Positions 1-64,000 of a DNA stretch of 64,000 bases are shown piece by piece. Positions within the stretch are counted from its first letter, which is position 1; each line of letters begins with the position of its first letter. The position numbers and the translations under genes were made by a program. The DNA comes from a bacterium (lineage in GTDB: Bacteria; Fidelibacterota; UBA2242). The notes below the pieces were generated by a model. That model saw nothing but the letters and a program-made list of their open reading frames with translations, was not told the DNA's origin and made no database searches. The stretch is taken from positions 54,366-118,365 of the forward strand of contig JAHJGX010000058.1 of assembly GCA_018824205.1 (NCBI GenBank), given 5' to 3'.

Positions 1-230
1 CCCGCCCCGTTTGGTTGCCAATGCGTTGCAGATTCTCGCCCCGTGTATCGATGCAGTAAATGGCATTATTCCAGTTGACCGGTGTATTGGAAAAGGCGAT
101 CACACTACTTGTGTCGGTAGCAGTATAGGCATGAGCCAGACCGGCGAAGCCCAATAAGAACCCAATCAAAACTGTGGAGAACATGAGAAGAAAACGGTTT
201 ATCCTGTGAAGAAAAATTGTCATAGGAATT
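1..230 (-). CDS. partial CDS (N-terminal ~76 aa; 3' end lies beyond window start): secreted/membrane hypothetical protein. Translation starts MTIFLHRINRFLLMFSTVLIGFLLGFAGLAHAYTA (signal-peptide-like).
   Basis: Minus-strand ATG at 230-228 with an open frame to the window edge and a hydrophobic N-terminus. Absent from the ORF track because it is truncated. Confidence 0.35.
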
Positions 231-363
231 CCAATCTGTTTTCAATAAGTCTAGTGAAAACCGAATTAGATGACAACACCGCTTATCGAATTATCTGGCC
301 GGTCGACGGAAAAAGCCCTTTCCCGGAGAAGAAGGCTTCAGTATCCTGCCAAGTGAGTATGTT

Positions 364-1046
364 TTAATTGGTAATGCGAATGTTTCCGAAAACGGCATCG
401 CCGCTAATGGTGATCGCGGGTCCGCTGCCGCTGACTGTGGCCATGTTATCGACCCGGCCGAGAAATTGGGACCCCTTGAAATTGACCGATGTGCCGGGTG
501 ATATATAAATTTCAATGGAACCGAAAATAGCGTCGGTATGTAAATGACAACCTTCGGGGACCACTTTGGCACTACGGAGATCGAGTTTGATGTTGCCGAA
601 AATTGCATTAATCTCACCGCCTTTGAATTGCTGGGAACTGATCTGTCGTTCGGTACTGCTGAAAATGCTGTTAATTTCCAAGCGGTCATCAGAACTCGTC
701 GTAAAGTCTGTAGTATCGCCGGCACTATTTGAGGATCGTTTCAACAGCATACCGATCCCGATAATAATAAGGATTACCGGCCAGAGCCGCCAGATTTGGT
801 GCCAGTGGATAATATGAAGTGCGGAGAGTTGAAACAGGACACCCAGGAGGATCAGAAAAATTCCGCCGTTGCGGTCATGGCCACTTAGTTTGGATATACC
901 AACAGCAATTAGAATCAGGGGCCACCAGCGGGTGAGCAGATGACCGATACGAATAATATGAAAAGAATCAGTGAGAAAAATGACACCGAGGACGATCAGG
1001 ATCAGTCCGACCCAGATTGGATTTGATTTGGATTCATTGCTCATGG
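364..1046 (-). CDS. LiaF-like / DUF4097 ('toastrack') cell-envelope stress membrane protein. The N-terminal TM helices are followed by a beta-rich repeat C-terminal domain.
   Basis: Translation has TM segments (WVGLILIVLGVIFL, WWPLILIAVGI, IFLILLGVLF, LWPVILIIIGIGML). The C-terminal region has repeated GxI/AIFG motifs typical of the LiaF C-terminal domain. The start was moved to the internal ATG (MSNESK), which has better context than the ORF-track 1131 start. Confidence 0.55.
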
Positions 1047-1168
1047 TTGACCCTTTCCCTTTGTGCTGACAATATACAGGTTCTGTGAAAAATATAAAAC
1101 CCATATTTATTATACTCTTTTTGCAATCCATGGTTTAAATTAGGGCTGTATTAAGAACAGGACCGGTC

Positions 1169-1852
1169 ATGAAAAAAATTCTTTTACCACTTTTAATTCT
1201 CCTCAGTCTTGGCCTTTTCGGTCAGAACCTCCAACTGCATTATGATTTTGGCGAAAATCGGCAGCATTATACCAGTACTCTGGAAATGTTTAAACCCGAT
1301 GATTTCGGGGCAACATTCTGGTTTGTGGATATTGATTATTGCGATGGTGTCAGCGCCAACAGCGCCTCTATGGCCTACTGGGAAATTGCCCGGTACATTG
1401 CATTGCCTTTTTTGAAAAACAGCGGACCATTGAGCAAACTGACTGCAACCGTCCAGTACAATGACGGACTGAACACATTCGGCAGTTTCGGCAATGTCTG
1501 GCTGGGTGGTATTTCCTATCCCATTGACCTGAAAATTGTCACAGTCAGCACCGATGTTCTGTTTCGCAGGGCCGAAAACCAGGCGGCCAGTTACCAGTTG
1601 ACTCTGGTCTGGTTTAAACCTTTTTTCGATGGCAAATTGATCTTCAGCGGTTTCTGCGATCTCTGGGGTCAGACGAATGCCGATGATGCCACGGACCGGC
1701 AGATGGTGCTGCTGACGGAGCCCCAGCTCTGGTTTAATGTCAGTAAAAATCTGGCTGTCGGCAGCGAAATTGAAATCAGCAAGAATTTTGTGTACGGGGC
1801 CGGAGATGAGCTGAAAATCAACGCCACTCTGGGTTTGAAATGGGAATTTTAG
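1169..1852 (+). CDS. secreted outer-membrane beta-barrel-like protein (DUF5020/Tsx-like family resemblance)
   Basis: Signal peptide MKKILLPLLILLSLGLFGQ followed by NLQLHYDFG. Alternating beta-strand-like sequence and a C-terminal aromatic residue (..KWEF). Confidence 0.5.
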   Translation: MKKILLPLLILLSLGLFGQNLQLHYDFGENRQHYTSTLEMFKPDDFGATFWFVDIDYCDGVSANSASMAYWEIARYIALPFLKNSGPLSKLTATVQYNDGLNTFGSFGNVWLGGISYPIDLKIVTVSTDVLFRRAENQAASYQLTLVWFKPFFDGKLIFSGFCDLWGQTNADDATDRQMVLLTEPQLWFNVSKNLAVGSEIEISKNFVYGAGDELKINATLGLKWEF

Positions 1853-1933
1853 AAAGGGTGTTTTTAGCCTGATTTCTGTAATGGGAATAAATTAATCCGC
1901 TTTTTTATACTTTAGTTTGAAGGGATAAATTCA

Positions 1934-3090
1934 ATGAAACGTCAAAAAATAGTCTTGATCCCGTTTCTCTGTCTGGTTCTTTTCAGTCAGCCGGGATTCG
2001 GTCGTACCGCGAATCAAGCTCGTCGCGAGATTCAGATTCCGGATATCCTTGGCTATCACACTCTGAAGTGTGATCTTCATATGCACAGTGTCTTTTCTGA
2101 TGGCTACGTCTGGCCAACCGTGCGAGTGAAGGAAGCCTGGATTGAAGGACTAGATGCTATCTCAATTACGGATCACCTGGAATGGCTGCCTCATAAGGAC
2201 TTAGTTTCCACCGATTTTAATCAGCCCTTCCTGCTTGCCAAAAAGATGGCGGATGACGCCGGTTTGATATTGATTCAGGGCGCCGAAATCACCCGCGGAA
2301 TGCCGCCCGGCCATTTGAATGCGATCTTTTTGGAGGATGTTAATGCTTTACAGCAGGATGACTGGCGGGAGTCGATTAAGGTTGCGATTGACCAAAAAGC
2401 GTTCCTGTTCTGGAATCATCCCGGTTGGAAGGGTCAGCAAAAAGATGGCGTATCCCATTGGTATGACGAGCATACGGAGTTGCTTGAGAAGGATTGGTTA
2501 AAAGGTATCGAGGTCGTGAATTATAACGAATATTATCCCGAGTACAGCAATGGTGTTTGGATAAAGACCTTACGATGCTGGGGAACTCTGATGTACACGA
2601 TCCGACCAACCTGGTCTGGAATTTTTGCGATGGAGAACATCGGCCAATGACCCTGGTGTTTGCCAGTGAACAAACCGCGGAAGGCATCCTTAAAGCACTC
2701 TTGCATCAACGGACGGTTGTCTATTATCAGGATACATTGATTGGGAAGGCAAAATACCTTGATGCGATTTTTGCAGAATCTATCGAAATTATCACGCCGG
2801 AATTGATCCTTCAGGGAAATAAACCCGCTTTTCTTCAGATCCATAATCATTCCGATATCAGTTACTCACTTGTTCGTGATGGCAAATTAGATGATATATC
2901 CTTCCCGGAAAAAGTTACCCTTCAGCCGCATAAAACAGTTCGGCTGCCCTTGAGGGGGGAATCGGATCAAACCAGAGGAAAGTATTTAATTCACTTACCC
3001 TATCGGGTAAGCAATCTCTGGGTTGCTCCGCGGGAAGGACTCAAGATCGACCTATCGCTTATCGTGGAATACCAGGTACCGGAAGAATAA
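1934..3090 (+). pseudogene. PHP-domain (polymerase/histidinol-phosphatase-like) secreted phosphoesterase split into two overlapping ORFs (1934-2650 in frame 2, 2557-3090 in frame 1) by a frameshift near 2550-2560
   Basis: N-terminal part has a signal peptide and the PHP metal motif CDLHMHSVFSDG...ITDHLEW. The C-terminal ORF continues the same family (GNSDVHDP...MTLVFA). The two frames overlap between 2557 and 2650. This may be a true pseudogene or an assembly indel. Confidence 0.55.
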
Positions 3091-3108
3091 AGAACTACCC
3101 GATTCTTT

Positions 3109-3765
3109 TCAGGACTGATTATTCAGAATCAGGCAACTTTCCAGGACTCCGCCACAAAATTCAATAAGACGGTCAGAATAAAGTTCGCACTGCTCGCGGA
3201 GACGTTTGGGATCGTAATCCTCCGGTGCGTAAATAATTGCGATGATTTCTCTTGTATCTACGTCAACACAAGTTCTCCGGGAGTCGGTCTTCGGCGAACC
3301 GAAGGGTCCCTGCTCATCAGCGAGAGCATAGCGTTCTTTCAGGTGAACATCCAGATTATTCAGACCTATGTAGGACTCGCCGATCCTGCCCTTGCGGAGC
3401 TCAATATTGCCGAAAATATTTGAGCGATCATAAACGCCGTTAGGCAACAGGAAATCCAGGGCGCACCAGTTGCTGACGTCGACCAGGGAATTAACCGAAT
3501 AGGCTTCCTTACCTTTCAGAAAACGGCGTAACATGGCTTCCGAAGACGGCCGGTGCTTGGTGGGCTCGATGCCCAGGGCCCGAAACAGTTTGCAGGCATT
3601 CTGAACACCCGGGATTTCACTGACGGGATTGCCGGAATATTTGTCATGATAGGCGCGGCCGAACTTGCTAAGTTTTTGATAAACCCTTTTATCTTCAGAA
3701 ACGGTGATTTCCTTTACTTCGATCACACCGGCCCGGATGGGCAGATGCAGCTTGAAATTTGTCAT
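3109..3765 (-). CDS. B3/4 domain-containing protein (tRNA-binding-like domain of PheT B3/B4 type)
   Basis: About 218 aa with the characteristic LPIRAGVIEV...LFRALGIEPTKHRPSSEAMLRR pattern of standalone B3/4 proteins. Confidence 0.55.
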   Translation of the reverse strand: MTNFKLHLPIRAGVIEVKEITVSEDKRVYQKLSKFGRAYHDKYSGNPVSEIPGVQNACKLFRALGIEPTKHRPSSEAMLRRFLKGKEAYSVNSLVDVSNWCALDFLLPNGVYDRSNIFGNIELRKGRIGESYIGLNNLDVHLKERYALADEQGPFGSPKTDSRRTCVDVDTREIIAIIYAPEDYDPKRLREQCELYSDRLIEFCGGVLESCLILNNQS

Positions 3766-3771
3766 AAAGTA

Positions 3772-4053
3772 TTATCCAAAATTGTAATGCTTTTTGACCG
3801 CTTTGATGATTTTCCAGTGGCAGATAAGACCGGCCGGGAAAACGACCAGATCGCCTTCCCTGAAATACACAGCGTCACCATTATCGGGGGTAACGATGAC
3901 ATCGCCTTCCAGCAGGTAGCAGGTTTCTTGCTCACTGTAGTGCCAGGGAAATTCCGATATCTCCTTGGTCCAGATTGGCCAGTTGAAGACCCCCCTGGAT
4001 TTCAAGATTTGGGGGTCGGGATTATGGGTCACATGGATACTTGCCATCGTCAT
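3772..4053 (-). CDS. cupin domain protein (DUF861/cupin_3-like), 93 aa
   Basis: Small beta-barrel cupin signature (WHYSEQETCYLLEGDVIVTPDNGDAVYFREGDLVVFPAGL). Confidence 0.55.
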   Translation of the reverse strand: MTMASIHVTHNPDPQILKSRGVFNWPIWTKEISEFPWHYSEQETCYLLEGDVIVTPDNGDAVYFREGDLVVFPAGLICHWKIIKAVKKHYNFG

Positions 4054-4064
4054 TCTCCTTTTGC

Positions 4065-5585
4065 TTAATCCAGATAGAGTTCCTGGGAGGGATATTTAGG
4101 ATCGCTGGTATAATGGATCCCCAGCTTGCGCAAGCCGGCGGCGTCACCGGGGCTGGGGATATGACTGGTATGCACCTCGCAGCCGGCCAGTTCCCGGAGC
4201 ATTTCCATGGCCGTTTGAGCTGCCGGATTACTGGCGGCGGAAAGCCCCAGGACAATCAGGATCTCGTCCAGATCCAGACTGAGTTTGCGGCCTTTGAGAA
4301 TATCTTTTTTCAGAAATTTCAGAGACTTGATAATACTGGGTGGCAGGAGATGAATGGTATCGGGTATCCTGGCCAGGTGTTTGATGGCGTTCAGGGTCAT
4401 GCTGGCGGTGGAGTGCATCAGGGCCGAATTTTTGCCGGTGATGATGCTGCCGTCGGGCAGTTCAATGGCCGCGCCGCAGAAGATATAATCCGTATCGGTA
4501 TGCTGCTCCCGGGCCTCCCGGACAGCCTCACGGGCGGCGCTGACCACCTTCCGGTCCTCGGGCGTCAGATTCAATTCCTTCATAATGAGTTCTGCCCGGT
4601 CGACGGTTCCCCGGTCAGTCTGACCCAGGGCGTATTCCACGGCATACTGAAAGTAGCGGCGGATAATCTCCTGATTGGCGGCCTGACGCACAATGGCATC
4701 GTCGATAATCCCGAATCCCGCCCGGTTGACCCCCATATCCGTGGGGGACTGATAAATAGATGACCGGCCGGTGATTCGTTCAAGGATCCGCCTCAGCAGG
4801 GGAAAGGCCTCAATATCACGGTTGTAATTAATGACGGCTTGCCCGTAGGCTTCCAGGTGAAAATGATCCACCATATTGACATCCCGCAGATCGGAGGTGG
4901 CCGCTTCATAGGCCACATTGACGGGATGTTTCAGCGGCAGGTTCCAAATCGGAAAGGTCTCAAATTTGGCGTAGCCCGCGTTGACACCCTGCCGGTACTC
5001 GTGATAGAGTTGGGAGAGACAGGTGGCCAGTTTGCCGCTGTTGGGACCGGGTCCCGAGACCACGACAATCGGTTTTGCGGTGGCGATATAGGAGTTGACC
5101 CCATAGCCATCTTCGCTGACAATCAGATCTACATCCGTGGGATAGCCCCGGGTGAAACCATGGGTGAATACCCGGATTCCCCGACGCTCCAGCCTGTTTT
5201 TAAACGTCGTGGCAGCCGTCTGGAACTCGTAGCGGGTGATAACCACGGCACAGACTGAAATTCCGTGATTCTTGAGATCGTCAAAGGTTTTCAGAGTGGC
5301 GTCGTCGTAGCTGATGCCGAAATCTGCCCGGATTTTATTGCGTTCAATATCACCGGCATAGATACAAAGAATTACATCCACTTTGTCCTTGAGCTGCTGT
5401 AGCAGGCGGATTTTTACATTAGGGTCAAAGCCCGGCAGCACCCGGGCGGCGTGATAGTCATAAATCAATTTACCGCCGAATTCCAGATAGAGTTTGTCGA
5501 ATTGTCCATCTATCCGTTCCAGAATCGCCCGGCTCTGCTCCGCCAGATATGTTTCAGTGTCAAATCCCTTTGGAATTTCTGCCAT
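4065..5585 (-). CDS. DUF1846 (UPF0371) family protein
   Basis: About 500 aa and the correct length for DUF1846. The start was moved to MAEIPKGF (ATG at 5585), which is preceded by AAAGGA. The ORF-track 5621 start has no RBS. Confidence 0.6.
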   Translation of the reverse strand: MAEIPKGFDTETYLAEQSRAILERIDGQFDKLYLEFGGKLIYDYHAARVLPGFDPNVKIRLLQQLKDKVDVILCIYAGDIERNKIRADFGISYDDATLKTFDDLKNHGISVCAVVITRYEFQTAATTFKNRLERRGIRVFTHGFTRGYPTDVDLIVSEDGYGVNSYIATAKPIVVVSGPGPNSGKLATCLSQLYHEYRQGVNAGYAKFETFPIWNLPLKHPVNVAYEAATSDLRDVNMVDHFHLEAYGQAVINYNRDIEAFPLLRRILERITGRSSIYQSPTDMGVNRAGFGIIDDAIVRQAANQEIIRRYFQYAVEYALGQTDRGTVDRAELIMKELNLTPEDRKVVSAAREAVREAREQHTDTDYIFCGAAIELPDGSIITGKNSALMHSTASMTLNAIKHLARIPDTIHLLPPSIIKSLKFLKKDILKGRKLSLDLDEILIVLGLSAASNPAAQTAMEMLRELAGCEVHTSHIPSPGDAAGLRKLGIHYTSDPKYPSQELYLD

Positions 5586-5817
5586 GTTGGTCCTTTCTGA
5601 AGTGTCCGAGAAACCCTCCAAGTTTAGGACAATTTCCGCTAATATTCAATCGGGATAAGGGCTGAAACCGGGAAAGTAAAAAATAGTTTAAAAATATAAA
5701 AACGGGGATTAATTATTATATCTAAGTATTTAAAAATTAAGGAGAAAAACATTGTTTTTAGCTTTGACAGTTTGCATTAGCAGCAGTAATTTACGGGGCA
5801 ATTTTGAAGGAGTATGA
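5586..5817. promoter_or_regulatory. AT-rich divergent intergenic region between the DUF1846 gene (-) and yicC (+). It likely holds both promoters.
   Basis: 232 bp with a GC drop, flanked by divergently oriented genes. Confidence 0.3.
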
Positions 5818-6696
5818 ATGATACGAAGCATGACCGGATTTGGCAAGGTGGAACGGAACCTGGAGCAGGGGACCCTCTCCGTGGAGGTCCGATCGGTAAA
5901 CAGCCGGTATTTTGATTTTTCGGCTCGTTTCCCCGAAATCTTTGAAAACCTGGAAGAGGAGATTAAGCGCCGTTTCAGCAGCCGTCTGACCCGGGGTAGG
6001 GTCAAGGTGTTTATTACCCTGAACGGAGCTCCCGATGAGAAAAAGCACATTCAGCTGAACCGGGAGCTGGTGGAGCGCTACCGGACCCTGCTGCAGGAGG
6101 CCAGTGAATCCCTGGGCAGTCCCGAAGTGGTGACCTTGAATCACCTGCTGAATTTTCCCGATATTTTCGAGGTGAAAGCCCCGGAGAATGAGACCAAGGC
6201 GCTGCAGACGGAACTCTTTCAGGCCATTGAGGAGGTGCTCGGCGAAGTTCTGAAAATGCAGGACGCCGAGGGGGCTCACCTGGCGGCTGAGATCAAGTCT
6301 CACCTGGATCTGGTCCATGACGTTGCGGTCCAAGTCCAGCAGATTTCCATGGAAAACAAACAGGCCTATTTTGAGAAAGTGAAGGAAAAACTGCTGCTTC
6401 TGACCGGCGATTTAAATATTGACGAAAGCCGGGTCATTCAGGAGGCAGCCATTTTCTCAAAAAAAATTGATATTACCGAGGAGTGTGAGCGTCTCGACAG
6501 CCATATCAAACAATTCCGGACTTATTACGATTCACCGGAACCGGTGGGCAAGCGCATGACCTTCCTGATTCAGGAGATGAACCGGGAGATCAGTACCATA
6601 GGCGCCAAATCGGAAAACGCCACGGTATCCCACCATGTGGTGGAGGTTAAAAATGAACTGGAAAAAATCAGGGAGCAGGCCCAGAATATTTTATGA
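5818..6696 (+). CDS. yicC: YicC/YloC family stress-induced protein
   Basis: N-terminal MIRSMTGFG and conserved YicC_N / DUF1732 C-terminal features. Stop overlaps the gmk start (ATGA). Confidence 0.85.
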   Translation: MIRSMTGFGKVERNLEQGTLSVEVRSVNSRYFDFSARFPEIFENLEEEIKRRFSSRLTRGRVKVFITLNGAPDEKKHIQLNRELVERYRTLLQEASESLGSPEVVTLNHLLNFPDIFEVKAPENETKALQTELFQAIEEVLGEVLKMQDAEGAHLAAEIKSHLDLVHDVAVQVQQISMENKQAYFEKVKEKLLLLTGDLNIDESRVIQEAAIFSKKIDITEECERLDSHIKQFRTYYDSPEPVGKRMTFLIQEMNREISTIGAKSENATVSHHVVEVKNELEKIREQAQNIL

Positions 6697-7274
6697 TAAC
6701 TAAGGGCTTATTACTACCAATTGCGGCCCCGTCAGGAACAGGGAAAACCACGGTGTGCCGTCAGCTGCTTGAGCAGGATGAACGCTTTGTGTTTTCTATA
6801 TCTGCAACCACCCGTGAACCACGGAAAATGGAGCGGGATGGAGTGGATTACTACTTCCTGTCCCGGGAGCAATTTAAGGCCCATATCCGTCAGCACAAGC
6901 TGGCGGAATACGAGCAGGTGTTTGAAAACTATTACGGCACCCTGCGGAGCACCCTGGATGAGACCCTGGCGGCGGGTAAGATCCTGCTGCTGGATATCGA
7001 TGTCAAAGGCGCTTTGGCCATTAAAAATCTCTATCCTGAGCAGACGATATCTGTGTTTCTGCTGCCGCCGAGTCAGGCTGAACTTCTGCGGCGCCTGAAA
7101 GGACGCGATACCGAAGACGAACAGTCCATCGCTATCCGCAACGCCCGGATTCCCGCTGAAATAAAATTAGCTGAACAATTTGATCGACAGATCGTTAATG
7201 ACAAATTAGATCACACCGTCGATGCAATTATGACAATAATAAAGGAGTATACAAAAAATGACACGAACTCTTGA
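6693..7274 (+). CDS. gmk: guanylate kinase
   Basis: P-loop APSGTGKTT and guanylate kinase motifs (SATTREPR, YYF). Lies in the conserved yicC-gmk-rpoZ arrangement. Confidence 0.9.
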   Translation: MITKGLLLPIAAPSGTGKTTVCRQLLEQDERFVFSISATTREPRKMERDGVDYYFLSREQFKAHIRQHKLAEYEQVFENYYGTLRSTLDETLAAGKILLLDIDVKGALAIKNLYPEQTISVFLLPPSQAELLRRLKGRDTEDEQSIAIRNARIPAEIKLAEQFDRQIVNDKLDHTVDAIMTIIKEYTKNDTNS

Positions 7275-7581
7275 TTTTTCAAAACTAACCGAAAAAACAG
7301 ACGATCTTTATGAGCTGATCGTAGCGGCCTCCAAAAGAGCCCGTCAGATTGCGGCCATACGAATTGCCCGGGATCCCCTGCCCACCCTTGGTGAAGGAGA
7401 TGAGGAGACTTTCGATGAGACTCCCGATGAGGAGGAGATGAGAGATTGGGACCGGGTTGAAAAGCCGGTTACCACCGCTCTGGACGAAATGCTTGATGAC
7501 AACCTGGAATATCGATATACCTCGGTCGTCGTTGAAGAGCACGATCACCTGGAAGATATCGAAGGCGATATTGAAGACTAA
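7258..7581 (+). CDS. rpoZ: DNA-directed RNA polymerase subunit omega, with a long acidic C-terminal extension
   Basis: Omega-like core (LYELIVAASKRARQI) located after gmk. The C-terminal about 50 aa are rich in D/E. Confidence 0.65.
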   Translation: MTRTLDFSKLTEKTDDLYELIVAASKRARQIAAIRIARDPLPTLGEGDEETFDETPDEEEMRDWDRVEKPVTTALDEMLDDNLEYRYTSVVVEEHDHLEDIEGDIED

Positions 7582-8767
7582 ACGGATCACACTCGGTTTA
7601 ACGGGGGGGATTGCGATCTATAAATCCGCCGCCCTGCTGCGGCGTTTGGTCAGTGATGACGGGGCCGATGTCACGGTCATTATGACCGCTGCAGCCCAGA
7701 AATTCATGTCTCCACTGATCTTTGAAACCTTCAGCGGTAAGCCGGTAGTGACGGAGATGTTTTCCCGGGAAAAAGTCTACACCCGGCACATTGATCTGGG
7801 GCAGGATGTAGATATGGTGCTGGTCTGTCCGGCCACTGCCAATATTCTGGCCAAAGCGGCCAATGGGCTTGCCGACGATATGCTCAGTACGGTGATTCTG
7901 ACCGCCGGAGCCAAGACCGTGTTTGCCCTGGCCATGAACAGTAACATGTACGCCAATCCCATCACCCAGGCAAACATCCGCACACTGCGGGAGTTGGGCT
8001 ACGGCATCATTGAACCAGAAAGCGGCGAACTGGCCTGCAAGGATCCGGGTAAGGGGCGCCTAGCCGAGGAATCGGTGATTCTTGATTATGTCCGGCAACG
8101 GCTCAGTGGTGCAAAGCAGTTGAGTGGGAAAAGGGTCGTGGTAACCGCCGGTCCCACGCGGGAGTACCTGGATCCGGTACGGTTTATCAGCAACCGTTCC
8201 TCGGGAAAGATGGGCTATGCCCTGGCGGCAGAAGCGCGGCAACAGGGCGCCGATGTTGTGTTGATCAGCGGCCCCGGATACGGGGAGATTCCGCCTGGTG
8301 TCCGGCTCATTCGGGTGGAAACCGCCCGGCAGATGCAGCAGGCTTTGCGGGAGCACGGAAAGGACGCGGATTACCTGTTTATGGCCGCGGCGGTGGAGGA
8401 CATTAGCCCGGTCAGTCAGGCCGGGACAAAAATTAAGAAAAGCGAACTGCCCGAGGCCATTATGGTTACCCGTTCACCGGATCTACTGTTGGATTTTCGG
8501 GAAGCGAATCAAGCCACCTGCGTGGTAGCGTTCAGTGTGGAGATGGAAGACGGACACCAACGCTCCATCGCTAAGATGCAGGCCAAGGGCGCCGATTATA
8601 TTGTCTGGAACGATCCTTCCGTTGCGGGGGCGGCCTTTGCGGGGGATACTAATGAAGTGATCCTGCTTGCGGCGGAGGGTCAGGAGTGGCAGCTGCCACT
8701 GGCATCCAAACGGGCGATTGCCCGGCAGATTATTGACCATGTTGTGACCCACCGGAAGGGGGACTGA
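7571..8767 (+). CDS. coaBC: bifunctional phosphopantothenoylcysteine decarboxylase / phosphopantothenate-cysteine ligase
   Basis: Flavoprotein domain (ITLGLTGGIAIYK) plus DFP ligase domain. A probable TTG start at 7571 with GAAGG upstream overlaps the rpoZ stop. The ORF-track start at 7457 lies inside rpoZ. Confidence 0.85.
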   Translation: MKTKRITLGLTGGIAIYKSAALLRRLVSDDGADVTVIMTAAAQKFMSPLIFETFSGKPVVTEMFSREKVYTRHIDLGQDVDMVLVCPATANILAKAANGLADDMLSTVILTAGAKTVFALAMNSNMYANPITQANIRTLRELGYGIIEPESGELACKDPGKGRLAEESVILDYVRQRLSGAKQLSGKRVVVTAGPTREYLDPVRFISNRSSGKMGYALAAEARQQGADVVLISGPGYGEIPPGVRLIRVETARQMQQALREHGKDADYLFMAAAVEDISPVSQAGTKIKKSELPEAIMVTRSPDLLLDFREANQATCVVAFSVEMEDGHQRSIAKMQAKGADYIVWNDPSVAGAAFAGDTNEVILLAAEGQEWQLPLASKRAIARQIIDHVVTHRKGD

Positions 8768-9462
8768 TGCAGCCATCCGACGATCTGATCAAAGATTTTT
8801 TTCTGCAGCAGGCCGAACTGTATACCGATGAATTTTATTTTGAAGGTCGGCCAAAATTGGTCGTAAGCGAGTCGCAAACGCCGGAACAAAACCAGGAGGA
8901 AATTACCAGATGGACGGAACTGGAGCCGAGGGTTTTAGCATGTCAGAAATGCGTGTTGGCCGAGGGTCGCACAAAAGTGGTTTTCGGGACGGGCAACCGG
9001 AACGCCGACCTGCTGTTTGTGGGTGAAGCTCCGGGTGAGCAGGAGGACCTGCAGGGGATTCCCTTTGTGGGTCGGGCAGGACAGCTGCTGGATAAGATAC
9101 TGGCGGCCATCCAGCTGGAGCGCAAAGCGGTTTATATTGCCAATATTCTGAAATGTCGGCCACCCCAGAACCGGACGCCCAACAGCGTGGAAATCGAGAA
9201 CTGCGAACCTTACCTGCTGAATCAGATTAATCTGATTAAACCGGCAGTCATTGTCTGCCTGGGACTGACGGCCGCCCGAACCCTGCTGCGGGTGGATTCG
9301 AATTTACGGGATATGCGGGGCCAGGTGTACAACTATCACGGCGTGGATCTGGTGGTGACCTATCACCCGGCCGCGCTACTGCGTAATTCCAATCTCAAGA
9401 AATTTGCCTGGGAAGATTTTCAGAAAATTCAAAAAATGTATATGCAAAAAACAGGGGGTTAA
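8767..9462 (+). CDS. uracil-DNA glycosylase, family 4 (UdgA-type, 4Fe-4S)
   Basis: Motifs CxxC...GEAPGxxED...FVGRAGQLL...HPAALLRN. Translationally coupled to coaBC (TGATG). Confidence 0.8.
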   Translation: MQPSDDLIKDFFLQQAELYTDEFYFEGRPKLVVSESQTPEQNQEEITRWTELEPRVLACQKCVLAEGRTKVVFGTGNRNADLLFVGEAPGEQEDLQGIPFVGRAGQLLDKILAAIQLERKAVYIANILKCRPPQNRTPNSVEIENCEPYLLNQINLIKPAVIVCLGLTAARTLLRVDSNLRDMRGQVYNYHGVDLVVTYHPAALLRNSNLKKFAWEDFQKIQKMYMQKTGG

Positions 9463-9464
9463 CC

Positions 9465-10847
9465 ATGCCGGACCAAGAGCCTTCCTACTTACGCGTACCA
9501 CCCCATGCCGATGAGGCCGAAGTATCGGTTCTGGGGGCCATGATGCTGGACAAAGAGGCTGTGAGCAAAGCCCTTCAACATCTCGATCACACCGCCTTTT
9601 ACAAGGATGGCCATCAGCTGATTTTCCGGTCCATGATGGATCTCTTCAACGATGGCCAGCCCATCGATCAGATCAGTGTCATTGACCGCCTGAAACGGAT
9701 GAAACAGATCGATAAGGCCGGCGGCGTTTACTATATCACCGGACTGGCGGAATCCACACCCTCATCGGCCAATGTGGAATACTACGCCAAAATCGTGCTG
9801 GAAAAATCCATCCTGCGGAAACTGATTCTTTCGGCCACGGATATCCAGGGGGAGGCCTATGAGGCCAAGGAGCCGGCCTTTGATATTCTGGATGCCGCGG
9901 AACAGCGGATTTTTGCCCTCTCCGACAGCCGCCTGAAAGCGGGTTTTAAAAATTTCAGCGACGTGCTGACCCATACCTTTGAACATATTGACAGCATTCA
10001 TCAGAAAAAATTTCACACCACCGGTGTACCTACCGGGATTATCGATCTCGATGACCTGACCTCGGGATTTCAGAACGGGGACCTGGTCATTCTGGCCGGG
10101 CGCCCCAGTATGGGTAAAACCGCCCTGGCCCTGTCCATTGCCAGAAATACTGCTGTGGAATATGGGATCCCCGTGGGAATATTTAGCCTGGAAATGGCGG
10201 ACTACCAGCTGGCCATGCGCCTACTGTGTGCAGAAGCTAAGGTGGACAGTCATCTGGTTCGGACGGGAAAACTGCCCCAGGACCAGTGGCGTCGTCTGAG
10301 TGAACAGACTGGGCGTTTGGCCAAGGCACCTATTTATATTGACGATTCCCCGTCTCTATCCATGATGGAGATTCGTGCGAAAGCCCGCCGTCTGAAGGCG
10401 GAACACGATGTGCAGATGATCGTGGTGGATTACCTGCAGCTGGTCAAGGGCCACCGGGCCGAAAGTCGGCAGCAGGAGATTACGGAAATCTCCCGGAACC
10501 TCAAGGCTCTGGCCAAGGAACTGAGAGTGCCGGTTCTGGCGCTCTCCCAGCTCTCCCGGGCGGTGGAGAACCGGACCGGAGACCATCGGCCGCAGCTTTC
10601 GGATCTGCGGGAATCCGGGGCCATTGAACAGGACGCCGATGTGGTGATGTTTATCTACCGGCCGATTGTCTATAAGCGCCGGATGAATGAAGAGGTGACC
10701 CTGGAGGATGAGCGCAAGGCCGAAATTATCGTTGCCAAGCAGCGCAACGGCCCGACCGATACGGTGAGTATTGTTTTTATCGATAAATATGCCCGGTTTG
10801 AAAACCTGGCCCCCAAACGGGAAGATATGGCGGGGGCACCCTTTTAA
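9465..10847 (+). CDS. dnaB: replicative DNA helicase DnaB
   Basis: DnaB N-terminal domain plus RecA-like domain (GRPSMGKTALAL, Walker B IVVDYLQL). No intein. Confidence 0.95.
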   Translation: MPDQEPSYLRVPPHADEAEVSVLGAMMLDKEAVSKALQHLDHTAFYKDGHQLIFRSMMDLFNDGQPIDQISVIDRLKRMKQIDKAGGVYYITGLAESTPSSANVEYYAKIVLEKSILRKLILSATDIQGEAYEAKEPAFDILDAAEQRIFALSDSRLKAGFKNFSDVLTHTFEHIDSIHQKKFHTTGVPTGIIDLDDLTSGFQNGDLVILAGRPSMGKTALALSIARNTAVEYGIPVGIFSLEMADYQLAMRLLCAEAKVDSHLVRTGKLPQDQWRRLSEQTGRLAKAPIYIDDSPSLSMMEIRAKARRLKAEHDVQMIVVDYLQLVKGHRAESRQQEITEISRNLKALAKELRVPVLALSQLSRAVENRTGDHRPQLSDLRESGAIEQDADVVMFIYRPIVYKRRMNEEVTLEDERKAEIIVAKQRNGPTDTVSIVFIDKYARFENLAPKREDMAGAPF

Positions 10848-13030
10848 TGACCAGACCCCTGATCGACAAAGTGCTGTCCCGGAAGAGCCGGCGTCCCCAG
10901 AAATTCTACGCCCTGGTACGGTCATCAGAGGAGGGAATCTCCTTCAATAAAGCCGATGAAGATTTTCTCTGGGAGGTCTATAGCTTTGCCCGAGAAGCCC
11001 ACCGCGGTCAGCTGCGCAAATCCGGTGAGCCCTATTTTGAACACCCCTATCAGACGGCCCTGATCCTGGCGGAAATGAACATGGACCCCGTGACTATTGC
11101 CTGCGGTCTGATGCATGACGTTATCGAGGATACCAATGTCCGTTACGAGGACCTGGATGTCCGTTTCGGGCCGGAAGTGGCGAAACTGGTGGAGGGAGTC
11201 ACCAAGATCAGCGGAATCAGTTTTCGCAACCGGCAGGAGGAACAGGCTGATAATTTCCGCAAGATGCTGCTCAGTGTGGCCGAGGATATCCGGGTCCTGA
11301 TTATCAAACTGGCCGATCGGTTCCATAATATGCAGACCCTGGATTCCTTACCCCCGGTGAAGCGCCGGCGGATTGCCATCGAGACCCGGGACGTCTATGC
11401 ACCCCTGGCCCATCGTCTGGGAATGTTCAAGATGAAGTCTGCCCTGGAGGACTTGGTCCTGAAAGCACTGGATCCCGAAGCCTACAAATTCCTGATGAAA
11501 AAGGTCCGGGACAAGCGCGGCGAGCGGGAAAAATACATTGCCAGCTTTGTAGAACCCCTGAATAATGCCCTGAAGGAGCAGGGGCTGAAGGCCGCCATCT
11601 TTGGCCGGCCCAAGCATTTTTACTCAATTTATAAAAAAATGAAATCCCGGAACAAGCCCTTTGAGGAAATCTATGACCTGCTGGCTATCCGGGTAATCGT
11701 GCCTCATAAAGAGGACTGCTATACCGTGCTGGGGGTGGCTCACGATCTCTTTACACCGGTGATGGACCGTTTCAAGGACTATGTGGCCAACCACAAGGCC
11801 AATTACTATCAATCAATCCATACCACGGTTTACGGCGAGGGTGGCCGCGTGGTGGAAATTCAGATCCGGACCCAGGAGATGGACCAGATTGCCGAAGAGG
11901 GTATCGCGGCCCACTGGCGCTATAAAGAGGGACGAACCCGCGCCGACGAAGTGGACAAGTATGTGGGCTGGCTACGGGACCTCATTGATGTCCTGAAAAC
12001 CGAATCCGGAGATCCCAAGGATTTCATGGATACCCTGAAGATCGATCTCTTCAAGGACGAGATATTTGTCTTTACCCCTATGGGGGACCTGATTCGACTG
12101 CCCAAAGGGGCCACCTCGGTGGATTTTGCCTTTGAAGTGCATACGGCCGTGGGTTACCGCTGTATCGGTTCGAAAGTGGACGGTAAAATGGTGCCTCTGA
12201 ACGGGGAGCTTAAGAGCGGCGAAACCGTGGAGATCATTACCTCGGAAAACCAGCGGCCCAGCTACGCCTGGCTGAAATTTGTCAAGACCTCCAAGGCCGT
12301 GGGGGCCATCAAGCGCTATATCCGCAAGACCCAGTTTGATGAGAGTGTCCAGCTGGGGAAGGAGATTATTGACAAGGAAAACCAGAAAAATAAACGCTTG
12401 CCCTTTTCAAAAACCGTCCAGAAACGCTTCAAGGAGTTGGGCTACGACGATCTGGAGCGCTTTTACGCAGCCGTTGGCAGTGGTTTAGTCACCACTCCGG
12501 CGATCTATTCCAAACTGTTTCCCCAGGATAGTACGGAGCCGGAGGTACAGAAGGACCTGGACTCCCTGTTTATTGAGAAGGCCCGCCAGAATATCAAGGG
12601 CATCAAGGTTCAGGGCATCGTGAACATGATGGTCAATTTCGCTAAATGCTGTAATCCCATCCCCGGGGATGCGATCATCGGGTTTGTCAGCCGGGGGCGG
12701 GGGATCATTATTCATAAGAGTGACTGCAGCAACATTCCGGCCCTGCTCAAGGAAAACGAACGGTTGCTGGATGTCGACTGGGATGTGGACCGGAACCAGC
12801 AGTTTCTGGCCCAGATTAAAATCATGGGACAGGAACGTAAGAATTTTTTAAAGGATGTCGTTGAGCTTATCTCATCGACCAATACCAATATTGTCAGTAT
12901 TGACGGTAACGTGGACGATACAATCATACACGTATCGCTGGTGCTGCAGGTGGGCAACCTGAAACACCTGTCCCGAATTATCAGCAAGATACAAGGTGTC
13001 CAAGGAATTATATCAATTGAACGCAAATAA
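10847..13030 (+). CDS. relA: bifunctional (p)ppGpp synthetase/hydrolase RelA/SpoT family
   Basis: HD domain (HDVIED), synthetase domain, TGS and ACT C-terminal domains, 727 aa. The start overlaps the dnaB stop. Confidence 0.95.
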   Translation: MTRPLIDKVLSRKSRRPQKFYALVRSSEEGISFNKADEDFLWEVYSFAREAHRGQLRKSGEPYFEHPYQTALILAEMNMDPVTIACGLMHDVIEDTNVRYEDLDVRFGPEVAKLVEGVTKISGISFRNRQEEQADNFRKMLLSVAEDIRVLIIKLADRFHNMQTLDSLPPVKRRRIAIETRDVYAPLAHRLGMFKMKSALEDLVLKALDPEAYKFLMKKVRDKRGEREKYIASFVEPLNNALKEQGLKAAIFGRPKHFYSIYKKMKSRNKPFEEIYDLLAIRVIVPHKEDCYTVLGVAHDLFTPVMDRFKDYVANHKANYYQSIHTTVYGEGGRVVEIQIRTQEMDQIAEEGIAAHWRYKEGRTRADEVDKYVGWLRDLIDVLKTESGDPKDFMDTLKIDLFKDEIFVFTPMGDLIRLPKGATSVDFAFEVHTAVGYRCIGSKVDGKMVPLNGELKSGETVEIITSENQRPSYAWLKFVKTSKAVGAIKRYIRKTQFDESVQLGKEIIDKENQKNKRLPFSKTVQKRFKELGYDDLERFYAAVGSGLVTTPAIYSKLFPQDSTEPEVQKDLDSLFIEKARQNIKGIKVQGIVNMMVNFAKCCNPIPGDAIIGFVSRGRGIIIHKSDCSNIPALLKENERLLDVDWDVDRNQQFLAQIKIMGQERKNFLKDVVELISSTNTNIVSIDGNVDDTIIHVSLVLQVGNLKHLSRIISKIQGVQGIISIERK

Positions 13031-13042
13031 AGGAGGAAGTTC

Positions 13043-13345
13043 ATGCGTACCCGAACCTATACGAAAAAAGAGATTGTCAAGAAAACGGCCGAGCGCCTGG
13101 ATCTGAAAGTGACCGACACCGAAGCGATTGTCGATGGTGTTTTTGTTACCCTGAGGGAAATGCTCAGCGAAGAGGTTCAGAGCCTGCGGATTGAGATCCG
13201 GGGTTTTGGGGTCTTTGAGGTCAAACAAACCAAAGCCAAACCGAAAGCCCGTAATCCGCGCACCAACGAAGTGGTTTACGTACCACCCCGTAAAAAGACC
13301 CATTTTAAGCCGGGAAAACTGATTAAGTCTGCCCTGAAAAAGTAG
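13043..13345 (+). CDS. HU/IHF family DNA-binding protein
   Basis: 100 aa with the HU-fold signature (RGFGVFEVKQTKAKPKARNPRTNEVVYVPPRKKTHFKPG). Confidence 0.8.
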   Translation: MRTRTYTKKEIVKKTAERLDLKVTDTEAIVDGVFVTLREMLSEEVQSLRIEIRGFGVFEVKQTKAKPKARNPRTNEVVYVPPRKKTHFKPGKLIKSALKK

Positions 13346-13389
13346 TCCGATTCGTTCAGTTTCCGTGGAATAATACAGAACGGAGTTGT

Positions 13390-14964
13390 GTGAATTATTC
13401 ACAAACCGATCGCCTTCAGTCAGTTCCCAACTGGCTGCTGATCCTTAGTTCAGGGTTGCTGACAGTGGCCTCATTTCCGCCCCTGCCCCTGGGATTTCTG
13501 GCCTATATCAGCCTGATTCCCCTGATGCTTCTCTTTCTTAAGGAGGACTATCACCTGGGTTTTGAAAAGGGCTACCTGTTCGGACTGCTGCTGAACCTGG
13601 GGATCATGTATTGGCTGGCCTTCAATCAGGGCACGGATTGGTACTGGGCGACCCTATCCATGCTGGCGGGGGTTCTGTTCCTGGCCCTGAATTACGGATT
13701 GATCGGTTTTCTGGTGGGATTTATCGGTCGCCGCTGGGGCCCCCTGGCAGGCCTCTGGTCCTGGCCAGTGGTTTGGGTTGCCGTGGAATATTTACGCTCT
13801 TTCGGGAAAATGGGCTTTACCTGGAACAACCTCTGTTATTCCCAGAGTCAGGCTACCCAATTGATTCAGTTTGTCTCCATTACTGGGGCTAACGGAGTTA
13901 GTTTTCTAGTGGTTCTGATCAATGTTCTGTTGATTACTATCTGGTTGCAATCGGGAAAAAACCGGCGCCGAATCCCGCGTCCGGTTGTAGCGATTGTGGG
14001 TCTGTTTCTGTTGCTGGAGATATTCGGTATCTGGCAACTGCGGGGTGTGTCGAACAGGGAACCGCGGCGAAAAGTCCATGTCTCTCTGATTCAACCCAAT
14101 GTGGACCCCAATGAGAAGTGGGACCGGGATTCCTTTTATACTGTCATGCAGCTACTGCATGACCTGAGCGATTCCTCAGCCATTGAACCCCGGGACCTGA
14201 TTGTCTGGCCGGAAACCGCGACACCTACCTATCTGCGGAAAAACCGGGGGCGTTCCCTGGACCGCATCTACCGGCACCTGGAGCAGCTGGACAGCCATCT
14301 GCTCACCGGGGTACCGGATTTTGAGTTTGAGGACGATGAGACCTACAAGGTCTATAACGCCACCTTTCTGTTGCGACCCCATGATCAACGGATCGAATCC
14401 TACCGCAAAATGAAACTGGTGCCCTTCGGAGAATATATTCCCCTGGCAGAGCTCTTTCCCAATCTCAACAATCTGAACCTGGGTCAGGGACTCTTTCAGC
14501 CCGGCACCGAAGCCACGGTATTTCACATTCCTCTGAAGGTGGACAGCTTGGCCAATCAGGATACTACCCTTGATTTCAGTTCGGTAATCTGTTTTGAGTC
14601 TACTTTTCCCTATATCGTCAGGCAGGGTATCCGCAATGGTGCTGAACTGCTGGCTATTGTCACAAACGACGCCTGGTACGGGAACAATTCGGCCCCCTAT
14701 CTGCACATGCAGATTGCCCGTTTCCGGGCCATTGAAAACCGGGTTTCCGTGGTGCGCTCGGCCAATACCGGCATCTCCTGTATCTGCGATGGCCAGGGTC
14801 GTGTCCTGACGCAACTGGGATTTGGTGAAACAGGCTGGCTGTCAGCGGAACTGGAGCAGGGGGGTCCGCAAACTTTTTATACCCGTTTCGGAAACTGGTT
14901 TGGGGTCTTGAACGTTATAGCACTGTGTGTGCTGCTTGGATTTAGTCTTATGAGGAGAAAATAA
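13390..14964 (+). CDS. lnt: apolipoprotein N-acyltransferase
   Basis: N-terminal polytopic TM region plus a C-terminal CN-hydrolase domain (E...K...C triad context), 524 aa. Confidence 0.85.
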   Translation: MNYSQTDRLQSVPNWLLILSSGLLTVASFPPLPLGFLAYISLIPLMLLFLKEDYHLGFEKGYLFGLLLNLGIMYWLAFNQGTDWYWATLSMLAGVLFLALNYGLIGFLVGFIGRRWGPLAGLWSWPVVWVAVEYLRSFGKMGFTWNNLCYSQSQATQLIQFVSITGANGVSFLVVLINVLLITIWLQSGKNRRRIPRPVVAIVGLFLLLEIFGIWQLRGVSNREPRRKVHVSLIQPNVDPNEKWDRDSFYTVMQLLHDLSDSSAIEPRDLIVWPETATPTYLRKNRGRSLDRIYRHLEQLDSHLLTGVPDFEFEDDETYKVYNATFLLRPHDQRIESYRKMKLVPFGEYIPLAELFPNLNNLNLGQGLFQPGTEATVFHIPLKVDSLANQDTTLDFSSVICFESTFPYIVRQGIRNGAELLAIVTNDAWYGNNSAPYLHMQIARFRAIENRVSVVRSANTGISCICDGQGRVLTQLGFGETGWLSAELEQGGPQTFYTRFGNWFGVLNVIALCVLLGFSLMRRK

Positions 14965-15632
14965 TGCCGAAGAGAATCGTGCCCCTTGTTCTGATACCGC
15001 TGCTGCTTTTAGTAATGGTTTCCGCAAATGCCCAGGAATCTGAACCAACGGATTCCCTGCTGTCCGTGCAGACTGCCCGGGGACTGCTGCTGAAAAGTAT
15101 GCTATTGCCGGGCTGGGGTGAACATAGCCTGAATTATCACAAACGGGGCTTTGCCCTGAACAGCAGCGAGCTCCTTTTCTGGGTGGGCTACGCTGCCCTG
15201 CTCTATTTTGGCGATTCCGCCGAACAGGATATGCAGGCCTACGCCGCCACCCATGCGGGCATTGAACCCAGAGGCAAGGATATCTATTACTTTACCGATA
15301 TCGGCAATTATAACAATCTTTATGAATACAACGATCAGAAGTTGCGTTACCGTCAGTATACCAGTCTCTATCCCGATACCGATGAGTATTTCTGGGCCTG
15401 GGACAGTGACGCGTCACGGAAGAAGTTTGACGGACTGCGTTACGACAGCCAGCAGCTCCTGCATTTGGCCAGTTTCGCCCTGGGCGGTTTGATCGTGAAC
15501 CGGATTGTCAGTATGATTGACGTGATTGCATTGACCAAGGATCGCCTGGAAACCCCGATCAGTGAGGTTCAGGCTCTGGTATTACCCCAACGGAACGCGC
15601 TGACCCTGTCCCTGAGTATTGGATTCAAATGA
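14964..15632 (+). CDS. secreted hypothetical protein (DUF5683-like LPGWG motif)
   Basis: Signal peptide and LLPGWGEHSL motif. Start overlaps the lnt stop. Confidence 0.4.
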   Translation: MPKRIVPLVLIPLLLLVMVSANAQESEPTDSLLSVQTARGLLLKSMLLPGWGEHSLNYHKRGFALNSSELLFWVGYAALLYFGDSAEQDMQAYAATHAGIEPRGKDIYYFTDIGNYNNLYEYNDQKLRYRQYTSLYPDTDEYFWAWDSDASRKKFDGLRYDSQQLLHLASFALGGLIVNRIVSMIDVIALTKDRLETPISEVQALVLPQRNALTLSLSIGFK

Positions 15633-16369
15633 AGCAATTAGATCCCCGGGCTAAACTATTCTGGTCTTTTGCCTGGATGATCAGCCTGTTTCTGATTTAC
15701 AGCAGCCAGGGACAGATGCTCTGCCTGGTCCTGACTCTGCTGCTGATTCGGATCAACGGGATGCGCCTGAACCGGGTACTCCACTCGGTGCGCTACCTGT
15801 TGGTGTTTTTACCGCTTACTTTCCTGGTCCACCTGCTGCTCACCAGCCGGGGCTGGCGGCTGTTTACCGGGGAATTGCAGTTTAGTCTGACCCTTTTGGA
15901 ACAGCCGGTACTGTTCACTATCCGGGTGACCAATCTGATCCTGTTGATGGCCTTTGTGCTGCAATGGATCCGGGACATTGAATTTCTGGATGCGGTCTAT
16001 CAACTCTTGCGACCTCTGCAACGCCTGGGCTGGCGAATTGATGATTTTTTTCAGATTATTTTTATCGCCGTGAAATTTTTCCCCATCCTCCGGGAGGAGT
16101 ACCGGCGGCTGGATGAGGGTTGGAAGCTCTTAAGCGATAGTCCGGATGGGCGTCTGACGGAGCGTGTTCGGCGGGTCCGGAAATCTCTGGTCCCCTTGAT
16201 GATTTTCAGTTTTCAGCGGGCCGAGACCCTGGCCGATGCGATCAGTGTGCGGGGCTATGACGCCGGTGTTCGGCGCAGCGCCTATCAGCCCCTGAATTTT
16301 CGCCTGGGGGACTGGCTCAGCTGCGGCCTGGCCCTGAGTCTGTTAGTTTCAATTATTATATGGGTATAA
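15629..16369 (+). CDS. ecfT: energy-coupling factor transporter transmembrane component EcfT (CbiQ family)
   Basis: Polytopic membrane protein of about 246 aa with a CbiQ-like topology and a conserved Arg-rich cytoplasmic loop. Confidence 0.7.
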   Translation: MKQLDPRAKLFWSFAWMISLFLIYSSQGQMLCLVLTLLLIRINGMRLNRVLHSVRYLLVFLPLTFLVHLLLTSRGWRLFTGELQFSLTLLEQPVLFTIRVTNLILLMAFVLQWIRDIEFLDAVYQLLRPLQRLGWRIDDFFQIIFIAVKFFPILREEYRRLDEGWKLLSDSPDGRLTERVRRVRKSLVPLMIFSFQRAETLADAISVRGYDAGVRRSAYQPLNFRLGDWLSCGLALSLLVSIIIWV

Positions 16370-16372
16370 AGG

Positions 16373-17107
16373 GTGCTGCAACGCTTTAGACTGAACCTGG
16401 AATACGACGGAACGGACTTCCGCGGCTGGCAGCGCCAGCGGCGGGAACGGACGGTCCAGCAGGAGATGGAGGAGGCCCTGGCGGAGCTGAATCACGGGCA
16501 GCCGGTGACGCTGATCGGTTCCGGGCGCACCGATGCCGGAGTGCATGCTCTGGGGCAGGTGGCTCATTTCGATCTGGATACAAACCTGGATGCTGCGACC
16601 TTGCGGAAAGCCCTGAATGCCAAAACCGGTGTCGATATTTATATTCGGGATTGCTGCCCGGTTGAGGCGGATTTTCATGCCCGCTTCGGGGCCCGGCGGC
16701 GGACCTATGTGTATCGAATCTGCCTGAACCGGGTGGTCCTGGAGCGCCGAACCAGCTGGCAGACCGATGACCGCTTTGATGAAAACACCCTGCACGAGTG
16801 TGCGGCCTGTCTGCCTGGGGAGCACGATTTTACCCGGCTAAGCCGGGCCGCGGCGGAACCGGAATCAAAAATTTGCATTATCTACGATTCCAAATGGATT
16901 AAAGGCGATAATTTCTTAAATTACACAATTATTGGTAACCGCTTTTTACATAGTATGGTACGAATGCTGGTTGGCACCATGGCTACAGTAGCCCGGGGTA
17001 AAGGACAGGTGGCGGACTTTCAAGCCCTGGTGGAAAACCGGGCAAGTGGAATGACTGCTGTTACCGCACCGCCTCAGGGTTTGTTTTTGCAAAAAGTGGA
17101 TTATTAA
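16373..17107 (+). CDS. truA: tRNA pseudouridine(38-40) synthase
   Basis: N-terminal RFRLNLEYDGTDFRGWQRQ and the catalytic Asp motif GSGRTDAGVHA. GTG start. Confidence 0.9.
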   Translation: MLQRFRLNLEYDGTDFRGWQRQRRERTVQQEMEEALAELNHGQPVTLIGSGRTDAGVHALGQVAHFDLDTNLDAATLRKALNAKTGVDIYIRDCCPVEADFHARFGARRRTYVYRICLNRVVLERRTSWQTDDRFDENTLHECAACLPGEHDFTRLSRAAAEPESKICIIYDSKWIKGDNFLNYTIIGNRFLHSMVRMLVGTMATVARGKGQVADFQALVENRASGMTAVTAPPQGLFLQKVDY

Positions 17108-17119
17108 AGAGGATGACAA

Positions 17120-18232
17120 GTGAGATCAATTTTCCGTAATAGTAAATTCTTTCTGTTTTTCCTGATGAGCTCGATAGGGCTGTTTGCGCAATTCAGTAAA
17201 TTTCAAGACGAGATTATGGCTTCCCGGGAAACCGCCATCACCCGGGCAGTGGAAGCAGTCAGTCCGGCCGTGGCCGGGATCAATGTTACGGCGATACAGG
17301 AATATGCGACATCGGCTTTTTTCAACGATCCCCTTTGGAATATGCTGTTTCCCGACCAGATTCACCGCCGCCGAGTCAAGAGTCTGGGCTCCGGTGTGGT
17401 CATCAGTGAGGACGGGTACGTGATTACCAATGCCCATGTGGTGGAGGGTGCCGAGGAGATTGTAGTGACCCTGATTGGCGGTCAGGAACACAAGGCCCAC
17501 ATGATCGGGATGGACAACGTTTCCGATATCGCGCTGCTCAAGATCAAGGGCAAGGATTTTCCCTCAGCCCGTTTTGGTGACTCTAACGATGTGATTATCG
17601 GCGAGTGGGTCATCGCCCTGGGCAATCCCTTTGGCCTTTTCAATGTCAATTTCAAACCCACGGCCACGATTGGTATTGTATCGGCGAAAAATCTGAATTT
17701 CGGGCGCCAGCAGAGCGGCCGGATTTTCCAGGATATGATCCAGACTGACGCCTCGATTAACACGGGCAACAGCGGCGGGCCGCTGGTCAACGCCCATGGT
17801 GAGGTCATCGGGATCAACACCTTTATTTTTACCGGCAACGCTTACAGTGAAGGTTCCGTGGGAGTGGGATTTGCAGTGCCCGTTAACCGGGTCACCACTA
17901 TCGTCGAGGAACTCAAGCGCTATGGCAAAATTGACCGCACCTTCCGGACCGGCCTCTCGGTGCAGAACATTGACCGGTTCCTGGCCCGCTACCTGAACCT
18001 CAGTTCTACCAGCGGTGTGATCGTGACCGAGGTGGAATCCGGCAGTTCAGCTGCTAATGCCGGAATCAAGGTGGGGGATGTGATTACCGAGGTCAACGGT
18101 AAAGAGATCAAGACCGACAGCGATATTATTCAGGAGATTCAGGAAAAATTTCTGAAGGCCGGGGATGTGATTGAACTGAAAGTGCTCCAGGGAGACAAGG
18201 ATATGAATATTCGCATGGAGCTGGGAAAATAA
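17120..18232 (+). CDS. S1C (HtrA/DegP/DegQ-family) periplasmic serine protease with one PDZ domain
   Basis: Trypsin-like catalytic triad context (TNAHVV, D, GNSGGPL) plus a C-terminal PDZ domain. Signal/TM N-terminus and GTG start. Confidence 0.85.
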   Translation: MRSIFRNSKFFLFFLMSSIGLFAQFSKFQDEIMASRETAITRAVEAVSPAVAGINVTAIQEYATSAFFNDPLWNMLFPDQIHRRRVKSLGSGVVISEDGYVITNAHVVEGAEEIVVTLIGGQEHKAHMIGMDNVSDIALLKIKGKDFPSARFGDSNDVIIGEWVIALGNPFGLFNVNFKPTATIGIVSAKNLNFGRQQSGRIFQDMIQTDASINTGNSGGPLVNAHGEVIGINTFIFTGNAYSEGSVGVGFAVPVNRVTTIVEELKRYGKIDRTFRTGLSVQNIDRFLARYLNLSSTSGVIVTEVESGSSAANAGIKVGDVITEVNGKEIKTDSDIIQEIQEKFLKAGDVIELKVLQGDKDMNIRMELGK

Positions 18233-19524
18233 TGATTGAACGCTATACGCGCCCGGAGATGGGGCAGATCTGGTCCGATGAAAATAAGTACCGCTGCTGG
18301 TGGCAGGTGGAACGGGAGGTTTGCCGGGTCCAGCACGAGCGGGGACTGATCCCCGACGCCGACTGGCAGGCGATTAATCAGAAGGCCGATTTCTCCGTGG
18401 CTCGGATTCTGGAAATTGAAGTGGAGGTCAAACACGATGTAATCGCCTTTTTGAGCGATGTGGCGGAGCACGTGGGACCGGCCTCCCGGTTTATTCATAA
18501 GGGCATGACCTCTTCGGACCTCCTGGATACGGCCCTGGCCCTGCAGCTGCGTGAAGCCGGGGAACTGATCCTGAAACAGATCATAGCGTTGATTGAGCTT
18601 CTGAGTGCCAAAGCCCGGCAGTATAAAGAGCAGCTGATGATTGGGCGGACCCACGGCATTCACGCTGAACCGATCAGTTTTGGCCTGAAATTTCTGATCT
18701 GGCGGGAAGAACTGAAACGGCAGCTGAGACGCTTTCAACTGGCCCTGGAAGATGTGAAAGTGGGCAAGATTTCCGGGGCCGTGGGCACCTATCAGCACAT
18801 TGATCCCGAGGTGGAAATCCGGGTTTGTGAGAATCTTGGCCTGAGTGCCGCACCGGTGAGTAACCAGATCGTCCAGCGCGACCGGCACGCCTTTTTTGTG
18901 GCCACTCTGGCGGTCATCGGGGCGAGCCTGGAAAAAATTGCCACGGAAATCCGGCACCTGCAGCGCACCGAAGTACTGGAGGCCGAAGAATTTTTCAGCA
19001 TGGGGCAGAAAGGCTCCTCCGCCATGCCCCACAAGCGCAATCCGATCCTGACGGAACGGATTTGCGGGATGGCCCGGCTCTTACGGGGCTATGCAATGTC
19101 GGCCATGGAAAATGTGGCCCTCTGGCACGAGCGGGATATTTCCCACTCCTCCGCCGAACGGGTTCTGCTGCCGGACAGCTGTATTACCATCGATTTTATC
19201 CTGGCCGAAACCATCCGGGTCCTGCAAAACCTGCTGGTCTATCCGGAAAATATGCGGAAAAATCTGGAACGCACCGGCGGCCTGATCTTTTCACAGGAAT
19301 TGCTGCTGGCCCTGGTGGCCAAGGGTCTAACCCGGGAGGCGGCTTACGCTTTGGTACAGAAAAGCGCGATGGAGGCCTGGAATGAAGGTGCGGATTTCAA
19401 GGGGCTGATCCTGGCGGATCCGGCGATTGGGGAATACCTGGATTACGGAGAGATCAAAAATCTTTTTAATTATGCAAAAGTGCTGCGCTGTATCGACGTA
19501 ATCTATCAAAAACTGGGAGATTAA
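18232..19524 (+). CDS. purB: adenylosuccinate lyase
   Basis: MIERYTRPEM N-terminus and the fumarate-lyase signature GSSAMPHKRNP. Confidence 0.95.
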   Translation: MIERYTRPEMGQIWSDENKYRCWWQVEREVCRVQHERGLIPDADWQAINQKADFSVARILEIEVEVKHDVIAFLSDVAEHVGPASRFIHKGMTSSDLLDTALALQLREAGELILKQIIALIELLSAKARQYKEQLMIGRTHGIHAEPISFGLKFLIWREELKRQLRRFQLALEDVKVGKISGAVGTYQHIDPEVEIRVCENLGLSAAPVSNQIVQRDRHAFFVATLAVIGASLEKIATEIRHLQRTEVLEAEEFFSMGQKGSSAMPHKRNPILTERICGMARLLRGYAMSAMENVALWHERDISHSSAERVLLPDSCITIDFILAETIRVLQNLLVYPENMRKNLERTGGLIFSQELLLALVAKGLTREAAYALVQKSAMEAWNEGADFKGLILADPAIGEYLDYGEIKNLFNYAKVLRCIDVIYQKLGD

Positions 19525-19530
19525 TATTTG

Positions 19531-20244
19531 ATGAATACCAAACAAAAACTTTATGAAGGCAAAGCTAAAATACTCTACAAAACCGCTGATCCCGAGGTCC
19601 TGCTGCAATATTTCAAGGACGACGCCACCGCCTTTGATGGTGTTAAAAAAGGCACGATTATCGGTAAAGGGGTGGCCAATAATACAATCAGTTCCAATCT
19701 GTTTCGCCTGCTCAGGGAGCAGGGCATCGACTCCCATTTTGTGGACAAGATTTCCGACAACGAGATGCTGGTGAAAAATGTGGACATTGTGCCCGTTGAG
19801 CTAGTGGTTCGCAATATTTCCACTGGCAGTCTTTGCCGACGCTATGGGATCAACGAGGGGATCGTTTTCGGGGAGCCCATTGTGGAACTCTACTACAAAG
19901 ACGATGAACTCCACGATCCGTTGATGAATGACGACCATGTGCTGGCTATGGAGCTGGCCAGTCGGGAGGAACTGGCGGTGATGAAGGACCAGGCCTTGCG
20001 GGTCAATGCTATTCTCAGGGAGTTTTTTGATTCCATCGGCATCAATCTGGTAGATTTTAAACTGGAATTCGGGCGCTTTCACGGACAGATTCTGCTGGCC
20101 GATGAAATTTCACCCGATACCTGCCGCTTCTGGGAAAAAGGCAGTATGCGCAAGTTGGACAAGGACCGCTTCCGCCAGGACCTGGGGGATGTGGAAAAAA
20201 CCTACACGGAGATGATGCAACGGATCGCAGAGAAAATATCATGA
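19531..20244 (+). CDS. purC: phosphoribosylaminoimidazole-succinocarboxamide synthase (SAICAR synthetase)
   Basis: Conserved YEGKAK start and SAICAR synthetase motifs. ATG at 19531 is preferred over the TTG at 19528. Confidence 0.95.
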   Translation: MNTKQKLYEGKAKILYKTADPEVLLQYFKDDATAFDGVKKGTIIGKGVANNTISSNLFRLLREQGIDSHFVDKISDNEMLVKNVDIVPVELVVRNISTGSLCRRYGINEGIVFGEPIVELYYKDDELHDPLMNDDHVLAMELASREELAVMKDQALRVNAILREFFDSIGINLVDFKLEFGRFHGQILLADEISPDTCRFWEKGSMRKLDKDRFRQDLGDVEKTYTEMMQRIAEKIS

Positions 20245-20885
20245 TTGCCCGGGATGGTCTTCGAATCGTGTTGCCGGCCTTCATTCTGGCCTTTGTCTTT
20301 CTCATGGGCGGCTTCTATTTTGAGCAGAACATGCTGACAGCGCTCTTCTGGGTGGTTTTCGTCTTTTTTCTCTTTTCCCTCTGGTTTTTCCGGGATCCTG
20401 AGCGGGAGACCCCGACGGGAGAAAAACTGATTATCTGTCCCGCCGACGGTCAGGTCGTGGAGATTGCGGAGCTGGACGATGATTTCGTGGGTAACGCCCG
20501 ACGGGTTTCCATCTTTATGTCCGTCTTCAGTGTGCACGTCAACCGGATCCCCTTTTCCGGGACCATCGGGACGATAGAACACCGGGACGGCCGCTTTCTT
20601 TCGGCCATGAAACCCGAAGCTTCTTTTGATAATGAACACAATATAATTACATTGGCTAACGGCAACTTTCGGATCAAATTTTCCCAGATCGCGGGTCTGA
20701 TTGCCCGACGTATTATTTGCCGCTTGCAACCCAGTCAGGTGGTGACTGCGGGGGAACGGTTCGGACTGATCATGTTCGGTTCCCGGGTGGATCTGATCCT
20801 GCCGGCCGTGGTGGTCTTGCGGGTCAGCATCGGGGACAAGGTCCGGGCGGCCCAAACTATAATAGGAGAGATCGTATGCGACTGA
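20241..20885 (+). CDS. psd: phosphatidylserine decarboxylase family proenzyme (short archaeal/bacteroidetes type)
   Basis: N-terminal membrane anchor plus the G-S self-cleavage region (FGSRVDL) near the C-terminus. Confidence 0.8.
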   Translation: MIARDGLRIVLPAFILAFVFLMGGFYFEQNMLTALFWVVFVFFLFSLWFFRDPERETPTGEKLIICPADGQVVEIAELDDDFVGNARRVSIFMSVFSVHVNRIPFSGTIGTIEHRDGRFLSAMKPEASFDNEHNIITLANGNFRIKFSQIAGLIARRIICRLQPSQVVTAGERFGLIMFGSRVDLILPAVVVLRVSIGDKVRAAQTIIGEIVCD

Positions 20886-21607
20886 AACGCTCGTTTATTC
20901 CCAGTATATTTACCATATTCAATATGTTTGCCGGTTTTTTAGCCATTTTGCAGATCGTTCAGGGGCACTACATCACCGCCGTGGTCCTGATCCTGGCGGC
21001 CATGGTATTTGATTCCCTGGATGGCAAGGTTGCCCGCTGGCTGCAACAGCAGTCGGATTTCGGTGTGGAATTTGACTCCCTGGCCGATATTATCTCTTTC
21101 TGTTTGGTTCCGTCCCTGATGGTCTATACCCTTTATGTGTCGGATATGGGCATTATGGGGGCGATGATTGGTTTTTTCCCCCTGCTCTTCGGGGGTGTCC
21201 GGCTGGCCCGCTTTAATCTCTCCGCCACCCCTCAAAAAAAGGACTACTTTACCGGACTGCCGGTGCCGGCCATGGCGGCCACCATCGGCTCTTTCGTCTG
21301 GTTTAGTAAAACCGTATTCGGCCACTACGGCGATCCCAAACTGGCCCTTTCCCTGGTCCTGGTGCTCTCCTTTATGATGGTCAGCAATATCCGCTTCAGT
21401 TCAACCTTTCACATTACTTTCCGCAACGGTCCCTTCGGCACCTTTCGGAGCATTTATATCCTTCTATCCTGCATCATTGTGATCATTTTCAGGGGTTATG
21501 CCATTTTTCCGGTTATGAGTATTTTTATCATCACCCACGTTCTAGCCTGGATCGTGGGTTATGAGGAACCCAGGGCCCATTTTTCCATGCGTAGAAAGGA
21601 TAAATAG
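20876..21607 (+). CDS. pssA: CDP-diacylglycerol--serine O-phosphatidyltransferase (CDP-alcohol phosphatidyltransferase family)
   Basis: CDP-OH transferase motif DxxDGxxAR...G...D...D (DSLDGKVARW...FDSLAD). The start was reset to ATG 20876 with AGGAGAG upstream, overlapping psd by 10 nt. The ORF-track start at 20717 is an upstream extension. Confidence 0.85.
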   Translation: MRLKRSFIPSIFTIFNMFAGFLAILQIVQGHYITAVVLILAAMVFDSLDGKVARWLQQQSDFGVEFDSLADIISFCLVPSLMVYTLYVSDMGIMGAMIGFFPLLFGGVRLARFNLSATPQKKDYFTGLPVPAMAATIGSFVWFSKTVFGHYGDPKLALSLVLVLSFMMVSNIRFSSTFHITFRNGPFGTFRSIYILLSCIIVIIFRGYAIFPVMSIFIITHVLAWIVGYEEPRAHFSMRRKDK

Positions 21608-21609
21608 TC

Positions 21610-21867
21610 ATGTGGAAAGCCAAGATTATTGTGACCTATAAACCGGGTATTCTGGATCCTGAAGCCAAAACCATTCAGCATGCCCTGGGCAGCCTGGGTT
21701 ACGGCAATATCCAGGACATCACGGCCGGCCGGTTCTTCGAGCTAAGCCTGGATGCCGGCCTGAGCCAGGCCGCGGCCGAGGCCCAGACCCGGGAGATTTG
21801 TGAAAAGATCCTTTCCAACCCGGTGATCCAGAAATACAGTTATGAACTCAGCGAGACAGTCTTATGA
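21610..21867 (+). CDS. purS: phosphoribosylformylglycinamidine synthase subunit PurS
   Basis: 85 aa PurS fold sequence directly upstream of purQ. Confidence 0.9.
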
Positions 21868-22550
21868 AATTTGGGATTGTGGTTTTTCCGGGATCCAATT
21901 GCGATCACGATACCTATCATGTGATCCGAAAAGTGTTGGGTGCCGACGTGTTCTATATCTGGCACAAAGAGACCTCCCTGCGCCTCTTCGATGCCATTAT
22001 CCTGCCCGGCGGTTTCAGCTACGGTGATTACCTGCGGGTCGGAGCCGTGGCCCGGTTTTCTCCGGTCATGAAAGAGATTGTACAGTATGCTAAAGAGGGC
22101 GGACCGGTGCTGGGTATCTGCAACGGTTTTCAGATTTTGTTGGAAAGCGGACTCCTGCCAGGGGCCCTGATTCCCAATGAGAAGATGCGCTTTCTCTGCC
22201 AGGATGTGCACCTGAAAGTAACCAATCATGCAACCCGGTACAGCAAGCAGTATACCGAGGGACAGATACTGCGCATGCCGATTGCCCATTACAGCGGCAA
22301 CTATTTTGCCGATGATGATACCCTGAAACGCTTGCAGGACCAGGAGCGGATTGCCCTGCAGTACTGTGATGCCGAGGGGAATGTCACGGCGGCGGCCAAC
22401 CCCAATGGGTCCAAACTCAATATTGCGGGAATTTACAACGAATATAAAAATGTTCTGGGAATGATGCCCCATCCGGAACGGGCCGCAGAAGCAGTTCTGG
22501 GTTCCGAAGACGGGCTGGGAATGTTTAAATCCTTACTGGAGAGAAATTGA
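21864..22550 (+). CDS. purQ: phosphoribosylformylglycinamidine synthase glutaminase subunit PurQ
   Basis: Class I glutamine amidotransferase with catalytic Cys (GICNGFQ) and His near the C-terminus. Confidence 0.9.
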
Positions 22551-22551
22551 G

Positions 22552-22827
22552 ATGGAGAAGAATCCCAAGAATCGTTCATTAATCATGGTAATTGGCGTCC
22601 TGATTCTGGGTGCCATGCTGGGCTCCCTGATGGGTGAGGTGCTGAAGATGGCCATGCCCGACGGGGTGGTCAAAGAGGTTTTTCTGCGCTCGGTCAACCT
22701 GATGATCGGTCCCGGTGTCGTGGATATGCTCATGTTTTCCGTGACCATCGGCTTTTCCCTGAGTTTAAACCTGGTCGGTATCCTGGGGATGGTGGGCGCG
22801 TATTACGTGTTGCGGTTTTGGAGATAA
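22552..22827 (+). CDS. DUF4321-like small membrane protein
   Basis: 91 aa with two TM segments and a glycine-rich hydrophobic core. Confidence 0.45.
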   Translation: MEKNPKNRSLIMVIGVLILGAMLGSLMGEVLKMAMPDGVVKEVFLRSVNLMIGPGVVDMLMFSVTIGFSLSLNLVGILGMVGAYYVLRFWR

Positions 22828-22854
22828 TACAAGTAAAATAGTGAAGGAGTTTGT

Positions 22855-23079
22855 ATGGGTAGCCTTGGTGCTGGCGAAATTATTTTAATCCTGGTGGTAT
22901 TCCTGTTGCTCTTCGGAGCCAAGCGGCTTCCGGATTTTGCCAAGAGTCTGGGTAAGAGTCTGCGGGAGTTTAAAAAAGCGACTAAAGAGATCTCCGATGA
23001 GATCGAAGATGCGGCCGGTCCGACAGATATTGGATCGCAAACAGCCCCGAAAAAAACCAGTAAAAAACCGAAGGCCTAG
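22855..23079 (+). CDS. tatA: twin-arginine translocase TatA/E family protein
   Basis: N-terminal TM helix followed by the conserved FG hinge and an amphipathic helix (LLLFGAKRLPDFAKSLGKSLREFKKA). Confidence 0.8.
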   Translation: MGSLGAGEIILILVVFLLLFGAKRLPDFAKSLGKSLREFKKATKEISDEIEDAAGPTDIGSQTAPKKTSKKPKA

Positions 23080-23311
23080 AGTTCAGGTCCCGAATACCGG
23101 CGCGGTCAAGAGCTTGTGGAAACGGGTACCCTGTATCAGCGTTTGGAGGAAGATCAGGATTCCCTCCATACCGGTTGAATTGCACAAGATCTATTCAGCC
23201 GCTGTCTATAGGAAGACGAGCGCTGGGCGGCGACGATGGAGCGGAAACAATTTCAGGCCTTGGGCATTAGATAGAACGACATTTTTTTAAGATTGAGATC
23301 GTAGGTTTATA

Positions 23312-24304
23312 ATGTGGTATTTTGCCGACTGGGGATATATGCTACTGCTGCTCCTGATACCGGGACTCTGGTTCTGGTACCGACGCCGTGGTCAAAGGCG
23401 GGAAGCGACCATCCGCTACTCCTCCATTCGGGGGATCAAAGCGTTGGCGGGTCAGCGGCAGGGCTGGAAGGCGGAGCTGCTTTTTGCTCTGAAACTGGCG
23501 GCCCTGGCACTGCTGTTTCTGGCCCTGGCCCGGCCACAGAAGGGGGACACGGTCCGGGAATTCAGCACCGAGGGTATTGATATCATGATGGTCCTGGACA
23601 TCTCCAGCTCCATGCGGGCCGTGGATTTCCAACCCAACCGCCTGGAAGCCGCCAAAACCGTGGCCCGGGAGTTCATTGAAGGCCGACAGGCCGACCGAAT
23701 CGGACTGGTGGTGTTTGCCGCCGAAAGTTTTTTGCAGTGCCCTCTGACGATTGATTACGATGTGTTGAAACAGTTGCTGGATCAGGTGGATATCATCGAA
23801 GAAAAATATGACGGCACAGCCATCGGCATGGCGATTGCCAACGGGGTCAACCGGCTCCGGGAGAGCCAAGCCAGGAGCAAAATTATAATTCTCTTGTCCG
23901 ACGGCCGTAACAATGCCGGTGAACTGGACCCCGAGACCGCGGCCGGAATGGCCCAGTCCTTTGGAATTAAGATTTACACTATCGGGGCCGGCAAACTGGG
24001 GCAGGCCCCCTACCCGGTGCAAGTCCCCAGCGGCCGGATCCAGTATCGCCTGATTGACGTGGAGATCGATGAGCCCGTGCTCCAGGGTATTGCCAGGAGC
24101 ACGGGCGGCCGCTACTTCCGGGCCACCGATGAGGCCCACCTCTCCTCGATCTATGAGGAGATCAGCAAAATGGAAAAAACCGAAGTTCGGGTGAAAGAGT
24201 ACGTCAACTATCACGATCTCTATCCCGTATTTCTCCTGCCTGGTTTTCTGCTGATCGTGTTGACGATCCTGCTGGAGCTGGCCGTCTGGAGGCGCTTTCC
24301 CTGA
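23312..24304 (+). CDS. batA: BatA-like aerotolerance protein (N-terminal TM + vWA domain)
   Basis: vWA MIDAS motif (DISSSM) and TM anchors. First gene of a five-gene bat-like operon. Confidence 0.8.
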   Translation: MWYFADWGYMLLLLLIPGLWFWYRRRGQRREATIRYSSIRGIKALAGQRQGWKAELLFALKLAALALLFLALARPQKGDTVREFSTEGIDIMMVLDISSSMRAVDFQPNRLEAAKTVAREFIEGRQADRIGLVVFAAESFLQCPLTIDYDVLKQLLDQVDIIEEKYDGTAIGMAIANGVNRLRESQARSKIIILLSDGRNNAGELDPETAAGMAQSFGIKIYTIGAGKLGQAPYPVQVPSGRIQYRLIDVEIDEPVLQGIARSTGGRYFRATDEAHLSSIYEEISKMEKTEVRVKEYVNYHDLYPVFLLPGFLLIVLTILLELAVWRRFP

Positions 24305-25326
24305 TGGTTAAATTTTCCTATCTCGGGCTGATCTGGTTTCTGCTCTTAATCCCCCTGGTCTGGGGCATCCATTGGCGTTTCCGCCACGCCCAGAAACAGG
24401 CACTGAGGGAATTCGGGGGGGCCGAGCTCTACCCCAAACTGCTGGAAAATACGCAACTTCAGCGGGTGCGCCGCAAACAGCAATTGCGGCTGTTGGCCCT
24501 CGCCCTGATCGGTCTGGCCCTGATCGGGCCGAAAATGGGCCGTAAACTAATGGAGGTCAAGCGCAAGGGCATCGATATTATCATCGCCTTCGATACATCC
24601 GTCAGCATGAATGCCGAGGATGTGAAACCCAACCGCCTTATGCGGGCCAAGTACGAAACCGGTAAGTTTATCAACCTCCTGCGGGGCGACCGGGTGGGGC
24701 TGGTGGCCTTTGCGGGGATCAGCTACCTGCAATGCCCCCTGACCCTGGATTACAGTGCTGCGAAACTCTTTCTCGATGTCATCGATACCGGTGTCATCGG
24801 CACCCAGGGAACGGCCATTGCCGATGCTCTGGAAACCAGCCTGAACGCTTTTAAATCCAAGGAGAAGAAACATAAGGTTATCATCGTTATTTCCGACGGG
24901 GAAGACCATGAGGGGGATTTGGAATCCGTGATGGAACGGGTGAAGGACGAAGGGACCATTATCTACTCCGTTGGGGTGGGCAGCCTGACCGGTTCAACGA
25001 TTCCCATGGTGAATGCCAAGAGCGGCGAATTTGAATACAAACGGGACCGGGCCAACCGGGTGGTGACCACTGCCCTGAAAGAGGCGACGCTGCGGGAAAT
25101 TGCGTCCCTTTCCGGGGGTAAATATTATAATCTCGGCGCCGATGCCGATGTGTTTAGCAAGATTTACACTGAAATTCTACAGATGGAGCAGAAGGATATC
25201 CGCTCCCATGAATATAGCGACTACCAGGAGCGCTACCAGCTGATCCTGGCTCTGGGCATCGGGCTCTTTCTGATCAGCTTACTCCTGTCAGAAAAGGGCC
25301 GGCCTGCGACCGAAACGGATGATTAA
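24304..25326 (+). CDS. batB: BatB-like aerotolerance protein (vWA domain)
   Basis: Second vWA protein (DTSVSM MIDAS) with TM anchors. Translationally coupled to batA. Confidence 0.8.
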   Translation: MVKFSYLGLIWFLLLIPLVWGIHWRFRHAQKQALREFGGAELYPKLLENTQLQRVRRKQQLRLLALALIGLALIGPKMGRKLMEVKRKGIDIIIAFDTSVSMNAEDVKPNRLMRAKYETGKFINLLRGDRVGLVAFAGISYLQCPLTLDYSAAKLFLDVIDTGVIGTQGTAIADALETSLNAFKSKEKKHKVIIVISDGEDHEGDLESVMERVKDEGTIIYSVGVGSLTGSTIPMVNAKSGEFEYKRDRANRVVTTALKEATLREIASLSGGKYYNLGADADVFSKIYTEILQMEQKDIRSHEYSDYQERYQLILALGIGLFLISLLLSEKGRPATETDD

Positions 25327-26031
25327 ATGAAGCATTTATTTGGATATACCCTGCTGATCATGCTGCTGGGACTGCCGGCCCTGGCCGGGGATGAGGCCCA
25401 GCGGCTCTATGACAGCGCACAGTATGAAAACGCGATCCGCAAGTACGACCGTATTCTCAGTGAACATCCCGACTGGGAAGAAGCCCATTTCGGGCGGGGC
25501 GCCGCACTCTATAAAGCGGAACAGATCAACGAGGCCATGCGGGAATTTGAACTGGCGATTCCCAGCAAGAATCCCCGGCAGAAATCCGCCGCCTTTTACA
25601 ACCTGGGCAACGCCTTACTGAAATCCCAGCGCCTGGAGGAGAGCCTGCGCTTCTACAAACGGGCCCTGGAACTGAACTCCCGGGATTACGATGCCAAACA
25701 CAATTTTGAGCTGGCCCGCCAGATGCTGCAACAGGAGCAAGAGCAACAGCAGCAGAATCAGGATCAGCAGAACCAGGAACAACAGGAACAGCAACAGCAA
25801 CAGCAACAGAATCAGCCTGGTCAGCAGAATCAGCAACCCGAACAGAAACAAGAGCAGCAGAAGCAGGAATCCCAGCCTCAGCAGCAGCCCCAGCAACAGA
25901 AACGGGAACAGGAGAAGAGCCAGAAGGAGGCGGCCCAGGTGCTGGATGCGCTGAAGGACACCGAGAAGAAAATGATGCAGGAACGCATGAAAACCAAATA
26001 TTCCGGCATGAAAAAAGAAAAAGATTGGTAA
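25327..26031 (+). CDS. batC: BatC-like TPR-repeat protein with a Q/E-rich low-complexity C-terminal segment
   Basis: Signal peptide and TPR repeats, followed by about 60 aa of poly-Q/E (QQEQEQQQQNQDQQNQEQQEQQQQQQQNQ...). Confidence 0.7.
   Translation: MKHLFGYTLLIMLLGLPALAGDEAQRLYDSAQYENAIRKYDRILSEHPDWEEAHFGRGAALYKAEQINEAMREFELAIPSKNPRQKSAAFYNLGNALLKSQRLEESLRFYKRALELNSRDYDAKHNFELARQMLQQEQEQQQQNQDQQNQEQQEQQQQQQQNQPGQQNQQPEQKQEQQKQESQPQQQPQQQKREQEKSQKEAAQVLDALKDTEKKMMQERMKTKYSGMKKEKDW
25727..25905 (+). repeat. imperfect CAG/CAA/GAA-rich coding repeat encoding the poly-Q/E tract of BatC
   Basis: cagcagcagaatcaggatcagcagaaccaggaacaacaggaacagcaacagcaacagcaacag... Confidence 0.7.
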
Positions 26032-27887
26032 ATTATCGGCTTATGAGACCAATGCTCACCAGGATTATCCTCTTCCTGTTCATACTCAGCGCCGGGCTGA
26101 GAGCCAAAGATATAACGGTCTCGGCGTCGGTGGACCGCCAGCGGATCGATCTGGATGAGGTGATCAGCTTTATGGTAAGCATCGAGGGCACCAGCGACTT
26201 TCCCGATGTCGCCCCGCCCCGGAGCGACGGATTCGTGATTATTTCAGGGCCTTCCCAGTCCAGCAGTATTCAGATCGTGAACGGGGCCATGTCGGCTTCG
26301 AAAACCATTCAGTGGCGCTTGGCGCCTACCCGGACCGGCGCACAGACGATTCAGGCGATTGACATTAAGTTCGGCCGGAAAACCTATAGTACCCAAGCCA
26401 TTACCGTGACCGTGAACGTAGCGCAGTCTCCGGCGGTAGCAACTACCCGCCCGCCAACCCCGGGTCCGGTACCGGGATCCCCGCCCGCCCGCTCTGTCAG
26501 CAGCCTTTCGGATGGACTCTTTCTGAAAGCCGAGGTGCCCAAGACCACGGTGTACAAGGGCGAGGAACTGCCGGTCTCCTTTACCCTCTATTTTCAAAAC
26601 GTGCGCAATTACGCGCCCCAGAAACTGCCCGACGCCAAGGGCTTCTGGACCGAACTCTTTCCCGAAAAGCGCAATCCCAGCGTCAGCACCGAGACGATCA
26701 ACGGTGTCGCCTATAAAAAGGCGACCCTGCGCCGCCTGGCTCTCTTTCCCACCACCACCGGCGACCTGACGATTGATCCCATGCAGATCAGCTGCGAGGT
26801 ACCGGCACCCAGTCAGCGCCGCCGTTCGGTCTTTGATGATTTTTTCGACGACTCCTTTTTTAGCGATCCCTTTTCCGGCACTAAAACGGTCCAGATTCAG
26901 TCTGAACCCCTGAAAATCCGGGTCCGGGAACTCCCCGGCACCGGTCAGCCCGCCGGCTTCAGCGGCGCCGTGGGCAACTACGTGATCGAGAGCAGTATCG
27001 ATACCCTGCAGACCCGCCAGAACCAGGCCCTGACCCTGCGTTACAGCATTTCCGGCAGCGGTAACATCAACTCCGTCAAACTGCCACCCCTGGAACTGCC
27101 ATCGAACGTGGAAATATTTGAGCCGAAAGTCGAACGGCGGGTTAATAACCAGGGCAAATCCATCCGGGGCAGTGTCACGTATGAGTACGTACTGATCCCC
27201 CGGACCAGCGGCCGTCTGCGCATTCCGGCGCTGAATTTTGTTTTTTTCGATCCCGCCGGTGGCCGCTATCAGACCAGCACGGCCCAGGGCTACGCGGTCA
27301 ATGTCAATGCGGTGGATCAGGCGGACTTCGCTTCCAGTGCGGGCTTTCGCAAAGAGGAGATTTCCCTCCTGGGCAGCGATATCCGCTTTATCAACCGGGA
27401 CGATCCCCATTGGCGCCCCATCGGTTCCTCGGTGTTTAAACGCGTCTGGTTCTGGTTATTCAATCTGATTGCCCTCGGTTTGGTGGCCGGCAGCAGCGGT
27501 TTTCGCTGGTGGCTGGAAAAGATGGCCGGCAACAGCCTGTTCAGCCGTCGTCGCCGGGCCCTGTCCCGGGCCCAGCAGCTGCTGAAAGAAATCCAGACTG
27601 AACTCGGTCAGGAGCAAACCGATGCTGTTTGTGGAAAACTAGACCGCAGTCTCAGGGGCTTCATTTCCGACCGATTGGGCTTGGCCCCATCGGGCCTGGG
27701 CCCCCGGGAGATTCAGGCAGCCTTAGAAAAGCACCGGGTGGATCCCGATCTCAGGGAAATAGTCATAGCCATTCTGAGCGAACTGGAGCAGCTGCGTTTC
27801 CTGCCGGGCAGTCTGGGTCTTGAGGATTTTGAACGTCTGTATGAACGGGTGAATGAACTATTAATGAAACTGATTAAAGTATTATAA
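26025..27887 (+). CDS. batD: BatD-like oxygen-tolerance protein
   Basis: 620 aa with a signal peptide, a large extracytoplasmic region and a TM near residue 470. Sits at the BatD position. Confidence 0.7.
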   Translation: MVNYRLMRPMLTRIILFLFILSAGLRAKDITVSASVDRQRIDLDEVISFMVSIEGTSDFPDVAPPRSDGFVIISGPSQSSSIQIVNGAMSASKTIQWRLAPTRTGAQTIQAIDIKFGRKTYSTQAITVTVNVAQSPAVATTRPPTPGPVPGSPPARSVSSLSDGLFLKAEVPKTTVYKGEELPVSFTLYFQNVRNYAPQKLPDAKGFWTELFPEKRNPSVSTETINGVAYKKATLRRLALFPTTTGDLTIDPMQISCEVPAPSQRRRSVFDDFFDDSFFSDPFSGTKTVQIQSEPLKIRVRELPGTGQPAGFSGAVGNYVIESSIDTLQTRQNQALTLRYSISGSGNINSVKLPPLELPSNVEIFEPKVERRVNNQGKSIRGSVTYEYVLIPRTSGRLRIPALNFVFFDPAGGRYQTSTAQGYAVNVNAVDQADFASSAGFRKEEISLLGSDIRFINRDDPHWRPIGSSVFKRVWFWLFNLIALGLVAGSSGFRWWLEKMAGNSLFSRRRRALSRAQQLLKEIQTELGQEQTDAVCGKLDRSLRGFISDRLGLAPSGLGPREIQAALEKHRVDPDLREIVIAILSELEQLRFLPGSLGLEDFERLYERVNELLMKLIKVL

Positions 27888-27890
27888 ACA

Positions 27891-28655
27891 ATGCAACGAT
27901 TCGAACTTTTTTATATCCTGTTGCTGGCCTTGATACCAGTCCTGCTGCCGGCGCAGGGGGCTGTGGATTTTCATTTTCAGAAGGGCAATGCACTCTACCT
28001 GGAAGAGCAGTATCCCGAGGCGATCCAGGAGTATGAAGCAGTGCTGCACAACGGTCTGGAAAGCGCTGAACTCTACTACAATCTGGGGAACAGCTATTAC
28101 AAAGCCGGCCGTCTGGGCAAGGCTATTCTCAATTATGAACGGGCCTTGAAGCTGCGGCCCAAGGATGACAATATCCGCTTTAACCTGCAGCTGAGCAATT
28201 TGCGGGTCAAGGACCGCATCGATGTGCCCCCGGATTTTTTTCTCTTGCGCTGGAACCGGAATATGGTCCAGGCTCTGACGGTGCGGGGCTGGGCACGGCT
28301 GTTTACCCTGCTCTTGCTGATGACCAGCGGCGTGTTTGCGATCCGCCAGATGCTGAATCTGAACCGATTCCGGAGACTCTGCCGGAGCGGCCTGCTGGCG
28401 CTGGCCATCGCCACGTTCCTGACCCTGTTGCCCCTGCTGCAGCGCTACGGAGTGGAGCACAGCCGGGCCTACGGGATCATTCTGCAGAGCAGCACGAAAA
28501 GTTTGGCCGCCCCTCAGGAGGGCAGTACCGAACTCTTTATTGTACATGAGGGTACCCGGGTCCAGGTTCTGGACTATGACGGGGACTGGAGCAAGATCAA
28601 ACTCATTGACGGCAAACAGGCTTGGGTTCGGAGTAGGGATCTGGAAATAATATAA
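27891..28655 (+). CDS. batE: BatE-like protein (TPR repeats + C-terminal SH3-like domain)
   Basis: TPR repeats (AELYYNLGNSYYKAGRLGKAILNYERALKL), a TM segment, and a C-terminal SH3b-like segment (GTRVQVLDYDGDWSKIKLIDGKQAWV). Confidence 0.7.
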   Translation: MQRFELFYILLLALIPVLLPAQGAVDFHFQKGNALYLEEQYPEAIQEYEAVLHNGLESAELYYNLGNSYYKAGRLGKAILNYERALKLRPKDDNIRFNLQLSNLRVKDRIDVPPDFFLLRWNRNMVQALTVRGWARLFTLLLLMTSGVFAIRQMLNLNRFRRLCRSGLLALAIATFLTLLPLLQRYGVEHSRAYGIILQSSTKSLAAPQEGSTELFIVHEGTRVQVLDYDGDWSKIKLIDGKQAWVRSRDLEII

Positions 28656-28727
28656 GGCAGAAATCCCGGACATATTTTTTAATAATGAAGATAATTTTGT
28701 ATATTTCAGGCAGCTGATAATAGGATT

Positions 28728-29219
28728 ATGAAAAAGCGATTATTCGGAATACTTTGGCTGGCGCTCTGGGCGCCCCTGTGGGCCCAGGAACCGGCGGCGG
28801 TCGTGGAACAGGATGAAAGTTTCGATCCCCTGGACCTCTACGATCCCTCTCTGCCGATCCTGGACGGTTCCATGATTTATGAAATCATCACTGATATCAA
28901 GGAGCCTTCGGTAGCGGACCGGCTGGACCGGGATAGCGCCCGGGTAGTGGAAAAAATGGGCTGGAAGGTGCAGATCTATTCCACCACGGATTTTTATCAG
29001 GCCGACACCCTGTTTCTCAAGGCGGTAGAGGATTTTATCGACCAGGAGCTGGTCAAAGAGTTCAATTCCCCTTACTATAAGATCCGGGTTGGAAACTGCA
29101 GCACCCGGGAACAGGCCGAGGAGTTGCTGGACCGGGCAATTGAATTGAAGTACCGGGAGGCCTGGATTATCCGCACCCCGGTGAAAACGGAAGAGAAGTT
29201 GTTTCTGTATATTTATTAA
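28728..29219 (+). CDS. SPOR domain-containing protein
   Basis: Signal peptide plus a C-terminal SPOR-like segment (WKVQIYSTTDFYQAD...YYKIRVGNCSTREQAEEL). Confidence 0.6.
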   Translation: MKKRLFGILWLALWAPLWAQEPAAVVEQDESFDPLDLYDPSLPILDGSMIYEIITDIKEPSVADRLDRDSARVVEKMGWKVQIYSTTDFYQADTLFLKAVEDFIDQELVKEFNSPYYKIRVGNCSTREQAEELLDRAIELKYREAWIIRTPVKTEEKLFLYIY

Positions 29220-29244
29220 ATCTCAATGAGTTTATGAGGTCACT

Positions 29245-30000
29245 ATGTCAGGTCACTCAAAATGGAGTACCATAAAGCGTAAAAAGGGCGCCGCCGATGC
29301 CAAACGGGGCAAGATATTTACCAAACTGATCCGTGAAATTCAGGTGGCGGCCAAAACCGGCGGCGGCGATGAAAACGCCAATCCCCGGCTGCGGTCTGCC
29401 ATTCAGGCGGCGAAGATTGCCAATATGCCCCTGGTCAACGTGGAAAAAGCGGTGAAAAAAGGGACCGGCGAGCTGGAAGGGGTCGTCTATGATGAGGTCA
29501 TTTATGAGGCCTACGGACCGGGCGGGGTGGCCATATTCATCGAGGCCATGACGGACAATAAAAACCGCACAGTCTCGGAAATCCGGCACATTCTGAGCAA
29601 GGCCGGCGGGAATCTGGCCACCAGCGGCAGCGTGGCCTGGATGTTTGAGAAAAAGGGCATTATCACCGTGGACAAAGGCAGCACCAGCGAGGACGATCTG
29701 CTGCTGATTGCCACCGATGCCGGGGCCAACGATCTGGCGGAAGAAGGCGATATCTACGAGGTGGATATGGACCCCGGGTTTTTTGAGAATGTCAAAGCCG
29801 CTCTGGAAAAGGCCGGGATTGAGCCTCTGGAAGCTTCCATCCAGGCAATTCCTAAAAATGTGGTGAAGGTGGAGGAGGATCTAGCCGCCAAAGTCCTGAA
29901 CCTTATGGATACCCTGGAGGACCACGATGACGTTCAGAATGTCTATGCCAATTTTGACATTGATGATGAGATTATTACTAAACTGCAGGAAGCTGCCTGA
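29245..30000 (+). CDS. yebC: YebC/PmpR family DNA-binding transcriptional regulator
   Basis: N-terminal MSGHSKWSTIKRKKGAADAKRGKIFTKL, highly conserved in YebC. Confidence 0.9.
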   Translation: MSGHSKWSTIKRKKGAADAKRGKIFTKLIREIQVAAKTGGGDENANPRLRSAIQAAKIANMPLVNVEKAVKKGTGELEGVVYDEVIYEAYGPGGVAIFIEAMTDNKNRTVSEIRHILSKAGGNLATSGSVAWMFEKKGIITVDKGSTSEDDLLLIATDAGANDLAEEGDIYEVDMDPGFFENVKAALEKAGIEPLEASIQAIPKNVVKVEEDLAAKVLNLMDTLEDHDDVQNVYANFDIDDEIITKLQEAA

Positions 30001-30488
30001 TGCTCTCTCCGATCAGGGTAATTGGTGTGGATCATGGTCTGCATCACACCGGCTATGGACTCCTGGTTAAAATGAATAAGCAGATCAGCTGTTTGGCCTG
30101 GGGCACGATTGACACATCCCCCAGGATCCCCTTTGCCCAGCGCCTAAAACAGATTTATCACGAGCTGATTGAGGTCATCGGACGCTGGACCCCCGATGTC
30201 ATGGCCGTTGAATCCGCCATCTACGCCCAGAATGTCCGGACCGCCCTGCTCATGGGCCATGCCCGGGGTGCGGCCCTGCTGGCGGCGGCCAATTCGGACC
30301 TGGAAATTTTTGAATATTCCCCGAAAAAGATCAAATCCGCAGTGGTGGGCAACGGGGCCGCCACCAAGGAGCAGGTGCGCTTCATGATCACCCGGATACT
30401 GAATCTGCGGGAAACGGATATCCCCTTTGACGCGTCCGATGCCCTGGCCGTGGGCATCTGCCACCTGAACCAATTGCAACTGAGGTAG
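30000..30488 (+). CDS. ruvC: crossover junction endodeoxyribonuclease RuvC
   Basis: RNase H-like fold with catalytic D (IGVDHG), E and D residues. Located in yebC-ruvC-ruvA synteny. Confidence 0.85.
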   Translation: MLSPIRVIGVDHGLHHTGYGLLVKMNKQISCLAWGTIDTSPRIPFAQRLKQIYHELIEVIGRWTPDVMAVESAIYAQNVRTALLMGHARGAALLAAANSDLEIFEYSPKKIKSAVVGNGAATKEQVRFMITRILNLRETDIPFDASDALAVGICHLNQLQLR

Positions 30489-30491
30489 ACC

Positions 30492-31094
30492 GTGATTACT
30501 TATCTCGATGGTATCGTCACCCATAAAGAGCCCACCCGGGTCTGGCTGGACCTGAACGGTGTGGGCTATGAACTCTTGATTCCCCTGTCCACCTATGAAC
30601 GCCTGCCCCGGCTGAAGGAACGGGTCAAACTGCTGACCCATTTTCACGTCCGGGAGGATGCCCAAACCCTCTACGGATTTTATAGTTCCGACGAGAAGGA
30701 ACTGTTCCTGAAACTGATTGCCATCTCCGGGATTGGTCCCAAAATGGCCATCACCATTCTCAGCGGCGCCAGCCCGGCCCAGTTTAAGAGCCGGATCGTG
30801 GCCGGGGACGTCAAGGCCCTGACCCTGATTCCCGGCATCGGTCAGAAAACCGCCCAGCGGATTATCGTGGAATTGCGGGAGAAATTCAGCGGGGCTGATG
30901 AGCCGCTTCCCGATGGATTTGACGCCCTGTTCAGCGGCAGTATCAGTGATGAGGCCCTGAAGGCCCTGAAGGCCCTGTTGTCCCTGGGCTACCGGCGGGC
31001 TGAGGCCTTGAATGCACTCAAGAAAGCCTCTCAGGAACTGGGTACTGACACCTCGGTGGAAGCGATCCTGAAGAGCGCCCTGAATAATATGTAA
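30492..31094 (+). CDS. ruvA: Holliday junction branch migration protein RuvA
   Basis: Domain I OB fold, HhH motifs (GIGPKMA / GIGQKTAQRI) and a C-terminal domain III. GTG start. Confidence 0.9.
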   Translation: MITYLDGIVTHKEPTRVWLDLNGVGYELLIPLSTYERLPRLKERVKLLTHFHVREDAQTLYGFYSSDEKELFLKLIAISGIGPKMAITILSGASPAQFKSRIVAGDVKALTLIPGIGQKTAQRIIVELREKFSGADEPLPDGFDALFSGSISDEALKALKALLSLGYRRAEALNALKKASQELGTDTSVEAILKSALNNM

Positions 31095-31107
31095 GCGAGG
31101 ATATTTG

Positions 31108-32202
31108 ATGGAAACTGACAAGCAAACGCCTTTTTATCAGCAGCATCTGGCCCTGGGGGCCAGGATCCTGCCCTTCGCGGGCTATCTCATGCCGATCCAA
31201 TACAGCGGCATCATGGATGAACACCGGGCCGTGCGGAATACCGTGGGGGTTTTCGATGTGACCCACATGGGTGAATTCGTGGTCAAAGGCCCCGACGCCG
31301 AGGCCTTTTTAAACCGGCTGACTGTGAACGATGTGACGGCTCTGGACATTGGCCAGGTACAGTATTCGGCCATGTGCTATCCCGACGGCGGGATTGTGGA
31401 CGACCTGCTGGTTTACCGCTTTAAGGATCACTATATGATGGTGGTCAACGCCTCCAACATTGATAAAGATTATGCCTGGGCGAAGGAAAACCTTCTAAAA
31501 GGTGTGGAACTGCGCAATATTTCCGAAAAGACGGCGCTTCTGGCCATCCAGGGGCCCGATAGTTTTGCCGTGCTCCAGAAACTGACCGAGCTGGCCCTGC
31601 ACAATATCCCCTTTTATCATTTTGTTGAAGGGGAACTGGCGGGTTTTCCGATGCTGATTTCCCGCACCGGCTATACCGGTGAACGGGGCTTTGAACTTTA
31701 TCACGATCCGGCCCACAGTGTCCGGCTCTGGGACGCCCTGTTTACGGCGGGTCGGGATTACGATATTCAGGCCGTGGGCCTGGGGGCCCGGGACACTCTG
31801 CGACTGGAGATGAAATACTGCCTTTACGGCAACGATATCGACCAGACCACCAATCCCCTGGAAGCGGGACTGAGCTGGATCACCAAACTGAACAGTGGCG
31901 ATTTTATCGGCCGGGATGTGCTCCTGAAGATCAAGGAAAACGGACCGGAGCGCCGGCTCATCGCCTTTGAGATGAAGGATAAAGGCATTCCCCGTCATGG
32001 CTATCGGATTTTCGCCGGTGACAGCGAGGTCGGCGTCGTGACCAGCGGGACCCAGTCACCCAGCCTGAACATCGGGATCGGTTTGGGCTATGTCCGGAGT
32101 GAATTCAGCCGCCTCGGTGCGGAACTGCTGATCGACGTCCGGAGTAAAAAACTGAAAGCAGAACTGGTCAAACCACCCTTTGTTGAGGCACGAACGGTAT
32201 GA
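31108..32202 (+). CDS. gcvT: glycine cleavage system aminomethyltransferase GcvT
   Basis: Conserved T-protein motifs (TPLYQQHLALGARI, VGVFDVSHMG-like). Confidence 0.9.
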   Translation: METDKQTPFYQQHLALGARILPFAGYLMPIQYSGIMDEHRAVRNTVGVFDVTHMGEFVVKGPDAEAFLNRLTVNDVTALDIGQVQYSAMCYPDGGIVDDLLVYRFKDHYMMVVNASNIDKDYAWAKENLLKGVELRNISEKTALLAIQGPDSFAVLQKLTELALHNIPFYHFVEGELAGFPMLISRTGYTGERGFELYHDPAHSVRLWDALFTAGRDYDIQAVGLGARDTLRLEMKYCLYGNDIDQTTNPLEAGLSWITKLNSGDFIGRDVLLKIKENGPERRLIAFEMKDKGIPRHGYRIFAGDSEVGVVTSGTQSPSLNIGIGLGYVRSEFSRLGAELLIDVRSKKLKAELVKPPFVEARTV

Positions 32203-34502
32203 GTATGAAACGGCAGGAAATCACCGGTCTCTTATTGATCGGCCTGGGAATTTTGGTATTCCTGAGCCTGATCTCCTACAACTCCCTGGAAGAACCGACA
32301 ATCTCAAAGAATGTGGTCATCGGCAACTGGATGGGCATTCTGGGGGTGTTTATTGCCCATTACCTGATCAAGTATACCATCGGTGCGGCGGCTTTTGTGC
32401 TGCCCGTGCTGCTGGTCCTCTGGGGTTGGTGGATGTTTGCCCGGCGAAATTTTAAAGTCCTGATCCGGTTTACAATTTATGTCCTTCTGCTGGCCCTGCT
32501 GGCCGCCGTAGCCCTGGCCCTGCCGGCGGTAAAAGCGCGGATTGTCGGCGCCATGGGCTTTCGCTACAGCGGGCTGATCGGCGGCATGATCGCCAAAACC
32601 ACTGTGGATTTTATGGGTCTGTACGGGGCCATTGTCTTTCTGAGCGTCCTGGCCCTGGTGACGATCCGGGCCTATTTTTCCTGGAGTTTTTACGGACCCT
32701 TTGATTACCTGCTAAATCTTCGCAAAGGGCGCAACGCGAAGCGACCGGCCGAAAAAGCCGCCGCAAAGGCTGCCAAAAAGGCCCTGAAGGAAAAAAGAAA
32801 AAAAATAACCTTGCCCAAAGTGCCGGAAAAACCGCTGCAGAGCGGCGAACCCAAACGGGAAATTACGATTGCACAGGAGGATCTGGACCGGCCTATAGAA
32901 CCCCCCAAACCAAAACCCGCCCCCGGGAAGGCTCTGCTGGATACCGAAGAGGCGCCGGTTTTTACGGTGGCTAAAGCGGTGGGTGACAAAGACATTGAAC
33001 ATGTGGACAGCCTGCAGGAAAAAGCCGCCCGCCGGGATTATATCCTGCCCTCCCTGGATTTTCTGGATTTTCCGGAAGAGACCGACCACGAGGTCAGTAA
33101 AGAGGAGATGATCAGCAACGCCAAACTTCTGGAGGAATCCCTGGAGACCTTTGGCGTCAAGGGGCATGTGGTGCATGTTTCACCGGGTCCGGTGATTACC
33201 CGCTATGAAATTGAACCGGCCTCGGGCGTGCGGGTCAGCCGCATCGCCGGCTTGGCCGACGACCTGGCCCGGGTGCTGAAAGCCAAACGCATCCGCATCG
33301 TGGCGCCGATTCCCGGAAAATCCGTGGTGGGGGTGGAGATTCCCAACCGGCATCCCGCTATCGTTTACCTGCGCAGCATCGTGGGCTCCCGGCTCTTTGC
33401 CGAGTCCGAGTCCATCCTGACCATTGCCCTGGGCAAGACCACCTCCGGTGACGTCAGTGTCCTGGACCTGGCCAAAATGCCCCACCTGCTGATTGCTGGC
33501 GCGACGGGTTCCGGCAAGAGTGTCTGCATCAATACCATTATTACTTCGATACTCTACCGGGCCAAGCCTCATGAGGTCAAATTTGTCCTGATCGATCCCA
33601 AGAAACTGGAACTCTCGGCCTACCGGGCCCTGGAAAAATATCACCTGATTACCTCTGAAGATCTGGACGAGTACGTGATTACCCGGCCCGACAACGCCAT
33701 CGTGGCCCTGCGGTCCGTGGAAGCCGAGATGGAACGCCGCTACGATATTCTGGCCGGGGCCACGGTTCGCAACATTGCGGAATACAATCTAAAAGTGGAA
33801 AAGGGCCAGCTGGATCAGGAACACCTGCCCTATATTGTCGTTATTATCGACGAATTGGCCGACCTGATGATGACCTCCGCCAAAGAGGTGGAAGAGCCGA
33901 TTACCCGTTTGGCGCAGATGTCCCGGGCAGTGGGCATTCACCTGATCATTGCCACTCAGCGTCCCTCGGTGGATGTGATTACCGGGGTGATCAAGGCCAA
34001 TTTCCCGGCCCGGATCGCCTTTCAGGTGGCCTCTAAGGTGGATTCCCGTACTATCCTGGACCTCAACGGTGCGGAAAAACTGCTGGGGCGAGGTGATATG
34101 CTGATTACCACACCCCAGACACCCGAAACCACCCGTCTGCACAGCGCCTACATTTCCCTGGAGGAGCTGGAGAAGATTCTGGGCCATATCCAGAAACAGC
34201 CCAAATCCGGGGAGCTGGAACTGCCCTCGGTCCAGGAGCAGAACAGCGAGGATTTTGGCGCTGCCAGCAACGGTGAACGGGATGCCCTGTTCTATGAGGC
34301 GCTACGCCTCGTTGTGACCCATCAGCAGGGCTCCATTTCCCTGCTGCAGCGGCGCCTGCGGATCGGTTATTCCCGGGCGGCCCGGCTGATCGATGAACTG
34401 GAAGCTGCGGGCATTGTGGGGTCCTTTACCGGCAGCAAGGCCCGGGATGTGTTGGTTGACGAGACCTATCTTGAGGATATCGACACCAGTCAGTTTGATT
34501 GA
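32199..34502 (+). CDS. ftsK: DNA translocase FtsK
   Basis: N-terminal 4-TM domain, basic/proline linker, FtsK alpha/beta motor (GATGSGKSV Walker A) and a C-terminal gamma (winged-helix) domain. Confidence 0.9.
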   Translation: MSMKRQEITGLLLIGLGILVFLSLISYNSLEEPTISKNVVIGNWMGILGVFIAHYLIKYTIGAAAFVLPVLLVLWGWWMFARRNFKVLIRFTIYVLLLALLAAVALALPAVKARIVGAMGFRYSGLIGGMIAKTTVDFMGLYGAIVFLSVLALVTIRAYFSWSFYGPFDYLLNLRKGRNAKRPAEKAAAKAAKKALKEKRKKITLPKVPEKPLQSGEPKREITIAQEDLDRPIEPPKPKPAPGKALLDTEEAPVFTVAKAVGDKDIEHVDSLQEKAARRDYILPSLDFLDFPEETDHEVSKEEMISNAKLLEESLETFGVKGHVVHVSPGPVITRYEIEPASGVRVSRIAGLADDLARVLKAKRIRIVAPIPGKSVVGVEIPNRHPAIVYLRSIVGSRLFAESESILTIALGKTTSGDVSVLDLAKMPHLLIAGATGSGKSVCINTIITSILYRAKPHEVKFVLIDPKKLELSAYRALEKYHLITSEDLDEYVITRPDNAIVALRSVEAEMERRYDILAGATVRNIAEYNLKVEKGQLDQEHLPYIVVIIDELADLMMTSAKEVEEPITRLAQMSRAVGIHLIIATQRPSVDVITGVIKANFPARIAFQVASKVDSRTILDLNGAEKLLGRGDMLITTPQTPETTRLHSAYISLEELEKILGHIQKQPKSGELELPSVQEQNSEDFGAASNGERDALFYEALRLVVTHQQGSISLLQRRLRIGYSRAARLIDELEAAGIVGSFTGSKARDVLVDETYLEDIDTSQFD

Positions 34503-34575
34503 AGTATCCGCCCACGAATCGTGAGCAAGATCACAAGGATAGACAGACAGAGAACGTAATTTAATCGACTAATTT

Positions 34576-35232
34576 ATGATGATGAAAAATCGCAGCCTTA
34601 CACTTGTCCTGACCCTGTTCCTGGGTATGTTATTACCGCCCCGTCAGCTGCCCTCCCAGGAGGGGCAGCCGCTGCTGGACCGGATGTCGGCCCGTTATCG
34701 GGCCCAGACCCCCTGTGTCCTGAGTTTTGAAATTGTCCAGTATTACGACCGCAATGCCGAGGACTATCAGTCGTCGGTGGGGAGTTTTTACATCGCCGGC
34801 GCTGAGCAATTCCGGGTTGATTTCATCGGTCAGGAGATCATTTATGACGGCCAGTGGCTCTGGAGTTACGACAAACAGAACCACCAGGTCATTATCGAAG
34901 TCCTGGATCCCCAGTCCAGCCTGAAGTTTATTTTTGACATGCTCTTTGGCAACTGGGCCAATTTCCGGGTGGTCTCCGTGGAGGCCCCCAAGCGGGGTGA
35001 AACCAGATCCCTGGGCTTGAAGACCCGGGACGACAACGACTATTTTAATGCGATATTTTTAAAGATCGGCCGGGAGTCCGGACTGCTGCAATCGGCCACC
35101 TATCTGGATTTTAACAACCTGAAAACCGTGATCCAGTTCAGTACTCCCAAAGGAATCCAGGCAGCAGTAGCGGAGATTCTTTTTGATACTAAACGGCTGG
35201 AAGCCAAAGAACTGATTGATTTACGCCCATGA
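34576..35232 (+). CDS. LolA-like outer-membrane lipoprotein carrier family protein
   Basis: Signal peptide plus LolA-like features (..RYRAQ...FEIVQY...). Confidence 0.55.
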   Translation: MMMKNRSLTLVLTLFLGMLLPPRQLPSQEGQPLLDRMSARYRAQTPCVLSFEIVQYYDRNAEDYQSSVGSFYIAGAEQFRVDFIGQEIIYDGQWLWSYDKQNHQVIIEVLDPQSSLKFIFDMLFGNWANFRVVSVEAPKRGETRSLGLKTRDDNDYFNAIFLKIGRESGLLQSATYLDFNNLKTVIQFSTPKGIQAAVAEILFDTKRLEAKELIDLRP

Positions 35233-36254
35233 CCGCGACAGCCACCCCAAAACGCCGCTTTCTGAATATAAAAACCCTCCTGGGAATTGCCGTCAGTCTG
35301 CTGGGGCTCTGGCTGGGCTTCCGCAAATTTGACGCAGTAGAGTTCATGTTATCACTGAAAGAAACCAATGTGACGCTATTTCTGCTGGCCATGCTGGTCA
35401 TGGTCTTTCAGATATTTCTGCGGGCCATTCGCTGGCGCTACCTGATTTTGCCCCTGAAACCGGCTCCCCTGAGCGCTGTCTTCGGGGCCCAGATGGTCTG
35501 CTATTTCGGCAACCATGTGTTCCCCCTGCGCTTTGGCGAGATCCTGCGCTCCTATGCCCTGAATAAAACCACCGGGATTTCCACGGTTTCCATCTTCGGT
35601 ACCGTGGTGATCGAGCGCCTGCTGGATGTGCTCTTTTTTATGGTCCTCCTGCCTATCACGATTCTGGCGTTTTTTCCCGTATGGCCGGAGTGGATGCGCT
35701 GGAGCGGGGCCGGGGCGGCGGGAGCGCTTTGTCTTTTCCTGCTGTTGCTGCTCCTGTTGCGCCACAAAGAGGCCGCCCTGAGCGGCTATTTCAGCGGCAA
35801 ACTGGCGAATAGCAACCGCTATCGGAAACTGATTCAACCGATCCGGAATTTTATAAAGGGCTTGCGCACCCTGCGCCAGACGCCCCATCTGGGCATGATC
35901 TCCCTGATGACCATGATTGTCTGGGTGATGAGCATCTTTAATGTCTGGGTGACCGGAACGGCGCTGAATGTTTTTTTCAGTTTTCAGAACCTTTTATTGC
36001 TTTTTTTCGTAACTTCTGCTATTATAGCAGTGCCTTCTGCGCCGGGATACGTGGGAACCTATCACGCCGGAGCCATCGGAATTTTGCTTTACATGGGATA
36101 TGAACTGAGTCAGGCACAGGCGATTGCGGTTATTTTACACGCCGTGGGATTTATCTCACTGACCAGCATTGGATTCGCCTATTTTATCAAATACCACATT
36201 CATGTGAAGGATACAGAAACCAAGAACGATATAAACCAAGAGTTAGGTGCATAG
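35229..36254 (+). CDS. flippase-like (UPF0104 / LPG_synthase_TM family) integral membrane protein
   Basis: 341 aa polytopic membrane protein with an LPG_synthase_TM-like organization. Overlaps the upstream stop and is translationally coupled to the downstream Wzc gene (ATGAATGG). Confidence 0.6.
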   Translation: MTATATPKRRFLNIKTLLGIAVSLLGLWLGFRKFDAVEFMLSLKETNVTLFLLAMLVMVFQIFLRAIRWRYLILPLKPAPLSAVFGAQMVCYFGNHVFPLRFGEILRSYALNKTTGISTVSIFGTVVIERLLDVLFFMVLLPITILAFFPVWPEWMRWSGAGAAGALCLFLLLLLLLRHKEAALSGYFSGKLANSNRYRKLIQPIRNFIKGLRTLRQTPHLGMISLMTMIVWVMSIFNVWVTGTALNVFFSFQNLLLLFFVTSAIIAVPSAPGYVGTYHAGAIGILLYMGYELSQAQAIAVILHAVGFISLTSIGFAYFIKYHIHVKDTETKNDINQELGA

Positions 36255-38654
36255 ATGGAAGGAATGAACGGACAGGGTCAGAGGCCGGTGGATTTTCAGG
36301 AAAACGAAGTATCCCTGCAGGACTATTTACGAATCATTTTCCGGGGCCGCTGGATCATTGGTATCTCCTTTATCCTGATTATGACGGCCACGGTCTACTA
36401 TACTTTTACGGCCGCGCCGGAGTATGAATCCTCAACTTTGCTGATGCTGGCCGGGCGTCAGGGACAGACCTCGACGCTGTTCCAGAATCCCTTCATGATG
36501 GGCAATTACATGAAGGTCAACAACGAGATCGAAGTGCTCAAGAGCGACTACCTCAGCCGCCGGGTGGTTCAGCGCATGAAACAGTCCGCCTTTGCCGACA
36601 GCCTCTATATCCTGGGTACCCGGAAGTACCAGCAGAAAGGGGTCAGTCTCACCGATGTGATGGGCGCCGCCAAGTCCGGAATCAAGCGCCTGCTCCTGGG
36701 AGCTCCGGAGGAGGAACTGGCCGTAGTTGACAGTCTGGATCGGGCGATCGTCCGGGCCATCAAGGCTTCCATGACCGTGGAACCGATCCGGGATACCGAG
36801 GCCATTCGTCTGAAAATCAGTTCCATCGATCCCTATGAAGCCGCCTTCCTGGCCAACCTGATTGCCGATGAATACCTGCGTCTCGATGAGGAGTTTAACC
36901 TGGGTGAAGTAGTGGAGATGAAGGACTTTCTGGAGGAGCAGCTGGAGGACATTGAAAAAGATTTGACCGAATCCGAGGAGGCCCTGACGGAATTTCAAAA
37001 ACGGACCGGGGTCTATGTGCTGGATGAAACGGCCCAGACCCTGATCGATCAGCTCTCCACCTTTGAAGCCATCTATTACACCTCCCTGGCGGAATTGCAG
37101 GTCTCCCGGCAGAAACTGAAAAACCAGCAGGAGATGCTCAACGAACGGGAGAAGTGGATCGTCGATGAGGCGATTAATACCACCAATCCCCTGATTACCC
37201 AGCTGCGCAATGCCATTGCTGAAATCGAAGGGGAAAAAATAACCGTCATGATCGTCCAGGGCCTGGATCCCAAACACGAAGCCATCCGGGAGATGGACAA
37301 ACGTGGTGTAGAATTGAAAGCCAGGCTTTTCAAAGAGGCCCAGAATCTGACCAATTTAGGTCTGTCGCCCCAGGAACAGTCCCAGATTTCCCTGGAGCTG
37401 CTGCGCAATGTCCTGTTCAGCACCGTTGATATTATTGCTTTAGAGAGCAAGGGCAACGAATACAAGAAGCTGGTGGACCAATACAATAGCCGCTTGAACG
37501 AGCTGCCCGAACGCAGTCTGGAATTTGCCCGGCTGGACCGGGAGCGCCAGGTCAATGAAAAGTACTACATCCTGATGAAGACTAAATACCAGGAATCCCG
37601 CATCACCGAAGCCAGCAAGATCAGCAATATCCGCATTGTAGACCCGGCGACCCCTCCGGAAAAACCGATCAAGCCCAAAAAGAAAATGAACCTGCTGCTG
37701 GGGATGTTCATGGGTATTGGTCTGGGCGTGGGAATTGCCTTTGTGAAAGAGTATATGGACCACTCGGTACGCAGCAGCGAAGATCTGGACAAGCTGGGTT
37801 TGACGACGATATCCATTGTGCCGAAGATCGATATTAAGAGTTCCATGGAAAAGACGCGACAGGCCGCCGGTAAGATGGATGAAGAGGAGTATACCCTGAA
37901 ATCCAGGATGATCTCCCACTACGATCCCAAGTCCACAGTGGCCGAGGCCTACCGGACCCTGCGCACCAATATCCAGTTTATGAACCCTGATAAACCCTTC
38001 AGCAGCCTGGTGGTCTCCAGCGCCGGTCCCGGCGACGGCAAATCCACCACCGTGGTGAACATGGCCATCACCTTTGCCAACCTGGAGAAAAAAGTGCTGC
38101 TGATCGACGCGGATTTGCGGAAACCCGTGCTGCACAAGGTCTTTGAGCTGCCCCGGGCTCCGGGCTTGACCCAGCGTCTGGTCCAGGATTTGAATGACCA
38201 GGATGTGATCCGGGAAACCGAGGTGCCAAACCTCTACCTGGTAACCTGCGGGGATCTCCCGCCGAATCCCTCAGAACTACTAGCCAGCCAAAAACTCAAG
38301 GATTTTATAGTCCGGATGAAGGAAAAGTTTGATATCGTACTGATTGACTCACCGCCGATTATCGCGGTCACCGACGCCAGTATTCTGTCCAAGATGACCG
38401 ACGCCATTCTGCTGGTGGTCAAGGCCGGTAGTACGGATCTCCGGGTGCTGCGGCGCTCCATCGATCTGCTGAAACAGGTCAATACCAACCTAATCGGCGC
38501 GGTGCTCAACGGCGTCAATATCTCCAGTGGTTACGATTCCTATTACTACTACTATCACTACTATTACTATTATGCCGATACCGGCGAGAAGAAAAAGAGC
38601 GATAAAAAAGCCCGCCGGAAAAAACCCCGGCTGATTGATAAACTGCGCGGTTAA
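36255..38654 (+). CDS. polysaccharide biosynthesis tyrosine autokinase (Wzc/BY-kinase: Wzz chain-length domain + P-loop kinase + C-terminal Tyr cluster)
   Basis: N-terminal Wzz-like periplasmic domain flanked by 2 TM helices. Cytoplasmic Walker A (SAGPGDGKST), Walker A' and B, and a C-terminal Tyr-rich tail (YDSYYYYYHYYYYY). Confidence 0.8.
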   Translation: MEGMNGQGQRPVDFQENEVSLQDYLRIIFRGRWIIGISFILIMTATVYYTFTAAPEYESSTLLMLAGRQGQTSTLFQNPFMMGNYMKVNNEIEVLKSDYLSRRVVQRMKQSAFADSLYILGTRKYQQKGVSLTDVMGAAKSGIKRLLLGAPEEELAVVDSLDRAIVRAIKASMTVEPIRDTEAIRLKISSIDPYEAAFLANLIADEYLRLDEEFNLGEVVEMKDFLEEQLEDIEKDLTESEEALTEFQKRTGVYVLDETAQTLIDQLSTFEAIYYTSLAELQVSRQKLKNQQEMLNEREKWIVDEAINTTNPLITQLRNAIAEIEGEKITVMIVQGLDPKHEAIREMDKRGVELKARLFKEAQNLTNLGLSPQEQSQISLELLRNVLFSTVDIIALESKGNEYKKLVDQYNSRLNELPERSLEFARLDRERQVNEKYYILMKTKYQESRITEASKISNIRIVDPATPPEKPIKPKKKMNLLLGMFMGIGLGVGIAFVKEYMDHSVRSSEDLDKLGLTTISIVPKIDIKSSMEKTRQAAGKMDEEEYTLKSRMISHYDPKSTVAEAYRTLRTNIQFMNPDKPFSSLVVSSAGPGDGKSTTVVNMAITFANLEKKVLLIDADLRKPVLHKVFELPRAPGLTQRLVQDLNDQDVIRETEVPNLYLVTCGDLPPNPSELLASQKLKDFIVRMKEKFDIVLIDSPPIIAVTDASILSKMTDAILLVVKAGSTDLRVLRRSIDLLKQVNTNLIGAVLNGVNISSGYDSYYYYYHYYYYYADTGEKKKSDKKARRKKPRLIDKLRG
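38532..38573 (+). repeat. poly-tyrosine coding tract (13 Tyr among 14 codons, TAY repeats) at the Wzc C-terminus
   Basis: tat/tac codon run tactactactatcactactattactattat. Confidence 0.8.
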
Positions 38655-38742
38655 TTGCCCTTGACCTGCCTGTATCCGGCGGCTGCCGGACAGACAGGGC
38701 GGGACCGCCGCAGGAACAGGTAAAACTATTAATTCCGAGACT

Positions 38743-39528
38743 ATGCTGGAATTCGATCAGATATATCACCAGGATTGCATTGCCGGGATGCCGCAGATGC
38801 TGGATAATTGCATTGACCTGATTGTCACCGATCCCCCCTTTGCCATCGATTTCAAAGCAGTGCGGGGAAACTATAATCGAAAGGCTTCCCGGGTGTTGGA
38901 GGGATACAATGAAATCACAAAAGCGGATTATTCCGGGTTTACGGTCAGTTGGCTGGAGCAGGCCTGGCGCATTCTGAAACCTACGGGCAGTATGTACGTA
39001 TTTTCCGGCTGGAACAACCTCAAGGATATTCTGGTGGCCCTGGATGAGATCGGTTTTATCACCATCAATCACATTATCTGGAAATATCAGTTCGGAGTGG
39101 TGACCCGGCGAAAATATGTCAGTTCCCACTACCATTGTCTTTACGTCTGTAAGGACGATAAACTGCGCCCCTTTTACCCCTTTTCCCGCTATCAGAAGGA
39201 TGACCGGGACAGCGCCGGCCGCAGTCAGCATTACCGTGACAAAGAGGACGTCTGGACGATCAAGCGGGAGTACTGGGCCGGTGATCAAAAAACCCCCACC
39301 AAACTGCCCCGGGAACTGATTGAGAAAATTTTGAACTATTCCAGCATCCCGGGGGATCTGGTTTGTGACCCCTTTCTCGGCTCGGGCCAGGTGGCCTTTA
39401 TCAGCCGCCTGATGCAGCGCCGCTATATCGGTTTTGAGATTAATAAAGAATACTACGATTTTGCTAAAGCCCGCCTGGACAGCGGCCAGTATCGTCTTAA
39501 AACGACCGATCAGGGAAATCCATTTTAG
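38743..39528 (+). CDS. site-specific DNA methyltransferase, beta-class N6A/N4C type (N6_N4_Mtase family)
   Basis: Catalytic motif IV DPPF near the N-terminus, and SAM-binding motif I (FLGSGQ) near the C-terminus. This is the beta-class order. 261 aa. Confidence 0.8.
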   Translation: MLEFDQIYHQDCIAGMPQMLDNCIDLIVTDPPFAIDFKAVRGNYNRKASRVLEGYNEITKADYSGFTVSWLEQAWRILKPTGSMYVFSGWNNLKDILVALDEIGFITINHIIWKYQFGVVTRRKYVSSHYHCLYVCKDDKLRPFYPFSRYQKDDRDSAGRSQHYRDKEDVWTIKREYWAGDQKTPTKLPRELIEKILNYSSIPGDLVCDPFLGSGQVAFISRLMQRRYIGFEINKEYYDFAKARLDSGQYRLKTTDQGNPF

Positions 39529-39536
39529 TTTTAACA

Positions 39537-40520
39537 ATGGCAATACTATACAGTAGCAAGTGCCGGGACCGGCGACAGATTCTGGAATCCTTTTATCCTT
39601 TCACGAAACCCGCTGTGATTGAAGGGCTGATTATCGGCAATGATCTCGACGCTCTGCTGTCGGCGGCCCTGCTGAAGCAGCGCTACGGCTGGGATGTGGT
39701 GGCGGTTTACGACTATCGGAAACTCTGGGTGGACCAAAGGATTGCTGACAATGTGATTCAAAAACTGAAAAGCGGCGTCTATCTGGCTGTGGACCTGGAT
39801 ATCTACCGCAACGCTGTCCCCAGTATCGGTCATCATATTCTGCAACTCACTGAAAAAGACCGTCTGGAACAGCACGAGCAGACCCTGAATCCCAATCTCA
39901 TTTTCGGCGTGGACTGCCGGAATTTCCGGGCCAAGTATCCCCTGGGAACCATCCATTTTCTGCGCTGGCTCTTTGAAATGGAACTGGATCGCCGGGGCGA
40001 GCTGCTCTGCTGGCTGGCGGATTCCGCCTATATCAATGCCCAGAGCCATCGCTTTCGGGAAAATGTGTCCCATTGGCTCTACGAGTTCTTTGACTGGCCC
40101 CCTTTCTGGGAAATTTTCATCCTGCTGGATTCTGCGGATTATGAGGAACTGTTGGTCCGGGAGATTGGCCGGACTCTGGACAAGATCCTGATCACACCCC
40201 GGCCGGGACAGGTCAAATCCCGGCATAAATCCCTGAACGGCTGGCAGTGCCAGTGGTCGGATCCGGGAACCCAGGGGGAACAAATCCGGCAAATATTTGC
40301 CTTTATTCACGAACTCAGCGGCTGGCGGATTCCGGAATTGCCCAAGTTCTACAGCTGTATTACAGGCCAGCGGAAACGGATTAGCGTGGCGGAACTCCTG
40401 AAAGACTACGGAAGCCTGGATGAATTCCTAAATCGCGAGCATGTTTTTTCATATGCCTTTACCCATGCGCAGCTGCTGAATTATACTCAGTTTTCATCGT
40501 CTCCGGCCGGTAAAACCTAA
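39537..40520 (+). CDS. hypothetical protein (327 aa) immediately downstream of the DNA methyltransferase. Candidate cognate restriction endonuclease or specificity partner (no recognizable motif).
   Basis: Long ORF with coding-like composition. 8 nt downstream of the MTase stop on the same strand. Confidence 0.3.
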   Translation: MAILYSSKCRDRRQILESFYPFTKPAVIEGLIIGNDLDALLSAALLKQRYGWDVVAVYDYRKLWVDQRIADNVIQKLKSGVYLAVDLDIYRNAVPSIGHHILQLTEKDRLEQHEQTLNPNLIFGVDCRNFRAKYPLGTIHFLRWLFEMELDRRGELLCWLADSAYINAQSHRFRENVSHWLYEFFDWPPFWEIFILLDSADYEELLVREIGRTLDKILITPRPGQVKSRHKSLNGWQCQWSDPGTQGEQIRQIFAFIHELSGWRIPELPKFYSCITGQRKRISVAELLKDYGSLDEFLNREHVFSYAFTHAQLLNYTQFSSSPAGKT

Positions 40521-40674
40521 AAACGTGCACTTTTTGGGGATTTCCAGTGACAATTATCACCGTGAATGATGGATTTTCGTTTATATTTAACAATGTATGA
40601 ATGGGTCTATAATCAATCGCAAGAAGAACCAAGAAAACAGACGTATATATTTAATTCCCTTGAAAGGGGGTACT

Positions 40675-42807
40675 ATGAACAATTTTAAAGTGTCGATTTT
40701 AGTCGTTTTGTGTGTCGGATTGCTCGGTTCGCTGGCCCTGGCCGGACAGCACGACTATCCCAACTTCCCGCTGCACAACTGGGTCATGGTTGGTTTTCCG
40801 GTCACACCCACGGAGCAGAATCCCGATGCGGTCTGGGGGCCTTTTTTCGGCGGCAACCAGGGCAATGACAACGATGCTGATAATACGCTCTGGCGTTTTT
40901 CCCGTTGGCTGGCCCAGTACGACACCTATATCCGCTGGGGTGAATTAGACCGTGACACAGTCGGTGTTTTGACCGATTTTGGTGAACCCACCGCCATCAT
41001 CCCCGGCTGGGGTTACTGGTTCTATCAGAATCAGTTCAGTGATGTGACGTTTAATGTCAATGGGACCGAAGCCGACGACAGTGGTCCTTATTATATTCCC
41101 ATTGATCCGCCCCAGAACGGGCATCGCGGCCGTACCATGGTGGGCAACCCGTTTACCTTTCCCATTGACTGGAAAAATACCGAAGTGGTCATCGAGTCCG
41201 AAGAGATTGACACAGTGGTTTCTTTGATTGCGGCCAACGAGATGGGCCTGATCGATCAACATGCCTATCCCTGGAATGCGGGTCTGATGAACGGCGACAT
41301 CAACACCTATATCCCTCTGAATGCAACTGATGGTGGCGCGGTTCCGAAATGGCAGGGATTTTGGGTCGAACAACTCAATGAAAATGTAAATTATTACATC
41401 AAGTATAAGGTTGAACACACTCAGGGCGATGACAACTGCAAGTATCATGATGCCCATTCCGGTCATGTCAGTGAGAAAGATTATCTCGGTCAGGATGGCA
41501 TCCGTGAAACTGATCTCTTTACCATGGTGGTTGAAGATCCCAATGAGATCATTATAGTATCAACCCAGGCTCAGGGTTTTTCCAATGACGGCAGTTTCCA
41601 TTGGCCGGATCAGACCTATTTTCTGAACAATCAGGGCTTTGGCATTGAATTCATCAGCATGACTGTCGGGGCCGAGTATACTACCTATGAATTTACCGTA
41701 ACCGCGGAAGTTGACGACCCCAATTTTAAACAACGCATGATGCACGTCCACTTCTTCTTTGGGGATAACTCCAACGTGGTTTATCCGGCCACACCCAACC
41801 ATGGCAATGATGAACCCGGCAATGATGACAATCGCGGGAAGAACGATAATGGTAATGCCGCTGAGATTACGATCCTGCGGTCCACTGAAACAGTGGTCGG
41901 CCAGTCAACGAATGTTACGCTGCAACTCAAAGTACCACCCACGACTGTGGGCCTGGCCAAAGCGGCCGCTAAAGTAAGTCCGCGAGATGTGGTGGAAACC
42001 GTCAGCGACCGGGATTGGGTTATTCCGATGAGCATTGCCACAAGCGACGGCACCGTGAAGGACAACTTTAATGCGATTGGTGTTCTACAGGCTGCCTCCG
42101 ACGGTTACGATACTCATGATATTGCCCAGTGGACCCCCCAGGGAACATTCCTGGAAATCTATTTTCCTCACGATGACGTCAGCAAACCGCTGCATTACTG
42201 GTATGAAAAACCCAGCAGTGTCTGTTATGACATGCGGGCCGATTCGACCCACAAAGACTGGATTATGCGGGTTGCGGCCTATACCGATGTTGTAAGTCCT
42301 TTGTCAGTCCGTAATAAAACGGTGACCATCCGCTGGGATGCTTCCGAAGTCAATGCTGACTGGGAACTGCAGCTCCAGGCGGCCGATTATACCGTTCTGG
42401 TTGAGGATATGAAAACCGTCAGCGAATATACCTTTACCACGGCAGATAATAACTACAGCGTTCAGGATTTTGTTATTATGACGACATTTACACCGAACCT
42501 GAACAGTATTGAAGCACCACCGGTGGCGGAGACCTATGCTTTGCTGCAGAACTATCCCAACCCCTTTAACCCGACCACGACCATTCAGTATCGGATAACT
42601 CGGAACGAATGGGTACAACTGGCGATCTATAACCTGCAGGGTGAACTGGTAAAAACCCTCTGGTCCGGCGATAAATCAACCGGCGATTATCAGGTCCAAT
42701 GGAATGGGACCGATAATCAGGGACGGCCAGTGGCCAGCGGGGTCTATCTGACAAAACTGCTGACGCCGACAATGGCCCGTTCGAATAAAATGTTGTTACT
42801 TAAATAA
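40675..42807 (+). CDS. large secreted protein with a T9SS (Por) C-terminal sorting domain. Paralog 1, function unknown.
   Basis: Signal peptide (MNNFKVSILVVLCVGLLGSLALAG). C-terminal ~80 aa match the T9SS CTD pattern (NYPNPFNPTTTIQY...VYLTKL...). The start was reset to ATG 40675 with AAAGGGGG upstream. Confidence 0.7.
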   Translation: MNNFKVSILVVLCVGLLGSLALAGQHDYPNFPLHNWVMVGFPVTPTEQNPDAVWGPFFGGNQGNDNDADNTLWRFSRWLAQYDTYIRWGELDRDTVGVLTDFGEPTAIIPGWGYWFYQNQFSDVTFNVNGTEADDSGPYYIPIDPPQNGHRGRTMVGNPFTFPIDWKNTEVVIESEEIDTVVSLIAANEMGLIDQHAYPWNAGLMNGDINTYIPLNATDGGAVPKWQGFWVEQLNENVNYYIKYKVEHTQGDDNCKYHDAHSGHVSEKDYLGQDGIRETDLFTMVVEDPNEIIIVSTQAQGFSNDGSFHWPDQTYFLNNQGFGIEFISMTVGAEYTTYEFTVTAEVDDPNFKQRMMHVHFFFGDNSNVVYPATPNHGNDEPGNDDNRGKNDNGNAAEITILRSTETVVGQSTNVTLQLKVPPTTVGLAKAAAKVSPRDVVETVSDRDWVIPMSIATSDGTVKDNFNAIGVLQAASDGYDTHDIAQWTPQGTFLEIYFPHDDVSKPLHYWYEKPSSVCYDMRADSTHKDWIMRVAAYTDVVSPLSVRNKTVTIRWDASEVNADWELQLQAADYTVLVEDMKTVSEYTFTTADNNYSVQDFVIMTTFTPNLNSIEAPPVAETYALLQNYPNPFNPTTTIQYRITRNEWVQLAIYNLQGELVKTLWSGDKSTGDYQVQWNGTDNQGRPVASGVYLTKLLTPTMARSNKMLLLK

Positions 42808-42841
42808 TTAATTGAAATCTAATAACATAAAGGAATTTGTT

Positions 42842-42979
42842 ATGAAAGAGAAAATCTTAGAAAACGAAAAAGTCGATGTGAAAATTGAGTATGATGCGCC
42901 GCGTATTATTCAGAAGAGAGAAATCGTGATTGAATTGCAGACCAATTATATTCCCGATGAACCGCCGCCTCCTATGTGA
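42842..42979 (+). CDS. small ORF (45 aa) encoding a candidate RiPP precursor peptide with a lasso-type leader motif (YxxPRI...LQTN) and a variable C-terminal core (YIPDEPPPPM)
   Basis: Not in the ORF track (under 60 aa). ATG preceded by AAGGA and a 7-nt spacer. Shares motif Y-x2-P-R-I-x2-K-x4-I-[DE]-[LI]-Q-T-N at identical spacing with the second small ORF at 45460. Confidence 0.45.
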   Translation: MKEKILENEKVDVKIEYDAPRIIQKREIVIELQTNYIPDEPPPPM

Positions 42980-43038
42980 GAATAGTTGGGATTAATGAGA
43001 CATATTCAAATCATGAAACCTATGAAAGTGAGAATAAT

Positions 43039-45441
43039 ATGAAAACGAGAACATTTTTAACAATGACAGCAATCGGCGTGATGCTTCTGTCCGGTCTGGC
43101 ATTATCCCAGCAGACCATCACTTATGAGAATTTTCCGAAAGCCAAGATGATGCTGATCGGAATTCCGCTGAATTTTACGGACAGTGATCCGGGCGCAGTA
43201 CTGGAACCAGAGTTTGGCGAGCAAATCAGAGATGGTAGTATCTATCCCTACTGGCGCTTTTCCCGCTGGGATATTGGCGACCACACTTATTACCGCTATG
43301 GCGAAATGGAATTTACCTGGGATCACGATGCACAGAATTATAAGCCTGCAACAGAAAAGACCGAGCAGGGCAGTCCCCATGCCATTGAACCGGGCTATGG
43401 CTACTGGCTGGCCCAGAGTTCGGGCAATACTGTGGACACTTTATCGCTTACCGGTATACCCGCTGATCAAGATGCGCCGGTTTATGTGCCCGTTGATCCG
43501 CCGGAAACAGTTCAGGGACATGCCTATCCCGGAATCACCATGGTGTCGAATCCATTTCTGTATACCATTGACTGGGTAAATGCCTATTACCGGATAAATA
43601 GTGGCGATGAAGTCACGCTGGAGCAGGCCGTCAATATGGGATTGGTGTCCCAATATGCCTATCCCTGGGACGGCGCTCAGTACACTCCTTTTAATATGAC
43701 CGATGGAGGAAATCTGAAGATCTGGGACGGTTACTGGGTGGAACAGCTGAATCCCGAACCGACCGAATATGTGGTCTATGATGTGGCCTGTGACATTGAA
43801 AGCAGCGAAGGCGGCGGCGGGGAGTGCGGCGAATGTGACGGACAGGTTTCCTATCTGAAACTGCTATACAACGGTATTTATGACAATGCCAAGATTAAGG
43901 TTTATGATAACAAAAGTAATAAACTGTACTATGGTACTGTCCAAAAGGGCGGTGAATTTGAGTTTAGCGGAAAGCAGGGCGGCGAGCGGATGGGCCCGAA
44001 AATTAAGATTTACATCAGTAATGCCGATAAATGCAGCGGCTGCGGCGAAAATTTTTGTGAAATCCATACCAGCTGTTCCGTACCCATTGGAATTGGTCAG
44101 GTATGGGGGCCGTTTACCATTACCGCAGGCGCAAGCCGCAACGGCGGGGCTTTATGCCCGATCGGTGAAACCAATAAACCGATTATCAAATTTTATGATG
44201 CCGAAGTCAATGGTTCGGACAGCGATCTGGGCGAAGGCGGCGTGATTGAAACCGACCGGTTCATTATTTCCCTTTACAATGATGATGACGGTGAACTGTC
44301 TTTTAAAACCTTTACCGTGAACGATGATTCCTCAGCCTGGATTGCGCTGACTCAGGAGGGCACGGCCGTGTCCGATGGCCAGGGATTTACTGTCACTTTG
44401 ATCAGTGAATCCGAAGGCACCTATACCATTGATGTAGCCAGTACTGGATCTGCGGTATTGGAGGCAGTCAAGTTCCGTTTTGGCGATGATCAGACTCTTG
44501 ATTCACCGGAATGCGGCGAAACCTTTACTTCGACCCGGCAACTACTGGGCGGTGTACAGGTTTCAACACTTGAATTGAAAACCCCACCCACCAATGTGGG
44601 CGGTGGAAAACTGGCAAAGTCATCAGAAAAAATTCCTCATCCTTTGAAATCCGAATCGGTTGCCGAATGGATAGTACCAATAAGCGTGAGTAGCAGCAGC
44701 GGTGAACTGATCGATAGTTACAACGGCTTTGGCGTCAAAGAGGGCGCTTCGGCCACATTTGACCTGCTAGATGCCCGTAACTTTACGCCCAATCTGGATG
44801 CCTGGGTAGATATCTACTTCCCCCATCACAAAGAAAATGATCCGCTGAATTACTGGCCGCAAAAACCGATGAAAGCCGCCTATGATGTACGTCCGGAAGC
44901 CGATGTTATCTCCTGGGATATGGAAATGTCTTATGTTAATGCCGGCAGCCAGAAGTTTACGATCAACTGGGATGCCAGTCAATTCCCGGCGGATCTGGAA
45001 CTGACGTTTGTTGATTTTAGCACCGATGAACGAATTGATATGCTGACAGTTTCGGAATATGCGGTGACCACGCCGGCGGATCCCTACGGTACGCTTTATT
45101 TTGCCGTAGTGGCCGCTCTGCCCGAAGAGGCCGTTGGAATTGATCGTGATATCACCAAACCGGCGGAATTCCGTCTGCTGGCGAATTACCCGAATCCGTT
45201 CAATGCGACGACGCGACTTCTGTACACATTGCCGGAAGCTGCACAGGTAAAACTGACAATCTATAACCTGAACGGAACTTTGGTGAATACTCTGGTGAAT
45301 GGAATACAGCCGGCCGGTTATTACGGAATGGATTGGGATGGCCACGATCAGAGCGGCGCAATGGTCAGCACCGGCGTCTATATCTACCGGCTCCAGGCCA
45401 ATGGCCAGGTATCAACCCGCAAAATGCTACTAATGAAGTAA
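43039..45441 (+). CDS. large secreted protein with a T9SS C-terminal sorting domain. Paralog 2, function unknown.
   Basis: Signal peptide (MKTRTFLTMTAIGVMLLSGLALSQQ) and C-terminal T9SS CTD (NYPNPFNATTRLLY...VYIYRL...). Shares several conserved blocks with paralog 1 (NPF.[FY][TP]IDW, AYPW, YW[VE]EQLN, YFPH..x.PL.YW.[EQ]KP). Confidence 0.7.
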   Translation: MKTRTFLTMTAIGVMLLSGLALSQQTITYENFPKAKMMLIGIPLNFTDSDPGAVLEPEFGEQIRDGSIYPYWRFSRWDIGDHTYYRYGEMEFTWDHDAQNYKPATEKTEQGSPHAIEPGYGYWLAQSSGNTVDTLSLTGIPADQDAPVYVPVDPPETVQGHAYPGITMVSNPFLYTIDWVNAYYRINSGDEVTLEQAVNMGLVSQYAYPWDGAQYTPFNMTDGGNLKIWDGYWVEQLNPEPTEYVVYDVACDIESSEGGGGECGECDGQVSYLKLLYNGIYDNAKIKVYDNKSNKLYYGTVQKGGEFEFSGKQGGERMGPKIKIYISNADKCSGCGENFCEIHTSCSVPIGIGQVWGPFTITAGASRNGGALCPIGETNKPIIKFYDAEVNGSDSDLGEGGVIETDRFIISLYNDDDGELSFKTFTVNDDSSAWIALTQEGTAVSDGQGFTVTLISESEGTYTIDVASTGSAVLEAVKFRFGDDQTLDSPECGETFTSTRQLLGGVQVSTLELKTPPTNVGGGKLAKSSEKIPHPLKSESVAEWIVPISVSSSSGELIDSYNGFGVKEGASATFDLLDARNFTPNLDAWVDIYFPHHKENDPLNYWPQKPMKAAYDVRPEADVISWDMEMSYVNAGSQKFTINWDASQFPADLELTFVDFSTDERIDMLTVSEYAVTTPADPYGTLYFAVVAALPEEAVGIDRDITKPAEFRLLANYPNPFNATTRLLYTLPEAAQVKLTIYNLNGTLVNTLVNGIQPAGYYGMDWDGHDQSGAMVSTGVYIYRLQANGQVSTRKMLLMK

Positions 45442-45459
45442 AGATTGGATCAGTATTTT

Positions 45460-45582
45460 ATGAATCGTGACCAGCATACACATTTGAAAATGCCCTATAT
45501 ACCGCCCCGAATTACGGAAAAAACGAAACTGAAGATTGACATCCAGACAAATTCAACCGCTGATGGCGGGTATCTTTCCTGA
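45460..45582 (+). CDS. small ORF (40 aa) encoding a second candidate precursor peptide with the same leader motif (YIPPRI...IQTN) and a different core (STADGGYLS)
   Basis: Not in the ORF track. Lies 18 nt downstream of T9SS paralog 2 and 20 nt upstream of the S24 peptidase gene. The leader is homologous to the 42842 peptide and the core is divergent. Confidence 0.45.
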   Translation: MNRDQHTHLKMPYIPPRITEKTKLKIDIQTNSTADGGYLS

Positions 45583-45602
45583 AAGGATGCACAGAATCTG
45601 AT

Positions 45603-45998
45603 TTGAAAGAAACCATCCAGATACAATCTCACGGAAATAGCATGCTCCCGGTGATTCAGCCGGGAGCAGCGCTGTCTATAGAGCCCGGAACTTATGGAGA
45701 GCAGAATCCCAAAGCCGGTGAGATTATTGCTTTTCGGAGAGGCGAGGGGCTGGTCTGTCACCGATTTTACGGGACCATCGGGATTAGCCGCCGACGCTAT
45801 GGGATTGAGAAAGGCGACCGCAACCGGATTGCCGGACTGTTTCGCCTGGAGGATTACATCGGGCGCCTGATAGCAGTGGATGCACGGGCTGCCGCCGAAC
45901 TGTTCCGAATTGTTAAAAAACCCTCTGTATTTGTACTATTTGGGGGCCTGATCCGGGAGCATCTGGACTGGATCTGCCGGAAATCGCCCACCAGCTAA
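45603..45998 (+). CDS. S24/S26-type (LexA/signal-peptidase-like) Ser-Lys peptidase, standalone
   Basis: GNSMLP motif (catalytic Ser context) near the N-terminus, 131 aa. TTG start. Confidence 0.55.
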   Translation: MKETIQIQSHGNSMLPVIQPGAALSIEPGTYGEQNPKAGEIIAFRRGEGLVCHRFYGTIGISRRRYGIEKGDRNRIAGLFRLEDYIGRLIAVDARAAAELFRIVKKPSVFVLFGGLIREHLDWICRKSPTS

Positions 45999-46059
45999 CT
46001 CAATTACATTTTTAAAAACTTTTCTTTTCCTCTTCAATTTTCCTGATTATATTAATTCA

Positions 46060-47232
46060 ATGACCGATTATAAAGTCAAATTATTGACACTGTGCCGAAT
46101 TATCAGCGGAATTCCTGTTTCTAAAGACAGTCTCTCAGGGAGTGTATCTGGAGATAATCGTCCACTGCTTGATCTGCTGCAGTATCACCAGGTTGCGGCC
46201 CTGGCCTATTATTACCGGAAGCCCCTGGCCGATACCGGAGTCCACTTTGATCCGGAGACACTGGCCAACTTAAAAAGCTATACCCTGTTGAACATCAGCC
46301 GGGTGATGGTCTATGAACATTATTTGAAGCATCTGGATGATCTGATGCAGTCCTATTCCGTTGATTATCGTCTGCTCAAGGGCATTGTAACAGCCAAATC
46401 CGTCTATCCCGAGGATTACCTGCGGGCCTTCGGGGACGCGGATATTTTAATCCGGCCGGAGAATCTGAAAACCGTTGAAGCCCTGCTGGAAAAGGACAGT
46501 TTCAAGCATGCCGACGATCTCTACCGGGTTTTTCCCGATGAGATTATTCAAAAATACTCCTTTGCCCAGCACTTTCTACGCAGTGAGCCGAACAATGTGG
46601 CCGTGGATTTGCACCTGAATATGAGTAGCCGCCTGCACCCCTTTCAGTTTGATTCCGATGATTTCTGGGACAGCAGCATCTCCTTTCAGCTGGATGGACA
46701 CGAACTGAAGACTTTTGATCCGGAACACCAGGGTGTGTATGCCATTTACCATGCCTTTAAGCATTATTTTTTCAAATTGATCTGGTTTATTGATGCCTTT
46801 CTGCTGCTGGACCGGGCCGACCTGGACCGGAGGAAATTTCAGGCCCTGATAAAAAAATACAAGCTATCAAAGTTGCTAAATTATTACGCATCCATCACTC
46901 TGGAACTGTTCGGGCGCCTGCCGGCTGTGATTGGGGACTATAGAATCGAAGACCGGGAAGCACACAGCCTGATCAACAGCCAGGCGATTCTGTCCGGGTT
47001 TTTACCCTATTCGCCTTCCCGGGCCCGCTTGCTGCTGCCCATGTATTATCTGAAAGGTCCATTCGTACGTTTTGGTTTTCTGTGGCGGCAACTCTTTCCG
47101 CCCATGGAGACCGTCAGGGATTTTTATGTGGGTAAAAATTCCGGGAAAGGTGTCTTCAGGTATGCTAAATTACGCTGCAAGGCCATTTCAGACCTCTGCT
47201 TAAATAAAACCAAAGAGGAGTACTCAAGTTGA
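46060..47232 (+). CDS. nucleotidyltransferase family protein (NTP_transf_5 / 'uncharacterized nucleotidyltransferase' type found in lasso-peptide-like clusters)
   Basis: 390 aa with a Pol-beta-like GD..D..I core (FGDADILI) and a family-typical C-terminal helical region. Confidence 0.6.
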   Translation: MTDYKVKLLTLCRIISGIPVSKDSLSGSVSGDNRPLLDLLQYHQVAALAYYYRKPLADTGVHFDPETLANLKSYTLLNISRVMVYEHYLKHLDDLMQSYSVDYRLLKGIVTAKSVYPEDYLRAFGDADILIRPENLKTVEALLEKDSFKHADDLYRVFPDEIIQKYSFAQHFLRSEPNNVAVDLHLNMSSRLHPFQFDSDDFWDSSISFQLDGHELKTFDPEHQGVYAIYHAFKHYFFKLIWFIDAFLLLDRADLDRRKFQALIKKYKLSKLLNYYASITLELFGRLPAVIGDYRIEDREAHSLINSQAILSGFLPYSPSRARLLLPMYYLKGPFVRFGFLWRQLFPPMETVRDFYVGKNSGKGVFRYAKLRCKAISDLCLNKTKEEYSS

Positions 47233-47489
47233 AGTACGTACATTGCAACAATATCGATTGGAAAGAATTTGATGACGAGAGTGTGCTCCTCAATCTCTCC
47301 ACAGGCTACTATTTTCGCCTGAACCCGGTGGGCACTTTTATCTGGCCGCTGATCAGCCGGGAGCATACTATTAGCGGCATTGCCGATCGCGTGGTGGAAA
47401 AATTTGACGTGTCCCAACACCAGGCTAAAACCGATATGCACGATTTTATCGAACAGTTGCTGGCAGAACAGCTCATCCAAAAAGCCTGA
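47229..47489 (+). CDS. PqqD family protein (RiPP recognition element, peptide chaperone)
   Basis: 86 aa with the typical PqqD/RRE signature (ESVLLNLSTGYYFRLNPVGTFIW). Overlaps neighbours at both ends. Confidence 0.75.
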   Translation: MKYVHCNNIDWKEFDDESVLLNLSTGYYFRLNPVGTFIWPLISREHTISGIADRVVEKFDVSQHQAKTDMHDFIEQLLAEQLIQKA

Positions 47490-48445
47490 TGCAGATGCCA
47501 GATGATTATCGCTTTACTGAAGAACTACCCTTTTTAGATTTCCAGATTCGCTGGCATTCCAATCAGCAGCTGCCCATCGATATCCTGGGGGAACAGTTTC
47601 TCTACAGCAGCCTGTCAGCCGGCGCCGATGTCCGGGACAGTTTTGATTTTTACATCGATATAATCGAGGATTCCGACAGCGATGCCTCATGGAATACGGC
47701 GCTCCAGCACCGTTACGATGCTAATGAAAAATTGCTGTATTTAAGCTATCTCGACGGGGCCATCCAGGTTACCGTGGATTATGGGCAGAAGCGGGTCACG
47801 GCCAAAATCATGGAGCGGGCCCTGGTTTACCGGGCGGCGCTGGGCAACTGGGTGCTCACGATCCCCCTGAGTGAACTGCTGAAACTGCACGGCATCTACC
47901 TGATGCATGCGGCCTGCCTGGTGAAGGATGGCAAGGGGATTCTGTTCGCCGGCCGCTCGGGCGTCGGTAAAACCACCCTGGCCATCGGTCTTCTGACCAT
48001 GGGCTGGCAGCTGGTCTCCGACGATGAAATCTTCCTGCAGTCCAACCCGGAACTGCTGGCACACGGAGGCCCCGAACGGGCCAAAGTCAGCTGGCCTACC
48101 TGGCGGCGCTTCAGTTATTACCTGGGGGAGCAGGACCGTTATAACGGCAAGCAAATTATCCATCTGGGCGATCATTTTCCGGGACAGGTGACTAATCGTC
48201 ACGCCATTACGGCGGTCTGCTTTGTGGGGCAGTCTGACCGCGTAACGATCTGTCCCCTGGATCCCATGGATGCCTACCGGCGGCTCCTGTCGGTGGCCTT
48301 TCTGACGTCGGAGCCGTCCCTGACCCGGCAGAACAATGATTTTCTCTATCGCTTCAGCCGGGAAATTCCGGCCTATGGACTGCAGACCGGCCTGGATTTC
48401 AAGGCCCTGGATGCCCACCTGGCCCAATCTATCCTGCATCAATAA
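47489..48445 (+). CDS. HprK-related kinase (HPr kinase C-terminal-domain-like P-loop protein)
   Basis: Walker A GRSGVGKTTLA embedded in an HprK_C-like fold (ILFAGRSGVGKTTLAIGL..VSDD), 318 aa. Confidence 0.7.
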   Translation: MQMPDDYRFTEELPFLDFQIRWHSNQQLPIDILGEQFLYSSLSAGADVRDSFDFYIDIIEDSDSDASWNTALQHRYDANEKLLYLSYLDGAIQVTVDYGQKRVTAKIMERALVYRAALGNWVLTIPLSELLKLHGIYLMHAACLVKDGKGILFAGRSGVGKTTLAIGLLTMGWQLVSDDEIFLQSNPELLAHGGPERAKVSWPTWRRFSYYLGEQDRYNGKQIIHLGDHFPGQVTNRHAITAVCFVGQSDRVTICPLDPMDAYRRLLSVAFLTSEPSLTRQNNDFLYRFSREIPAYGLQTGLDFKALDAHLAQSILHQ

Positions 48446-48598
48446 ATTTTCTTTGCATTTCTAAAAAAATCAATTTAAATCAAATAACTAACGGGCAAGT
48501 TCTATAAAGAGGTTTCGAGGTGCTTAAACAGTGAGTTTGAGCAGTTCCTTGAAACCTTAGATTATAGCCCCTATGCAAATAGGAGTATGGAGGGGATT

Positions 48599-48757
48599 AT
48601 GGTTCATCGTAAATGCCCCCGTTGCGGGGCGCAGCAGTTTCGCAAAGTGCGCCGCAAACGCTGGATGTGTTATCTGCCCTTTTCAAGCTGCTGGGAATGT
48701 TACTGTAAATTTCTGCTGGTGTTTGGGATTATTGTCTGGCGGCACAATTATACCTGA
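48599..48757 (+). CDS. possible small Cys-rich zinc-ribbon/TM protein (52 aa: MVHRKCPRCGAQQFRKVRRKRWMCYLPFSSCWECYCKFLLVFGIIVWRHNYT)
   Basis: Alternative frame to the ORF-track 48573-48782 ORF. CPRCG...C..C.C arrangement plus a hydrophobic tail. GGAGGGG lies 5 nt upstream. Confidence 0.2.
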   Translation: MVHRKCPRCGAQQFRKVRRKRWMCYLPFSSCWECYCKFLLVFGIIVWRHNYT

Positions 48758-49300
48758 TGCCGGGATTTTGGAAACACCGTAATGTGACGGAAATTACAGA
48801 TATTGGTACTGAACATTTGGAAAGAATCTAACTATGCGCGGGGAGACTGTTTAATTAATATGAAGAAGATATTGGAATTGTTTATTTTACTTAGCAATGC
48901 CGGCGATTTATTGCCGCTACTATAGTCTTCGTAAATAGTGCAAATATTATTGCGAAAACCGCATATTATTAGTAACATAAGCACAGATTGTAGAGACTTG
49001 AAACGGGATTCATTTATTGATATTTTTTTTACTCCGATCTAATATAAATTATTGAAGATTCCCTTTGGGATATGACGAAAAAGATTTGGACATTCGGTAA
49101 AATCGCGGCATTGAATAACGCCTTTAACGGAGATGTATTATCAGGTGATTTTTATCACTGGATTTAAATAAAAATAAGTAGAAATTATAGGTTCTACAAT
49201 TTGCCCGCTCAGCCCATGTAGCTGAGGGGGCGAAGCCCTGCCCCGGCGGATGCAATTCCCCGGCCGGAAAAATGCGTAAGTAATTAATAATAGGAAAGAT

Positions 49301-50437
49301 ATGAAAGTACCCCTGCTGGATCTGAAAGCGCAACTGGACACAATCCGCGAAGACGTGAAAGAAGTTGTCAACGAGGTTCTGGAGTCCACCCGCTATATCA
49401 TGGGGTCCAAGGTTACGGAGCTGGAAGAACAGATTGCGGCCTATTGCGGCGCCCGCTACGGGATCGGCGTATCTTCAGGGACCGATGCGCTGCTGATCGC
49501 CCTGATGGCCCTGGATCTGCAACCCGGTGACCTGGTTCTCACCACACCCTACTCTTTTTTCGCCACCGCCGGCGTCGTCTCCCGGCTGAATGCCATTCCC
49601 GTCTTTGTGGATATTGATCCCGGAACCTATAATATCGATCCCGGGCAGATAGCCCAATGGTTTGCCGACAATCCGGATAAAATTGAGCGGGTCAAGGCCA
49701 TTATTCCCGTGCATCTCTACGGCCAGTGCGCCGATATGGACCCGATTCTGGAACTGGCCGAAACATATAATATTCCCGTCATTGAAGACGCGGCCCAGGC
49801 CATCGGCGCCGGATATCCTTCTAAGAATGGATTGAAACGGGCCGGATCCATGGGTAGCATGGGCTGTTTTTCCTTTTTCCCCAGTAAGAACCTGGGGGGG
49901 ATCGGTGACGGCGGCATGGTGACCACCAACGATGCGGCCCTGGCGGAAAAACTGGTCAAACTCCGCAACCACGGTTCCCATCCCAAGTATTACCACGCTC
50001 TAATCGGCGGCAATTTCCGCCTGGACCCGATTCAGGCGGCGGTCCTGTCGGTAAAATTAAAACACCTGGATGCCTGGCATGCCGGGCGGCAGGCCAATGC
50101 GGCCTATTACGATGCGCATCTGAATGTCCCGGGACTGACAAAACCGATGGTTGCCTATCAGCGGGACTACCATATTTACAACCAGTATATTCTGTCAGTG
50201 CCGGAACGCCGGGACGCCCTGGTGGAATACCTGCATGCCCGGGACATTGGGTGTGAAGTCTACTACCCGGTGCCCTTTCATCAGCAGGAATGTTTTCAGT
50301 ACCTGGGCTATAAAACCGGGGATTTCCCCCATAGTGAATTCGCCGCTGAGCATACCATCGCCCTGCCTATCTATCCGGAACTGACCGATATGATGCAGCA
50401 GTATGTGATTGAAAAGATTCAAGAATTTTATCAATAG
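49301..50437 (+). CDS. DegT/DnrJ/EryC1/StrS family PLP-dependent sugar aminotransferase (WbpE-like)
   Basis: N-terminal IPFLDLKAQ-like start, conserved Lys region and sugar aminotransferase fold. 378 aa. Confidence 0.9.
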   Translation: MKVPLLDLKAQLDTIREDVKEVVNEVLESTRYIMGSKVTELEEQIAAYCGARYGIGVSSGTDALLIALMALDLQPGDLVLTTPYSFFATAGVVSRLNAIPVFVDIDPGTYNIDPGQIAQWFADNPDKIERVKAIIPVHLYGQCADMDPILELAETYNIPVIEDAAQAIGAGYPSKNGLKRAGSMGSMGCFSFFPSKNLGGIGDGGMVTTNDAALAEKLVKLRNHGSHPKYYHALIGGNFRLDPIQAAVLSVKLKHLDAWHAGRQANAAYYDAHLNVPGLTKPMVAYQRDYHIYNQYILSVPERRDALVEYLHARDIGCEVYYPVPFHQQECFQYLGYKTGDFPHSEFAAEHTIALPIYPELTDMMQQYVIEKIQEFYQ

Positions 50438-50518
50438 AGGGCTGATATTTTTGCATCAACATCAGCCATGTCTGGGGCAACAAAAAATTAGCTCAAAAAA
50501 ATAAAATAGAAGGCGCGC

Positions 50519-50743
50519 ATGGAAAAAATCATCAAAATCCATATTGAGCAATTACCGGAAGGCCTGTTTCTCGCAACGTCTGATGAGATTCAGGGCCTGG
50601 TGGCACAGGGTCGTACAATTAATGAAACTCTGGAAATTGCTCGGGATGTGGCCAAAAAATTATTGGAAGCTCAATCAGATTTATCGGAAACATTAACGAT
50701 TTTGAAAAAACCGATCGATATGTCAATCGTATTGGGCATCTGA
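50519..50743 (+). CDS. hicB: HicB family antitoxin (type II TA)
   Basis: 74 aa UPF0150/HicB-like N-terminal domain (IKIHIEQLPEGLFLATSDEIQGLVAQGRTINETLEIA). Confidence 0.6.
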   Translation: MEKIIKIHIEQLPEGLFLATSDEIQGLVAQGRTINETLEIARDVAKKLLEAQSDLSETLTILKKPIDMSIVLGI

Positions 50744-50968
50744 ATGGGAAGACTGGCAAATCACTCTTACCGGAAAGTCGTCGAGAAATTAAAGAAATTA
50801 GGATTTCAATTCTATCGCCAGGCTGCCGGCAGCCACGAAATCTGATTTAATCCCAATAGCAATCGATACACTACGATCCCAAATCACCCTGGCGATATAC
50901 CCGAAGGAACAATTAGGGCTATCTTAAAACAAGCACAAATATCTATCGAGAAATTCCTTAAAACCTGA
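50744..50968 (+). pseudogene. hicA: HicA family mRNA-interferase toxin gene interrupted by an in-frame TGA at 50843-50845. N-terminal 33 aa, then 40 more codons in the same frame.
   Basis: MGRLANHSYRKVVEKLKKLGFQFYRQAAGSHEI-TGA-FNPNSNRYTTIPNHPGDIPEGTIRAILKQAQI... matches HicA on both sides of the stop. Starts 1 nt after the hicB stop. Confidence 0.55.
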
Positions 50969-51053
50969 ATAGTATAAACAGTATTATCCAAATCCGAACA
51001 GACAAGCATCACTTAGATTTAATAGCATTTAAGCAATAAAAATCTGGTTTATT

Positions 51054-51647
51054 ATGAGTATAAAAAAAGATTTCTTTGTTCACGAATCTGCCTATGTGGA
51101 TGATAATGTGACGATCGGCGCGGGGACCAAAATCTGGCACTTTTCCCACATTCAGTCAGGTTCGAAAATCGGCCGGAAGGTCTCCATTGGCCAGAATGTC
51201 AATGTGGGCAATAATGTGAGAATTGGTAATTTTGTGAAGATTCAGAACAATGTCTCGGTCTACGAAGGGGTGACCCTGGAGGATTATGTCTTCTGCGGCC
51301 CCTCCATGGTATTTACCAACGTGATCGATCCCCGCTGCAAATATCCCCAGCGGGGGGCGGAATTTTACCACAAGACCCTGGTGAAAACCGGGGCCTCCAT
51401 CGGTGCCAATGCCACGATCGTTTGCGGCAATATCGTTGGACGGCATGCCTTTATCGGCGCCGGGGCGGTGGTAACCAAAGATGTACCCGATTACGCCCTG
51501 ATGCTGGGAGTGCCAGCGAAACGGGTCGGCTGGGCCTGCGAGTGCGGTGAAATTTTACCGAAGTTTGACCAGCACGTGAACTGTCCACGCTGCGGGATAA
51601 CGTATAAGTTACAGGGAGAAATTCTTATCGCAAAGAGCGCAGAGTAG
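51054..51647 (+). CDS. hexapeptide-repeat sugar N-acetyltransferase (WbpD-like UDP-2-acetamido-3-amino-2,3-dideoxy-uronate N-acetyltransferase family)
   Basis: Left-handed beta-helix hexapeptide repeats (IGxxxxI) throughout, 197 aa. Confidence 0.85.
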   Translation: MSIKKDFFVHESAYVDDNVTIGAGTKIWHFSHIQSGSKIGRKVSIGQNVNVGNNVRIGNFVKIQNNVSVYEGVTLEDYVFCGPSMVFTNVIDPRCKYPQRGAEFYHKTLVKTGASIGANATIVCGNIVGRHAFIGAGAVVTKDVPDYALMLGVPAKRVGWACECGEILPKFDQHVNCPRCGITYKLQGEILIAKSAE

Positions 51648-51670
51648 GCAAAAAACGCAAATCACGATGA

Positions 51671-51726
51671 GATTATTAAATAACTTCGCGGATATTGGAA
51701 CCTTAGCGACCTCTGAGAGGTAAAAA
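51671..51726 (+). repeat. repeat family A, copy 1. Upstream leader element containing the palindromic core ACCTCTGAGAGGT.
   Basis: 19/21 identity with 54396-54416 (aaccttagcgacctctgagag vs aaccttggcgacctctgcgag) plus flanking similarity. Immediately precedes a start codon. Confidence 0.5.
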
Positions 51727-52107
51727 ATGCATGAAAATGAGATATCTAAAATCATTCTCGATTGTGCATTTAAAATCCATACAGACCTTGGTCTTGGATT
51801 ATTTGAATCAGGATATGAGGAAATTTTATATAACGAGCTTGCTAACAAGCAGCTTATCATTGAACGTAAGAAGGTGCTTGCCATTCAATATGGTGGAATT
51901 TAAGTCGAAAATGCGTTTCGGATTGATTTAGTTGTAAATAATAAAGTGATTGTTGAAAAAAAATCAATAGAATCCATTTTACCAGTGCCTAAAAAGCAGT
52001 TATTGACGTATCTTAAATTGTCGGACTTGAAGCTGGGCCTATTAATTAATTTTAATGAAGCCTTCCTGAAAAACGGTATTACAATAATAGTCAATAATCT
52101 GACGTAG
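51727..52107 (+). pseudogene. GxxExxY family protein gene with an in-frame TAA at 51901-51903
   Basis: MHENEISKIILDCAFKIHTDLGLGLFESGYEE...AIQYGGI-TAA-VENAFRIDLVVNNKVIVEKKSIESILPVPKKQLLTYLKLSDLKLGLLINFN. Full-length GxxExxY homology across the stop. Confidence 0.6.
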
Positions 52108-52144
52108 CGAACTTTGTTAACATTGCGTACTTTGCGAAAGATAT

Positions 52145-52237
52145 TATGAAAAACATAGCCCTTATCGGCTGCGGGTGGATTGCCGGGAAACACCTGGAAT
52201 CCATTGCCCCGTTACAGCCTGAAGAGCGCGGACTTTA
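52145..52237 (+). pseudogene. 5' fragment (30 codons) of a Gfo/Idh/MocA oxidoreductase gene paralogous to the 53121 gene
   Basis: MKNIALIGCGWIAGKHLESIAPLQPEERGL* versus MKTIALLGCGRISGKHLESIAQL at 53121. A 27-nt identical stretch (ccgggaaacacctggaatccattgccc) is present. Confidence 0.5.
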
Positions 52238-52290
52238 GCTCGCTCCGGCGGGAAGAAGCCAAAACAGTGCTTTTTGAAACGAACAAAAAG

Positions 52291-52584
52291 ATGATCAACC
52301 GTTATCTCAACGAAATCCGAAAAATAATCGAGAAAGAAATGCAGGATGAAAATGTTGCCATAGCACTTTTTGGCTCTTTTGCCATGGGCACTCAGCAGCT
52401 TGCATCGGATATTGATATTGCACTGATTCCCAAAGGGAAATTGAATAAATCCAAAGTTGCCGATTTACGGGAAAAACTGACCGAACTCACGGTTCCTTAT
52501 TCCGTCGACCTGGTTGATTTTGACCGGGTCTCAGAACAATTCAAGAAAATAGCGTTAAGAGACGCCCAATGGTGGAGGAAGTAG
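52291..52584 (+). CDS. nucleotidyltransferase (MNT-type antitoxin, Pol-beta superfamily)
   Basis: GSxxxG...DxD motif (FGSFAMGTQQLASDIDIAL). The start was reset to MINRY (ATG 52291). Overlaps the downstream HEPN gene. Confidence 0.7.
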   Translation: MINRYLNEIRKIIEKEMQDENVAIALFGSFAMGTQQLASDIDIALIPKGKLNKSKVADLREKLTELTVPYSVDLVDFDRVSEQFKKIALRDAQWWRK

Positions 52585-52973
52585 CCGTGCAGATTATTGT
52601 TGAAAAATTGAAGCAGGCCAAAAATGCGCTGATCACTCTTGAAGAAGCATTGAATGCGGATTTCTCTCGGTTTGTTCAGGATGCTGCCATCCGGCGGTTT
52701 GAATATACCGTGGAAGCGGTCTGGAAGCTGTTGCAGGTCTATCTGAAAGAATCGGAAGGGTTAATCTGTGCTTCGCCTAAATCTGCTCTACGGGACGCCA
52801 AAAAAGTCGGTTTGTTAAATGATTCCGAGACCGAGCGGGCATTAGAAATGATCGATGACCGCAATTTAACATCCCATACGTATCACGCGGAAATTGCGCA
52901 GGCTCTGTTTAAACGCTTAGCTTCCTACTCAGAACTGATGAAACATGTTCTAGAAAGAATTGAGAAAAGCTAA
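52569..52973 (+). CDS. HI0074-family nucleotidyltransferase substrate-binding protein (HEPN/HepT-like toxin component)
   Basis: 134 aa all-alpha protein of the HI0074 type. 16-nt overlap with the MNT gene. Confidence 0.65.
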   Translation: MVEEVAVQIIVEKLKQAKNALITLEEALNADFSRFVQDAAIRRFEYTVEAVWKLLQVYLKESEGLICASPKSALRDAKKVGLLNDSETERALEMIDDRNLTSHTYHAEIAQALFKRLASYSELMKHVLERIEKS

Positions 52974-53120
52974 AACCGCTGGAACTGAGCGGAGCCTGTT
53001 TTCTCAATTGAAACCATTTATATGATTATGTAACTGTCAATGCGACATCGTATAATCGGGTCCAATCCAGTCAGAAATTACCAAGCAAGCATCATCCAAC
53101 TTTATAGACGAGATTAATTC

Positions 53121-54149
53121 ATGAAAACCATTGCCCTACTCGGTTGCGGGCGGATATCCGGGAAACACCTGGAATCCATTGCCCAACTGAAAGACGATTT
53201 GAAACTGGTGGCCGTCTGTGATATTCTCGCAGACCGGGCCCAAGCCGCCGGTGAGAAATACGGGGTCAACTGGTACACCGATTACGATCAGATGCTGGAA
53301 CGGGAGGATCTGGACATCCTGTCCATTTGCACCCCCAGCGGCGTGCATCACCGGCACGGGGTTGCGGCGGCCAAACGGGGTCTGCATGTGATCGTGGAAA
53401 AGCCCATGGCGATTACCCTGGAAGCCGCGGACCAACTGATCCAGGCCTGTGACAAGGCCAAAGTGGAACTGTTCGTGGTGAAACAGAACCGCCTGAACAC
53501 CACCCTGCAGATGCTGAAGCGGGCCGTGGACAAGGGGCGTTTCGGCAAGATCTATATCGCCCAGTCCAACGTCTTCTGGCAACGGCCGCAGAGCTATTAC
53601 GATCTGGCCAAATGGCGGGGGACCTGGGAGTTTGACGGCGGTTCTTTTATGAATCAGGCCAGCCACTACGTGGATGCAATCCAGTGGCTGATCGGTCCTG
53701 TGGAGTATGTCATGGCGGAAACCGCCACCATGGCCCGGCAGATTGAGACCGAAGACACCGGCTCGGCGATCCTGAAATTCCGCAATGGGGTGATCGGGAC
53801 CATCAATGTGACCATGCTGACCTATCCCAAAAACTTCGAGGGTTCGATTACGATCCTCGGGGAGAAGGGCACCGCCAAGGTGGGGGGCGTTGCGGTCAAC
53901 CATATCGATAAATGGGAATTCGAGGATTACGACGACGATGACCGCCTGATCGAGGAATCCAACTACAATCCCCCCAATATTTACGGACTGGGGCACCTGC
54001 CCTATTATAAAAATGTGATCGCCACGCTGAAGGGTGATTCCGATGCCGATACCGACGGCCGCAGCGGGCGCAAGAGTCTGGAATTGATTATCGCGATTTA
54101 CAAATCCGCCCAGCTGGGCAAAAAGATTGCCCTGCCATTGAAGTTATAG
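53121..54149 (+). CDS. Gfo/Idh/MocA family NAD-dependent oxidoreductase (WbpB-like UDP-GlcNAcA 3-dehydrogenase candidate)
   Basis: Rossmann GxGxxG (LLGCGRISGKH) and a C-terminal Gfo/Idh/MocA domain, 342 aa. Confidence 0.85.
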   Translation: MKTIALLGCGRISGKHLESIAQLKDDLKLVAVCDILADRAQAAGEKYGVNWYTDYDQMLEREDLDILSICTPSGVHHRHGVAAAKRGLHVIVEKPMAITLEAADQLIQACDKAKVELFVVKQNRLNTTLQMLKRAVDKGRFGKIYIAQSNVFWQRPQSYYDLAKWRGTWEFDGGSFMNQASHYVDAIQWLIGPVEYVMAETATMARQIETEDTGSAILKFRNGVIGTINVTMLTYPKNFEGSITILGEKGTAKVGGVAVNHIDKWEFEDYDDDDRLIEESNYNPPNIYGLGHLPYYKNVIATLKGDSDADTDGRSGRKSLELIIAIYKSAQLGKKIALPLKL

Positions 54150-54192
54150 AAAATTCTCGCAAAGACGCGGAAGTGACGGAGGACGCAGATTA

Positions 54193-54312
54193 AATGAAAT
54201 TTCAAAGATTATCCTGGTTGCCGCGAAGAAAATTTCTATCGATTTGGGACCGGGATTATTTGAATCTGTTTACGAAGAATTACTAGAGTATCGATTAAGA
54301 CAAATAAATTGA
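54193..54312 (+). pseudogene. N-terminal fragment (39 codons, no start codon) of a GxxExxY family gene
   Basis: NEISKIILVAAKKISIDLGPGLFESVYEELLEYRLRQIN* matches the conserved GxxExxY N-terminus (GxxExxY = GLFESVY). Confidence 0.4.
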
Positions 54313-54364
54313 AAGAGATATTTCTCCAGAAGGACCCAGAAAAGTTAGAGAGTGCTAATAAAAT

Positions 54365-54432
54365 GATAATTTTAAATGACTTTGCGGACTTAAAAACCTT
54401 GGCGACCTCTGCGAGAAATCAAAAGGGAATTT
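54365..54432 (+). repeat. repeat family A, copy 2, immediately upstream of the nucleotide-sugar dehydrogenase start
   Basis: See copy 1. gataattttaaatgactttgcggacttaaaaaccttggcgacctctgcgag. Confidence 0.5.
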
Positions 54433-55731
54433 ATGAAGGATATTAAAATCTGTACTATTGGATTGGGTTATGTGGGTCTGCCCCTGGCGGTGGAATTTGC
54501 CAAGAAACTGCCGGTGATCGGTTTTGATATTAACCGGGGCCGGATCGATGACCTGAACGAAGGCCATGACGCCACCCTGGAAGTGGCCGATGACAACCTG
54601 AAGTCGGTGCTGGTGACGGAAATCGGGAACTGGAGCCGGGACAGAGGCCTGTATTTGACAGATCAGTTGGATGAAATTCGGGACTGTAACTATTATATTG
54701 TTACGGTACCGACCCCCATCGATAAGTACAAACGCCCGGACCTGAGCCCCCTGATTAAGGCCTCGGGCACCGTGGGCAAAGTCCTGAAACCCGGGGATAT
54801 CGTGATCTATGAATCTACGGTCTATCCCGGGGCGACGGAAGAGGACTGCGTACCGATCCTGGAAGAGGCCAGCGGATTGAAATTCAATGTGGATTTCTTC
54901 TGCGGGTTTTCCCCGGAGCGCATTAATCCCGGCGACAAAGAACATACCTTTCTCACAATCAAAAAAGTAACCTCGGGATCAACCCCGGAGGTGGCTAAAA
55001 AGGTCGATGACCTGTACAATTTGGTTGTCAAGAACGGCACCCATCGGGCGTCGTCCATTAAAGTGGCCGAAGCCGCCAAGGTGATCGAAAACTCCCAACG
55101 GGACCTGAATATCGCCTTTGTCAACGAACTGGCCAAAATCTTTAATATCATGGGCATCGATACTCTGGAAGTACTCGAGGCCGCCGGCAGTAAGTGGAAT
55201 TTTTTACCCTTTCGTCCGGGGCTGGTGGGGGGGCACTGCATCGGTGTGGACCCCTATTACCTGACCCACAAAGCCCAGGAGATCGGCTACCATCCCGAAG
55301 TGATCCTGGCGGGCCGCCGGATCAATGACTCCATGGGGAATTATGTGGCCGGGGAAGTGGTCAAACTGATGATCAAAAAAGGCCACACTATCGCGAAATC
55401 CAAAGTCCTGGTCCTGGGTATTACCTTTAAGGAAAACTGCCCCGATATCCGGAATTCCCGGGTGATTGATGTCATCCATGAACTGGAAGAGTTTGGCTGC
55501 GATGTGGATGTCTATGACCCCTGGGCCGGCCCCGCAGAGGTTCAGGCGGAATACGGGGTTGAACTCATTCGAAATGAAACATTTAACAGTAAAAAAACAA
55601 ATTATGACGCGGTTGTCCTGGCCGTGGCCCATCACCAGTTCCAGACCATGGACCTGCATCAGTTTGGCAACGGCAACTGTGTTCTCTATGATGTCAAGGG
55701 GATTGCCAAAGATGCGGATGGGCGCTTATAG
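54433..55731 (+). CDS. nucleotide-sugar dehydrogenase (UDP-glucose/GDP-mannose dehydrogenase family; WbpA/TviB-like UDP-GlcNAc 6-dehydrogenase candidate)
   Basis: N-terminal Rossmann fold IGLGYVGLPLA, a catalytic Cys region and a C-terminal UDPG_MGDP_dh domain. 432 aa. Confidence 0.9.
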   Translation: MKDIKICTIGLGYVGLPLAVEFAKKLPVIGFDINRGRIDDLNEGHDATLEVADDNLKSVLVTEIGNWSRDRGLYLTDQLDEIRDCNYYIVTVPTPIDKYKRPDLSPLIKASGTVGKVLKPGDIVIYESTVYPGATEEDCVPILEEASGLKFNVDFFCGFSPERINPGDKEHTFLTIKKVTSGSTPEVAKKVDDLYNLVVKNGTHRASSIKVAEAAKVIENSQRDLNIAFVNELAKIFNIMGIDTLEVLEAAGSKWNFLPFRPGLVGGHCIGVDPYYLTHKAQEIGYHPEVILAGRRINDSMGNYVAGEVVKLMIKKGHTIAKSKVLVLGITFKENCPDIRNSRVIDVIHELEEFGCDVDVYDPWAGPAEVQAEYGVELIRNETFNSKKTNYDAVVLAVAHHQFQTMDLHQFGNGNCVLYDVKGIAKDADGRL

Positions 55732-55785
55732 TGAGCCAATGAGCATGAGAATTAATAAACGGTCTTGTTGTTGGTCTAACATTCA

Positions 55786-56355
55786 ATGAACAGATCTGAA
55801 AATCCATTAGTCGCGGCGTTGCGGACCATTGTCCGCTGGCTGGATAATGAGAAGATTGATTATATGGTTTTTGGGGGGATTGCCAACAGTATATACGGAA
55901 ACCCGCGCCAGACATTTGATATTGATGTAAAAATTATTTTAGAACCGCAAACAGTGAGTACTCCTTTTATTAAAGCGATCCAAAGGATTGCGGAGATTCT
56001 GCCGGCCGATCCGGCAGCGTTTCTCGCTGAGACCCATGTCTTGCCGGTGCGGGTGGGGGGCGTCCCGGTGGATATTGTCCTGGCCGAGTTATCTTATGAA
56101 ACCGATGCGATTCGTCGGGCGCTAACGCTTGAGTATGCCGGGATCGCGTTCAGAGTGTGCACTCCTGAGGATTTGATCATTCAAAAAGCTGTTTCTGAAC
56201 GTCGTAAAGATTGGGATGATATTGAGATTATCATCCAGCGCCAGTCCGCCAATTTAGACCGGGACTATTTGCTGAAACATTGTCGGGACTTAAGCGATTT
56301 TTTGGAGCGCCCGGACATTTTCAATAGGGTGCAGAGTTTGCTCAATGAGGCCTGA
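55786..56355 (+). CDS. putative nucleotidyltransferase-fold protein (Pol-beta-like GG...DIDV motif)
   Basis: MVFGGIANSIYGNPRQTFDIDVKI resembles an NTase GS/GG-x9-13-DxD core. 189 aa. Confidence 0.4.
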   Translation: MNRSENPLVAALRTIVRWLDNEKIDYMVFGGIANSIYGNPRQTFDIDVKIILEPQTVSTPFIKAIQRIAEILPADPAAFLAETHVLPVRVGGVPVDIVLAELSYETDAIRRALTLEYAGIAFRVCTPEDLIIQKAVSERRKDWDDIEIIIQRQSANLDRDYLLKHCRDLSDFLERPDIFNRVQSLLNEA

Positions 56356-56620
56356 ATATCAGGAAAATTTGAAACGCATGACCCGCTTCAATGAATGGGA
56401 GGAGCGCTCGCGCAGTCAATTGACGGTGCAAGCCAAACTCGATCAGTTTCTGGTCCTCTATGGACTCTGGGATTTCGTTCCGGAAAATATCCGGGAAAAA
56501 GTCCACGCTGAACATGTGGCGGCCCTCTGCCGGGTCCAAAAACGTCTGAAGGAAGCCGGTGAATTGCGAAAATTCAATAAGCAATTAAATCAGGAAAACA
56601 AGCAAAGGGAAATGAAGTGA
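56345..56620 (+). CDS. hypothetical small protein (91 aa) overlapping the upstream NTase-like gene by 11 nt
   Basis: ORF with charged helical character, translationally coupled to 55786-56355 and to gmd. Confidence 0.3.
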
Positions 56621-57657
56621 AAAAAGCGCTTATTACCGGTATCACCGGTCAGGACGGCTCCTACCTTACCGAGTTATTGCTTGAAAAAGACTATGAAGTC
56701 CATGGCATTATCCGCCGCAGCAGTTCCTTTAATACCGGTCGAATCGACCACCTATTCAATAATCCGGAAATTTACGGTAAAAAACTGTTCCTGCATTATG
56801 GAGATCTGACAGATTCCAGTAATTTGAACCGTCTGCTGGATAAAACCGAACCCGACGAGATTTATAACCTCGGCGCCCAGAGCCATGTGTTGGTATCTTT
56901 TGAAGTCCCTGAATATACGGCCGAAGTTGACGGTGTCGGGGTTTTACGTTTTCTTGATGCCATTAAAGAAGGCGGACTCAGGACCAGATTCTATCAAGCC
57001 TCCACCAGTGAACAGTTCGGTAAGGTTCAGGAAATACCCCAGACCGAAACAACACCCTTTTATCCCCGATCGCCCTACGGGGTTGCCAAACTCTATGCCT
57101 ATTGGATTGTTAAAAACTATCGGGAAGCCTATAATTTATTTGCCTGTAACGGTATTTTATTTAACCACGAATCTCCCCGCCGGGGTGAGACATTTGTGAC
57201 CCGGAAAATAACCCGCGCAGCCGCTCGCATAAAAGCCGGATTACAGGATAAACTGTTACTGGGCAATCTGGATGCCAAACGGGATTGGGGCTATGCCCCT
57301 GAATATGTGGGAGCCATGTGGCGGATGCTCCAGCAGGATCAGCCGGAAGATTTTGTGATTGCCACCGGTGAAACGCATTCGGTCCGGGAATTTTGTCTGA
57401 ACGCCTTTGCCGAACTCGGGATGAACATTCATTGGCAGGGCCAGGGTGTCGCCGAAAAGGGGATTGACTCGAAAACCAGCAAGACACTGATCGAAATTAA
57501 TCCCCGCTACTTCAGACCCACAGAGGTGGATCTGTTGATTGGTGATTATAGCAAAGCCAAAGAAAAACTGGGCTGGCAGCCGACTATGAAATTCGAAGAG
57601 TTAGCCCGCATGATGGCTCGCAGCGACTACGAAAAAGTGTTGAAAAGAGGATTCTGA
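56617..57657 (+). CDS. gmd: GDP-mannose 4,6-dehydratase
   Basis: N-terminal [19 protein letters not shown] and SDR YxxxK catalytic motifs. GTG start overlaps the upstream stop. Confidence 0.95.
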
Positions 57658-57773
57658 ACTACTAATTACGCTAATTTCACTAAAAATATGTATAATAAAA
57701 ACAATTCGCGTAAATCCGTGTAATTCGTAGTTATAAAACTATTAAAGTAATCCGTGTAATTCGTAGTTTAAAA
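57656..57773 (+). repeat. repeat family B, copy 1 (includes an internal tandem duplication of the 3' core aatccgtgtaattcgtagtt)
   Basis: aactactaattacgctaatttcactaaaaa...aattcgcgtaaatccgtgtaattcgtagtt is shared with copy 2 almost base for base. Confidence 0.6.
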
Positions 57774-58154
57774 ATGGAAAATTTGGTATTCAAAGAAGAG
57801 AGTTTTAAAATAATCGGCGCCTGTATGGAAGTGCATAAAGTGCTCGGTCCCGGCTTTTTAGAATCCGTTTACCAGGAGGCATTAGCCATTGAATTCAGTC
57901 ATCAGGGAATTCCCTTCGAACAAGAAAAAGAATTAACAATTACTTTCAAAGGTATTGAACTTGAAAAAAAATATAATGCTGATTTTGTATGTTACGGAAA
58001 AATAATCCTCGAAACGAAGGCTGTAAAAGAACTATGCGATAATCACCGAGCGCAGATCATAAATTACCTCAAAGTCACAAAATTCAAACTCGGTTTACTC
58101 GTTAACTTTGGAGAACAATCCTTAAAATATGAACGCTTTATCAATGAAAAATAA
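57774..58154 (+). CDS. GxxExxY family protein (intact copy)
   Basis: 126 aa: ...KIIGACMEVHKVLGPGFLESVYQEAL...AQIINYLKVTKFKLGLLVNF. Confidence 0.7.
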   Translation: MENLVFKEESFKIIGACMEVHKVLGPGFLESVYQEALAIEFSHQGIPFEQEKELTITFKGIELEKKYNADFVCYGKIILETKAVKELCDNHRAQIINYLKVTKFKLGLLVNFGEQSLKYERFINEK

Positions 58155-58157
58155 TCA

Positions 58158-58245
58158 AACTACTAATTACGCTAATTTCACTAAAAAAAAGAATAATAAA
58201 GATAATTCGCGTAAATCCGTGTAATTCGTAGTTAAAAGGATTTAT
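58158..58245 (+). repeat. repeat family B, copy 2
   Basis: aaactactaattacgctaatttcactaaaaaaaagaataataaagataattcgcgtaaatccgtgtaattcgtagttaaaagg. Confidence 0.6.
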
Positions 58246-58435
58246 ATGAAGAAAGCACTCATCACCCCGATACGCTTCGTTACTGGGCAGGCGCTTCGCC
58301 TCCCCCTATCCCATTATGCTCATTCTTCGCTACGGGACAGGCAGGGCAAGACCGCATCATCTGCCGGACTAGTTCCTTTAACACTGGCAGAAGCGATTAT
58401 ATTTTCACAATCAATAATTATCAAGGATAACCAAC

Positions 58436-58729
58436 ATGAACAAGGATGAAATAATTCAGATTTTAAAAGAAAATAAAAAGGTCATGACTGATCAGTACGG
58501 TATAATCCAAATCGGTATTTTCGGCAGCTATGTACACAGCCTACAAAATGAGGGAAGCGATATCGATATCGCAATAGAAATGACCAAAGAAAAAAAGAAT
58601 CTCCACAATTTCCTGGCTCTAAAACGATTCCTGGAACAACAACTGGGGAGAAATGTTGACCTGGGTTTTAAGCACTCCCTAAAACCGACAGTTAGCAATT
58701 ATATTGAAGCAACCATAATATATGTCTGA
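58436..58729 (+). CDS. nucleotidyltransferase (MNT-type antitoxin)
   Basis: GS-x10-DID motif (FGSYVHSLQNEGSDIDIAI), 97 aa. Confidence 0.7.
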   Translation: MNKDEIIQILKENKKVMTDQYGIIQIGIFGSYVHSLQNEGSDIDIAIEMTKEKKNLHNFLALKRFLEQQLGRNVDLGFKHSLKPTVSNYIEATIIYV

Positions 58730-59069
58730 TATATCTAAGAAAGATCAATTATATCTGGATGATATTCTTGAATCGGCGCAAGCAATTCAAGGATATGTTG
58801 AAAACATTGATTTGCTAACTTTTATTAAAGACCGAAAAACATATTCTGCTACTATCCGTGAGTTTCAGATAATTGGCGAAGCTGTCAATAATCTTTCTGA
58901 CGATATTAAGAGCAACTACCCGAAAACAGCGTGGCAGGATATTAAAGATTTTCGGAATATTTTAATTCATGAATACTTTGGAATTGATCTGGAACTTGTC
59001 TGGAATGTTATTCAGGAAGATCTGCCTGAATTAATCAATATTGCTAAAGAGATAAAAAAGAGCCTTTGA
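58722..59069 (+). CDS. HepT-like HEPN toxin (DUF86 family)
   Basis: R-x4-6-H HEPN motif (RNILIHEY) near the C-terminus. 8-nt overlap with the MNT gene. Confidence 0.7.
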   Translation: MSDISKKDQLYLDDILESAQAIQGYVENIDLLTFIKDRKTYSATIREFQIIGEAVNNLSDDIKSNYPKTAWQDIKDFRNILIHEYFGIDLELVWNVIQEDLPELINIAKEIKKSL

Positions 59070-59179
59070 CAAAGATTTTTTCTTCCTCGCCACGCCCGCC
59101 CAGAATTATCTCTCGCCCGCCTGACTTCGTCTTTCGGGCAGGCAGAGTCCGCAAAGCAGAAAGTTAGTAAGTAGGATGG

Positions 59180-59293
59180 TTTAAACTACTAATTTCGCAG
59201 ATTAAGCGAATTAAGAAAAATAAAAATTAGTGTAATCCGTGTAATTCGTAGTTAAAAAATCTCTGTATAATTCGTAGTTAAAAGGTTCTTCTT
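59180..59293 (+). repeat. repeat family B, copy 3 (divergent 5' part, tandem core copy)
   Basis: tttaaactactaatttcgc...gtaatccgtgtaattcgtagttaaaaaatctctgtataattcgtagttaaaagg directly upstream of fcl. Confidence 0.55.
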
Positions 59294-60256
59294 ATGGAAA
59301 AGAATTCCAAGATTTACATCGCCGGTAATACCGGTCTGGTGGGATCCGCTTTAGTCCGTAAATTCACCTCCGAGGGCTACACCAACCTCGTTTTCACTCC
59401 CTATCCCGAATATGATCTCCGCAAGCAGCCACAGACGACTGATTTTTTCGAACGTGAAAAACCGGAATATGTCATCATTGCGGCTGGCAAGGTGGGTGGG
59501 ATTATCGCCAATAACAGCTATCGCGCCGAATTCATTTACGATAATATTATGATCGCATCCAATATCATTCATGCGGCCTATCTAAGCAAAGTAAAACAAT
59601 TAATTTTTCTGGGCAGTTCCTGTATCTATCCGAAAAATTGTCCGCAGCCGATGAAAGAAGAATATCTGCTGACGGGCCCCCTGGAACCGACCAATGAGCC
59701 CTATGGGATTGCGAAAATTGCCGGTATCAAGCTCTGTGAAAGTTATTACCGCCAGTACGGCTGCAATTTCTATTCAGTCATGCCCACGAATCTGTATGGC
59801 CCTAACGATAACTTCGATTTGGAAACGTCCCATGTTCTGCCGGCCTTAGTCAGGAAATTTCATGAAGCCAAAATAAAAAATAATAAGGAAGTTACTATCT
59901 GGGGGACCGGCCAGCCCCGGAGGGAATTTCTGCATGTTGATGATCTGGCTGATGCCATTCTATTTCTATGTTTAAACATCAATTCGGAAGAGATATTTAA
60001 ACAGGGCATTAGTCATCTGAATATTGGATCCGGCGAAGAAATATCCATATCTAAATTAGCAGAATTGATTAAAAAAACAGTGGGGTTTACTGGTCAAATC
60101 CAATTTGATGAATCAAAGCCCGATGGAATGCTCAGAAAATTGTTATCAAGCGCACGATTAAACGAACTTGGCTGGGAAAAAACGATTACAATGGAAGTCG
60201 GAATTTTAAAATTATATGAATGGTATTTAAAGAGTTCCCAGAACCGACATTCTTGA
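59294..60256 (+). CDS. fcl: GDP-L-fucose synthase (GDP-4-keto-6-deoxy-D-mannose 3,5-epimerase/4-reductase)
   Basis: N-terminal IYIAGNTGLVGSAL, SDR-fold catalytic Y...K, 320 aa. Paired with gmd. Confidence 0.9.
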   Translation: MEKNSKIYIAGNTGLVGSALVRKFTSEGYTNLVFTPYPEYDLRKQPQTTDFFEREKPEYVIIAAGKVGGIIANNSYRAEFIYDNIMIASNIIHAAYLSKVKQLIFLGSSCIYPKNCPQPMKEEYLLTGPLEPTNEPYGIAKIAGIKLCESYYRQYGCNFYSVMPTNLYGPNDNFDLETSHVLPALVRKFHEAKIKNNKEVTIWGTGQPRREFLHVDDLADAILFLCLNINSEEIFKQGISHLNIGSGEEISISKLAELIKKTVGFTGQIQFDESKPDGMLRKLLSSARLNELGWEKTITMEVGILKLYEWYLKSSQNRHS

Positions 60257-60418
60257 TCTGTGCCGGCAATGAACGGGAAAATGAACCCAAAGGTTTTCAA
60301 TGGCGCCTGTGAATTGCGAAAATTCAATCAATAAGTCATTCAATCGGGTAAACACCACAATGGCATTATCAAGGACAAGCCAGATGAACAAGAATGAAAT
60401 CATGGATGTGTTAATTTC

Positions 60419-61372
60419 ATGAAAGTCATCGAATTTTTAAATAAAGCCAAAGATCCGCTGATCAGCTTTGAGATCATTCCCCCGGACCGCGGCCGGAGTG
60501 CCGACGTGATCTATCGGATCGTGGAAGAGCTGATGGTTTTCAAGCCGCCCTTTATCGATGTGACCAGTCACGCTGCCGATGCGAAATACGTGGAGCAGGC
60601 GGACGGCAGTTTCAGCCGTAAAATTACCCGCAAGCGGCCGGGCACCATCGGGCTGTCGGCCGCCATTAAGTACCGCTACAAAGTGGAGACCGTGGTGCAC
60701 CTGCTCTGTACCGGCTTTACCCGGGAAGAGACCGAAGACGCCCTGGTGGAACTGAATTACCTGGGTATTGAAAATGTCATGGCCCTGCGCGGTGATATCA
60801 GCGATTACAAGAAATCCATCCAGCCGAACCGCACGGTAAACGCCTATGCCGTGGACCTGGTCAGCCAGATCAGCCATATGAATCAAGGGCTCTTTCTGGA
60901 TGACGAACTGGAGGCCGATCGGACGGATTTCTGCATTGGTGTGGCCGCGTACCCCGAAAAGCATGATGAAGCCCCCAGCCTGGACGCCGACATCCGCTAC
61001 CTGAAACAAAAAGTCGATACAGGCGCGGATTACATTGTGACCCAGATGATCTTTGATAACCGGAAATATTTTCACTTCGTGGAACTATGCCGGGCCGCCG
61101 GGATTCAGGTACCCATCATTCCGGGGATCAAACTGCTGACGAGCCGCAATCATTTGAGCTCCTTGCCGCGGCATTTCAATGTCAGTTTTCCCGATGATCT
61201 GGTCCGGAATGTACTGGATGCCAAAGACGATGCAGAGGTAAAAGAGATCGGCGGCGCCTTTGCCCGGAAGCAGGTGGAAGAGTTGCTGAACGCCAAAGTC
61301 CCCTGTATCCATTTTTACGTCATGCAGCAGGCCAAGACGGTCAAGAAACTGATTCAAGGGCTGGGGATTTAA
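60419..61372 (+). CDS. metF: methylenetetrahydrofolate reductase
   Basis: MetF fold features (SFEIIPP, FAD-binding region), 317 aa. Confidence 0.8.
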   Translation: MKVIEFLNKAKDPLISFEIIPPDRGRSADVIYRIVEELMVFKPPFIDVTSHAADAKYVEQADGSFSRKITRKRPGTIGLSAAIKYRYKVETVVHLLCTGFTREETEDALVELNYLGIENVMALRGDISDYKKSIQPNRTVNAYAVDLVSQISHMNQGLFLDDELEADRTDFCIGVAAYPEKHDEAPSLDADIRYLKQKVDTGADYIVTQMIFDNRKYFHFVELCRAAGIQVPIIPGIKLLTSRNHLSSLPRHFNVSFPDDLVRNVLDAKDDAEVKEIGGAFARKQVEELLNAKVPCIHFYVMQQAKTVKKLIQGLGI

Positions 61373-61424
61373 TAAAGACTAACTAAGTTCTAATTATCCA
61401 TTACCTTTTCATGAAAAATGAACA

Positions 61425-61796
61425 ATGCTTTTATTAATCGATAAAAAAATAGATACCATAACGATCCTGAAATTATGCCAGGCCCATTTTGGTAATTTCA
61501 TTAAGTTTGTGGCTGATATTGACCGGAAGGTAATCGCCGCTGGCGGTGAGATGCATGCCGATGCAGAAGTATTACTATTAAATAATGGGTCAAAACAGGT
61601 ATCCTTGTGGGGCGCCAACCTGTATCCTGAGAATGAACCGGAAAAACGGATTGAATTTGAATCCTTTATCAATATCCGTCCATTGGACGATAATATGGCG
61701 CTGACAGTTCAGAATGCGGAAATCCGGCATAAAATAAAAAACCTTGTCGAGGCTCTGTTATTATCTCCTGAAGAGCTTATTCAACTTGAGGATTAA
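61425..61796 (+). CDS. DUF5674-like protein
   Basis: 123 aa. The pattern ...HFGNFIKFVADIDRKVIAAGGEMHADAEVLLLNNGSKQVSLWGANLYPE resembles the DUF5674 family. Confidence 0.4.
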   Translation: MLLLIDKKIDTITILKLCQAHFGNFIKFVADIDRKVIAAGGEMHADAEVLLLNNGSKQVSLWGANLYPENEPEKRIEFESFINIRPLDDNMALTVQNAEIRHKIKNLVEALLLSPEELIQLED

Positions 61797-62164
61797 TGCC
61801 CATTTATCATAAAACATTGCAGGATCGATTTGGCACATTTCCCCAAGCGCAACAGATATTAATGATCTGCAATGAATTGAACCGGGCCGGGACCCAGGCA
61901 GAAAGATTTGACTATTACCAACATCATATAATCCTGGCTATGGAGCTGCTGGATTTTTTAATACGTGACCAAAAGTGGGCACCCAAATATAGAGAAATTT
62001 TGAGAGCCCGGGAAATGCTGGGGCAGTATTACTTGTCTTCGGATAAGGATCTGAAAAAATATACTGATAATCTTATTAAATTGTCTCCGGAAGCCTTCCG
62101 GATGCTGAAACCAAGCAAGCCAATAGAGATAATTTCAGGAGCAATTCAGGCAGACAAAACTTAG
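61796..62164 (+). CDS. hypothetical protein (122 aa)
   Basis: ORF translationally coupled to the upstream gene (ATGCCC overlap at 61796). No recognizable motif. Confidence 0.35.
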   Translation: MPIYHKTLQDRFGTFPQAQQILMICNELNRAGTQAERFDYYQHHIILAMELLDFLIRDQKWAPKYREILRAREMLGQYYLSSDKDLKKYTDNLIKLSPEAFRMLKPSKPIEIISGAIQADKT

Positions 62165-62174
62165 TGGAATCTTC

Positions 62175-63539
62175 ATGCAAAACCACATAACTGAAATTAT
62201 CAATAACGGGGAAGATCAACAGTCAGAGTTTAAGCCGAACTTCAGTAAGGAACTTATTGAAACTGTGGGTGCATTTTCTAATTCAAGGGGCGGGAAAATT
62301 CTCGTTGGTGTTAACGACTCCGGGCAAATAACGGGCGTCAACGCAAATGAAGAAATTATCAAAGACTGGATGAACAACATTAAGTTGGATACCCAACCCC
62401 AGTTGTTTCCCTCAATGAACCTCATTGACGTTGATAATAAGACGGTTGTTGAAATTTCGGTGCCGGAATATCCTCTCAAACCAGTATCATACAAGGGACG
62501 GTATTATAATAGAACGGGTGCGTCTAACCATCTGGTTCCATTGAATGAAATTGTGGAAATGCAATTGAATAGCCTCAACAGCTCTTTTGATTCCTTTCCG
62601 GTTTCTGAATCGATTGATGATCTTTTACCCGATGTTATCGTATCCTACTTTCGCGAGGTGAAAAACAGGGGACGTATTGAATTGTCCGATAACAATCGGT
62701 TAAATCTTGAAAAAACGGGATTTATTCGGAAGGGTAAAATATCATTTGCAGCTCTATTGATGTTTGGAGAACACCATATGGGGATTCATATTGGTCGCTT
62801 TAAAACTCCCGATGTGATCATTGATGATATTTTGATTAAATCACCGCTGGTGAATGCAATTAATGATGCAATGAGCTTTATTAAGAAAAACATTAGTGTC
62901 GCTTTTGAGTTTACAAACGATACCCGTAGAGTTGAAAAATGGCAATATCCGTTGCCGGTAATTAGAGAATTATTATTAAATGCCGTGATTCACAAAGATT
63001 ACCGTAATCCAACCGATATCATCATTAAAATTTATGATCACAAAATTGAGATTACGAATCCCGGTAGCCTGATGGGTGGGTTAACGCCTGAAGATTTACA
63101 GACCGATCATTATATTGCCGTTCATAGAAACAAACTTCTGGCTGAAGCTTTCTATCTGCGAGGTGATGTTGAGAAATATGGAACCGGGTTTATTCGAATC
63201 AGGGAGTTTCTGCGCGATTGTCCAGAAGTAACGCTAGACGTAAATCCGCAGGGGGATTTTATCCGGACAATATTAGCTGATAAAAAGCTTACCCCGCATG
63301 ATACCCCGCAAGTTGAAAAACTTATAGCGGTCATGCTTGGATCGATGAAACGGGATGAGTTGCAGAACAAATTAGAATTAGCAGATCGTGAATATTTTAG
63401 AAAATATTATTTGATACCTGCTCTGAATTCCGGGTTGATAGAGATGACAATTCCGGGCAAACCTAAGAGTAAAAACCAGAAATACAGACTGACGGATAGC
63501 GGTAAACTGATACTGGAAATGAACAGGAATAGTGGATAA
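62175..63539 (+). CDS. AlbA_2 (Schlafen-like divergent AAA) domain + HATPase_c_4 domain protein. Putative ATP-binding transcriptional regulator / RecG-C-terminal-like.
   Basis: N-terminal AlbA_2 signature (EDQQSEFKPNFS...ETVGAFSNSRGGKILVGVND) and a C-terminal HATPase-like region (LLLNAVIHKDY...GTGF). 454 aa. Confidence 0.6.
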   Translation: MQNHITEIINNGEDQQSEFKPNFSKELIETVGAFSNSRGGKILVGVNDSGQITGVNANEEIIKDWMNNIKLDTQPQLFPSMNLIDVDNKTVVEISVPEYPLKPVSYKGRYYNRTGASNHLVPLNEIVEMQLNSLNSSFDSFPVSESIDDLLPDVIVSYFREVKNRGRIELSDNNRLNLEKTGFIRKGKISFAALLMFGEHHMGIHIGRFKTPDVIIDDILIKSPLVNAINDAMSFIKKNISVAFEFTNDTRRVEKWQYPLPVIRELLLNAVIHKDYRNPTDIIIKIYDHKIEITNPGSLMGGLTPEDLQTDHYIAVHRNKLLAEAFYLRGDVEKYGTGFIRIREFLRDCPEVTLDVNPQGDFIRTILADKKLTPHDTPQVEKLIAVMLGSMKRDELQNKLELADREYFRKYYLIPALNSGLIEMTIPGKPKSKNQKYRLTDSGKLILEMNRNSG

Positions 63540-63543
63540 GCAG

Positions 63544-64000
63544 GTGCCCCAAAACTTTGACCTCCACACTCACAGCAATGCATCCGATGGATCCTATTCA
63601 CCGGGTGATCTGGTTAAACTGGCTGCCGAGAGTGGCGTCACTACTCTGGCCTTGACCGATCATGATACCGTCAGCGGTGTCGTTGAGGCGGTTGTTGCCG
63701 GAAAGAAGTTTGGCGTTACAGTTATCCCGGGGGTGGAGATCAGCATCGATTTTGCACCGGGGGCCATGCATATTTGCGGCTATTATCTGGATATTGACAA
63801 TCCCGAGCTGCAGGCGGGTTTGAATTTTGTCCAGGTCGCCCGCCGGAACCGCAACCCGCGGATTATCGAAAAACTGAAGGTGTTGGGATTGAATATCACC
63901 CTGGATGAGGTCAAGGCTGCGGCCGGTCCCGATCAGCTGGGCCGTCCCCATTTTGCCAAAGTGTTGGTTCAAAAAGGATATGCCAATGACACGCAGGAGG
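63544..64000 (+). CDS. partial CDS (5' part; continues beyond window): PHP-domain phosphoesterase (TrpH/YciV-like)
   Basis: GTG start. LHTHSNASDGSYSP...LALTDHDTV...GVEIS PHP metal-binding motifs. No stop before the window end. Antisense ORFs 63598-63972 (-) are rejected. Confidence 0.6.
   Translation, partial: MPQNFDLHTHSNASDGSYSPGDLVKLAAESGVTTLALTDHDTVSGVVEAVVAGKKFGVTVIPGVEISIDFAPGAMHICGYYLDIDNPELQAGLNFVQVARRNRNPRIIEKLKVLGLNITLDEVKAAAGPDQLGRPHFAKVLVQKGYANDTQE

Follow-up and report, generated by a model that had tools for sequence, protein, structure and literature searches.

The locus considered here lies within a 64,000-nt stretch of a Fidelibacterota genome (the window, i.e. the whole stretch of DNA that was analysed) and consists of two co-directional genes, a DNA methyltransferase (MTase) gene and a gene of no annotated family, hereafter called the partner. 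The following features are needed to describe the pair:

38743..39528, + strand: beta-class PF01555 DNA amino-methyltransferase of the DPPF type, 261 aa, assigned from PF01555, PADLOC, CcrM similarity and dN/dS
38830..38841, + strand: MTase motif IV, DPPF (aa 30-33), read from the sequence, preceding motif I
39373..39390, + strand: MTase motif I, FLGSGQ (aa 211-216), the SAM-binding loop, read from the sequence
39529..39536, + strand: intergenic spacer of 8 nt, in which a scan found no promoter-like or terminator-like site
39537..40520, + strand: partner, 327 aa, unannotated family; predicted DHH-like N-terminal and family-specific C-terminal domains, from the family alignment and an AlphaFold2 model

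Both open reading frames, their sizes, their common direction and the gap between them were re-read from the sequence and are as the initial annotation gave them, with the TAG stop codon of the MTase separated from the ATG of the partner by TTTTAACA. Scans for promoters, terminators, Rfam families and tRNAs revealed nothing relevant at or close to the locus, and the GC content is continuous across the pair. The two genes form a two-gene operon and are probably co-transcribed. Directly upstream of the MTase lies a Wzc-type BY-kinase (PF02706/PF13807/PF13614), as had been noted before; the "T9SS genes" that were said to border the pair on the other side, on the other hand, encode two large secreted proteins with C-terminal sorting domains of the T9SS type (a match to FlgD_ig and a weak one to Por_Secre_tail) and are thus cargo of the secretion system rather than its machinery.

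The MTase matches the Pfam family PF01555 (N6_N4_Mtase) over profile positions 1-220 of 221 with E = 8.1e-42 and 144.1 bits, the gathering cut-off being 26.7 bits, and among the PADLOC models for Type II MTases its best match is MTase_II (E = 5.9e-70). The nearest solved structure is CcrM (6pbd, E = 6e-26), and the solved structures that it matches also include DpnA, M.MboIIA and M.RsrI. Because DPPF precedes FLGSGQ, the order of the motifs is that of the beta class, and the class proposed initially is borne out by this order together with the full-length PF01555 match. Judged by its sequence, this is a genuine beta-class DNA amino-methyltransferase, whose target base, given the DPPF motif, is most likely N6-adenine; it is an ordinary member of an already known family. 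The subfamily to which it belongs is very conserved and crosses domains: more than 3,885 clusters match it at E <= 1e-40, and copies 66-70% identical to it occur in Thermoplasmata, Methanosarcinales, Leptospiraceae, Hydrogenedentes, Firmicutes, Acidobacteria and CPR bacteria, while its closest plasmid relatives are at most 31% identical. In terms of a recognition site, the k-mer bias of the window shows CTAG (O/E 0.28) and CGCG (0.54) as the sole depleted sites, and GANTC and GATC are at no deficit when restriction-site avoidance is checked in this way. CTAG avoidance is widespread in bacteria. CTAG and CTCC motifs have been reported in the methylome of other Marinimicrobia MAGs, with no tie to the window MTase (PMC8919816).

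The partner, as was said of it before, belongs to no recognisable sequence family: Pfam (E <= 0.1), NCBIfam, PADLOC and PHROGs returned no match, the single sequence reached a best E of 1.7 against PDB sequences, i.e. no match, and the family profile found nothing there either. It nevertheless has many relatives, with 217 matches in a word-indexed search, and an exhaustive profile search yielded 778 representatives at 50% clustering, E being <= 1e-10 for 427. With few exceptions they are stand-alone proteins, approximately 300-340 aa long; none is annotated, and their distribution is patchy and includes both bacteria and archaea. The partner is thus a member of a new, previously unannotated protein family. 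An alignment of 32 members (36-84% identity) contains 33 invariant columns, among them those of GND36LD38, VD86LD88, G98H99H100, N118PN120, K133YP135 and W159..D162S163. Comparison with relatives gives a dN/dS of 0.12-0.22 for the partner and of 0.09-0.11 for the MTase; both genes are under purifying selection.

A very confident AlphaFold2 model of the partner built on this alignment (pLDDT 93.3, pTM 0.92) has as its top Foldseek match a DHH pAp phosphatase (8a8k, E = 2.1e-4). The recognised folds of restriction endonucleases (REases) are PD-(D/E)xK, HNH, GIY-YIG, PLD and half-pipe. None of these occurs among the significant structural matches of the partner, and PD-(D/E)xK, HNH and GIY-YIG, which had been considered as candidates, were rejected on this ground. 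The parts of the protein that can be related to a DHH phosphoesterase in the model and the alignment are as follows:

39537..40121, + strand: predicted N-terminal DHH-like (RecJ/Cdc45-like) phosphoesterase domain, aa 1-195, boundary approximate
39636..39653, + strand: GNDLDA (aa 34-39), putative equivalent of DHH motif I, after the strand at 30-33; D36 and D38 invariant
39789..39806, + strand: VDLDIY (aa 85-90), putative equivalent of DHH motif II, after the strand at 82-85; D86 and D88 invariant
39828..39842, + strand: GHHIL (aa 98-102), putative equivalent of DHH motif III from the alignment; H99 and H100 invariant, with an invariant G for D
39885..39950, + strand: LNPNL ... KYPLGT (aa 117-138), with invariant NPN and KYP, resembling the AIINPN...FPSKSLAG that follows motif III in RecJ
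40011..40025, + strand: WLADS (aa 159-163), holding a candidate motif IV Asp, assignment uncertain; W159, D162 and S163 invariant
40122..40517, + strand: C-terminal domain, aa 196-327, with no structural match and no GGGH

The modelled N-terminal domain has the parallel beta-sheet flanked by helices of a DHH domain (PMC11229311), and the metal ligands expected of motif I (DxD) and motif II (D) are present as the invariant D36, D38 and D86, which the model places at strand ends. The DHH metal ligands of an NrnA-like enzyme are H34, D38, D40, D95, H121 and D171, while H122 orients the phosphate (PMC11229311), and the invariant acidic and His residues of the partner come in the same order. The partner lacks a counterpart of H34, the His that in this enzyme stands four residues ahead of motif I. 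The roles of the two motif III His residues are known (PMC4081065, PMC11229311), and a D134A substitution at the position of the motif III Asp inactivates an NrnA homologue (PMC4081065); D88 might compensate for this Asp, which in the partner is lost to G98. The segment VDLDIYRN, which had been put forward initially as a D/E-x-K-like element, is no PD-(D/E)xK element; it immediately follows a beta-strand, where DHH motif II would lie, and its D86 and D88 are invariant in the family.

At the level of sequence profiles, no significant similarity to the DHH superfamily (including PF01368) was found, hhalign giving a probability of 2.8% against E. coli RecJ and of 0.7% against a 12-sequence RecJ/DHH profile, neither of them significant. 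A homology search that started from RecJ gave at least 120 matches, and among the 120 listed all were enterobacterial RecJ of 90% identity or more. A greedy hhalign path, co-linear over 153 columns and likewise non-significant, places D36/D38 on RecJ D81/D83, V85-D86 on the V-D137 of RecJ, H99/H100 on H161/H162 and LNPN on the VNP segment, and it was taken as a consistency check rather than as proof of DHH homology. The LNPNL ... KYPLGT segment was picked, without significance, against both E. coli RecJ and the RecJ profile. As for motif IV, the same path puts RecJ D236 on N167, five residues from D162; the spacing of D162 is roughly that expected, and this residue starts a helix in the model. 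The C-terminal domain, in which S228, Q237, P269, R279, F304, S305 and N315 are conserved, revealed neither DHHA1 or DHHA2 nor any other structural match when searched alone, and the C-terminal DHHA1 with GGGH that marks the DHH/DHHA1 subfamily (RecJ, NrnA, GdpP) is thus not seen in the partner. Taken as a whole, a DHH phosphoesterase fold of the N-terminal domain, nearest to the RecJ/Cdc45/GAN nuclease branch, is a well-supported though remote assignment, and DxD, D and HH are kept as candidate metal- and phosphate-binding residues.

How often the partner is accompanied by an MTase was counted in 57 species-level loci in which the partner has 1.5 kb or more of sequence on each side. A PF01555-type MTase directly adjoins the partner in 26 of these (46%); the other 31 have no adjacent PF01555-like MTase, a count that concerns adjacency only. 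The linked MTases fall into three subfamilies, namely the DPPF type of the window (about 261-269 aa), a DPPY type (about 317-348 aa, 43-48% identical) and an SPPY type (about 292-305 aa, 25% identical); the SPPY motif is typical of N4-cytosine enzymes. The MTase may be located on either side of the partner, co-directional or convergent with it, and such pairs are found in Fidelibacterota, Chloroflexota, Bacteroidota, Ignavibacteriales, Methanoregula and Thermoplasmata. Furthermore, in one 623-aa protein (P0193) an SPPY-type PF01555 MTase (E = 1.5e-37 for the MTase part) is naturally fused to the partner; its gene sits in the middle of a 33-kb contig and adjoins ATP-sulfurylase and APS kinase. 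On the tree of the partner, solitary genes and members linked to each of the three MTase classes are intermingled, which means that MTases have been gained, lost and exchanged repeatedly. The association between partner and MTase is real and solid, and it is unreported: in the full-text literature that was searched, neither a DHH-fold restriction enzyme nor an MTase-DHH module was found described. The recurrent adjacency together with the fusion suggests an undescribed methylation-linked nuclease module.

Each of the two genes is also found without the other. Solitary partners keep the putative catalytic residues intact and are seen in all 11 loci from Saprospiraceae/Lewinellaceae and, in conserved synteny, in many Anaerolineae; in the former and in other Bacteroidota MAGs an AstE-like gene lies downstream in 8 genomes and TerB-DnaJ upstream in 5. 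Conversely, the partner is missing beside 62 of 67 close relatives of the MTase from metagenomes with enough flanking sequence. These MTases are either accompanied by a co-directional 220-aa ORF, with flanks that change from case to case, or are orphans in a conserved order of MrfA-like helicase, MTase and TatA-like gene. The 220-aa ORF carries a conserved FD...PWDFK segment and is, by sequence, a candidate PD-(D/E)xK REase; that it might be a diverged form of the partner was ruled out (hhalign probability 0.1%).

The position of the pair was compared among loci with one genome per species. Wzc, MTase and partner occur together in 11 Fidelibacterota species loci, the full FtsK-LolA-LPGtm-Wzc block is present in 7 of these 11, and T9SS-cargo genes often follow downstream. 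Identity to the proteins encoded in the window is, in the syntenic loci, 29-75% for LolA, 47-66% for LPGtm, 62-82% for Wzc, 66-76% for the MTase and 43-62% for the partner. It follows that the pair has kept its fixed position, under vertical inheritance, over the whole time in which its housekeeping neighbours have been diverging. No relatives of the partner were found in IMG/VR, among 72,556 plasmids or among 50,697 phage genomes, and the pair does not show the mobile or accessory-genome character of Type II restriction-modification (R-M) systems. We conclude that the pair belongs to the core genome of a Fidelibacterota (Marinimicrobia) clade, in which it is passed on vertically and maintained by selection. 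The acquired defence island inferred initially from the position of the pair is refuted by the conserved synteny, the purifying selection and the absence of plasmid, phage and viral relatives of the partner.

Around the 20 non-syntenic pairs the flanks are heterogeneous, the 138 neighbouring proteins containing 213 Pfam families, each in at most 3 loci, and no integrase, transposase or defence family is among the most frequent ones. Polysaccharide or glycosylation genes as the functional context of the pair were not supported by these loci, GT2 being found in just 3 of these 138 neighbours. Hints of sugar genes are Wzc at the window, PMT_2 at one other locus (L010) and a sugar cluster around the fusion gene (L092).

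In descriptive terms, it is very probable that the partner represents a DHH-fold family that is linked to MTases, vertically inherited and distinct from classical REases. Our best overall explanation, to which we give a little under an even chance, is an operon of a beta-class MTase and a DHH-fold partner engaged in MTase-coupled DNA processing; the coupled DNA nuclease mechanism itself is proposed tentatively. The partner would be a divalent-metal (Mn2+/Mg2+) phosphodiesterase acting on DNA. Like RecJ, it would probably act on DNA ends or on DNA that is single-stranded or nicked, and it would itself contribute little sequence specificity. The neighbouring MTase would direct or license its action, either through physical association, as the fusion implies, or through the methylation state of the DNA, such that the MTase would supply recognition and self-marking and the DHH protein hydrolysis. 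The resulting module would be R-M-like or would serve methyl-directed DNA processing, with a logic comparable to that of Type IIG/Type III systems or of Dam-directed repair. Since the partner is also kept alone in other lineages, it must in addition have an activity that is independent of the MTase. The wider proposal, that the family provides the nuclease of unrecognised methylation-coupled DNA-targeting systems, in which a DHH-fold hydrolase is recruited or licensed by interchangeable beta-class MTases, separate or fused, and would constitute either a new restriction nuclease fold or a methyl-directed repair or processing nuclease that is now part of the Fidelibacterota core genome, is more speculative and rather doubtful.

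The initial annotation had offered a Type II R-M pair or an orphan MTase; the MTase and its linked partner stand, but the partner has no known REase fold, is often solitary and is very probably not a classical REase. That it is a sequence-specific endonuclease cutting the unmethylated site of its MTase, which would make it the first DHH-like REase, we regard as improbable. It is typical of R-M systems that an MTase lies beside an uncharacterised ORF, that gene order and orientation vary between lineages and that fusions occur, and the patchy, cross-domain distribution of the partner also favours this reading; the MTase subfamily of the window moreover occurs elsewhere with the PD-(D/E)xK-like 220-aa ORF in loci that all have different flanks, which resembles a bona fide mobile R-M pair. 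However, an REase gene would essentially always be accompanied by its cognate methylase, and for a toxic REase it is unexpected that the gene stands alone in about half of the cases (31 of 57 loci without an adjacent MTase) and is nevertheless stably inherited. The partner, furthermore, is better conserved (33-38% identity) than the MTases (25%) between MTase classes that probably differ in target base (DPPF/DPPY versus SPPY), and MTase classes have been swapped within partner lineages. If the partner recognised the same sequence as its MTase, the reverse of both would be expected. Known REase folds are missing from its significant structural matches, and the deep vertical synteny, the lack of defence or mobile neighbours and the lack of plasmid, phage or viral copies also speak against this reading, as does the fact that those DHH nucleases that have been characterised act as exonucleases, with single strands or short oligonucleotides as substrates (PMC11229311).

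Two further explanations dispense with MTase-coupled cleavage. The partner may be a housekeeping DHH phosphoesterase of the nanoRNase, pAp phosphatase or cyclic-dinucleotide phosphodiesterase type that lies beside an orphan epigenetic or cell-cycle MTase, their linkage reflecting co-regulation or metabolism. We consider this unlikely overall, but several observations favour it: Saprospiraceae/Lewinellaceae and many Anaerolineae keep the partner without an MTase in a conserved gene order, its flanking genes are housekeeping genes everywhere, its top structural match is a pAp phosphatase, and the neighbours of the fusion gene belong to the PAPS pathway, which produces pAp. The MTase subfamily, very conserved across phyla, is for its part elsewhere an orphan between the MrfA-like helicase and the TatA-like gene. 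Alternatively, hydrolysis could have been lost and the partner could be a non-catalytic, Cdc45-like scaffold that tethers the MTase to the replication or repair machinery, eukaryotic Cdc45 being without hydrolytic activity. The acidic and His residues of motifs I, II and III are, however, invariant across phyla, in solitary and MTase-linked partners alike, which indicates a conserved rather than a degenerate active site and makes a scaffold highly improbable.

If the partner is an MTase-coupled DNA hydrolase, DHH would be the sixth fold among the nuclease architectures used with DNA methylation, and a function would be assigned to an unannotated family of about 780 clusters (at 50% identity) in bacteria and archaea. 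Fidelibacterota are one of the most abundant uncultured marine phyla. The deep vertical conservation within them suggests a housekeeping epigenetic or DNA-processing role rather than transient phage defence, and the pair may form part of a methylation-dependent pathway that is shared by the whole lineage and resembles Dam/MutH or CcrM. Members of the family are small and soluble-looking, and the predicted active-site residues are open to direct mutagenesis. Even read conservatively, the family adds a new branch to the DHH superfamily, one whose C-terminal domain has no match among solved structures.

The pair can be compared with the known systems that are closest to it. From RecJ, archaeal RecJ-GAN and Cdc45 the partner differs in having no significant sequence-profile similarity to them, in carrying GHH in place of DHH, in lacking the DHHA1 domain, the GGGH motif and the OB fold, and in a C-terminal domain without structural match; it is also much smaller than RecJ (327 aa versus 577 aa in E. 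coli), and no report of RecJ or Cdc45 being linked to DNA methyltransferases, as the partner is, was found in the literature that was searched. NrnA, pAp phosphatases and GdpP, on the other hand, possess the subfamily-defining DHHA1 fold with its GGGH substrate-binding motif as well as the motif I His ligand, all of which the partner lacks. The MTase is a full-length PF01555 relative of the small beta-class enzymes of Type II R-M (M.MboIIA, M.RsrI, DpnA and CcrM/HinfI-type), and the pair shares with those systems a tightly linked second gene in an order that varies between lineages; it differs from them in its partner, which shows no known REase fold, frequently occurs alone, descends vertically among housekeeping genes and is better conserved than the MTases beside it. 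The likeness to Type IIG and Type III systems is an analogy of logic rather than membership, the nuclease activity of the partner being predicted, the MTase being minimal (261 aa) and the pair having neither a helicase/translocase module nor a PD-(D/E)xK nuclease. What is common to both is a conserved nuclease-like component that is combined with interchangeable MTases and that, as in P0193, can be joined to the MTase in a single chain.

Two minus-strand ORFs lie across the methyltransferase (MTase) gene and that of its DHH-like partner in the window, and two large proteins are encoded downstream of the pair:

38515-39543, minus strand: antisense ORF of 342 aa, spanning the whole MTase gene
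39546-40310, minus strand: antisense ORF of 254 aa, overlapping the partner gene
40597-42807: large protein of 736 aa, signal-like N-terminus and C-terminal FlgD_ig / T9SS sorting domain
42976-45441: large protein of 821 aa, with the same two features

Both antisense ORFs are almost certainly spurious shadow ORFs, since the plus-strand genes show strong homology and purifying selection. In several Fidelibacterota genomes, relatives of both the 736-aa and the 821-aa proteins are likewise encoded 3' of the MTase-partner pair. GC content, which averages 0.51 over the window, dips locally in two places. At 42750-43250 it falls to 0.39, where one T9SS-cargo gene has ended and the next begins, including the spacer that separates them. 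At 48500-49250 it falls to 0.37-0.41, in a stretch between ORFs (counting those of 180 aa or more).

Across the whole window (1-64000), CTAG is much under-represented (O/E 0.28, z -7.4) and CGCG moderately so (O/E 0.54), while GATC and GANTC occur at the expected frequency. CTAG is methylated in a published Marinimicrobia MAG (PMC8919816); no tie could be drawn between CTAG depletion or methylation and the window MTase.

The natural fusion of an SPPY-type MTase with the partner domain, P0193, lies within a sugar, sulfation and polysaccharide cluster, and a possible further MTase-nuclease fusion is encoded elsewhere:

L092, 6001-7872: MTase-partner fusion P0193
L134, 5764-7098, plus strand: second PF01555 MTase, 445 aa, two genes 3' of a window-type MTase

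P0193 is flanked by genes for ATP-sulfurylase, APS kinase, GFO/IDH/MocA, a hexapeptide acetyltransferase, an aldo-keto reductase, a DegT aminotransferase, GT2 and PMT_2. Alongside the window's Wzc and the PMT_2 of another locus (L010), this cluster hinted at a cell-envelope context for the pair, a pattern that did not hold across 20 other loci. The C-terminus of the 445-aa protein weakly matches staphylococcal-nuclease-like (SNase) domains, and the protein may be another MTase-nuclease fusion.

The window-type MTase subfamily itself occurs in two further settings. In about 26 loci (including L114, L121, L127, L135, L136, L141, L148, L150-L152, L154, L158, L164-L166 and L170-L172) it is an apparent orphan in conserved synteny, with a divergent gene for an MrfA-type helicase of about 840 aa (DEAD/Helicase_C/MZB, the last equivalent to DUF1998) upstream and a TatA-like gene, followed by MFS, P-II or UbiE genes, downstream. 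This conserved MTase-helicase pairing might be functional.

In 23 metagenome loci (within L100-L167), MTase copies 65-70% identical to the window type are directly followed by a co-directional, conserved ORF, for example:

L105, 1761-2426, plus strand: unannotated ORF of about 220 aa

All remaining neighbours differ among these loci. The ORF family is unrelated to the DHH-like partner and has no match in Pfam or NCBIfam. In mobile contexts, this family probably represents the true restriction endonuclease (Type II) partner of the window-type MTase subfamily; its consensus includes FD....PWDFKaH, a motif that fits a PD-(D/E)xK signature.

Follow-up and report, generated by a model that had tools for sequence, protein, structure and literature searches.

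A 64-kb window of DNA from an uncultured marine bacterium of the Fidelibacterota (Marinimicrobia) carries two diverged copies of a gene pair, each encoding a cargo protein and a small peptide, followed immediately 3' by four peptide-maturation genes. This cargo/peptide/enzyme region is a single island within a surface-polysaccharide locus, and all of its genes lie on the forward strand. The first pair consists of cargo 1, a 710-aa secreted protein (cargo A; 40675..42807), and a 45-aa type-1 precursor peptide (42842..42979) identical to P0035 / NCBI MBU1064747.1. The second consists of cargo 2, its 800-aa paralog (cargo C; 43039..45441), and a diverged 40-aa type-2 peptide that keeps the leader but has a variable tail (45460..45582). 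A preliminary description of this DNA had recognized a tandem duplication of a two-gene unit, and both members are paralogous and in the same order, but its extent was drawn too short and missed the four genes at 45603-48445. These encode a small soluble S24/S26-type peptidase of 131 aa, the candidate leader peptidase (45603..45998), a 390-aa NTP_transf_5 (PF14907) nucleotidyltransferase (46060..47232), an 86-aa PqqD-family peptide chaperone, or RiPP recognition element (RRE) (47229..47489), and a 318-aa HprK-related P-loop kinase-like protein of the ScmC/HprK_rel family (47489..48445).

The island is flanked on its 5' side by a Wzc-like gene (36255-38654) and two syntenic forward-strand neighbors, a type II-like N6/N4 DNA methyltransferase (38743-39528) and a 327-aa protein without assignment (39537-40520). 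All Marinimicrobia EPS-locus copies that extend to this point have one or both neighbors immediately 5' of the cargo/peptide block. PADLOC recognized the methyltransferase and no other gene, the 327-aa protein had no match in a PDB sequence search, and it is uncertain whether the two belong to the system. On the 3' side lie four Wbp-like nucleotide-sugar genes, also on the forward strand, encoding a DegT aminotransferase (49301-50437), a hexapeptide acetyltransferase (51054-51647), a GFO/IDH/MocA dehydrogenase (53121-54149) and a UDP-GlcNAc 6-dehydrogenase (54433-55731). Promoter and terminator scans gave signal no better than chance, Rfam had no match in the 64-kb window, and no component of the T9SS machinery (PorU/V/K/L/M/N, SprA) was found among the window ORFs scanned.

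Judged by their sequences, the two cargo proteins are true paralogs, with 40% identity over the N-terminal ~250 aa (BLASTP 1e-51) and 32% over the C-terminal ~470 aa (BLASTP 5e-42), and the duplication behind the two cargo and peptide units is old rather than recent. Both have signal-peptide-like hydrophobic N-termini, read directly from the sequence, and both pass the cutoff of 23 bits for TIGR04183, the T9SS type A sorting domain (26.7 bits for cargo 1 and 38.3 bits for cargo 2), as first proposed. In cargo A, a variable middle separates the N-module (~25-245) from the C-module (~445-605), and the T9SS type-A C-terminal domain (~625-710) follows. Cargo 2 has the same cassette and C-terminal domain together with DUF7467 (Pfam; residues 282-362, 1.1e-10), which corresponds to the Cys-rich insert already ascribed to this paralog only and is common to its orthologs (L003/L004/P0017). 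Among the conserved blocks reported previously, AYPWN/AYPWD, WQGFWVEQLN/WDGYWVEQLN and IYFPH..PL.YW..KP are present in both proteins, but NPF.[FY]TIDW fails in cargo 1, which reads NPFTFPIDW.

A confident structure model (pLDDT 84) matched only generic β-sandwich folds, in agreement with the earlier view that these proteins contain no recognizable catalytic domain. On this model they are predicted to be non-catalytic β-sandwich chains, and the suggestion that the large proteins process the peptides is therefore unlikely. The two-module cassette, newly defined here, is widespread and without prior annotation: it occurs in >1,000 proteins, and a T9SS-type C-terminal domain was present in 8 of the 10 distant members scanned.

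Are the small ORFs that follow the cargo genes real? Peptide 1 (MKEKILENEKVDVKIEYDAPRIIQKREIVIELQTNYIPDEPPPPM) starts 34 nt past the cargo 1 stop and peptide 2 (MNRDQHTHLKMPYIPPRITEKTKLKIDIQTNSTADGGYLS, ending in Ser) 18 nt past the cargo 2 stop, so that each cargo is closely followed by a peptide, as originally noted. The two are homologous to one another (pairwise E-value 2e-6), and their family profile gathers about 57 clusters with E-values to ~1e-17 from a database of 5.8 billion proteins; all clusters with named sources are from Fidelibacterota/Marinimicrobia. The family consensus is Y-x-x-P-x-I...L-Q-T-N-x-L-P-D-E-P-P-P-P-(L/M)-stop. Among 26 different DNA sequences encoding the tail LQT[NG]x[LI]PDEPPPP[LM], every Leu, Gln, Thr, Pro, Asp and Glu codon is synonymously variable while the residues are fixed, and on this codon evidence the consensus is under purifying selection. 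The type-1 peptide of the window shows this synonymous variation and has a Shine-Dalgarno-like motif; in most type-1 copies, an AAGGA-like motif lies 7-10 nt 5' of the ATG. The ORFs are real, leader-type genes: they form a 57-cluster profile family whose residues stay fixed despite synonymous codon change, and independent gene callers called them as genes on many contigs. That they are chance or decaying intergenic ORFs is extremely improbable, and already refuted for the type-1 peptides, although the ribosome-binding context of the second window peptide is weak and its class is a diverged one in which the PDEPPPP tail is lost.

After a variable N-terminus, type-1 peptides carry the leader motif Y17-x-x-P20-x-I22, and both T34 and the tail PDEPPPP(M/L) are invariant; in the 11-32 peptides aligned, Y17, P20, I22 and T34 do not vary. 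The canonical -17 count would make T34 the first core residue (+1) and L32 position -2. The predicted type-1 core is TNYIPDEPPPPM or YIPDEPPPPM, 10-12 residues long, with Asp/Glu at 4-5 or 6-7 according to the cleavage register. In the loci read, type-2 peptides stand after DUF7467-type cargo or directly 5' of the peptidase gene, and 4 of the ~10 variants have a C-terminal Ser. The peptides matched no NCBIfam family, lasso-leader models included.

Ribosomes stall at consecutive prolines, and there are proline-rich leader ORFs, mgtP among them, that regulate the genes after them. As PDEPPPP(L/M)-stop lies 20-60 nt 5' of the next start codon, the peptide itself could be functionless, with PPPP before the stop stalling ribosomes in an EF-P- or proline-dependent manner and so tuning the next gene. 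This explanation is very improbable given that Y17, P20, I22, L32 and T34 are invariant though distant from the stall site and fit an RRE-binding leader, and that type-2 peptides keep the leader where the proline run is lost. Distant homologs of the peptides carry Tat-type signals and long tails past the proline run, and the homolog in contig L042, described below, faces a gene on the opposite strand.

The layout of the island, with precursor genes adjoining an RRE and modifying enzymes, is that of a RiPP cluster, both in the window and in related loci. The PqqD protein matches PF05402 well above cutoff (65.1 bits vs 23.4), and its best NCBIfam match is lasso_PqqD_Bac at 59.6 bits, under the cutoff of 80. 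The kinase scores 33.7 bits for Hpr_kinase_C, just over the 33.3 cutoff, and has sub-cutoff matches to HprK_rel_B/A and ScmC; its Walker A GRSGVGKTT and SDD motifs align to solved HPr kinases. Its homologs carry the PF27840 ScmC tag, and a word-indexed homolog search with the kinase as query reached only members of at least 40% identity, those with named sources all being Fidelibacterota/Marinimicrobia. The nucleotidyltransferase passes its Pfam cutoff (1.2e-38) and its gene is syntenic in all related loci reaching that far. The peptidase is a weak match to Peptidase_S24 (19.4 bits vs 23.3), with its best NCBIfam matches, archaeal-type signal peptidase I (TIGR02228; 25.2 vs 51.85) and NiSOD maturation protease (18.1 vs 63.25), below cutoff; the motifs G-x-S-M-L-P, V-C-H-R and E-K-G-D-x-N are invariant across nine homologs, and no transmembrane anchor is evident in its sequence. 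A PDB sequence search found no match for NTP_transf_5 and none of significance for the S26-like protein. A dedicated peptide exporter was not found in the Marinimicrobia loci, and their peptides have no signal peptide. This counts against the pathway proposed below, as does the fact that kinase, PqqD and peptidase all score under curated NCBIfam cutoffs.

This enzyme set recalls one class of lasso peptide clusters, in which B1/PqqD binds the leader, an HPr-kinase homolog phosphorylates the C-terminal Ser of the precursor and a nucleotidyltransferase then adds hexose to the phosphate (PMC8498205). Phosphorylation by the lasso kinase is faster with B1, and the leaders have Tyr(-17), Pro(-14), Leu(-12) and a conserved -2 residue that is usually Thr (PMC10368454). 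As in the phosphorylated and phosphoglycosylated clusters of paeninodin, pseudomycoidin and Bsf, PqqD/B1, HPr-kinase homolog and nucleotidyltransferase adjoin the precursor genes, the leader reads Y-x-x-P-x-(L/I) with a conserved Thr near the leader/core junction, and Ser, the residue known to accept the phosphate from the kinase, is C-terminal in some type-2 peptides. The Tyr/Pro/Leu pattern and conserved -2 residue of lasso leaders are found in the window peptides with a different spacing, I22 and T34 being 12 residues apart vs 10 in the lasso motif. The adjoining module and the YxxPxI leader best explain the identity of the small peptides, which we infer to be RiPP-type precursors.

A lasso peptide is nevertheless not the expected product. 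No lasso cyclase (Asn_synthase) was detected in the 39 window ORFs scanned, including all of at least 430 aa, or among the called genes of related loci, and neither the 64-kb window nor the related loci have a transglutaminase-type B2 protease, the S24/S26-like gene being in the peptidase role. Lasso cores have a small residue at position 1, Asp/Glu at 7-9 to close a ring of 7-9 residues, and a tail; a core of 10-12 residues with Asp/Glu at 4-5 or 6-7 differs from this and does not allow a 7-9-membered lasso ring. The lasso reading was therefore rejected, for lack of cyclase and B2 protease and for the short core. In contrast to lasso clusters, the type-1 core is invariant and without C-terminal Ser, and the genes are found together with T9SS proteins and a polysaccharide locus. 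Lasso-type chemistry is not simply transferable to type-1 cores, in which neither Ser nor Tyr is conserved and the last residue is not Ser.

Three further systems offer partial parallels. The HPr-rel-A system, computationally defined and with no described function, pairs the HprK-related kinase A of NCBIfam TIGR04352 with the PqqD-family chaperone of TIGR04353, a pairing also seen here. The window kinase (41.0 bits) and those of L041 (96) and L042 (122.9, with TIGR04352 its best match) are all below the TIGR04352 cutoff of 200 bits, whereas for TIGR04353 (cutoff 35 bits) the L042 PqqD passes at 42.9, that of L041 fails at 25.6 and the window PqqD gave no match at E<=0.01. No paper describing substrate peptides or T9SS partners of HPr-rel-A was found in the library searched. 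The peptidase resembles soluble S26 maturation proteases (NiSOD protease SodX, SipW/archaeal-type signal peptidase I) in its small size, the Ser motif GxSMxP and a second motif with His, and is likewise predicted to clip an N-terminal leader, but it scores under all curated cutoffs. PqqA/PQQ and mycofactocin MftA are conserved-core precursors that use a PqqD-type chaperone. The window peptides share with them a short precursor, variable N-terminus, near-invariant C-terminal core and PqqD-family handling, a pattern more in keeping with a conserved small product than with a hypervariable toxin. The window contains no radical-SAM enzyme, and the enzymes and likely product are wholly different from those of PqqA/MftA systems.

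How tightly are cargo, peptide and enzymes linked? A survey of relatives recovered the cargo to peptide order in about 20 distinct loci, with one to three units per locus. The repeating unit of the preliminary description thus recurs but is not strict: peptides without cargo before them occur in L013, L025 and L026, peptide-peptide tandems directly 5' of the peptidase gene in L014, L015 and L034, and a cargo without a following peptide in L010. Paralog-specific leaders on the peptides after A-type and B-type cargo are kept across L001, L007 and L035, and the cargo and peptide pair behaves as a heritable unit. The four-enzyme module is found wherever the contig extends far enough in related Marinimicrobia EPS-locus copies, and every copy reaching that far links it to cargo; where the cargo before them is missing (L013, L025, L026, L029), the peptides keep the adjoining module. 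Beyond Fidelibacterota, linkage of cargo, peptide, PqqD and HprK-like genes recurs in two metagenomic contigs. The Latescibacterota-type L041 has the order PqqD, HprK-like, cassette cargo, 69-aa poly-Pro peptide and NTP_transf_5, and L042 has a 97-aa poly-Pro peptide, TTL, cassette cargo, PrmA-like methyltransferase, PqqD and HprK-like. Literature searches found no earlier description of this cargo/peptide/PqqD/kinase arrangement.

The peptides and four enzymes could instead form a RiPP cluster complete in itself, with a signal or an antimicrobial as its product, to which the T9SS proteins are unrelated; with both sets in one variable polysaccharide locus, their pairing would then be inherited synteny only. 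The Marinimicrobia EPS-locus copies do share one chromosomal context (RuvA, GcvT, FtsK, LolA, Wzc), so vertical inheritance alone could keep the gene order. The peptides retained without preceding cargo in L013 and L026 also fit such independence, as does a distant cassette protein, L043, with no module or peptide nearby; on a short contig, L038, no peptide follows the cassette gene. Independence is still unlikely, because L041 and L042 again combine cassette cargo and a poly-Pro peptide with PqqD/HprK-like genes, in differing orders, expansion and contraction proceed as cargo and peptide pairs, and the leaders of A- and B-unit peptides are paralog-specific across lineages. An antimicrobial with an invariant core would also be atypical.

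Could the peptides be escorts of the cargo? Each might bind the adjoining cargo protein, for example through its polyproline tail and the Trp/Tyr-rich blocks, and aid folding, secretion or assembly without the PqqD module. The tight cargo to peptide order, with gaps of 18-35 nt, would suit such a role, as would a Marinimicrobia pair without the module within 6.6 kb (L006); the invariant cargo residues are W/Y/F-rich, and so are proline-motif binding domains. The Marinimicrobia peptides have hydrophilic N-termini and neither a signal peptide nor a T9SS C-terminal domain. The joint secretion of peptides and cargo by T9SS envisaged at the outset is therefore unlikely, and, the cargo being Sec-exported, any escort contact would be confined to the cytoplasm. 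The leader moreover fits an RRE-binding motif and an RRE gene adjoins, peptide and cargo counts are sometimes unequal, and the type-1 core is identical whatever cargo type precedes it, which leaves no cargo-specific covariation. An escort function is accordingly rather improbable.

The most probable explanation, rated somewhat better than even, is leader-guided maturation of a short conserved peptide that acts with the secreted cassette proteins. In this pathway the PqqD protein would bind the lasso-type leader motif Y-x-x-P-x-I, and the HprK-related kinase and NTP_transf_5 nucleotidyltransferase would modify it. If the modification resembles that of phosphorylated and phosphoglycosylated lasso peptides, the peptide would first be phosphorylated and then receive a nucleotide-derived or sugar group, most likely on the invariant Thr34 of type-1 peptides and on the C-terminal Ser of type-2 peptides. 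The soluble S26-type peptidase would then remove the leader, giving a linear peptide of ~10-12 residues that ends in LPDEPPPP(L/M) and has no lasso ring. The mature proline-rich peptide may act with the cassette proteins at the envelope as ligand, linker or anchor. The L006 pair with no module within 6.6 kb, the L043 cassette protein and the short L038 contig count against this explanation. Binding of the small peptides by the cargo proteins is possible on the basis of their conserved linkage, including that outside the phylum. Fusion of peptide to cargo by read-through or frameshift was rejected, because the peptide gene, with a start of its own, uses a different frame and in some loci has no cargo before it.

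A more specific version can be drawn from Porphyromonas gingivalis and Tannerella forsythia, in which the C-terminus of type-A cargo is amide-bonded to an amino acid on a Wbp-derived sugar (the Wbp/Vim linking sugar). In the window, type-A cargo is likewise near Wbp-like genes (UDP-GlcNAc 6-dehydrogenase, GFO-type dehydrogenase, DegT aminotransferase and acetyltransferase). VimA adds a single Ser or Gly in those species, whereas the window has a ribosomal peptide and a PqqD/kinase/nucleotidyltransferase module. The leaderless peptide might be coupled by the kinase and nucleotidyltransferase to a Wbp-type sugar of the surface polysaccharide, and so not be a free product, with the peptide-glycan serving as T9SS sortase acceptor or anchor for cassette cargo. 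It would be the ribosomal-peptide counterpart of the single Ser/Gly on the P. gingivalis / T. forsythia linking sugar, and in other phyla the peptide class would reach the periplasm via its Tat-type signal. The probability given to this version is low.

If leader-guided maturation is correct, the island encodes a RiPP-like pathway in which the lasso-peptide logic of leader, PqqD, kinase and nucleotidyltransferase is put to use with no lasso made, and its invariant proline-rich core speaks more for a structural or physiological product than for a toxin. It would provide a candidate substrate peptide and a candidate partner protein for uncharacterized HprK-related/PqqD systems. In Marinimicrobia and other Bacteroidota-related phyla (FCB group), it would also connect the maturation of ribosomal peptides with type IX secretion and with surface polysaccharide loci, and it bears on how T9SS cargo is anchored outside Bacteroidota. 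In these bacteria, ribosomal peptide chemistry may be tied to type IX secretion and the cell surface.

Cargo 1 (40675-42807, 710 aa) is followed after 34 nt by the peptide 1 ORF (42842-42979, 45 aa), and cargo 2 (43039-45441, 800 aa) after 18 nt by that of peptide 2 (45460-45582, 40 aa), with all four on the same strand of the ORF map. The two peptides are homologous to each other, as the preliminary description had stated. The paralogy proposed for the large proteins is borne out by two aligned blocks, which are 40% identical in the first ~250 residues (E 1e-51) and 32% identical in the last ~470 (E 5e-42). Both translations begin with a hydrophobic, signal-like segment and pass the curated cutoff of TIGR04183, the T9SS type-A sorting domain, in line with the sorting signals ascribed to them. 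The internal sequence blocks quoted for the pair are present, although one residue is off. The Cys-rich insert of cargo 2 is Pfam DUF7467, which is found in the subtype C cargo of the window's clade.

The small ORFs belong to a recognizable family. A profile built from an alignment of eleven peptides read in related contigs recovers 57 clusters among 5.8 billion proteins, with E-values down to ~1e-17; where a source is named, it is Marinimicrobia (Fidelibacterota / Neomarinimicrobiota) or an unclassified metagenome bin. Peptide 1, identical to NCBI MBU1064747.1, represents the dominant type 1, in which ~15 variable N-terminal residues precede the consensus Y-x-x-P-x-I-x-x-K-x-E-(I/L)-x-(I/V)-(D/E)-L-Q-T-(N/G)-x-(L/I)-P-D-E-P-P-P-P-(L/M)-stop. 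No variation is seen among 32 sequences at Y17, P20, L32, T34, D39, E40 or any of the four prolines. Every conserved tail residue is encoded by several synonymous codons among 26 distinct DNA versions of the tail, indicating that selection acts on the peptide; with the 57 clusters, this answers the concern that these might be chance ORFs. Most copies also have an AAGGA-like motif 7-10 nt before the ATG. A scan for [LI]PDEPPPP[LM] in one genome per species confirmed eight loci, five of them in records titled Fidelibacterota or Neomarinimicrobiota and three in records titled Bacteroidetes bacterium, uncultured bacterium or bacterium, and a metagenome scan for the tail gave 20 more. An invariant core speaks for a product with a conserved structural or physiological role and against a diversifying toxin. 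In one relative (L035 5894-6049), the peptide behind subtype A cargo carries six extra residues after the conserved Thr-Asn, ahead of the tail (…DLVTNIEETPSLPDEPPPPI), so the spacing from T34 to PDEPPPP is not fixed. Peptide 2 represents a diverged type 2, which keeps the leader (Y-x-x-P-R-I-T-E-K...I-D-I-Q-T) and has tails that differ in sequence and length: NSTADGGYLS in the window and NSVPDGGYHIRKDG, EDSYESAYLPKFQDQN, DFAGPEMTPDQREM, NSLPGELIL and others elsewhere, with four of ~10 ending in Ser. Type-2 peptides in the loci read lie behind DUF7467-type cargo or just before the peptidase gene.

The earlier gene inventory covered the cargo and peptide genes but missed four adjoining downstream genes on the same strand. 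They encode an S24/S26-like peptidase (45603-45998, 131 aa), an NTP_transf_5 protein (46060-47232; PF14907, 1.2e-38), a PqqD-family protein (47229-47489; PF05402, 65 bits) and an HprK-related P-loop protein (47489-48445; Hpr_kinase_C just above cutoff). Three of these four enzymes miss curated family cutoffs. The best NCBIfam match of the PqqD protein, “lasso peptide biosynthesis PqqD family chaperone”, is below cutoff, as are the HprK_rel_A/B and ScmC matches of the HprK-like protein, whose GRSGVGKTT...SDD segment aligns with solved HPr kinases. The best weak matches of the small peptidase are archaeal-type signal peptidase I and NiSOD maturation protease; G-x-S-M-L-P, V-C-H-R and E-K-G-D-x-N are invariant in its family, a motif pattern that appears to fit the Ser/His (SipW/archaeal) branch of S26. 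Pfam searches of 39 window ORFs, including all of at least 430 aa, found neither an asparagine-synthetase-like lasso cyclase nor a transglutaminase-like peptidase. By analogy, the system would resemble the tailoring half of the phosphorylated lasso pathway, but it has no lasso cyclase or B2 protease, and its core does not qualify as a lasso core. The nearest system is the uncharacterized “HPr-rel-A” kinase/PqqD pairing, whose curated cutoffs the window proteins do not reach.

This arrangement recurs among Marinimicrobia relatives. Every contig that covers enough of their surface-polysaccharide (EPS) locus shows the same order: Wzc, a DNA methyltransferase, a 325-329-aa protein of unknown function, n cargo/peptide units, then S26-like, NTP_transf_5, PqqD and HprK-like genes followed by Wzm/Wzt-type ABC transporter genes or DegT. 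It is kept despite cargo identity down to 34-50% and kinase identity down to 40%. Cargo proteins fall into subtypes A (~710 aa), B (~1,120 aa, extended at the N-terminus) and C (~800 aa), each typically trailed by a peptide, in the orders A-B (L001, L007, L008, L035), A-C (window, L003, L004) or A-B-C with a type-2 peptide last (L019/L021). The A- and B-unit leaders are distinct in L001, L007 and L035 (...SPAI(I/L)EKCEITADLQTN vs ...PQIL..(D/E).LR..LQTG), so cargo and peptide have been inherited as a pair, which supports the repeating unit proposed earlier. Adjacency in relatives holds, with exceptions: a type-1 peptide directly behind the 327-aa gene where cargo A is absent (L013, L025, L026), cargo followed by two peptides (L014/L027), a type-1 and then a type-2 peptide immediately before the peptidase gene (L015, L034), a 940-aa C-type cargo with no peptide behind it (L010), and a locus that starts with peptide, S26-like, NTP_transf_5, PqqD and kinase genes (L029). 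The constant set across copies of this locus is at least one peptide, at least one cargo gene and the four enzymes.

In the window, the island likewise sits within a surface-polysaccharide locus, with a Wzc-like protein upstream. Directly before the cargo/peptide block (38743-40520) are a type II-like N6/N4 DNA methyltransferase and the 327-aa protein, which has no Pfam, NCBIfam, PADLOC or PDB match. At identities as low as ~45%, the two precede the block in every Marinimicrobia copy of the locus that reaches this point; a restriction-modification pair is one possibility, but so stable a synteny would be unusual for it. Between the HprK-like gene and DegT is an 855-nt gap (48446-49300) with no convincing ORF or Rfam match. 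Two short stretches of it (~48614-48700 and, just upstream of DegT, ~49137-49246) are conserved as DNA in diverged loci and may be a promoter, 5'UTR or small RNA. A Wzm/Wzt-type transporter (ABC2_membrane + ABC_tran/Wzt_C) lies directly behind the HprK-like gene in L001 (18894-20982) and L007 (13229-15239), where it could export a glycan or glycan conjugate; the window has none at this position. Amid the sugar-biosynthesis genes is a toxin-antitoxin-like nucleotidyltransferase/HEPN-type pair (52180-52973; Polbeta/NTP_transf_2 + NTase_sub_bind/HepT-like); L004 and L008 have similar pairs in the corresponding position. A protein with Schlafen AlbA_2, HATPase_c_4 and Fic-like C-terminal domains at the window end (62175-63539) is unrelated to the island.

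Downstream of the island is a Wbp-like set comprising a DegT aminotransferase, a hexapeptide acetyltransferase, a GFO-type dehydrogenase and a UDP-GlcNAc 6-dehydrogenase (582 bits vs a TviB cutoff of 592), followed by GDP-mannose dehydratase and GDP-fucose synthase. Since Wbp-like genes adjoin, and cargo C-termini elsewhere are amide-linked to an amino-acid-bearing Wbp/Vim sugar (PMC7468200), the peptide might be built into a glycan that anchors T9SS cargo, but we consider this improbable.

The cargo proteins themselves belong to a broader family. Searched against 1.84 billion representative sequences, a cargo profile built without the C-terminal domain matches 1,134 proteins (E<=1e-3); in most of the best matches, an N-module (profile positions ~25-245) is accompanied by a C-module (~445-605). 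This cassette has no Pfam model. Named members come from Fidelibacterota, Latescibacterota and Calditrichota. In a Pfam scan of ten of the matched proteins, the heads varied (Laminin_G_3, NosD/beta-helix, FG-GAP, disaggregatase-related) and eight had T9SS-type C-terminal domains. The window cargo is near the minimal form of the family.

Is the link between cassette and maturation genes anything more than inherited gene order? Four distant cassette proteins were looked up, of which three were informative, the L038 contig being too short to judge. L041, one protein of which is identical to a sequence annotated Candidatus Latescibacteria/Latescibacterota (NCBI), has DegT, Glycos_transf_4, PqqD, a 302-aa HprK-related protein (TIGR04352, 96 bits), NosD-head cassette cargo, a 69-aa ORF and NTP_transf_5. 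L042 has a 97-aa ORF, a tubulin-tyrosine-ligase (TTL)-family gene on the opposite strand (6538-7698, minus), NosD-head cassette cargo, a PrmA-like protein methyltransferase (11302-12342), a PqqD above the TIGR04353 “HPr-rel-A system” cutoff and an HprK-related protein (123 bits); its TTL-family and PrmA-like genes hint at additional C-terminal peptide modifications. The local peptide there ends ...PPPPPPPTPGDDDDDDDDSWF. The association thus reaches beyond Fidelibacterota and recurs in two of the three informative loci in differing gene orders, which argues against mere inherited synteny. Two loci break the linkage. L043 has no module in the 9 kb that follow its cassette gene, nor in the 2.9 kb of contig that precede it. 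In L006, from a Marinimicrobia single-cell genome, the genes occupy another place, beside thyX and M1 peptidases; a type-1 peptide is present with cargo of 1,119 aa and a cassette protein with a NosD head, and the remaining 6.6 kb up to the contig end contain no module. Small ORFs of L041, L042 and L006 are built alike: a Tat-like RR-x-F-(L/I)-K-(K/R) comes first, (Y/F)-x-x-P-x-I-x-T-F second, and a spacer leads to 5-7 prolines in a row near the C-terminus. That of L041 matches TIGR01409 above cutoff. The L006 ORF (18597-18830, minus; ...SRRNFLKKMASTAVFTVPTIHTFSV...PPLPPPPPPGFGGD), a second kind of small ORF in that genome, lies between two TPR-like genes, near the cargo and type-1 peptide pair. 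An Ala-x-Ala-like site follows the Tyr by 16-17 residues in L042, and roughly so in L041; the leader/core junction of lasso precursors is spaced likewise (PMC10368454).

How might the peptide be made? In lasso clusters, B1/PqqD is the leader-binding protein, HPr-kinase homologs phosphorylate the C-terminal Ser of the precursor (Ser3 in Bsf), and an associated nucleotidyltransferase adds hexose onto that phosphate (PMC8498205; PMC10368454); B1 accelerates the phosphorylation (PMC10368454). By comparison, PqqD would capture the YxxPxI leader, the kinase-like and NTase proteins would decorate the peptide, and the S26-type peptidase would cut off the leader, giving a linear peptide of 10-12 residues ending LPDEPPPP(L/M). 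The classical acceptor is a C-terminal Ser, as in the four type-2 tails noted above; it is missing from type-1 cores, where T34, as the only invariant hydroxyl, is the best candidate. Cleavage in one register would place T34 at -2 and leave the core YIPDEPPPPM; the canonical Tyr(-17) count would place T34 at +1 and L32 at -2, with the core TNYIPDEPPPPM. Ile/Val at -2 is known among phosphorylated lasso precursors (PMC10368454).

The observation in the preliminary description is therefore confirmed and its interpretation partly supported. Its suggestion that the peptides are secreted together with the cargo or processed by it is unlikely; Marinimicrobia peptides have no export signal, and no dedicated peptide exporter was seen in Marinimicrobia loci. 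The best explanation, which we favor with some reservation, is leader-guided maturation of a peptide that works with the secreted cassette proteins. Gene linkage is what points to this partnership. The cargo may bind the peptides, as the preliminary description also proposed; the invariant positions of the cassette, rich in Trp and Tyr, could accommodate a polyproline helix. Literature searches turned up no paper tying PqqD or HprK-like modules to T9SS or such peptides. As a class, these loci would represent a way of maturing peptides that depends on a RiPP recognition element (RRE) and in which the precursor class, the peptidase partner and the secreted-protein partner are all new.

Follow-up and report, generated by a model that had tools for sequence, protein, structure and literature searches.

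The closest described system is the linear polyphosphorylated peptide (LPP) family of Popov et al. (Nat Commun 2026; PMC13381572), with the gene cluster lppA-K-B-S-D-N of Paenibacillus alginolyticus DSM5050. In LPP biosynthesis the YxxP leader is presented by an RRE, and a SipW-like peptidase then cleaves on the C-terminal side of a Thr residue. Cleavage by LppS requires LppB and was abolished by mutation of Asp93 of LppS. LppK phosphorylates Ser3 of the linear core, which becomes polyphosphorylated, and LppN needed an unknown partner. The LPP clusters are located within capsule loci (PMC13381572). The kinase-type lasso clusters (paeninodin, pseudomycoidin, Bsf; PMC8498205, PMC10368454) also resemble the cassette described here in having a B1-type RRE, a PF14907 enzyme, a leader of the YxxPxL type whose Thr lies close to the junction, and an HprK-like kinase acting on the linear precursor. 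PsmN attaches a hexose to the phosphate, and lasso kinases can phosphorylate a phosphate oxygen (PMC8498205).

The cassette lies in a 64-kb stretch of Fidelibacterota DNA, which is called the window below. An LPP-type RiPP maturation cassette (linear, leader-dependent, kinase-associated), together with the pathway proposed below, is probably the best explanation for it. The gene order is P1, P2, S26B-type peptidase, PF14907 nucleotidyltransferase, PqqD-type RRE and HprK-like kinase. All six open reading frames of the preliminary description were found in place. The genes are packed in an operon-like manner, the start of the RRE gene overlapping the nucleotidyltransferase stop and its own stop overlapping the kinase start. 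The cassette is placed between Wzz and Wbp-type sugar genes and adjoins T9SS cargo paralogues. The features are as follows.

40675..42807, + strand: T9SS-CTD surface protein A, neighbour 5' of P1 (association only)
42842..42979, + strand: P1 precursor gene, 45 aa, with variable N-terminus, leader and core N-Y-I-P-D-E-P-P-P-P-M
42890..42943, + strand: predicted RRE-binding and cleavage block of P1, YDAPRIIQKREIVIELQT (pattern match; LPP leader motif)
43039..45441, + strand: T9SS-CTD surface protein B, paralogue of A, carrying DUF7467, between P1 and P2 (association only)
45460..45582, + strand: P2 precursor gene, 40 aa, ATG start, with leader YIPPRITEKTKLKIDIQT and core NSTADGGYLS
45603..45998, + strand: S26B-type (SipW/Sec11-like, LppS-like) Ser/His peptidase, TTG start (profile, BLASTP, AF2 model)
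46060..47232, + strand: PF14907 (NTP_transf_5) nucleotidyltransferase, counterpart of LppN and PsmN (E 1.2e-38)
47229..47489, + strand: discrete PqqD-type RRE, counterpart of LppB and lasso B1 (PqqD E 7.4e-18)
47489..48445, + strand: HprK-like P-loop kinase, counterpart of LppK (Hpr_kinase_C 33.7 bits, cutoff 33.3)

In common with the LPP clusters are an archaeal-type (SipW-like) Ser/His signal-peptidase homologue, a PqqD-type RRE with the Tyr-binding Asp, an HprK-like kinase, a PF14907 NTP transferase, the lack of a macrolactam cyclase, the surface-polysaccharide locus, and small precursors with Y-x-x-P-x-[VI]-[LI]...[IV]-x-[FI]-[ED]...T leaders. The preliminary description had proposed YxxP-leader RiPP precursors that are read by the adjacent PqqD RRE and form no lasso ring, and the homologous LPP system bears this out. 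For the linear product and the S24/S26-like leader peptidase that it suggested, the counterpart has been proven experimentally in P. alginolyticus (PMC13381572). Its assignment to a different class of peptide was superseded, as the kind had already been published as the LPP family in May 2026.

P1 and P2 are genuine conserved coding genes. The P1 leader extends from Tyr17 to Thr34 (Y17-D-A-P-R-I...I-E-L-Q-T34). Set by eye against the LppA sequence, its block can be matched to YxxPxVLxHQxIxFET, the leader motif of the LPPs, but has two more residues ahead of the Thr. A relaxed leader pattern had exactly two matches in the six-frame translation of the window and none in 200 shuffles, which confirmed the leader block shared by P1 and P2. 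In all related loci both small ORFs occupy the same places, and a peptide gene lies directly 5' of the peptidase gene in each. The P1 orthologues are called as 45-aa genes in all related loci and form 13 clusters (50% identity). P1 is under purifying selection; over the conserved 29 codons the window and L008 differ by 16 synonymous versus 4 non-synonymous changes, and L009 and L011 by 15 versus 3. A hypervariable core had been assumed from the difference between the P1 and P2 cores, but the P1 tail is almost invariant among orthologues ([NGS]-x-[LIM]-PDEPPPP-[LMI]), and the variable part is the N-terminal stretch of ~16 residues. The two cores differ because P1 and P2 are diverged paralogues; P2-type orthologues end in DGG[YA][LH]S.

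Such small ORFs could also be cis-acting regulatory leader peptides, with polyproline/EF-P-dependent stalling at DEPPPP-stop and no stable product. PPPP is a known ribosome-stalling motif, each small ORF is followed after 20-60 nt by another gene in the same orientation, and the conserved C-terminal ~29 residues, preceded by a varying N-terminus, approximate the length of the ribosomal exit tunnel. However, the peptide 5' of the peptidase operon contains no polyproline in the window, L007, L008, L013, L047 and L049, and these polyproline-free peptides still carry the YxxP...QT block. That block matches the motif bound by the adjacent RRE family, and the residues contacting Tyr and Pro are kept in the RRE. 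Furthermore, the gene 3' of P1 varies (surface protein B in the window, P2 in L049, the peptidase in L046), and a search for terminator or attenuator signals gave nothing above chance. A purely regulatory function is therefore very improbable.

Within the precursors, cleavage after Thr is more likely, by analogy with LppA, which is cut between FET and AQS, than the cleavage after QTN that was proposed earlier. The P2 core (NST...DGG...S) is similar to short LPP cores, e.g. KASGNDNGGGDGGGPGGNFWS, and has hydroxyl residues at Ser2, Thr3 and the C-terminal Ser. The P1-type cores are without conserved Ser, Thr or Tyr. Both cores of L011 (NVLPDEPPPPL and GVLPDEPPPPL) lack any hydroxyl residue, and therefore Ser3 polyphosphorylation, the defining LPP modification, cannot apply to them. 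The phosphorylated product of the preliminary description is thus favored by the LPP analogy in general and doubtful for P1, whose core has no conserved hydroxyl residue.

The leader type is also that of lasso peptides, and P1 and P2 might be precursors of a split lasso cluster, with the C and B2 genes elsewhere in the genome and the kinase and nucleotidyltransferase as tailoring enzymes. The YxxPx[IL] element, the Thr two residues ahead of the point at which P1 and P2 diverge, and the best curated matches of the RRE (lasso B1 models and TbiB1) agree with this, and lasso peptides are known to be tailored by the products of such kinase and PF14907 genes (PMC8498205). However, Pfam scans of all larger ORFs and the lack of any SGGxDS ORF confirmed the earlier observation that the window contains no lasso cyclase or B2 cysteine protease. 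No Asn-synthase-like or transglutaminase-like ORF was present within the 64 kb, nor in the flanks of up to 10 kb of L007-L011 and L013-L015 (SGGxDS scan; called-gene Pfam lists) and of L044-L046 (called-gene Pfam lists only). The position of B2 is filled by a Ser/His peptidase that would be dedicated to leader removal. Unlike lasso cores, those found here are too short (9-11 residues) and have acidic residues at positions 4-5 instead of the ring-forming Asp/Glu at positions 7-9, which rules out a macrolactam ring of any known size. A split lasso cluster is therefore very improbable.

The profile searches recommended for the four enzymes gave clear matches to NTP_transf_5 and PqqD, a match just above the cutoff to Hpr_kinase_C, and a weak one to Peptidase_S24 (19.4 bits, cutoff 23.3). 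The peptidase matched sigpep_I_arch with E 1.2e-5 and LppS with 30% identity (BLASTP, E 6e-7), Ser and His being aligned. The best PDB matches of its AF2 model (pLDDT 77) were SpsB, the LexA C-domain and SEC11C. Ser13 (GNSM) and His53 (VCHR) are candidates for the catalytic pair, and Asp72 (EKGD) is conserved. These motifs correspond to a Ser/His enzyme of the S26B, SipW/Sec11 type and not to the Ser/Lys peptidase originally suggested. The catalytic Ser is encoded upstream of the ATG chosen by most gene callers, so the gene has to begin at the TTG at 45603. In the sequence comparison no acid was found at the position of LppS Asp93, which counts against the LPP reading. The peptidase showed 24% identity to LppS versus 18-27% to the SpIs of other clusters; LppS is no closer.

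The RRE aligned with LppB without gaps over 85 residues (E 7e-13). All Fidelibacterota RREs retain the Tyr-binding Asp (D70), the Pro-kink Asn (N33) and F74, as well as the LppS-interface residues E11, L22 and K31 (LppB numbering). The best NCBIfam model was lasso_PqqD_Bac (59.6 bits, cutoff 80), and the PDB matches were TbiB1 (1e-9), LppB 9x8z (2e-6) and PbaB1 9x90 (2e-5). As TbiB1 scored higher than LppB, common descent with the Bacillota LPPs is no firmer than parallel assembly from lasso-type parts, and either may account for the cassette. The kinase carries the motifs G155-R-S-G-V-G-K-T-T and S177-D-D-E, has a precomputed PF27840 ScmC match and a ScmC-type N-terminal domain, and gave an AF2 model (pLDDT 88) matching PEPCK and HPrK/P folds. 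The nucleotidyltransferase is present in all loci; no PDB relative of it was found by sequence.

HPr-rel systems often occur near EPS loci according to their TIGRFAM descriptions, and a kinship to such PqqD/HprK-related systems had been suggested. HPr-rel-A/B (TIGR04352/04353/04355) and SynChlorMet ScmC/ScmD (TIGR04249/04248) likewise combine an HprK-related P-loop protein with a PqqD-family protein. Membership was rejected, as the scores of 41-43 and 32 bits fell well short of the respective curated cutoffs, 200 and 125. Unlike these systems, the cassette has no PqqD_rel_X match and no radical SAM partners.

Binding, cleavage site, phosphorylation and product can be predicted by analogy with the LPPs. 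P1 and P2 would be ribosomally made precursors, whose Y-x-x-P-x-[IV] leader knob would be bound by the PqqD-type RRE as an added beta-strand. With the RRE presenting the [DE]-[LI]-x-Thr junction, the small S26B-type Ser/His peptidase would cut off the leader, most probably behind the invariant Thr, and free NYIPDEPPPPM from P1 and NSTADGGYLS from P2. Ahead of cleavage the HprK-like kinase would phosphorylate the precursor close to this junction. In P2 the phosphate could plausibly go to Ser2/Thr3 or to the C-terminal Ser, and P1 has no identifiable acceptor. A further group might next be added to the phosphate by the PF14907 enzyme, in the manner of PsmN in pseudomycoidin, and the final product would be linear.

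The cassette with its leader-bearing peptide genes, expected earlier in homologous cassettes, was found in all Fidelibacterota loci for which enough sequence was available, including those with kinase identities as low as about 40%, and is vertically inherited in this phylum. The minimal form (L046) comprises a T9 protein, one PDEPPPPL peptide, peptidase, nucleotidyltransferase, RRE, kinase and wzm-wzt. Surface proteins A and B match each other with E 4e-90, but L049 has no B gene between its two peptide genes, and L046, a locus with a single unit, also lacks B. In L009, L010, L011 and L046 the stop of the kinase gene and the start of wzm overlap. The window lineage has neither wzm/wzt nor a remnant of either. 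No ABC exporter is present in the 64-kb window, which counts against the LPP reading. The fixed polysaccharide/T9SS context and, in sister lineages, the shared operon with Wzm/Wzt suggest that the cassette functions at the cell envelope.

From this context it is conceivable, though unlikely, that the same cassette performs another chemistry, in which RRE and peptidase process P1-type peptides while kinase and nucleotidyltransferase act on the junction Thr, a carboxylate or a glycan, and the proline-rich peptide is joined covalently to the Wzm/Wzt-exported polysaccharide. The kinase is intact although the P1 core offers no hydroxyl acceptor, its gene overlaps wzm in the four loci named above, and Wbp-type UDP-ManNAc3NAcA genes follow immediately 3' of the cassette. 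The partner required by LppN and the capsule-locus setting of LPP clusters (PMC13381572) would fit as well, as would the hexose that PsmN places on phosphate and the action of lasso kinases on phosphate oxygen (PMC8498205). On the other hand, all of this is context, Pfam scans revealed no glycosyltransferase or ligase in the window, and wzm/wzt are missing from its lineage. We know of no precedent for this.

The LPP-type reading also agrees with loci of other phyla. In 28 further loci from many phyla the HprK-like kinase adjoins YxxPx[ILV] small ORFs (17 of 28) or an SpI-like ORF (15 of 28), and an Asn-synthase-like cyclase occurs in only two. The uncharacterized loci with SpI, RRE/HprK-like kinase and YxxP peptides (SSN clusters 4, 6, 7 and 8 of PMC13381572, and L018-L041) are alike in these parts and mostly without cyclase. 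Their cores often contain Cys or follow AxA-like junctions, and none has the PDEPPPP tail. The acid at GD+6 is kept in 11 of 15 of their SpI-like ORFs, unlike in the window peptidase.

Compared with the LPP clusters, several features of the cassette are new. LPPs were stated to be restricted to Bacillota (PMC13381572), whereas this LPP-like cassette belongs to Fidelibacterota. The P1 core of 11 aa is nearly invariant, without Ser3 or any conserved hydroxyl acceptor, while LPP cores are variable and 20-170 aa long. LppS Asp93 has no counterpart in the peptidase, and, unlike in LPP clusters, T9SS cargo paralogues alternate with the peptide genes. Instead of the MsbA-type exporter of LPP clusters, the kinase is tied to Wzm/Wzt in sister lineages, and the synteny has been kept by vertical inheritance, in contrast to the patchy gain and loss of LPP genes in Bacilli.

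The six open reading frames that had been claimed for the cassette in a preliminary description of this DNA were all found:

42842-42979, + strand, peptide gene P1 (45 aa)
45460-45582, + strand, peptide gene P2 (40 aa)
45603-45998, same strand as P1 and P2, peptidase-like ORF (131 aa)
46060-47232, same strand as P1 and P2, PF14907 nucleotidyltransferase (E 1.2e-38)
47229-47489, same strand as P1 and P2, PqqD-family RRE (E 7.4e-18)
47489-48445, same strand as P1 and P2, HprK-like P-loop kinase

The genes from P2 to the kinase were separated by gaps of 20 nt and 61 nt and then by two overlaps, and the peptidase gene was located 1.2 kb 5' of the RRE gene within one operon-like block. The architecture inferred earlier matches the gene set of the linear polyphosphorylated peptide (LPP) family, and the earlier interpretation was in essence right; the class is not a new one, as it was described in 2026 by Popov et al. 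(Nat Commun 2026; PMC13381572). The cassette belongs to this published kind, but as a variant that stands apart by its phylum, its core, the catalytic residues, the exporter and its genomic surroundings.

In the LPP family precursors such as LppA have the motif YxxPxVLxHQxIxFETxxS, and the kinase LppK was shown experimentally to phosphorylate core residue Ser3 as many as four times; an S3T variant was not accepted. The peptidase LppS, whose residues Ser29, His68 and Asp93 were all required in vitro, cuts after Thr(-1), and mutation of Asp93 abolished cleavage. Cleavage occurred only when the RRE protein LppB presented the precursor, and it was poor on unphosphorylated precursor. The nucleotidyltransferase LppN had no detectable effect. 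The clusters sit inside capsular polysaccharide loci, two-thirds of them without a lasso cyclase, and LPPs were stated to be restricted to Bacillota and patchy in distribution (PMC13381572). LPP peptidases fall in signal peptidase I SSN cluster 1, and LPP RREs form a monophyletic clade (PMC13381572). The LPP sequences used for comparison were taken from Supplementary Data 1 of that paper.

P1 and P2 have the block Y-x-x-P-R-I-x-x-K-x-x-[IL]-x-I-[ED]-[LI]-Q-T-N in common, and a relaxed form of this leader pattern gave two matches in the six-frame translation of the window and none in 200 shuffles. Over 29 conserved codons of P1, 16 synonymous and 4 non-synonymous differences were counted between the window and the related locus L008, and 15 and 3, respectively, between the related loci L009 and L011. 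P2 was under weaker constraint than P1 (8-9 synonymous vs. 5-7 non-synonymous). Judged from sequence conservation, P1 and P2 are real coding genes. A small ORF with a YxxP leader was also present in the related Fidelibacterota loci, and a peptide gene was always located directly 5' of the peptidase gene. Neither P1 nor P2 matched a family in NCBIfam or Pfam. A search of 1.84 billion representative proteins with the P1/P2 profile yielded only 13 clusters, every member being 40-56 aa long; among PDB chains the profile had no match, and the LppA leader chain was likewise not recovered.

The N-terminal ~16 residues of the P1 family were variable, and near-invariance was seen at the tail. The consensus from the Tyr onwards was Y-x-x-P-x-[IV]-[ILV]-x-[KRQ]-x-x-[ILV]-x-[IVA]-[DEN]-L-x-T-[NGS]-x-[LIM]-P-D-E-P-P-P-P-[LMI]-COOH, and over the 13 clusters (clustered at 50% identity) the tail PDEPPPP[LMI] was near-invariant, whereas P2-type tails were variable. 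The hypervariable core that had been proposed for these precursors was thus not found in P1. In the deeper lineages (loci L009, L011 and L044) the PDEPPPP tail was present on both peptide copies. In the lineage of the window the second copy now reads N-S-[TV]-[AT]-D-G-G-x-x-S, with the C-terminal Ser kept in three clusters, and outside that lineage it has diverged to other sequences. Position +3 of P1-type cores is I, L or M, and a conserved hydroxyl residue is missing throughout these cores. The L011 cores, NVLPDEPPPPL and GVLPDEPPPPL, contain no hydroxyl residues, yet the L011 kinase is intact. The window P2 core has Ser2 and Thr3 (N-S-T-...-S), which fits the LPP and lasso-kinase pattern, although LppK did not act on a core with Thr in place of Ser3.

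The window peptidase gave an S24 match in Pfam below threshold only, and a match to NCBIfam sigpep_I_arch with an E value of 1.2e-5. Its motifs, G-[NDK]-S-M-L-P, [VI]-C-H-R and E-[KR]-G-D, point to a Ser/His peptidase of the S26B (SipW/Sec11) type and not to the Ser/Lys S24/S26 enzyme that had been claimed. The Ser motif lies 5' of the ATG picked by most gene callers. As every locus keeps it in frame, even one in which the gene had not been called, the TTG at 45603 is the likely start of the peptidase. The best PDB matches of the AF2 model (pLDDT 77) were SpsB, the LexA C-domain and human SEC11C (probability about 1, E about 0.02). In BLASTP the peptidase was 30% identical to LppS across 87 residues, and its Ser and His were paired with those of LppS (E 6e-7). 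In a nine-sequence alignment, where peptidase identity was 24% to LppS, 27% to a Kuenenia signal peptidase I (SpI) and 24% to an archaeal SpI, the motifs G-x-S-M-x-P, H-R and G-D were invariant, as were Ser13 and His53, which align with LppS Ser29 and His68. The column of LppS Asp93 was occupied by Gly or Arg in the Fidelibacterota peptidases aligned (window, P0064, L009 and L011), and the peptidases of the related loci L044 and L046 likewise had no acid at GD+6. Among the other-phylum loci listed, GD.{5}[DE] was kept in 11 of 15 SpI-like ORFs. A clade-specific invariant Glu was present in [IY]-E-[KR]-G-D, three residues before the Asp of G-D.

The window RRE aligned with LppB over 85 residues without gaps (E 7e-13). 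It matched the PDB chains 9x8z (LppB), 9x90 (lasso RRE PbaB1) and the lasso RRE TbiB1, the score for TbiB1 being above that for LppB. In the LppB structure Asp70 forms a hydrogen bond to the leader Tyr, Asn33 fixes the Pro kink, and Phe74 also holds the leader (PMC13381572). All three residues were conserved in 8 of 8 Fidelibacterota RREs, and E11, L22 and K31 of the LppS interface were conserved as D/E, L and R. PbaB1, which prefers Trp, differs at the equivalents of Asp70, Asn33 and Lys31, with Q and G in the Asp70 and Asn33 columns. From these conserved contact residues, the window RRE is predicted to be of the Tyr type that goes with the YxxP leaders of LPP. The kinase scored 33.7 against PF07475 (cutoff 33.3), its P-loop and SDDE motif were intact in all 18 aligned homologues, and the AF2 model (pLDDT 88) matched PEPCK and HPrK/P; by family, motifs and fold it is an HprK-like kinase as in LPP clusters. 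The PF14907 protein is the putative LppN-type NTP transferase of the set. A sequence search of the PDB with it gave no match, and essentially no literature was found on PF14907 and SynChlorMet.

The reported absence of a lasso macrolactam synthetase (C) and of a transglutaminase-like leader protease (B2) was borne out within the 64-kb window, where PF00733 had no match and none of the larger ORFs had a Pfam match to a B2 protease. SGGxDS ORFs of at least 300 aa were absent from the window and from the flanking DNA of the related loci L001-L015, for which PF00733 likewise gave no match, and the Pfam lists of called genes in L044-L046 contained no lasso cyclase. Lasso cores need about 14 or more residues with Asp or Glu at position 7, 8 or 9, whereas the P1 and P2 cores have 9-11 residues with Asp or Glu at positions 4-6. 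A lasso cluster was rejected, since C and B2 are missing from the window and the cores cannot form the ring. A split cluster, with C and B2 elsewhere in the genome, is unlikely in view of the same cores and because neither gene was present in the 64 kb or in the fetched flanks of related loci. HPr-rel-A/B systems (TIGR04352, TIGR04353 and TIGR04355) were rejected at 41.0 and 42.6 bits against cutoffs of 200, and TIGR04353 was not among the matches of the window RRE. SynChlorMet ScmC/ScmD was also rejected (scores of 32.3 and 49.7 bits, where the cutoffs are 125 and 100). The window contains no radical SAM gene (ScmE/F partners); a precomputed match to the Pfam 'ScmC' domain PF27840 exists for the kinase.

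Several metagenome contigs and the NCBI MAG GCA_018822525.1 carry a gene for the identical kinase, and relatives carry the labels Fidelibacterota or Candidatus Neomarinimicrobiota. The loci L007, L008, L009/L010 and L011 (kinase identity 40-63%) were compared, together with L044-L050, which were reached via peptide relatives. The recurrent gene order was Wzz, N6_N4 methyltransferase, 327-aa unknown, T9SS-CTD protein, peptide, T9SS-CTD protein, peptide, peptidase, nucleotidyltransferase, RRE and kinase. L046 had a single T9 protein and a single peptide, L049 two peptide genes side by side, and in L008 the first T9 protein was missing. The wider position of the cassette was also conserved (GcvT, FtsK, LolA, Wzz ... 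DegT ... MTHFR). It is unlikely that P1 and P2 are purely regulatory polyproline uORFs, as the peptide 5' of the peptidase operon is often without polyproline and keeps the RRE motif, and different genes are located 3' of P1 among the loci. The surroundings of the cassette in the window are as follows:

38743-39528, N6_N4 DNA methyltransferase (PF01555), between Wzz and the first T9SS protein
39537-40520, 327-aa protein adjoining the methyltransferase, no Pfam or PDB match
40597-42807, T9SS-CTD protein A (T9A), followed by a peptide gene
43039-45441, T9SS-CTD protein B (T9B), DUF7467, followed by a peptide gene
48446-49300, spacer between kinase and DegT, 855 nt, low GC (39%), at the position of wzm-wzt in sister lineages
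49301-55731 and 56617-60256, Wbp-type 2,3-diacetamido uronic acid genes

T9A and T9B are paralogues (E 4e-90), most of each being without a known domain, and the unit of T9 protein and peptide looks tandemly duplicated. The only PDB match of T9B in a sequence search was FlgD, to the C-terminal Ig-like domain. The position of the methyltransferase and the 327-aa gene was fixed in the loci with an upstream flank (L007, L008, L009, L011, L012, L044 and L050), and L046 had the methyltransferase without the 327-aa gene. Such a fixed position over this divergence is unusual for a restriction-modification pair. In L012 (JADHWC010000119.1, 1-2531) the 3' two-thirds of the kinase gene directly adjoin a stretch with the methyltransferase, the 327-aa gene and a 5' piece of T9A; either this one MAG has lost the entire peptide cassette or the sequence is misassembled. 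An ordinary BatA-BatD type aerotolerance operon (VWA, TPR, BatD) is located 5' of the locus at 23312-28655.

No ABC exporter was found in the window; the only GxxGxGK[ST] ORFs of at least 150 aa were the kinase and FtsK, and Pfam scans gave no ABC domain. An ABC2-type wzm-wzt pair was present 3' of the kinase in L009/L010, L011, L044/L045 and L046, its start overlapping the kinase stop in L009, L010, L011 and L046. Remnants of wzm/wzt were not detected in the window by tblastn. Within the spacer, a block of ~100 nt (~49137-49243) just 5' of DegT was 77-81% identical in L007 and L008, and a second block (~48614-48700) overlaps a Cys-rich ORF of 56 aa (48587-48757). Rfam gave no match over the window. 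A promoter and terminator scan of 36-49.5 kb gave signals not above chance and is therefore uninformative on operon structure.

The Wbp-type set consists of a DegT aminotransferase, a hexapeptide acetyltransferase, a GFO/IDH/MocA oxidoreductase, a UDP-sugar dehydrogenase and epimerases. Genes for a glycosyltransferase, a flippase or a polymerase were not found in the 64 kb. In Porphyromonas the A-LPS that anchors T9SS cargo is supplied by the 2,3-diacetamido uronic acid pathway. Toxin-antitoxin-type pairs of the Nucleotidyltransferase/HepT-like kind and PDDEXK_3 genes (52180-52973, 58722-59069 and 57774-58154) are inserted among the sugar-nucleotide genes, and their presence differs across the syntenic loci L001, L003 and L007. 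The PDEPPPP[LM] peptide might conceivably be activated, at the junction Thr or at a carboxylate, by the PF14907 enzyme and the kinase and joined to a Wbp glycan exported by Wzm/Wzt. Such a conjugate, proposed from context, would explain both the missing acceptor in P1 and the Wzm/Wzt coupling, but it is considered improbable. The peptide would then, after RRE-guided processing, be a cap or linker on envelope polysaccharide instead of a free phosphopeptide; a T9SS-bearing phylum would carry a ribosomal peptide on a glycan, hinting at the role of LPPs in capsule loci.

The preferred mechanism, of the LPP type, builds on what was observed: which genes are present and occur together, their homologies, the contact residues that are kept and the selection acting on the peptides. 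The RRE would bind the knobs Y17/P20/I22 of P1 and Y13/P16/I18 of P2, and the resulting RRE-leader sheet would offer the [DE]-[LI]-x-T junction to the peptidase, which may act as a Ser13/His53 dyad or else make use of Glu69. The cut would most likely fall behind the Thr, so that T is at -1 and a hydrophobic residue at -3, the pattern of F-E-T. Modification of the linear precursor by the kinase would precede cleavage. The nucleotidyltransferase may decorate the phosphate in the manner of PsmN, the PF14907 enzyme of pseudomycoidin, which decorates a phosphate (PMC8498205).

The distribution of related loci was surveyed by scanning the kinase alignment against one genome per species, which gave 600 candidate stretches; all locus counts are lower bounds. 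At least 28 kinase loci were found outside Fidelibacterota, in Chloroflexota, Actinomycetota, Terriglobia, Planctomycetota, Nitrospirota, Bacteroidales, Proteobacteria and others. Among the 28 listed, at least 17 had small Y-x-x-P-x-[ILV] ORFs next to the kinase or RRE, at least 15 an SpI-like ORF next to the kinase and at least 5 a PF14907 gene. A PqqD protein was detectable in at least 15, as found with one-sequence phmmer, an insensitive method for distant loci. An Asn-synthase-like ORF was present in 2 of the 28, and none of the other-phylum loci tested reached curated NCBIfam cutoffs. Small YxxPx[ILV] ORFs beside the HprK-like kinase and an SpI-like ORF were located in these other-phylum loci:

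L031, 9285-9479
L029, 9327-9554
L034, 2797-3009
L036, 7647-7850 and 12996-13202
L041, 1457-1687
L024, L039 and L033, multiple ORFs

The hosts of these small ORFs were Nitrospirota, Anaerolineales, Kuenenia, Planctomycetota, Chloroflexia and Actinomycetota. The cores of the ORFs contained Cys or followed AxA-like junctions, and these loci appear to be further LPP-like families, not yet characterised. RRE-linked SpIs from Planctomycetota, Acidobacteriota and Bacteroidota are also present in the SpI dataset of Popov et al., but were not pursued there (PMC13381572). The survey indicates that clusters of SpI-like peptidase, HprK-like kinase and YxxP peptide are spread over many phyla. Taken together with that dataset, it makes the Fidelibacterota cassette one branch of a pan-phylum, largely uncharacterised group of which LPP is the sole member studied.

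The LPP class is only months old and was reported as confined to Bacillota, and the same machinery is now found in an uncultured phylum of the FCB group. The window resembles LPP clusters in having an LppS-like homologue of archaeal-type SpI co-located with a discrete RRE, together with an HprK-like kinase and a PF14907 NTP transferase. The cassette has a fixed chromosomal place among genes for a Wzz-type regulator, T9SS cargo and Wbp-type sugar enzymes, and sister lineages show translational coupling to Wzm/Wzt. Two distant phyla have thus retained the link to surface polysaccharides, and this makes it more credible that LPP-type peptides work at the cell envelope. In the leaders, Y, P, [VI], [LI], I, [FI] and [ED] are in register with the LPP motif and H-Q is replaced by K-R or K-T, but the Thr is located two residues further on (I-E-L-Q-T instead of F-E-T). 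Whereas LPPs are patchy in Bacillota, the Fidelibacterota cassette occupies one conserved chromosomal position over deep lineages, with genes for paralogous T9SS cargo proteins lying in between those for the peptides. An MsbA-like ABC exporter of the LppD type is missing from the window. The Ser at core +3 is missing from P1-type cores, the P1 tail is near-invariant in contrast to the highly variable C-terminal core of LPPs, and the Fidelibacterota peptidases have no acid equivalent to LppS Asp93. The hydroxyl-free, near-invariant core and the missing third catalytic residue are two sharp and testable departures from the published mechanism.
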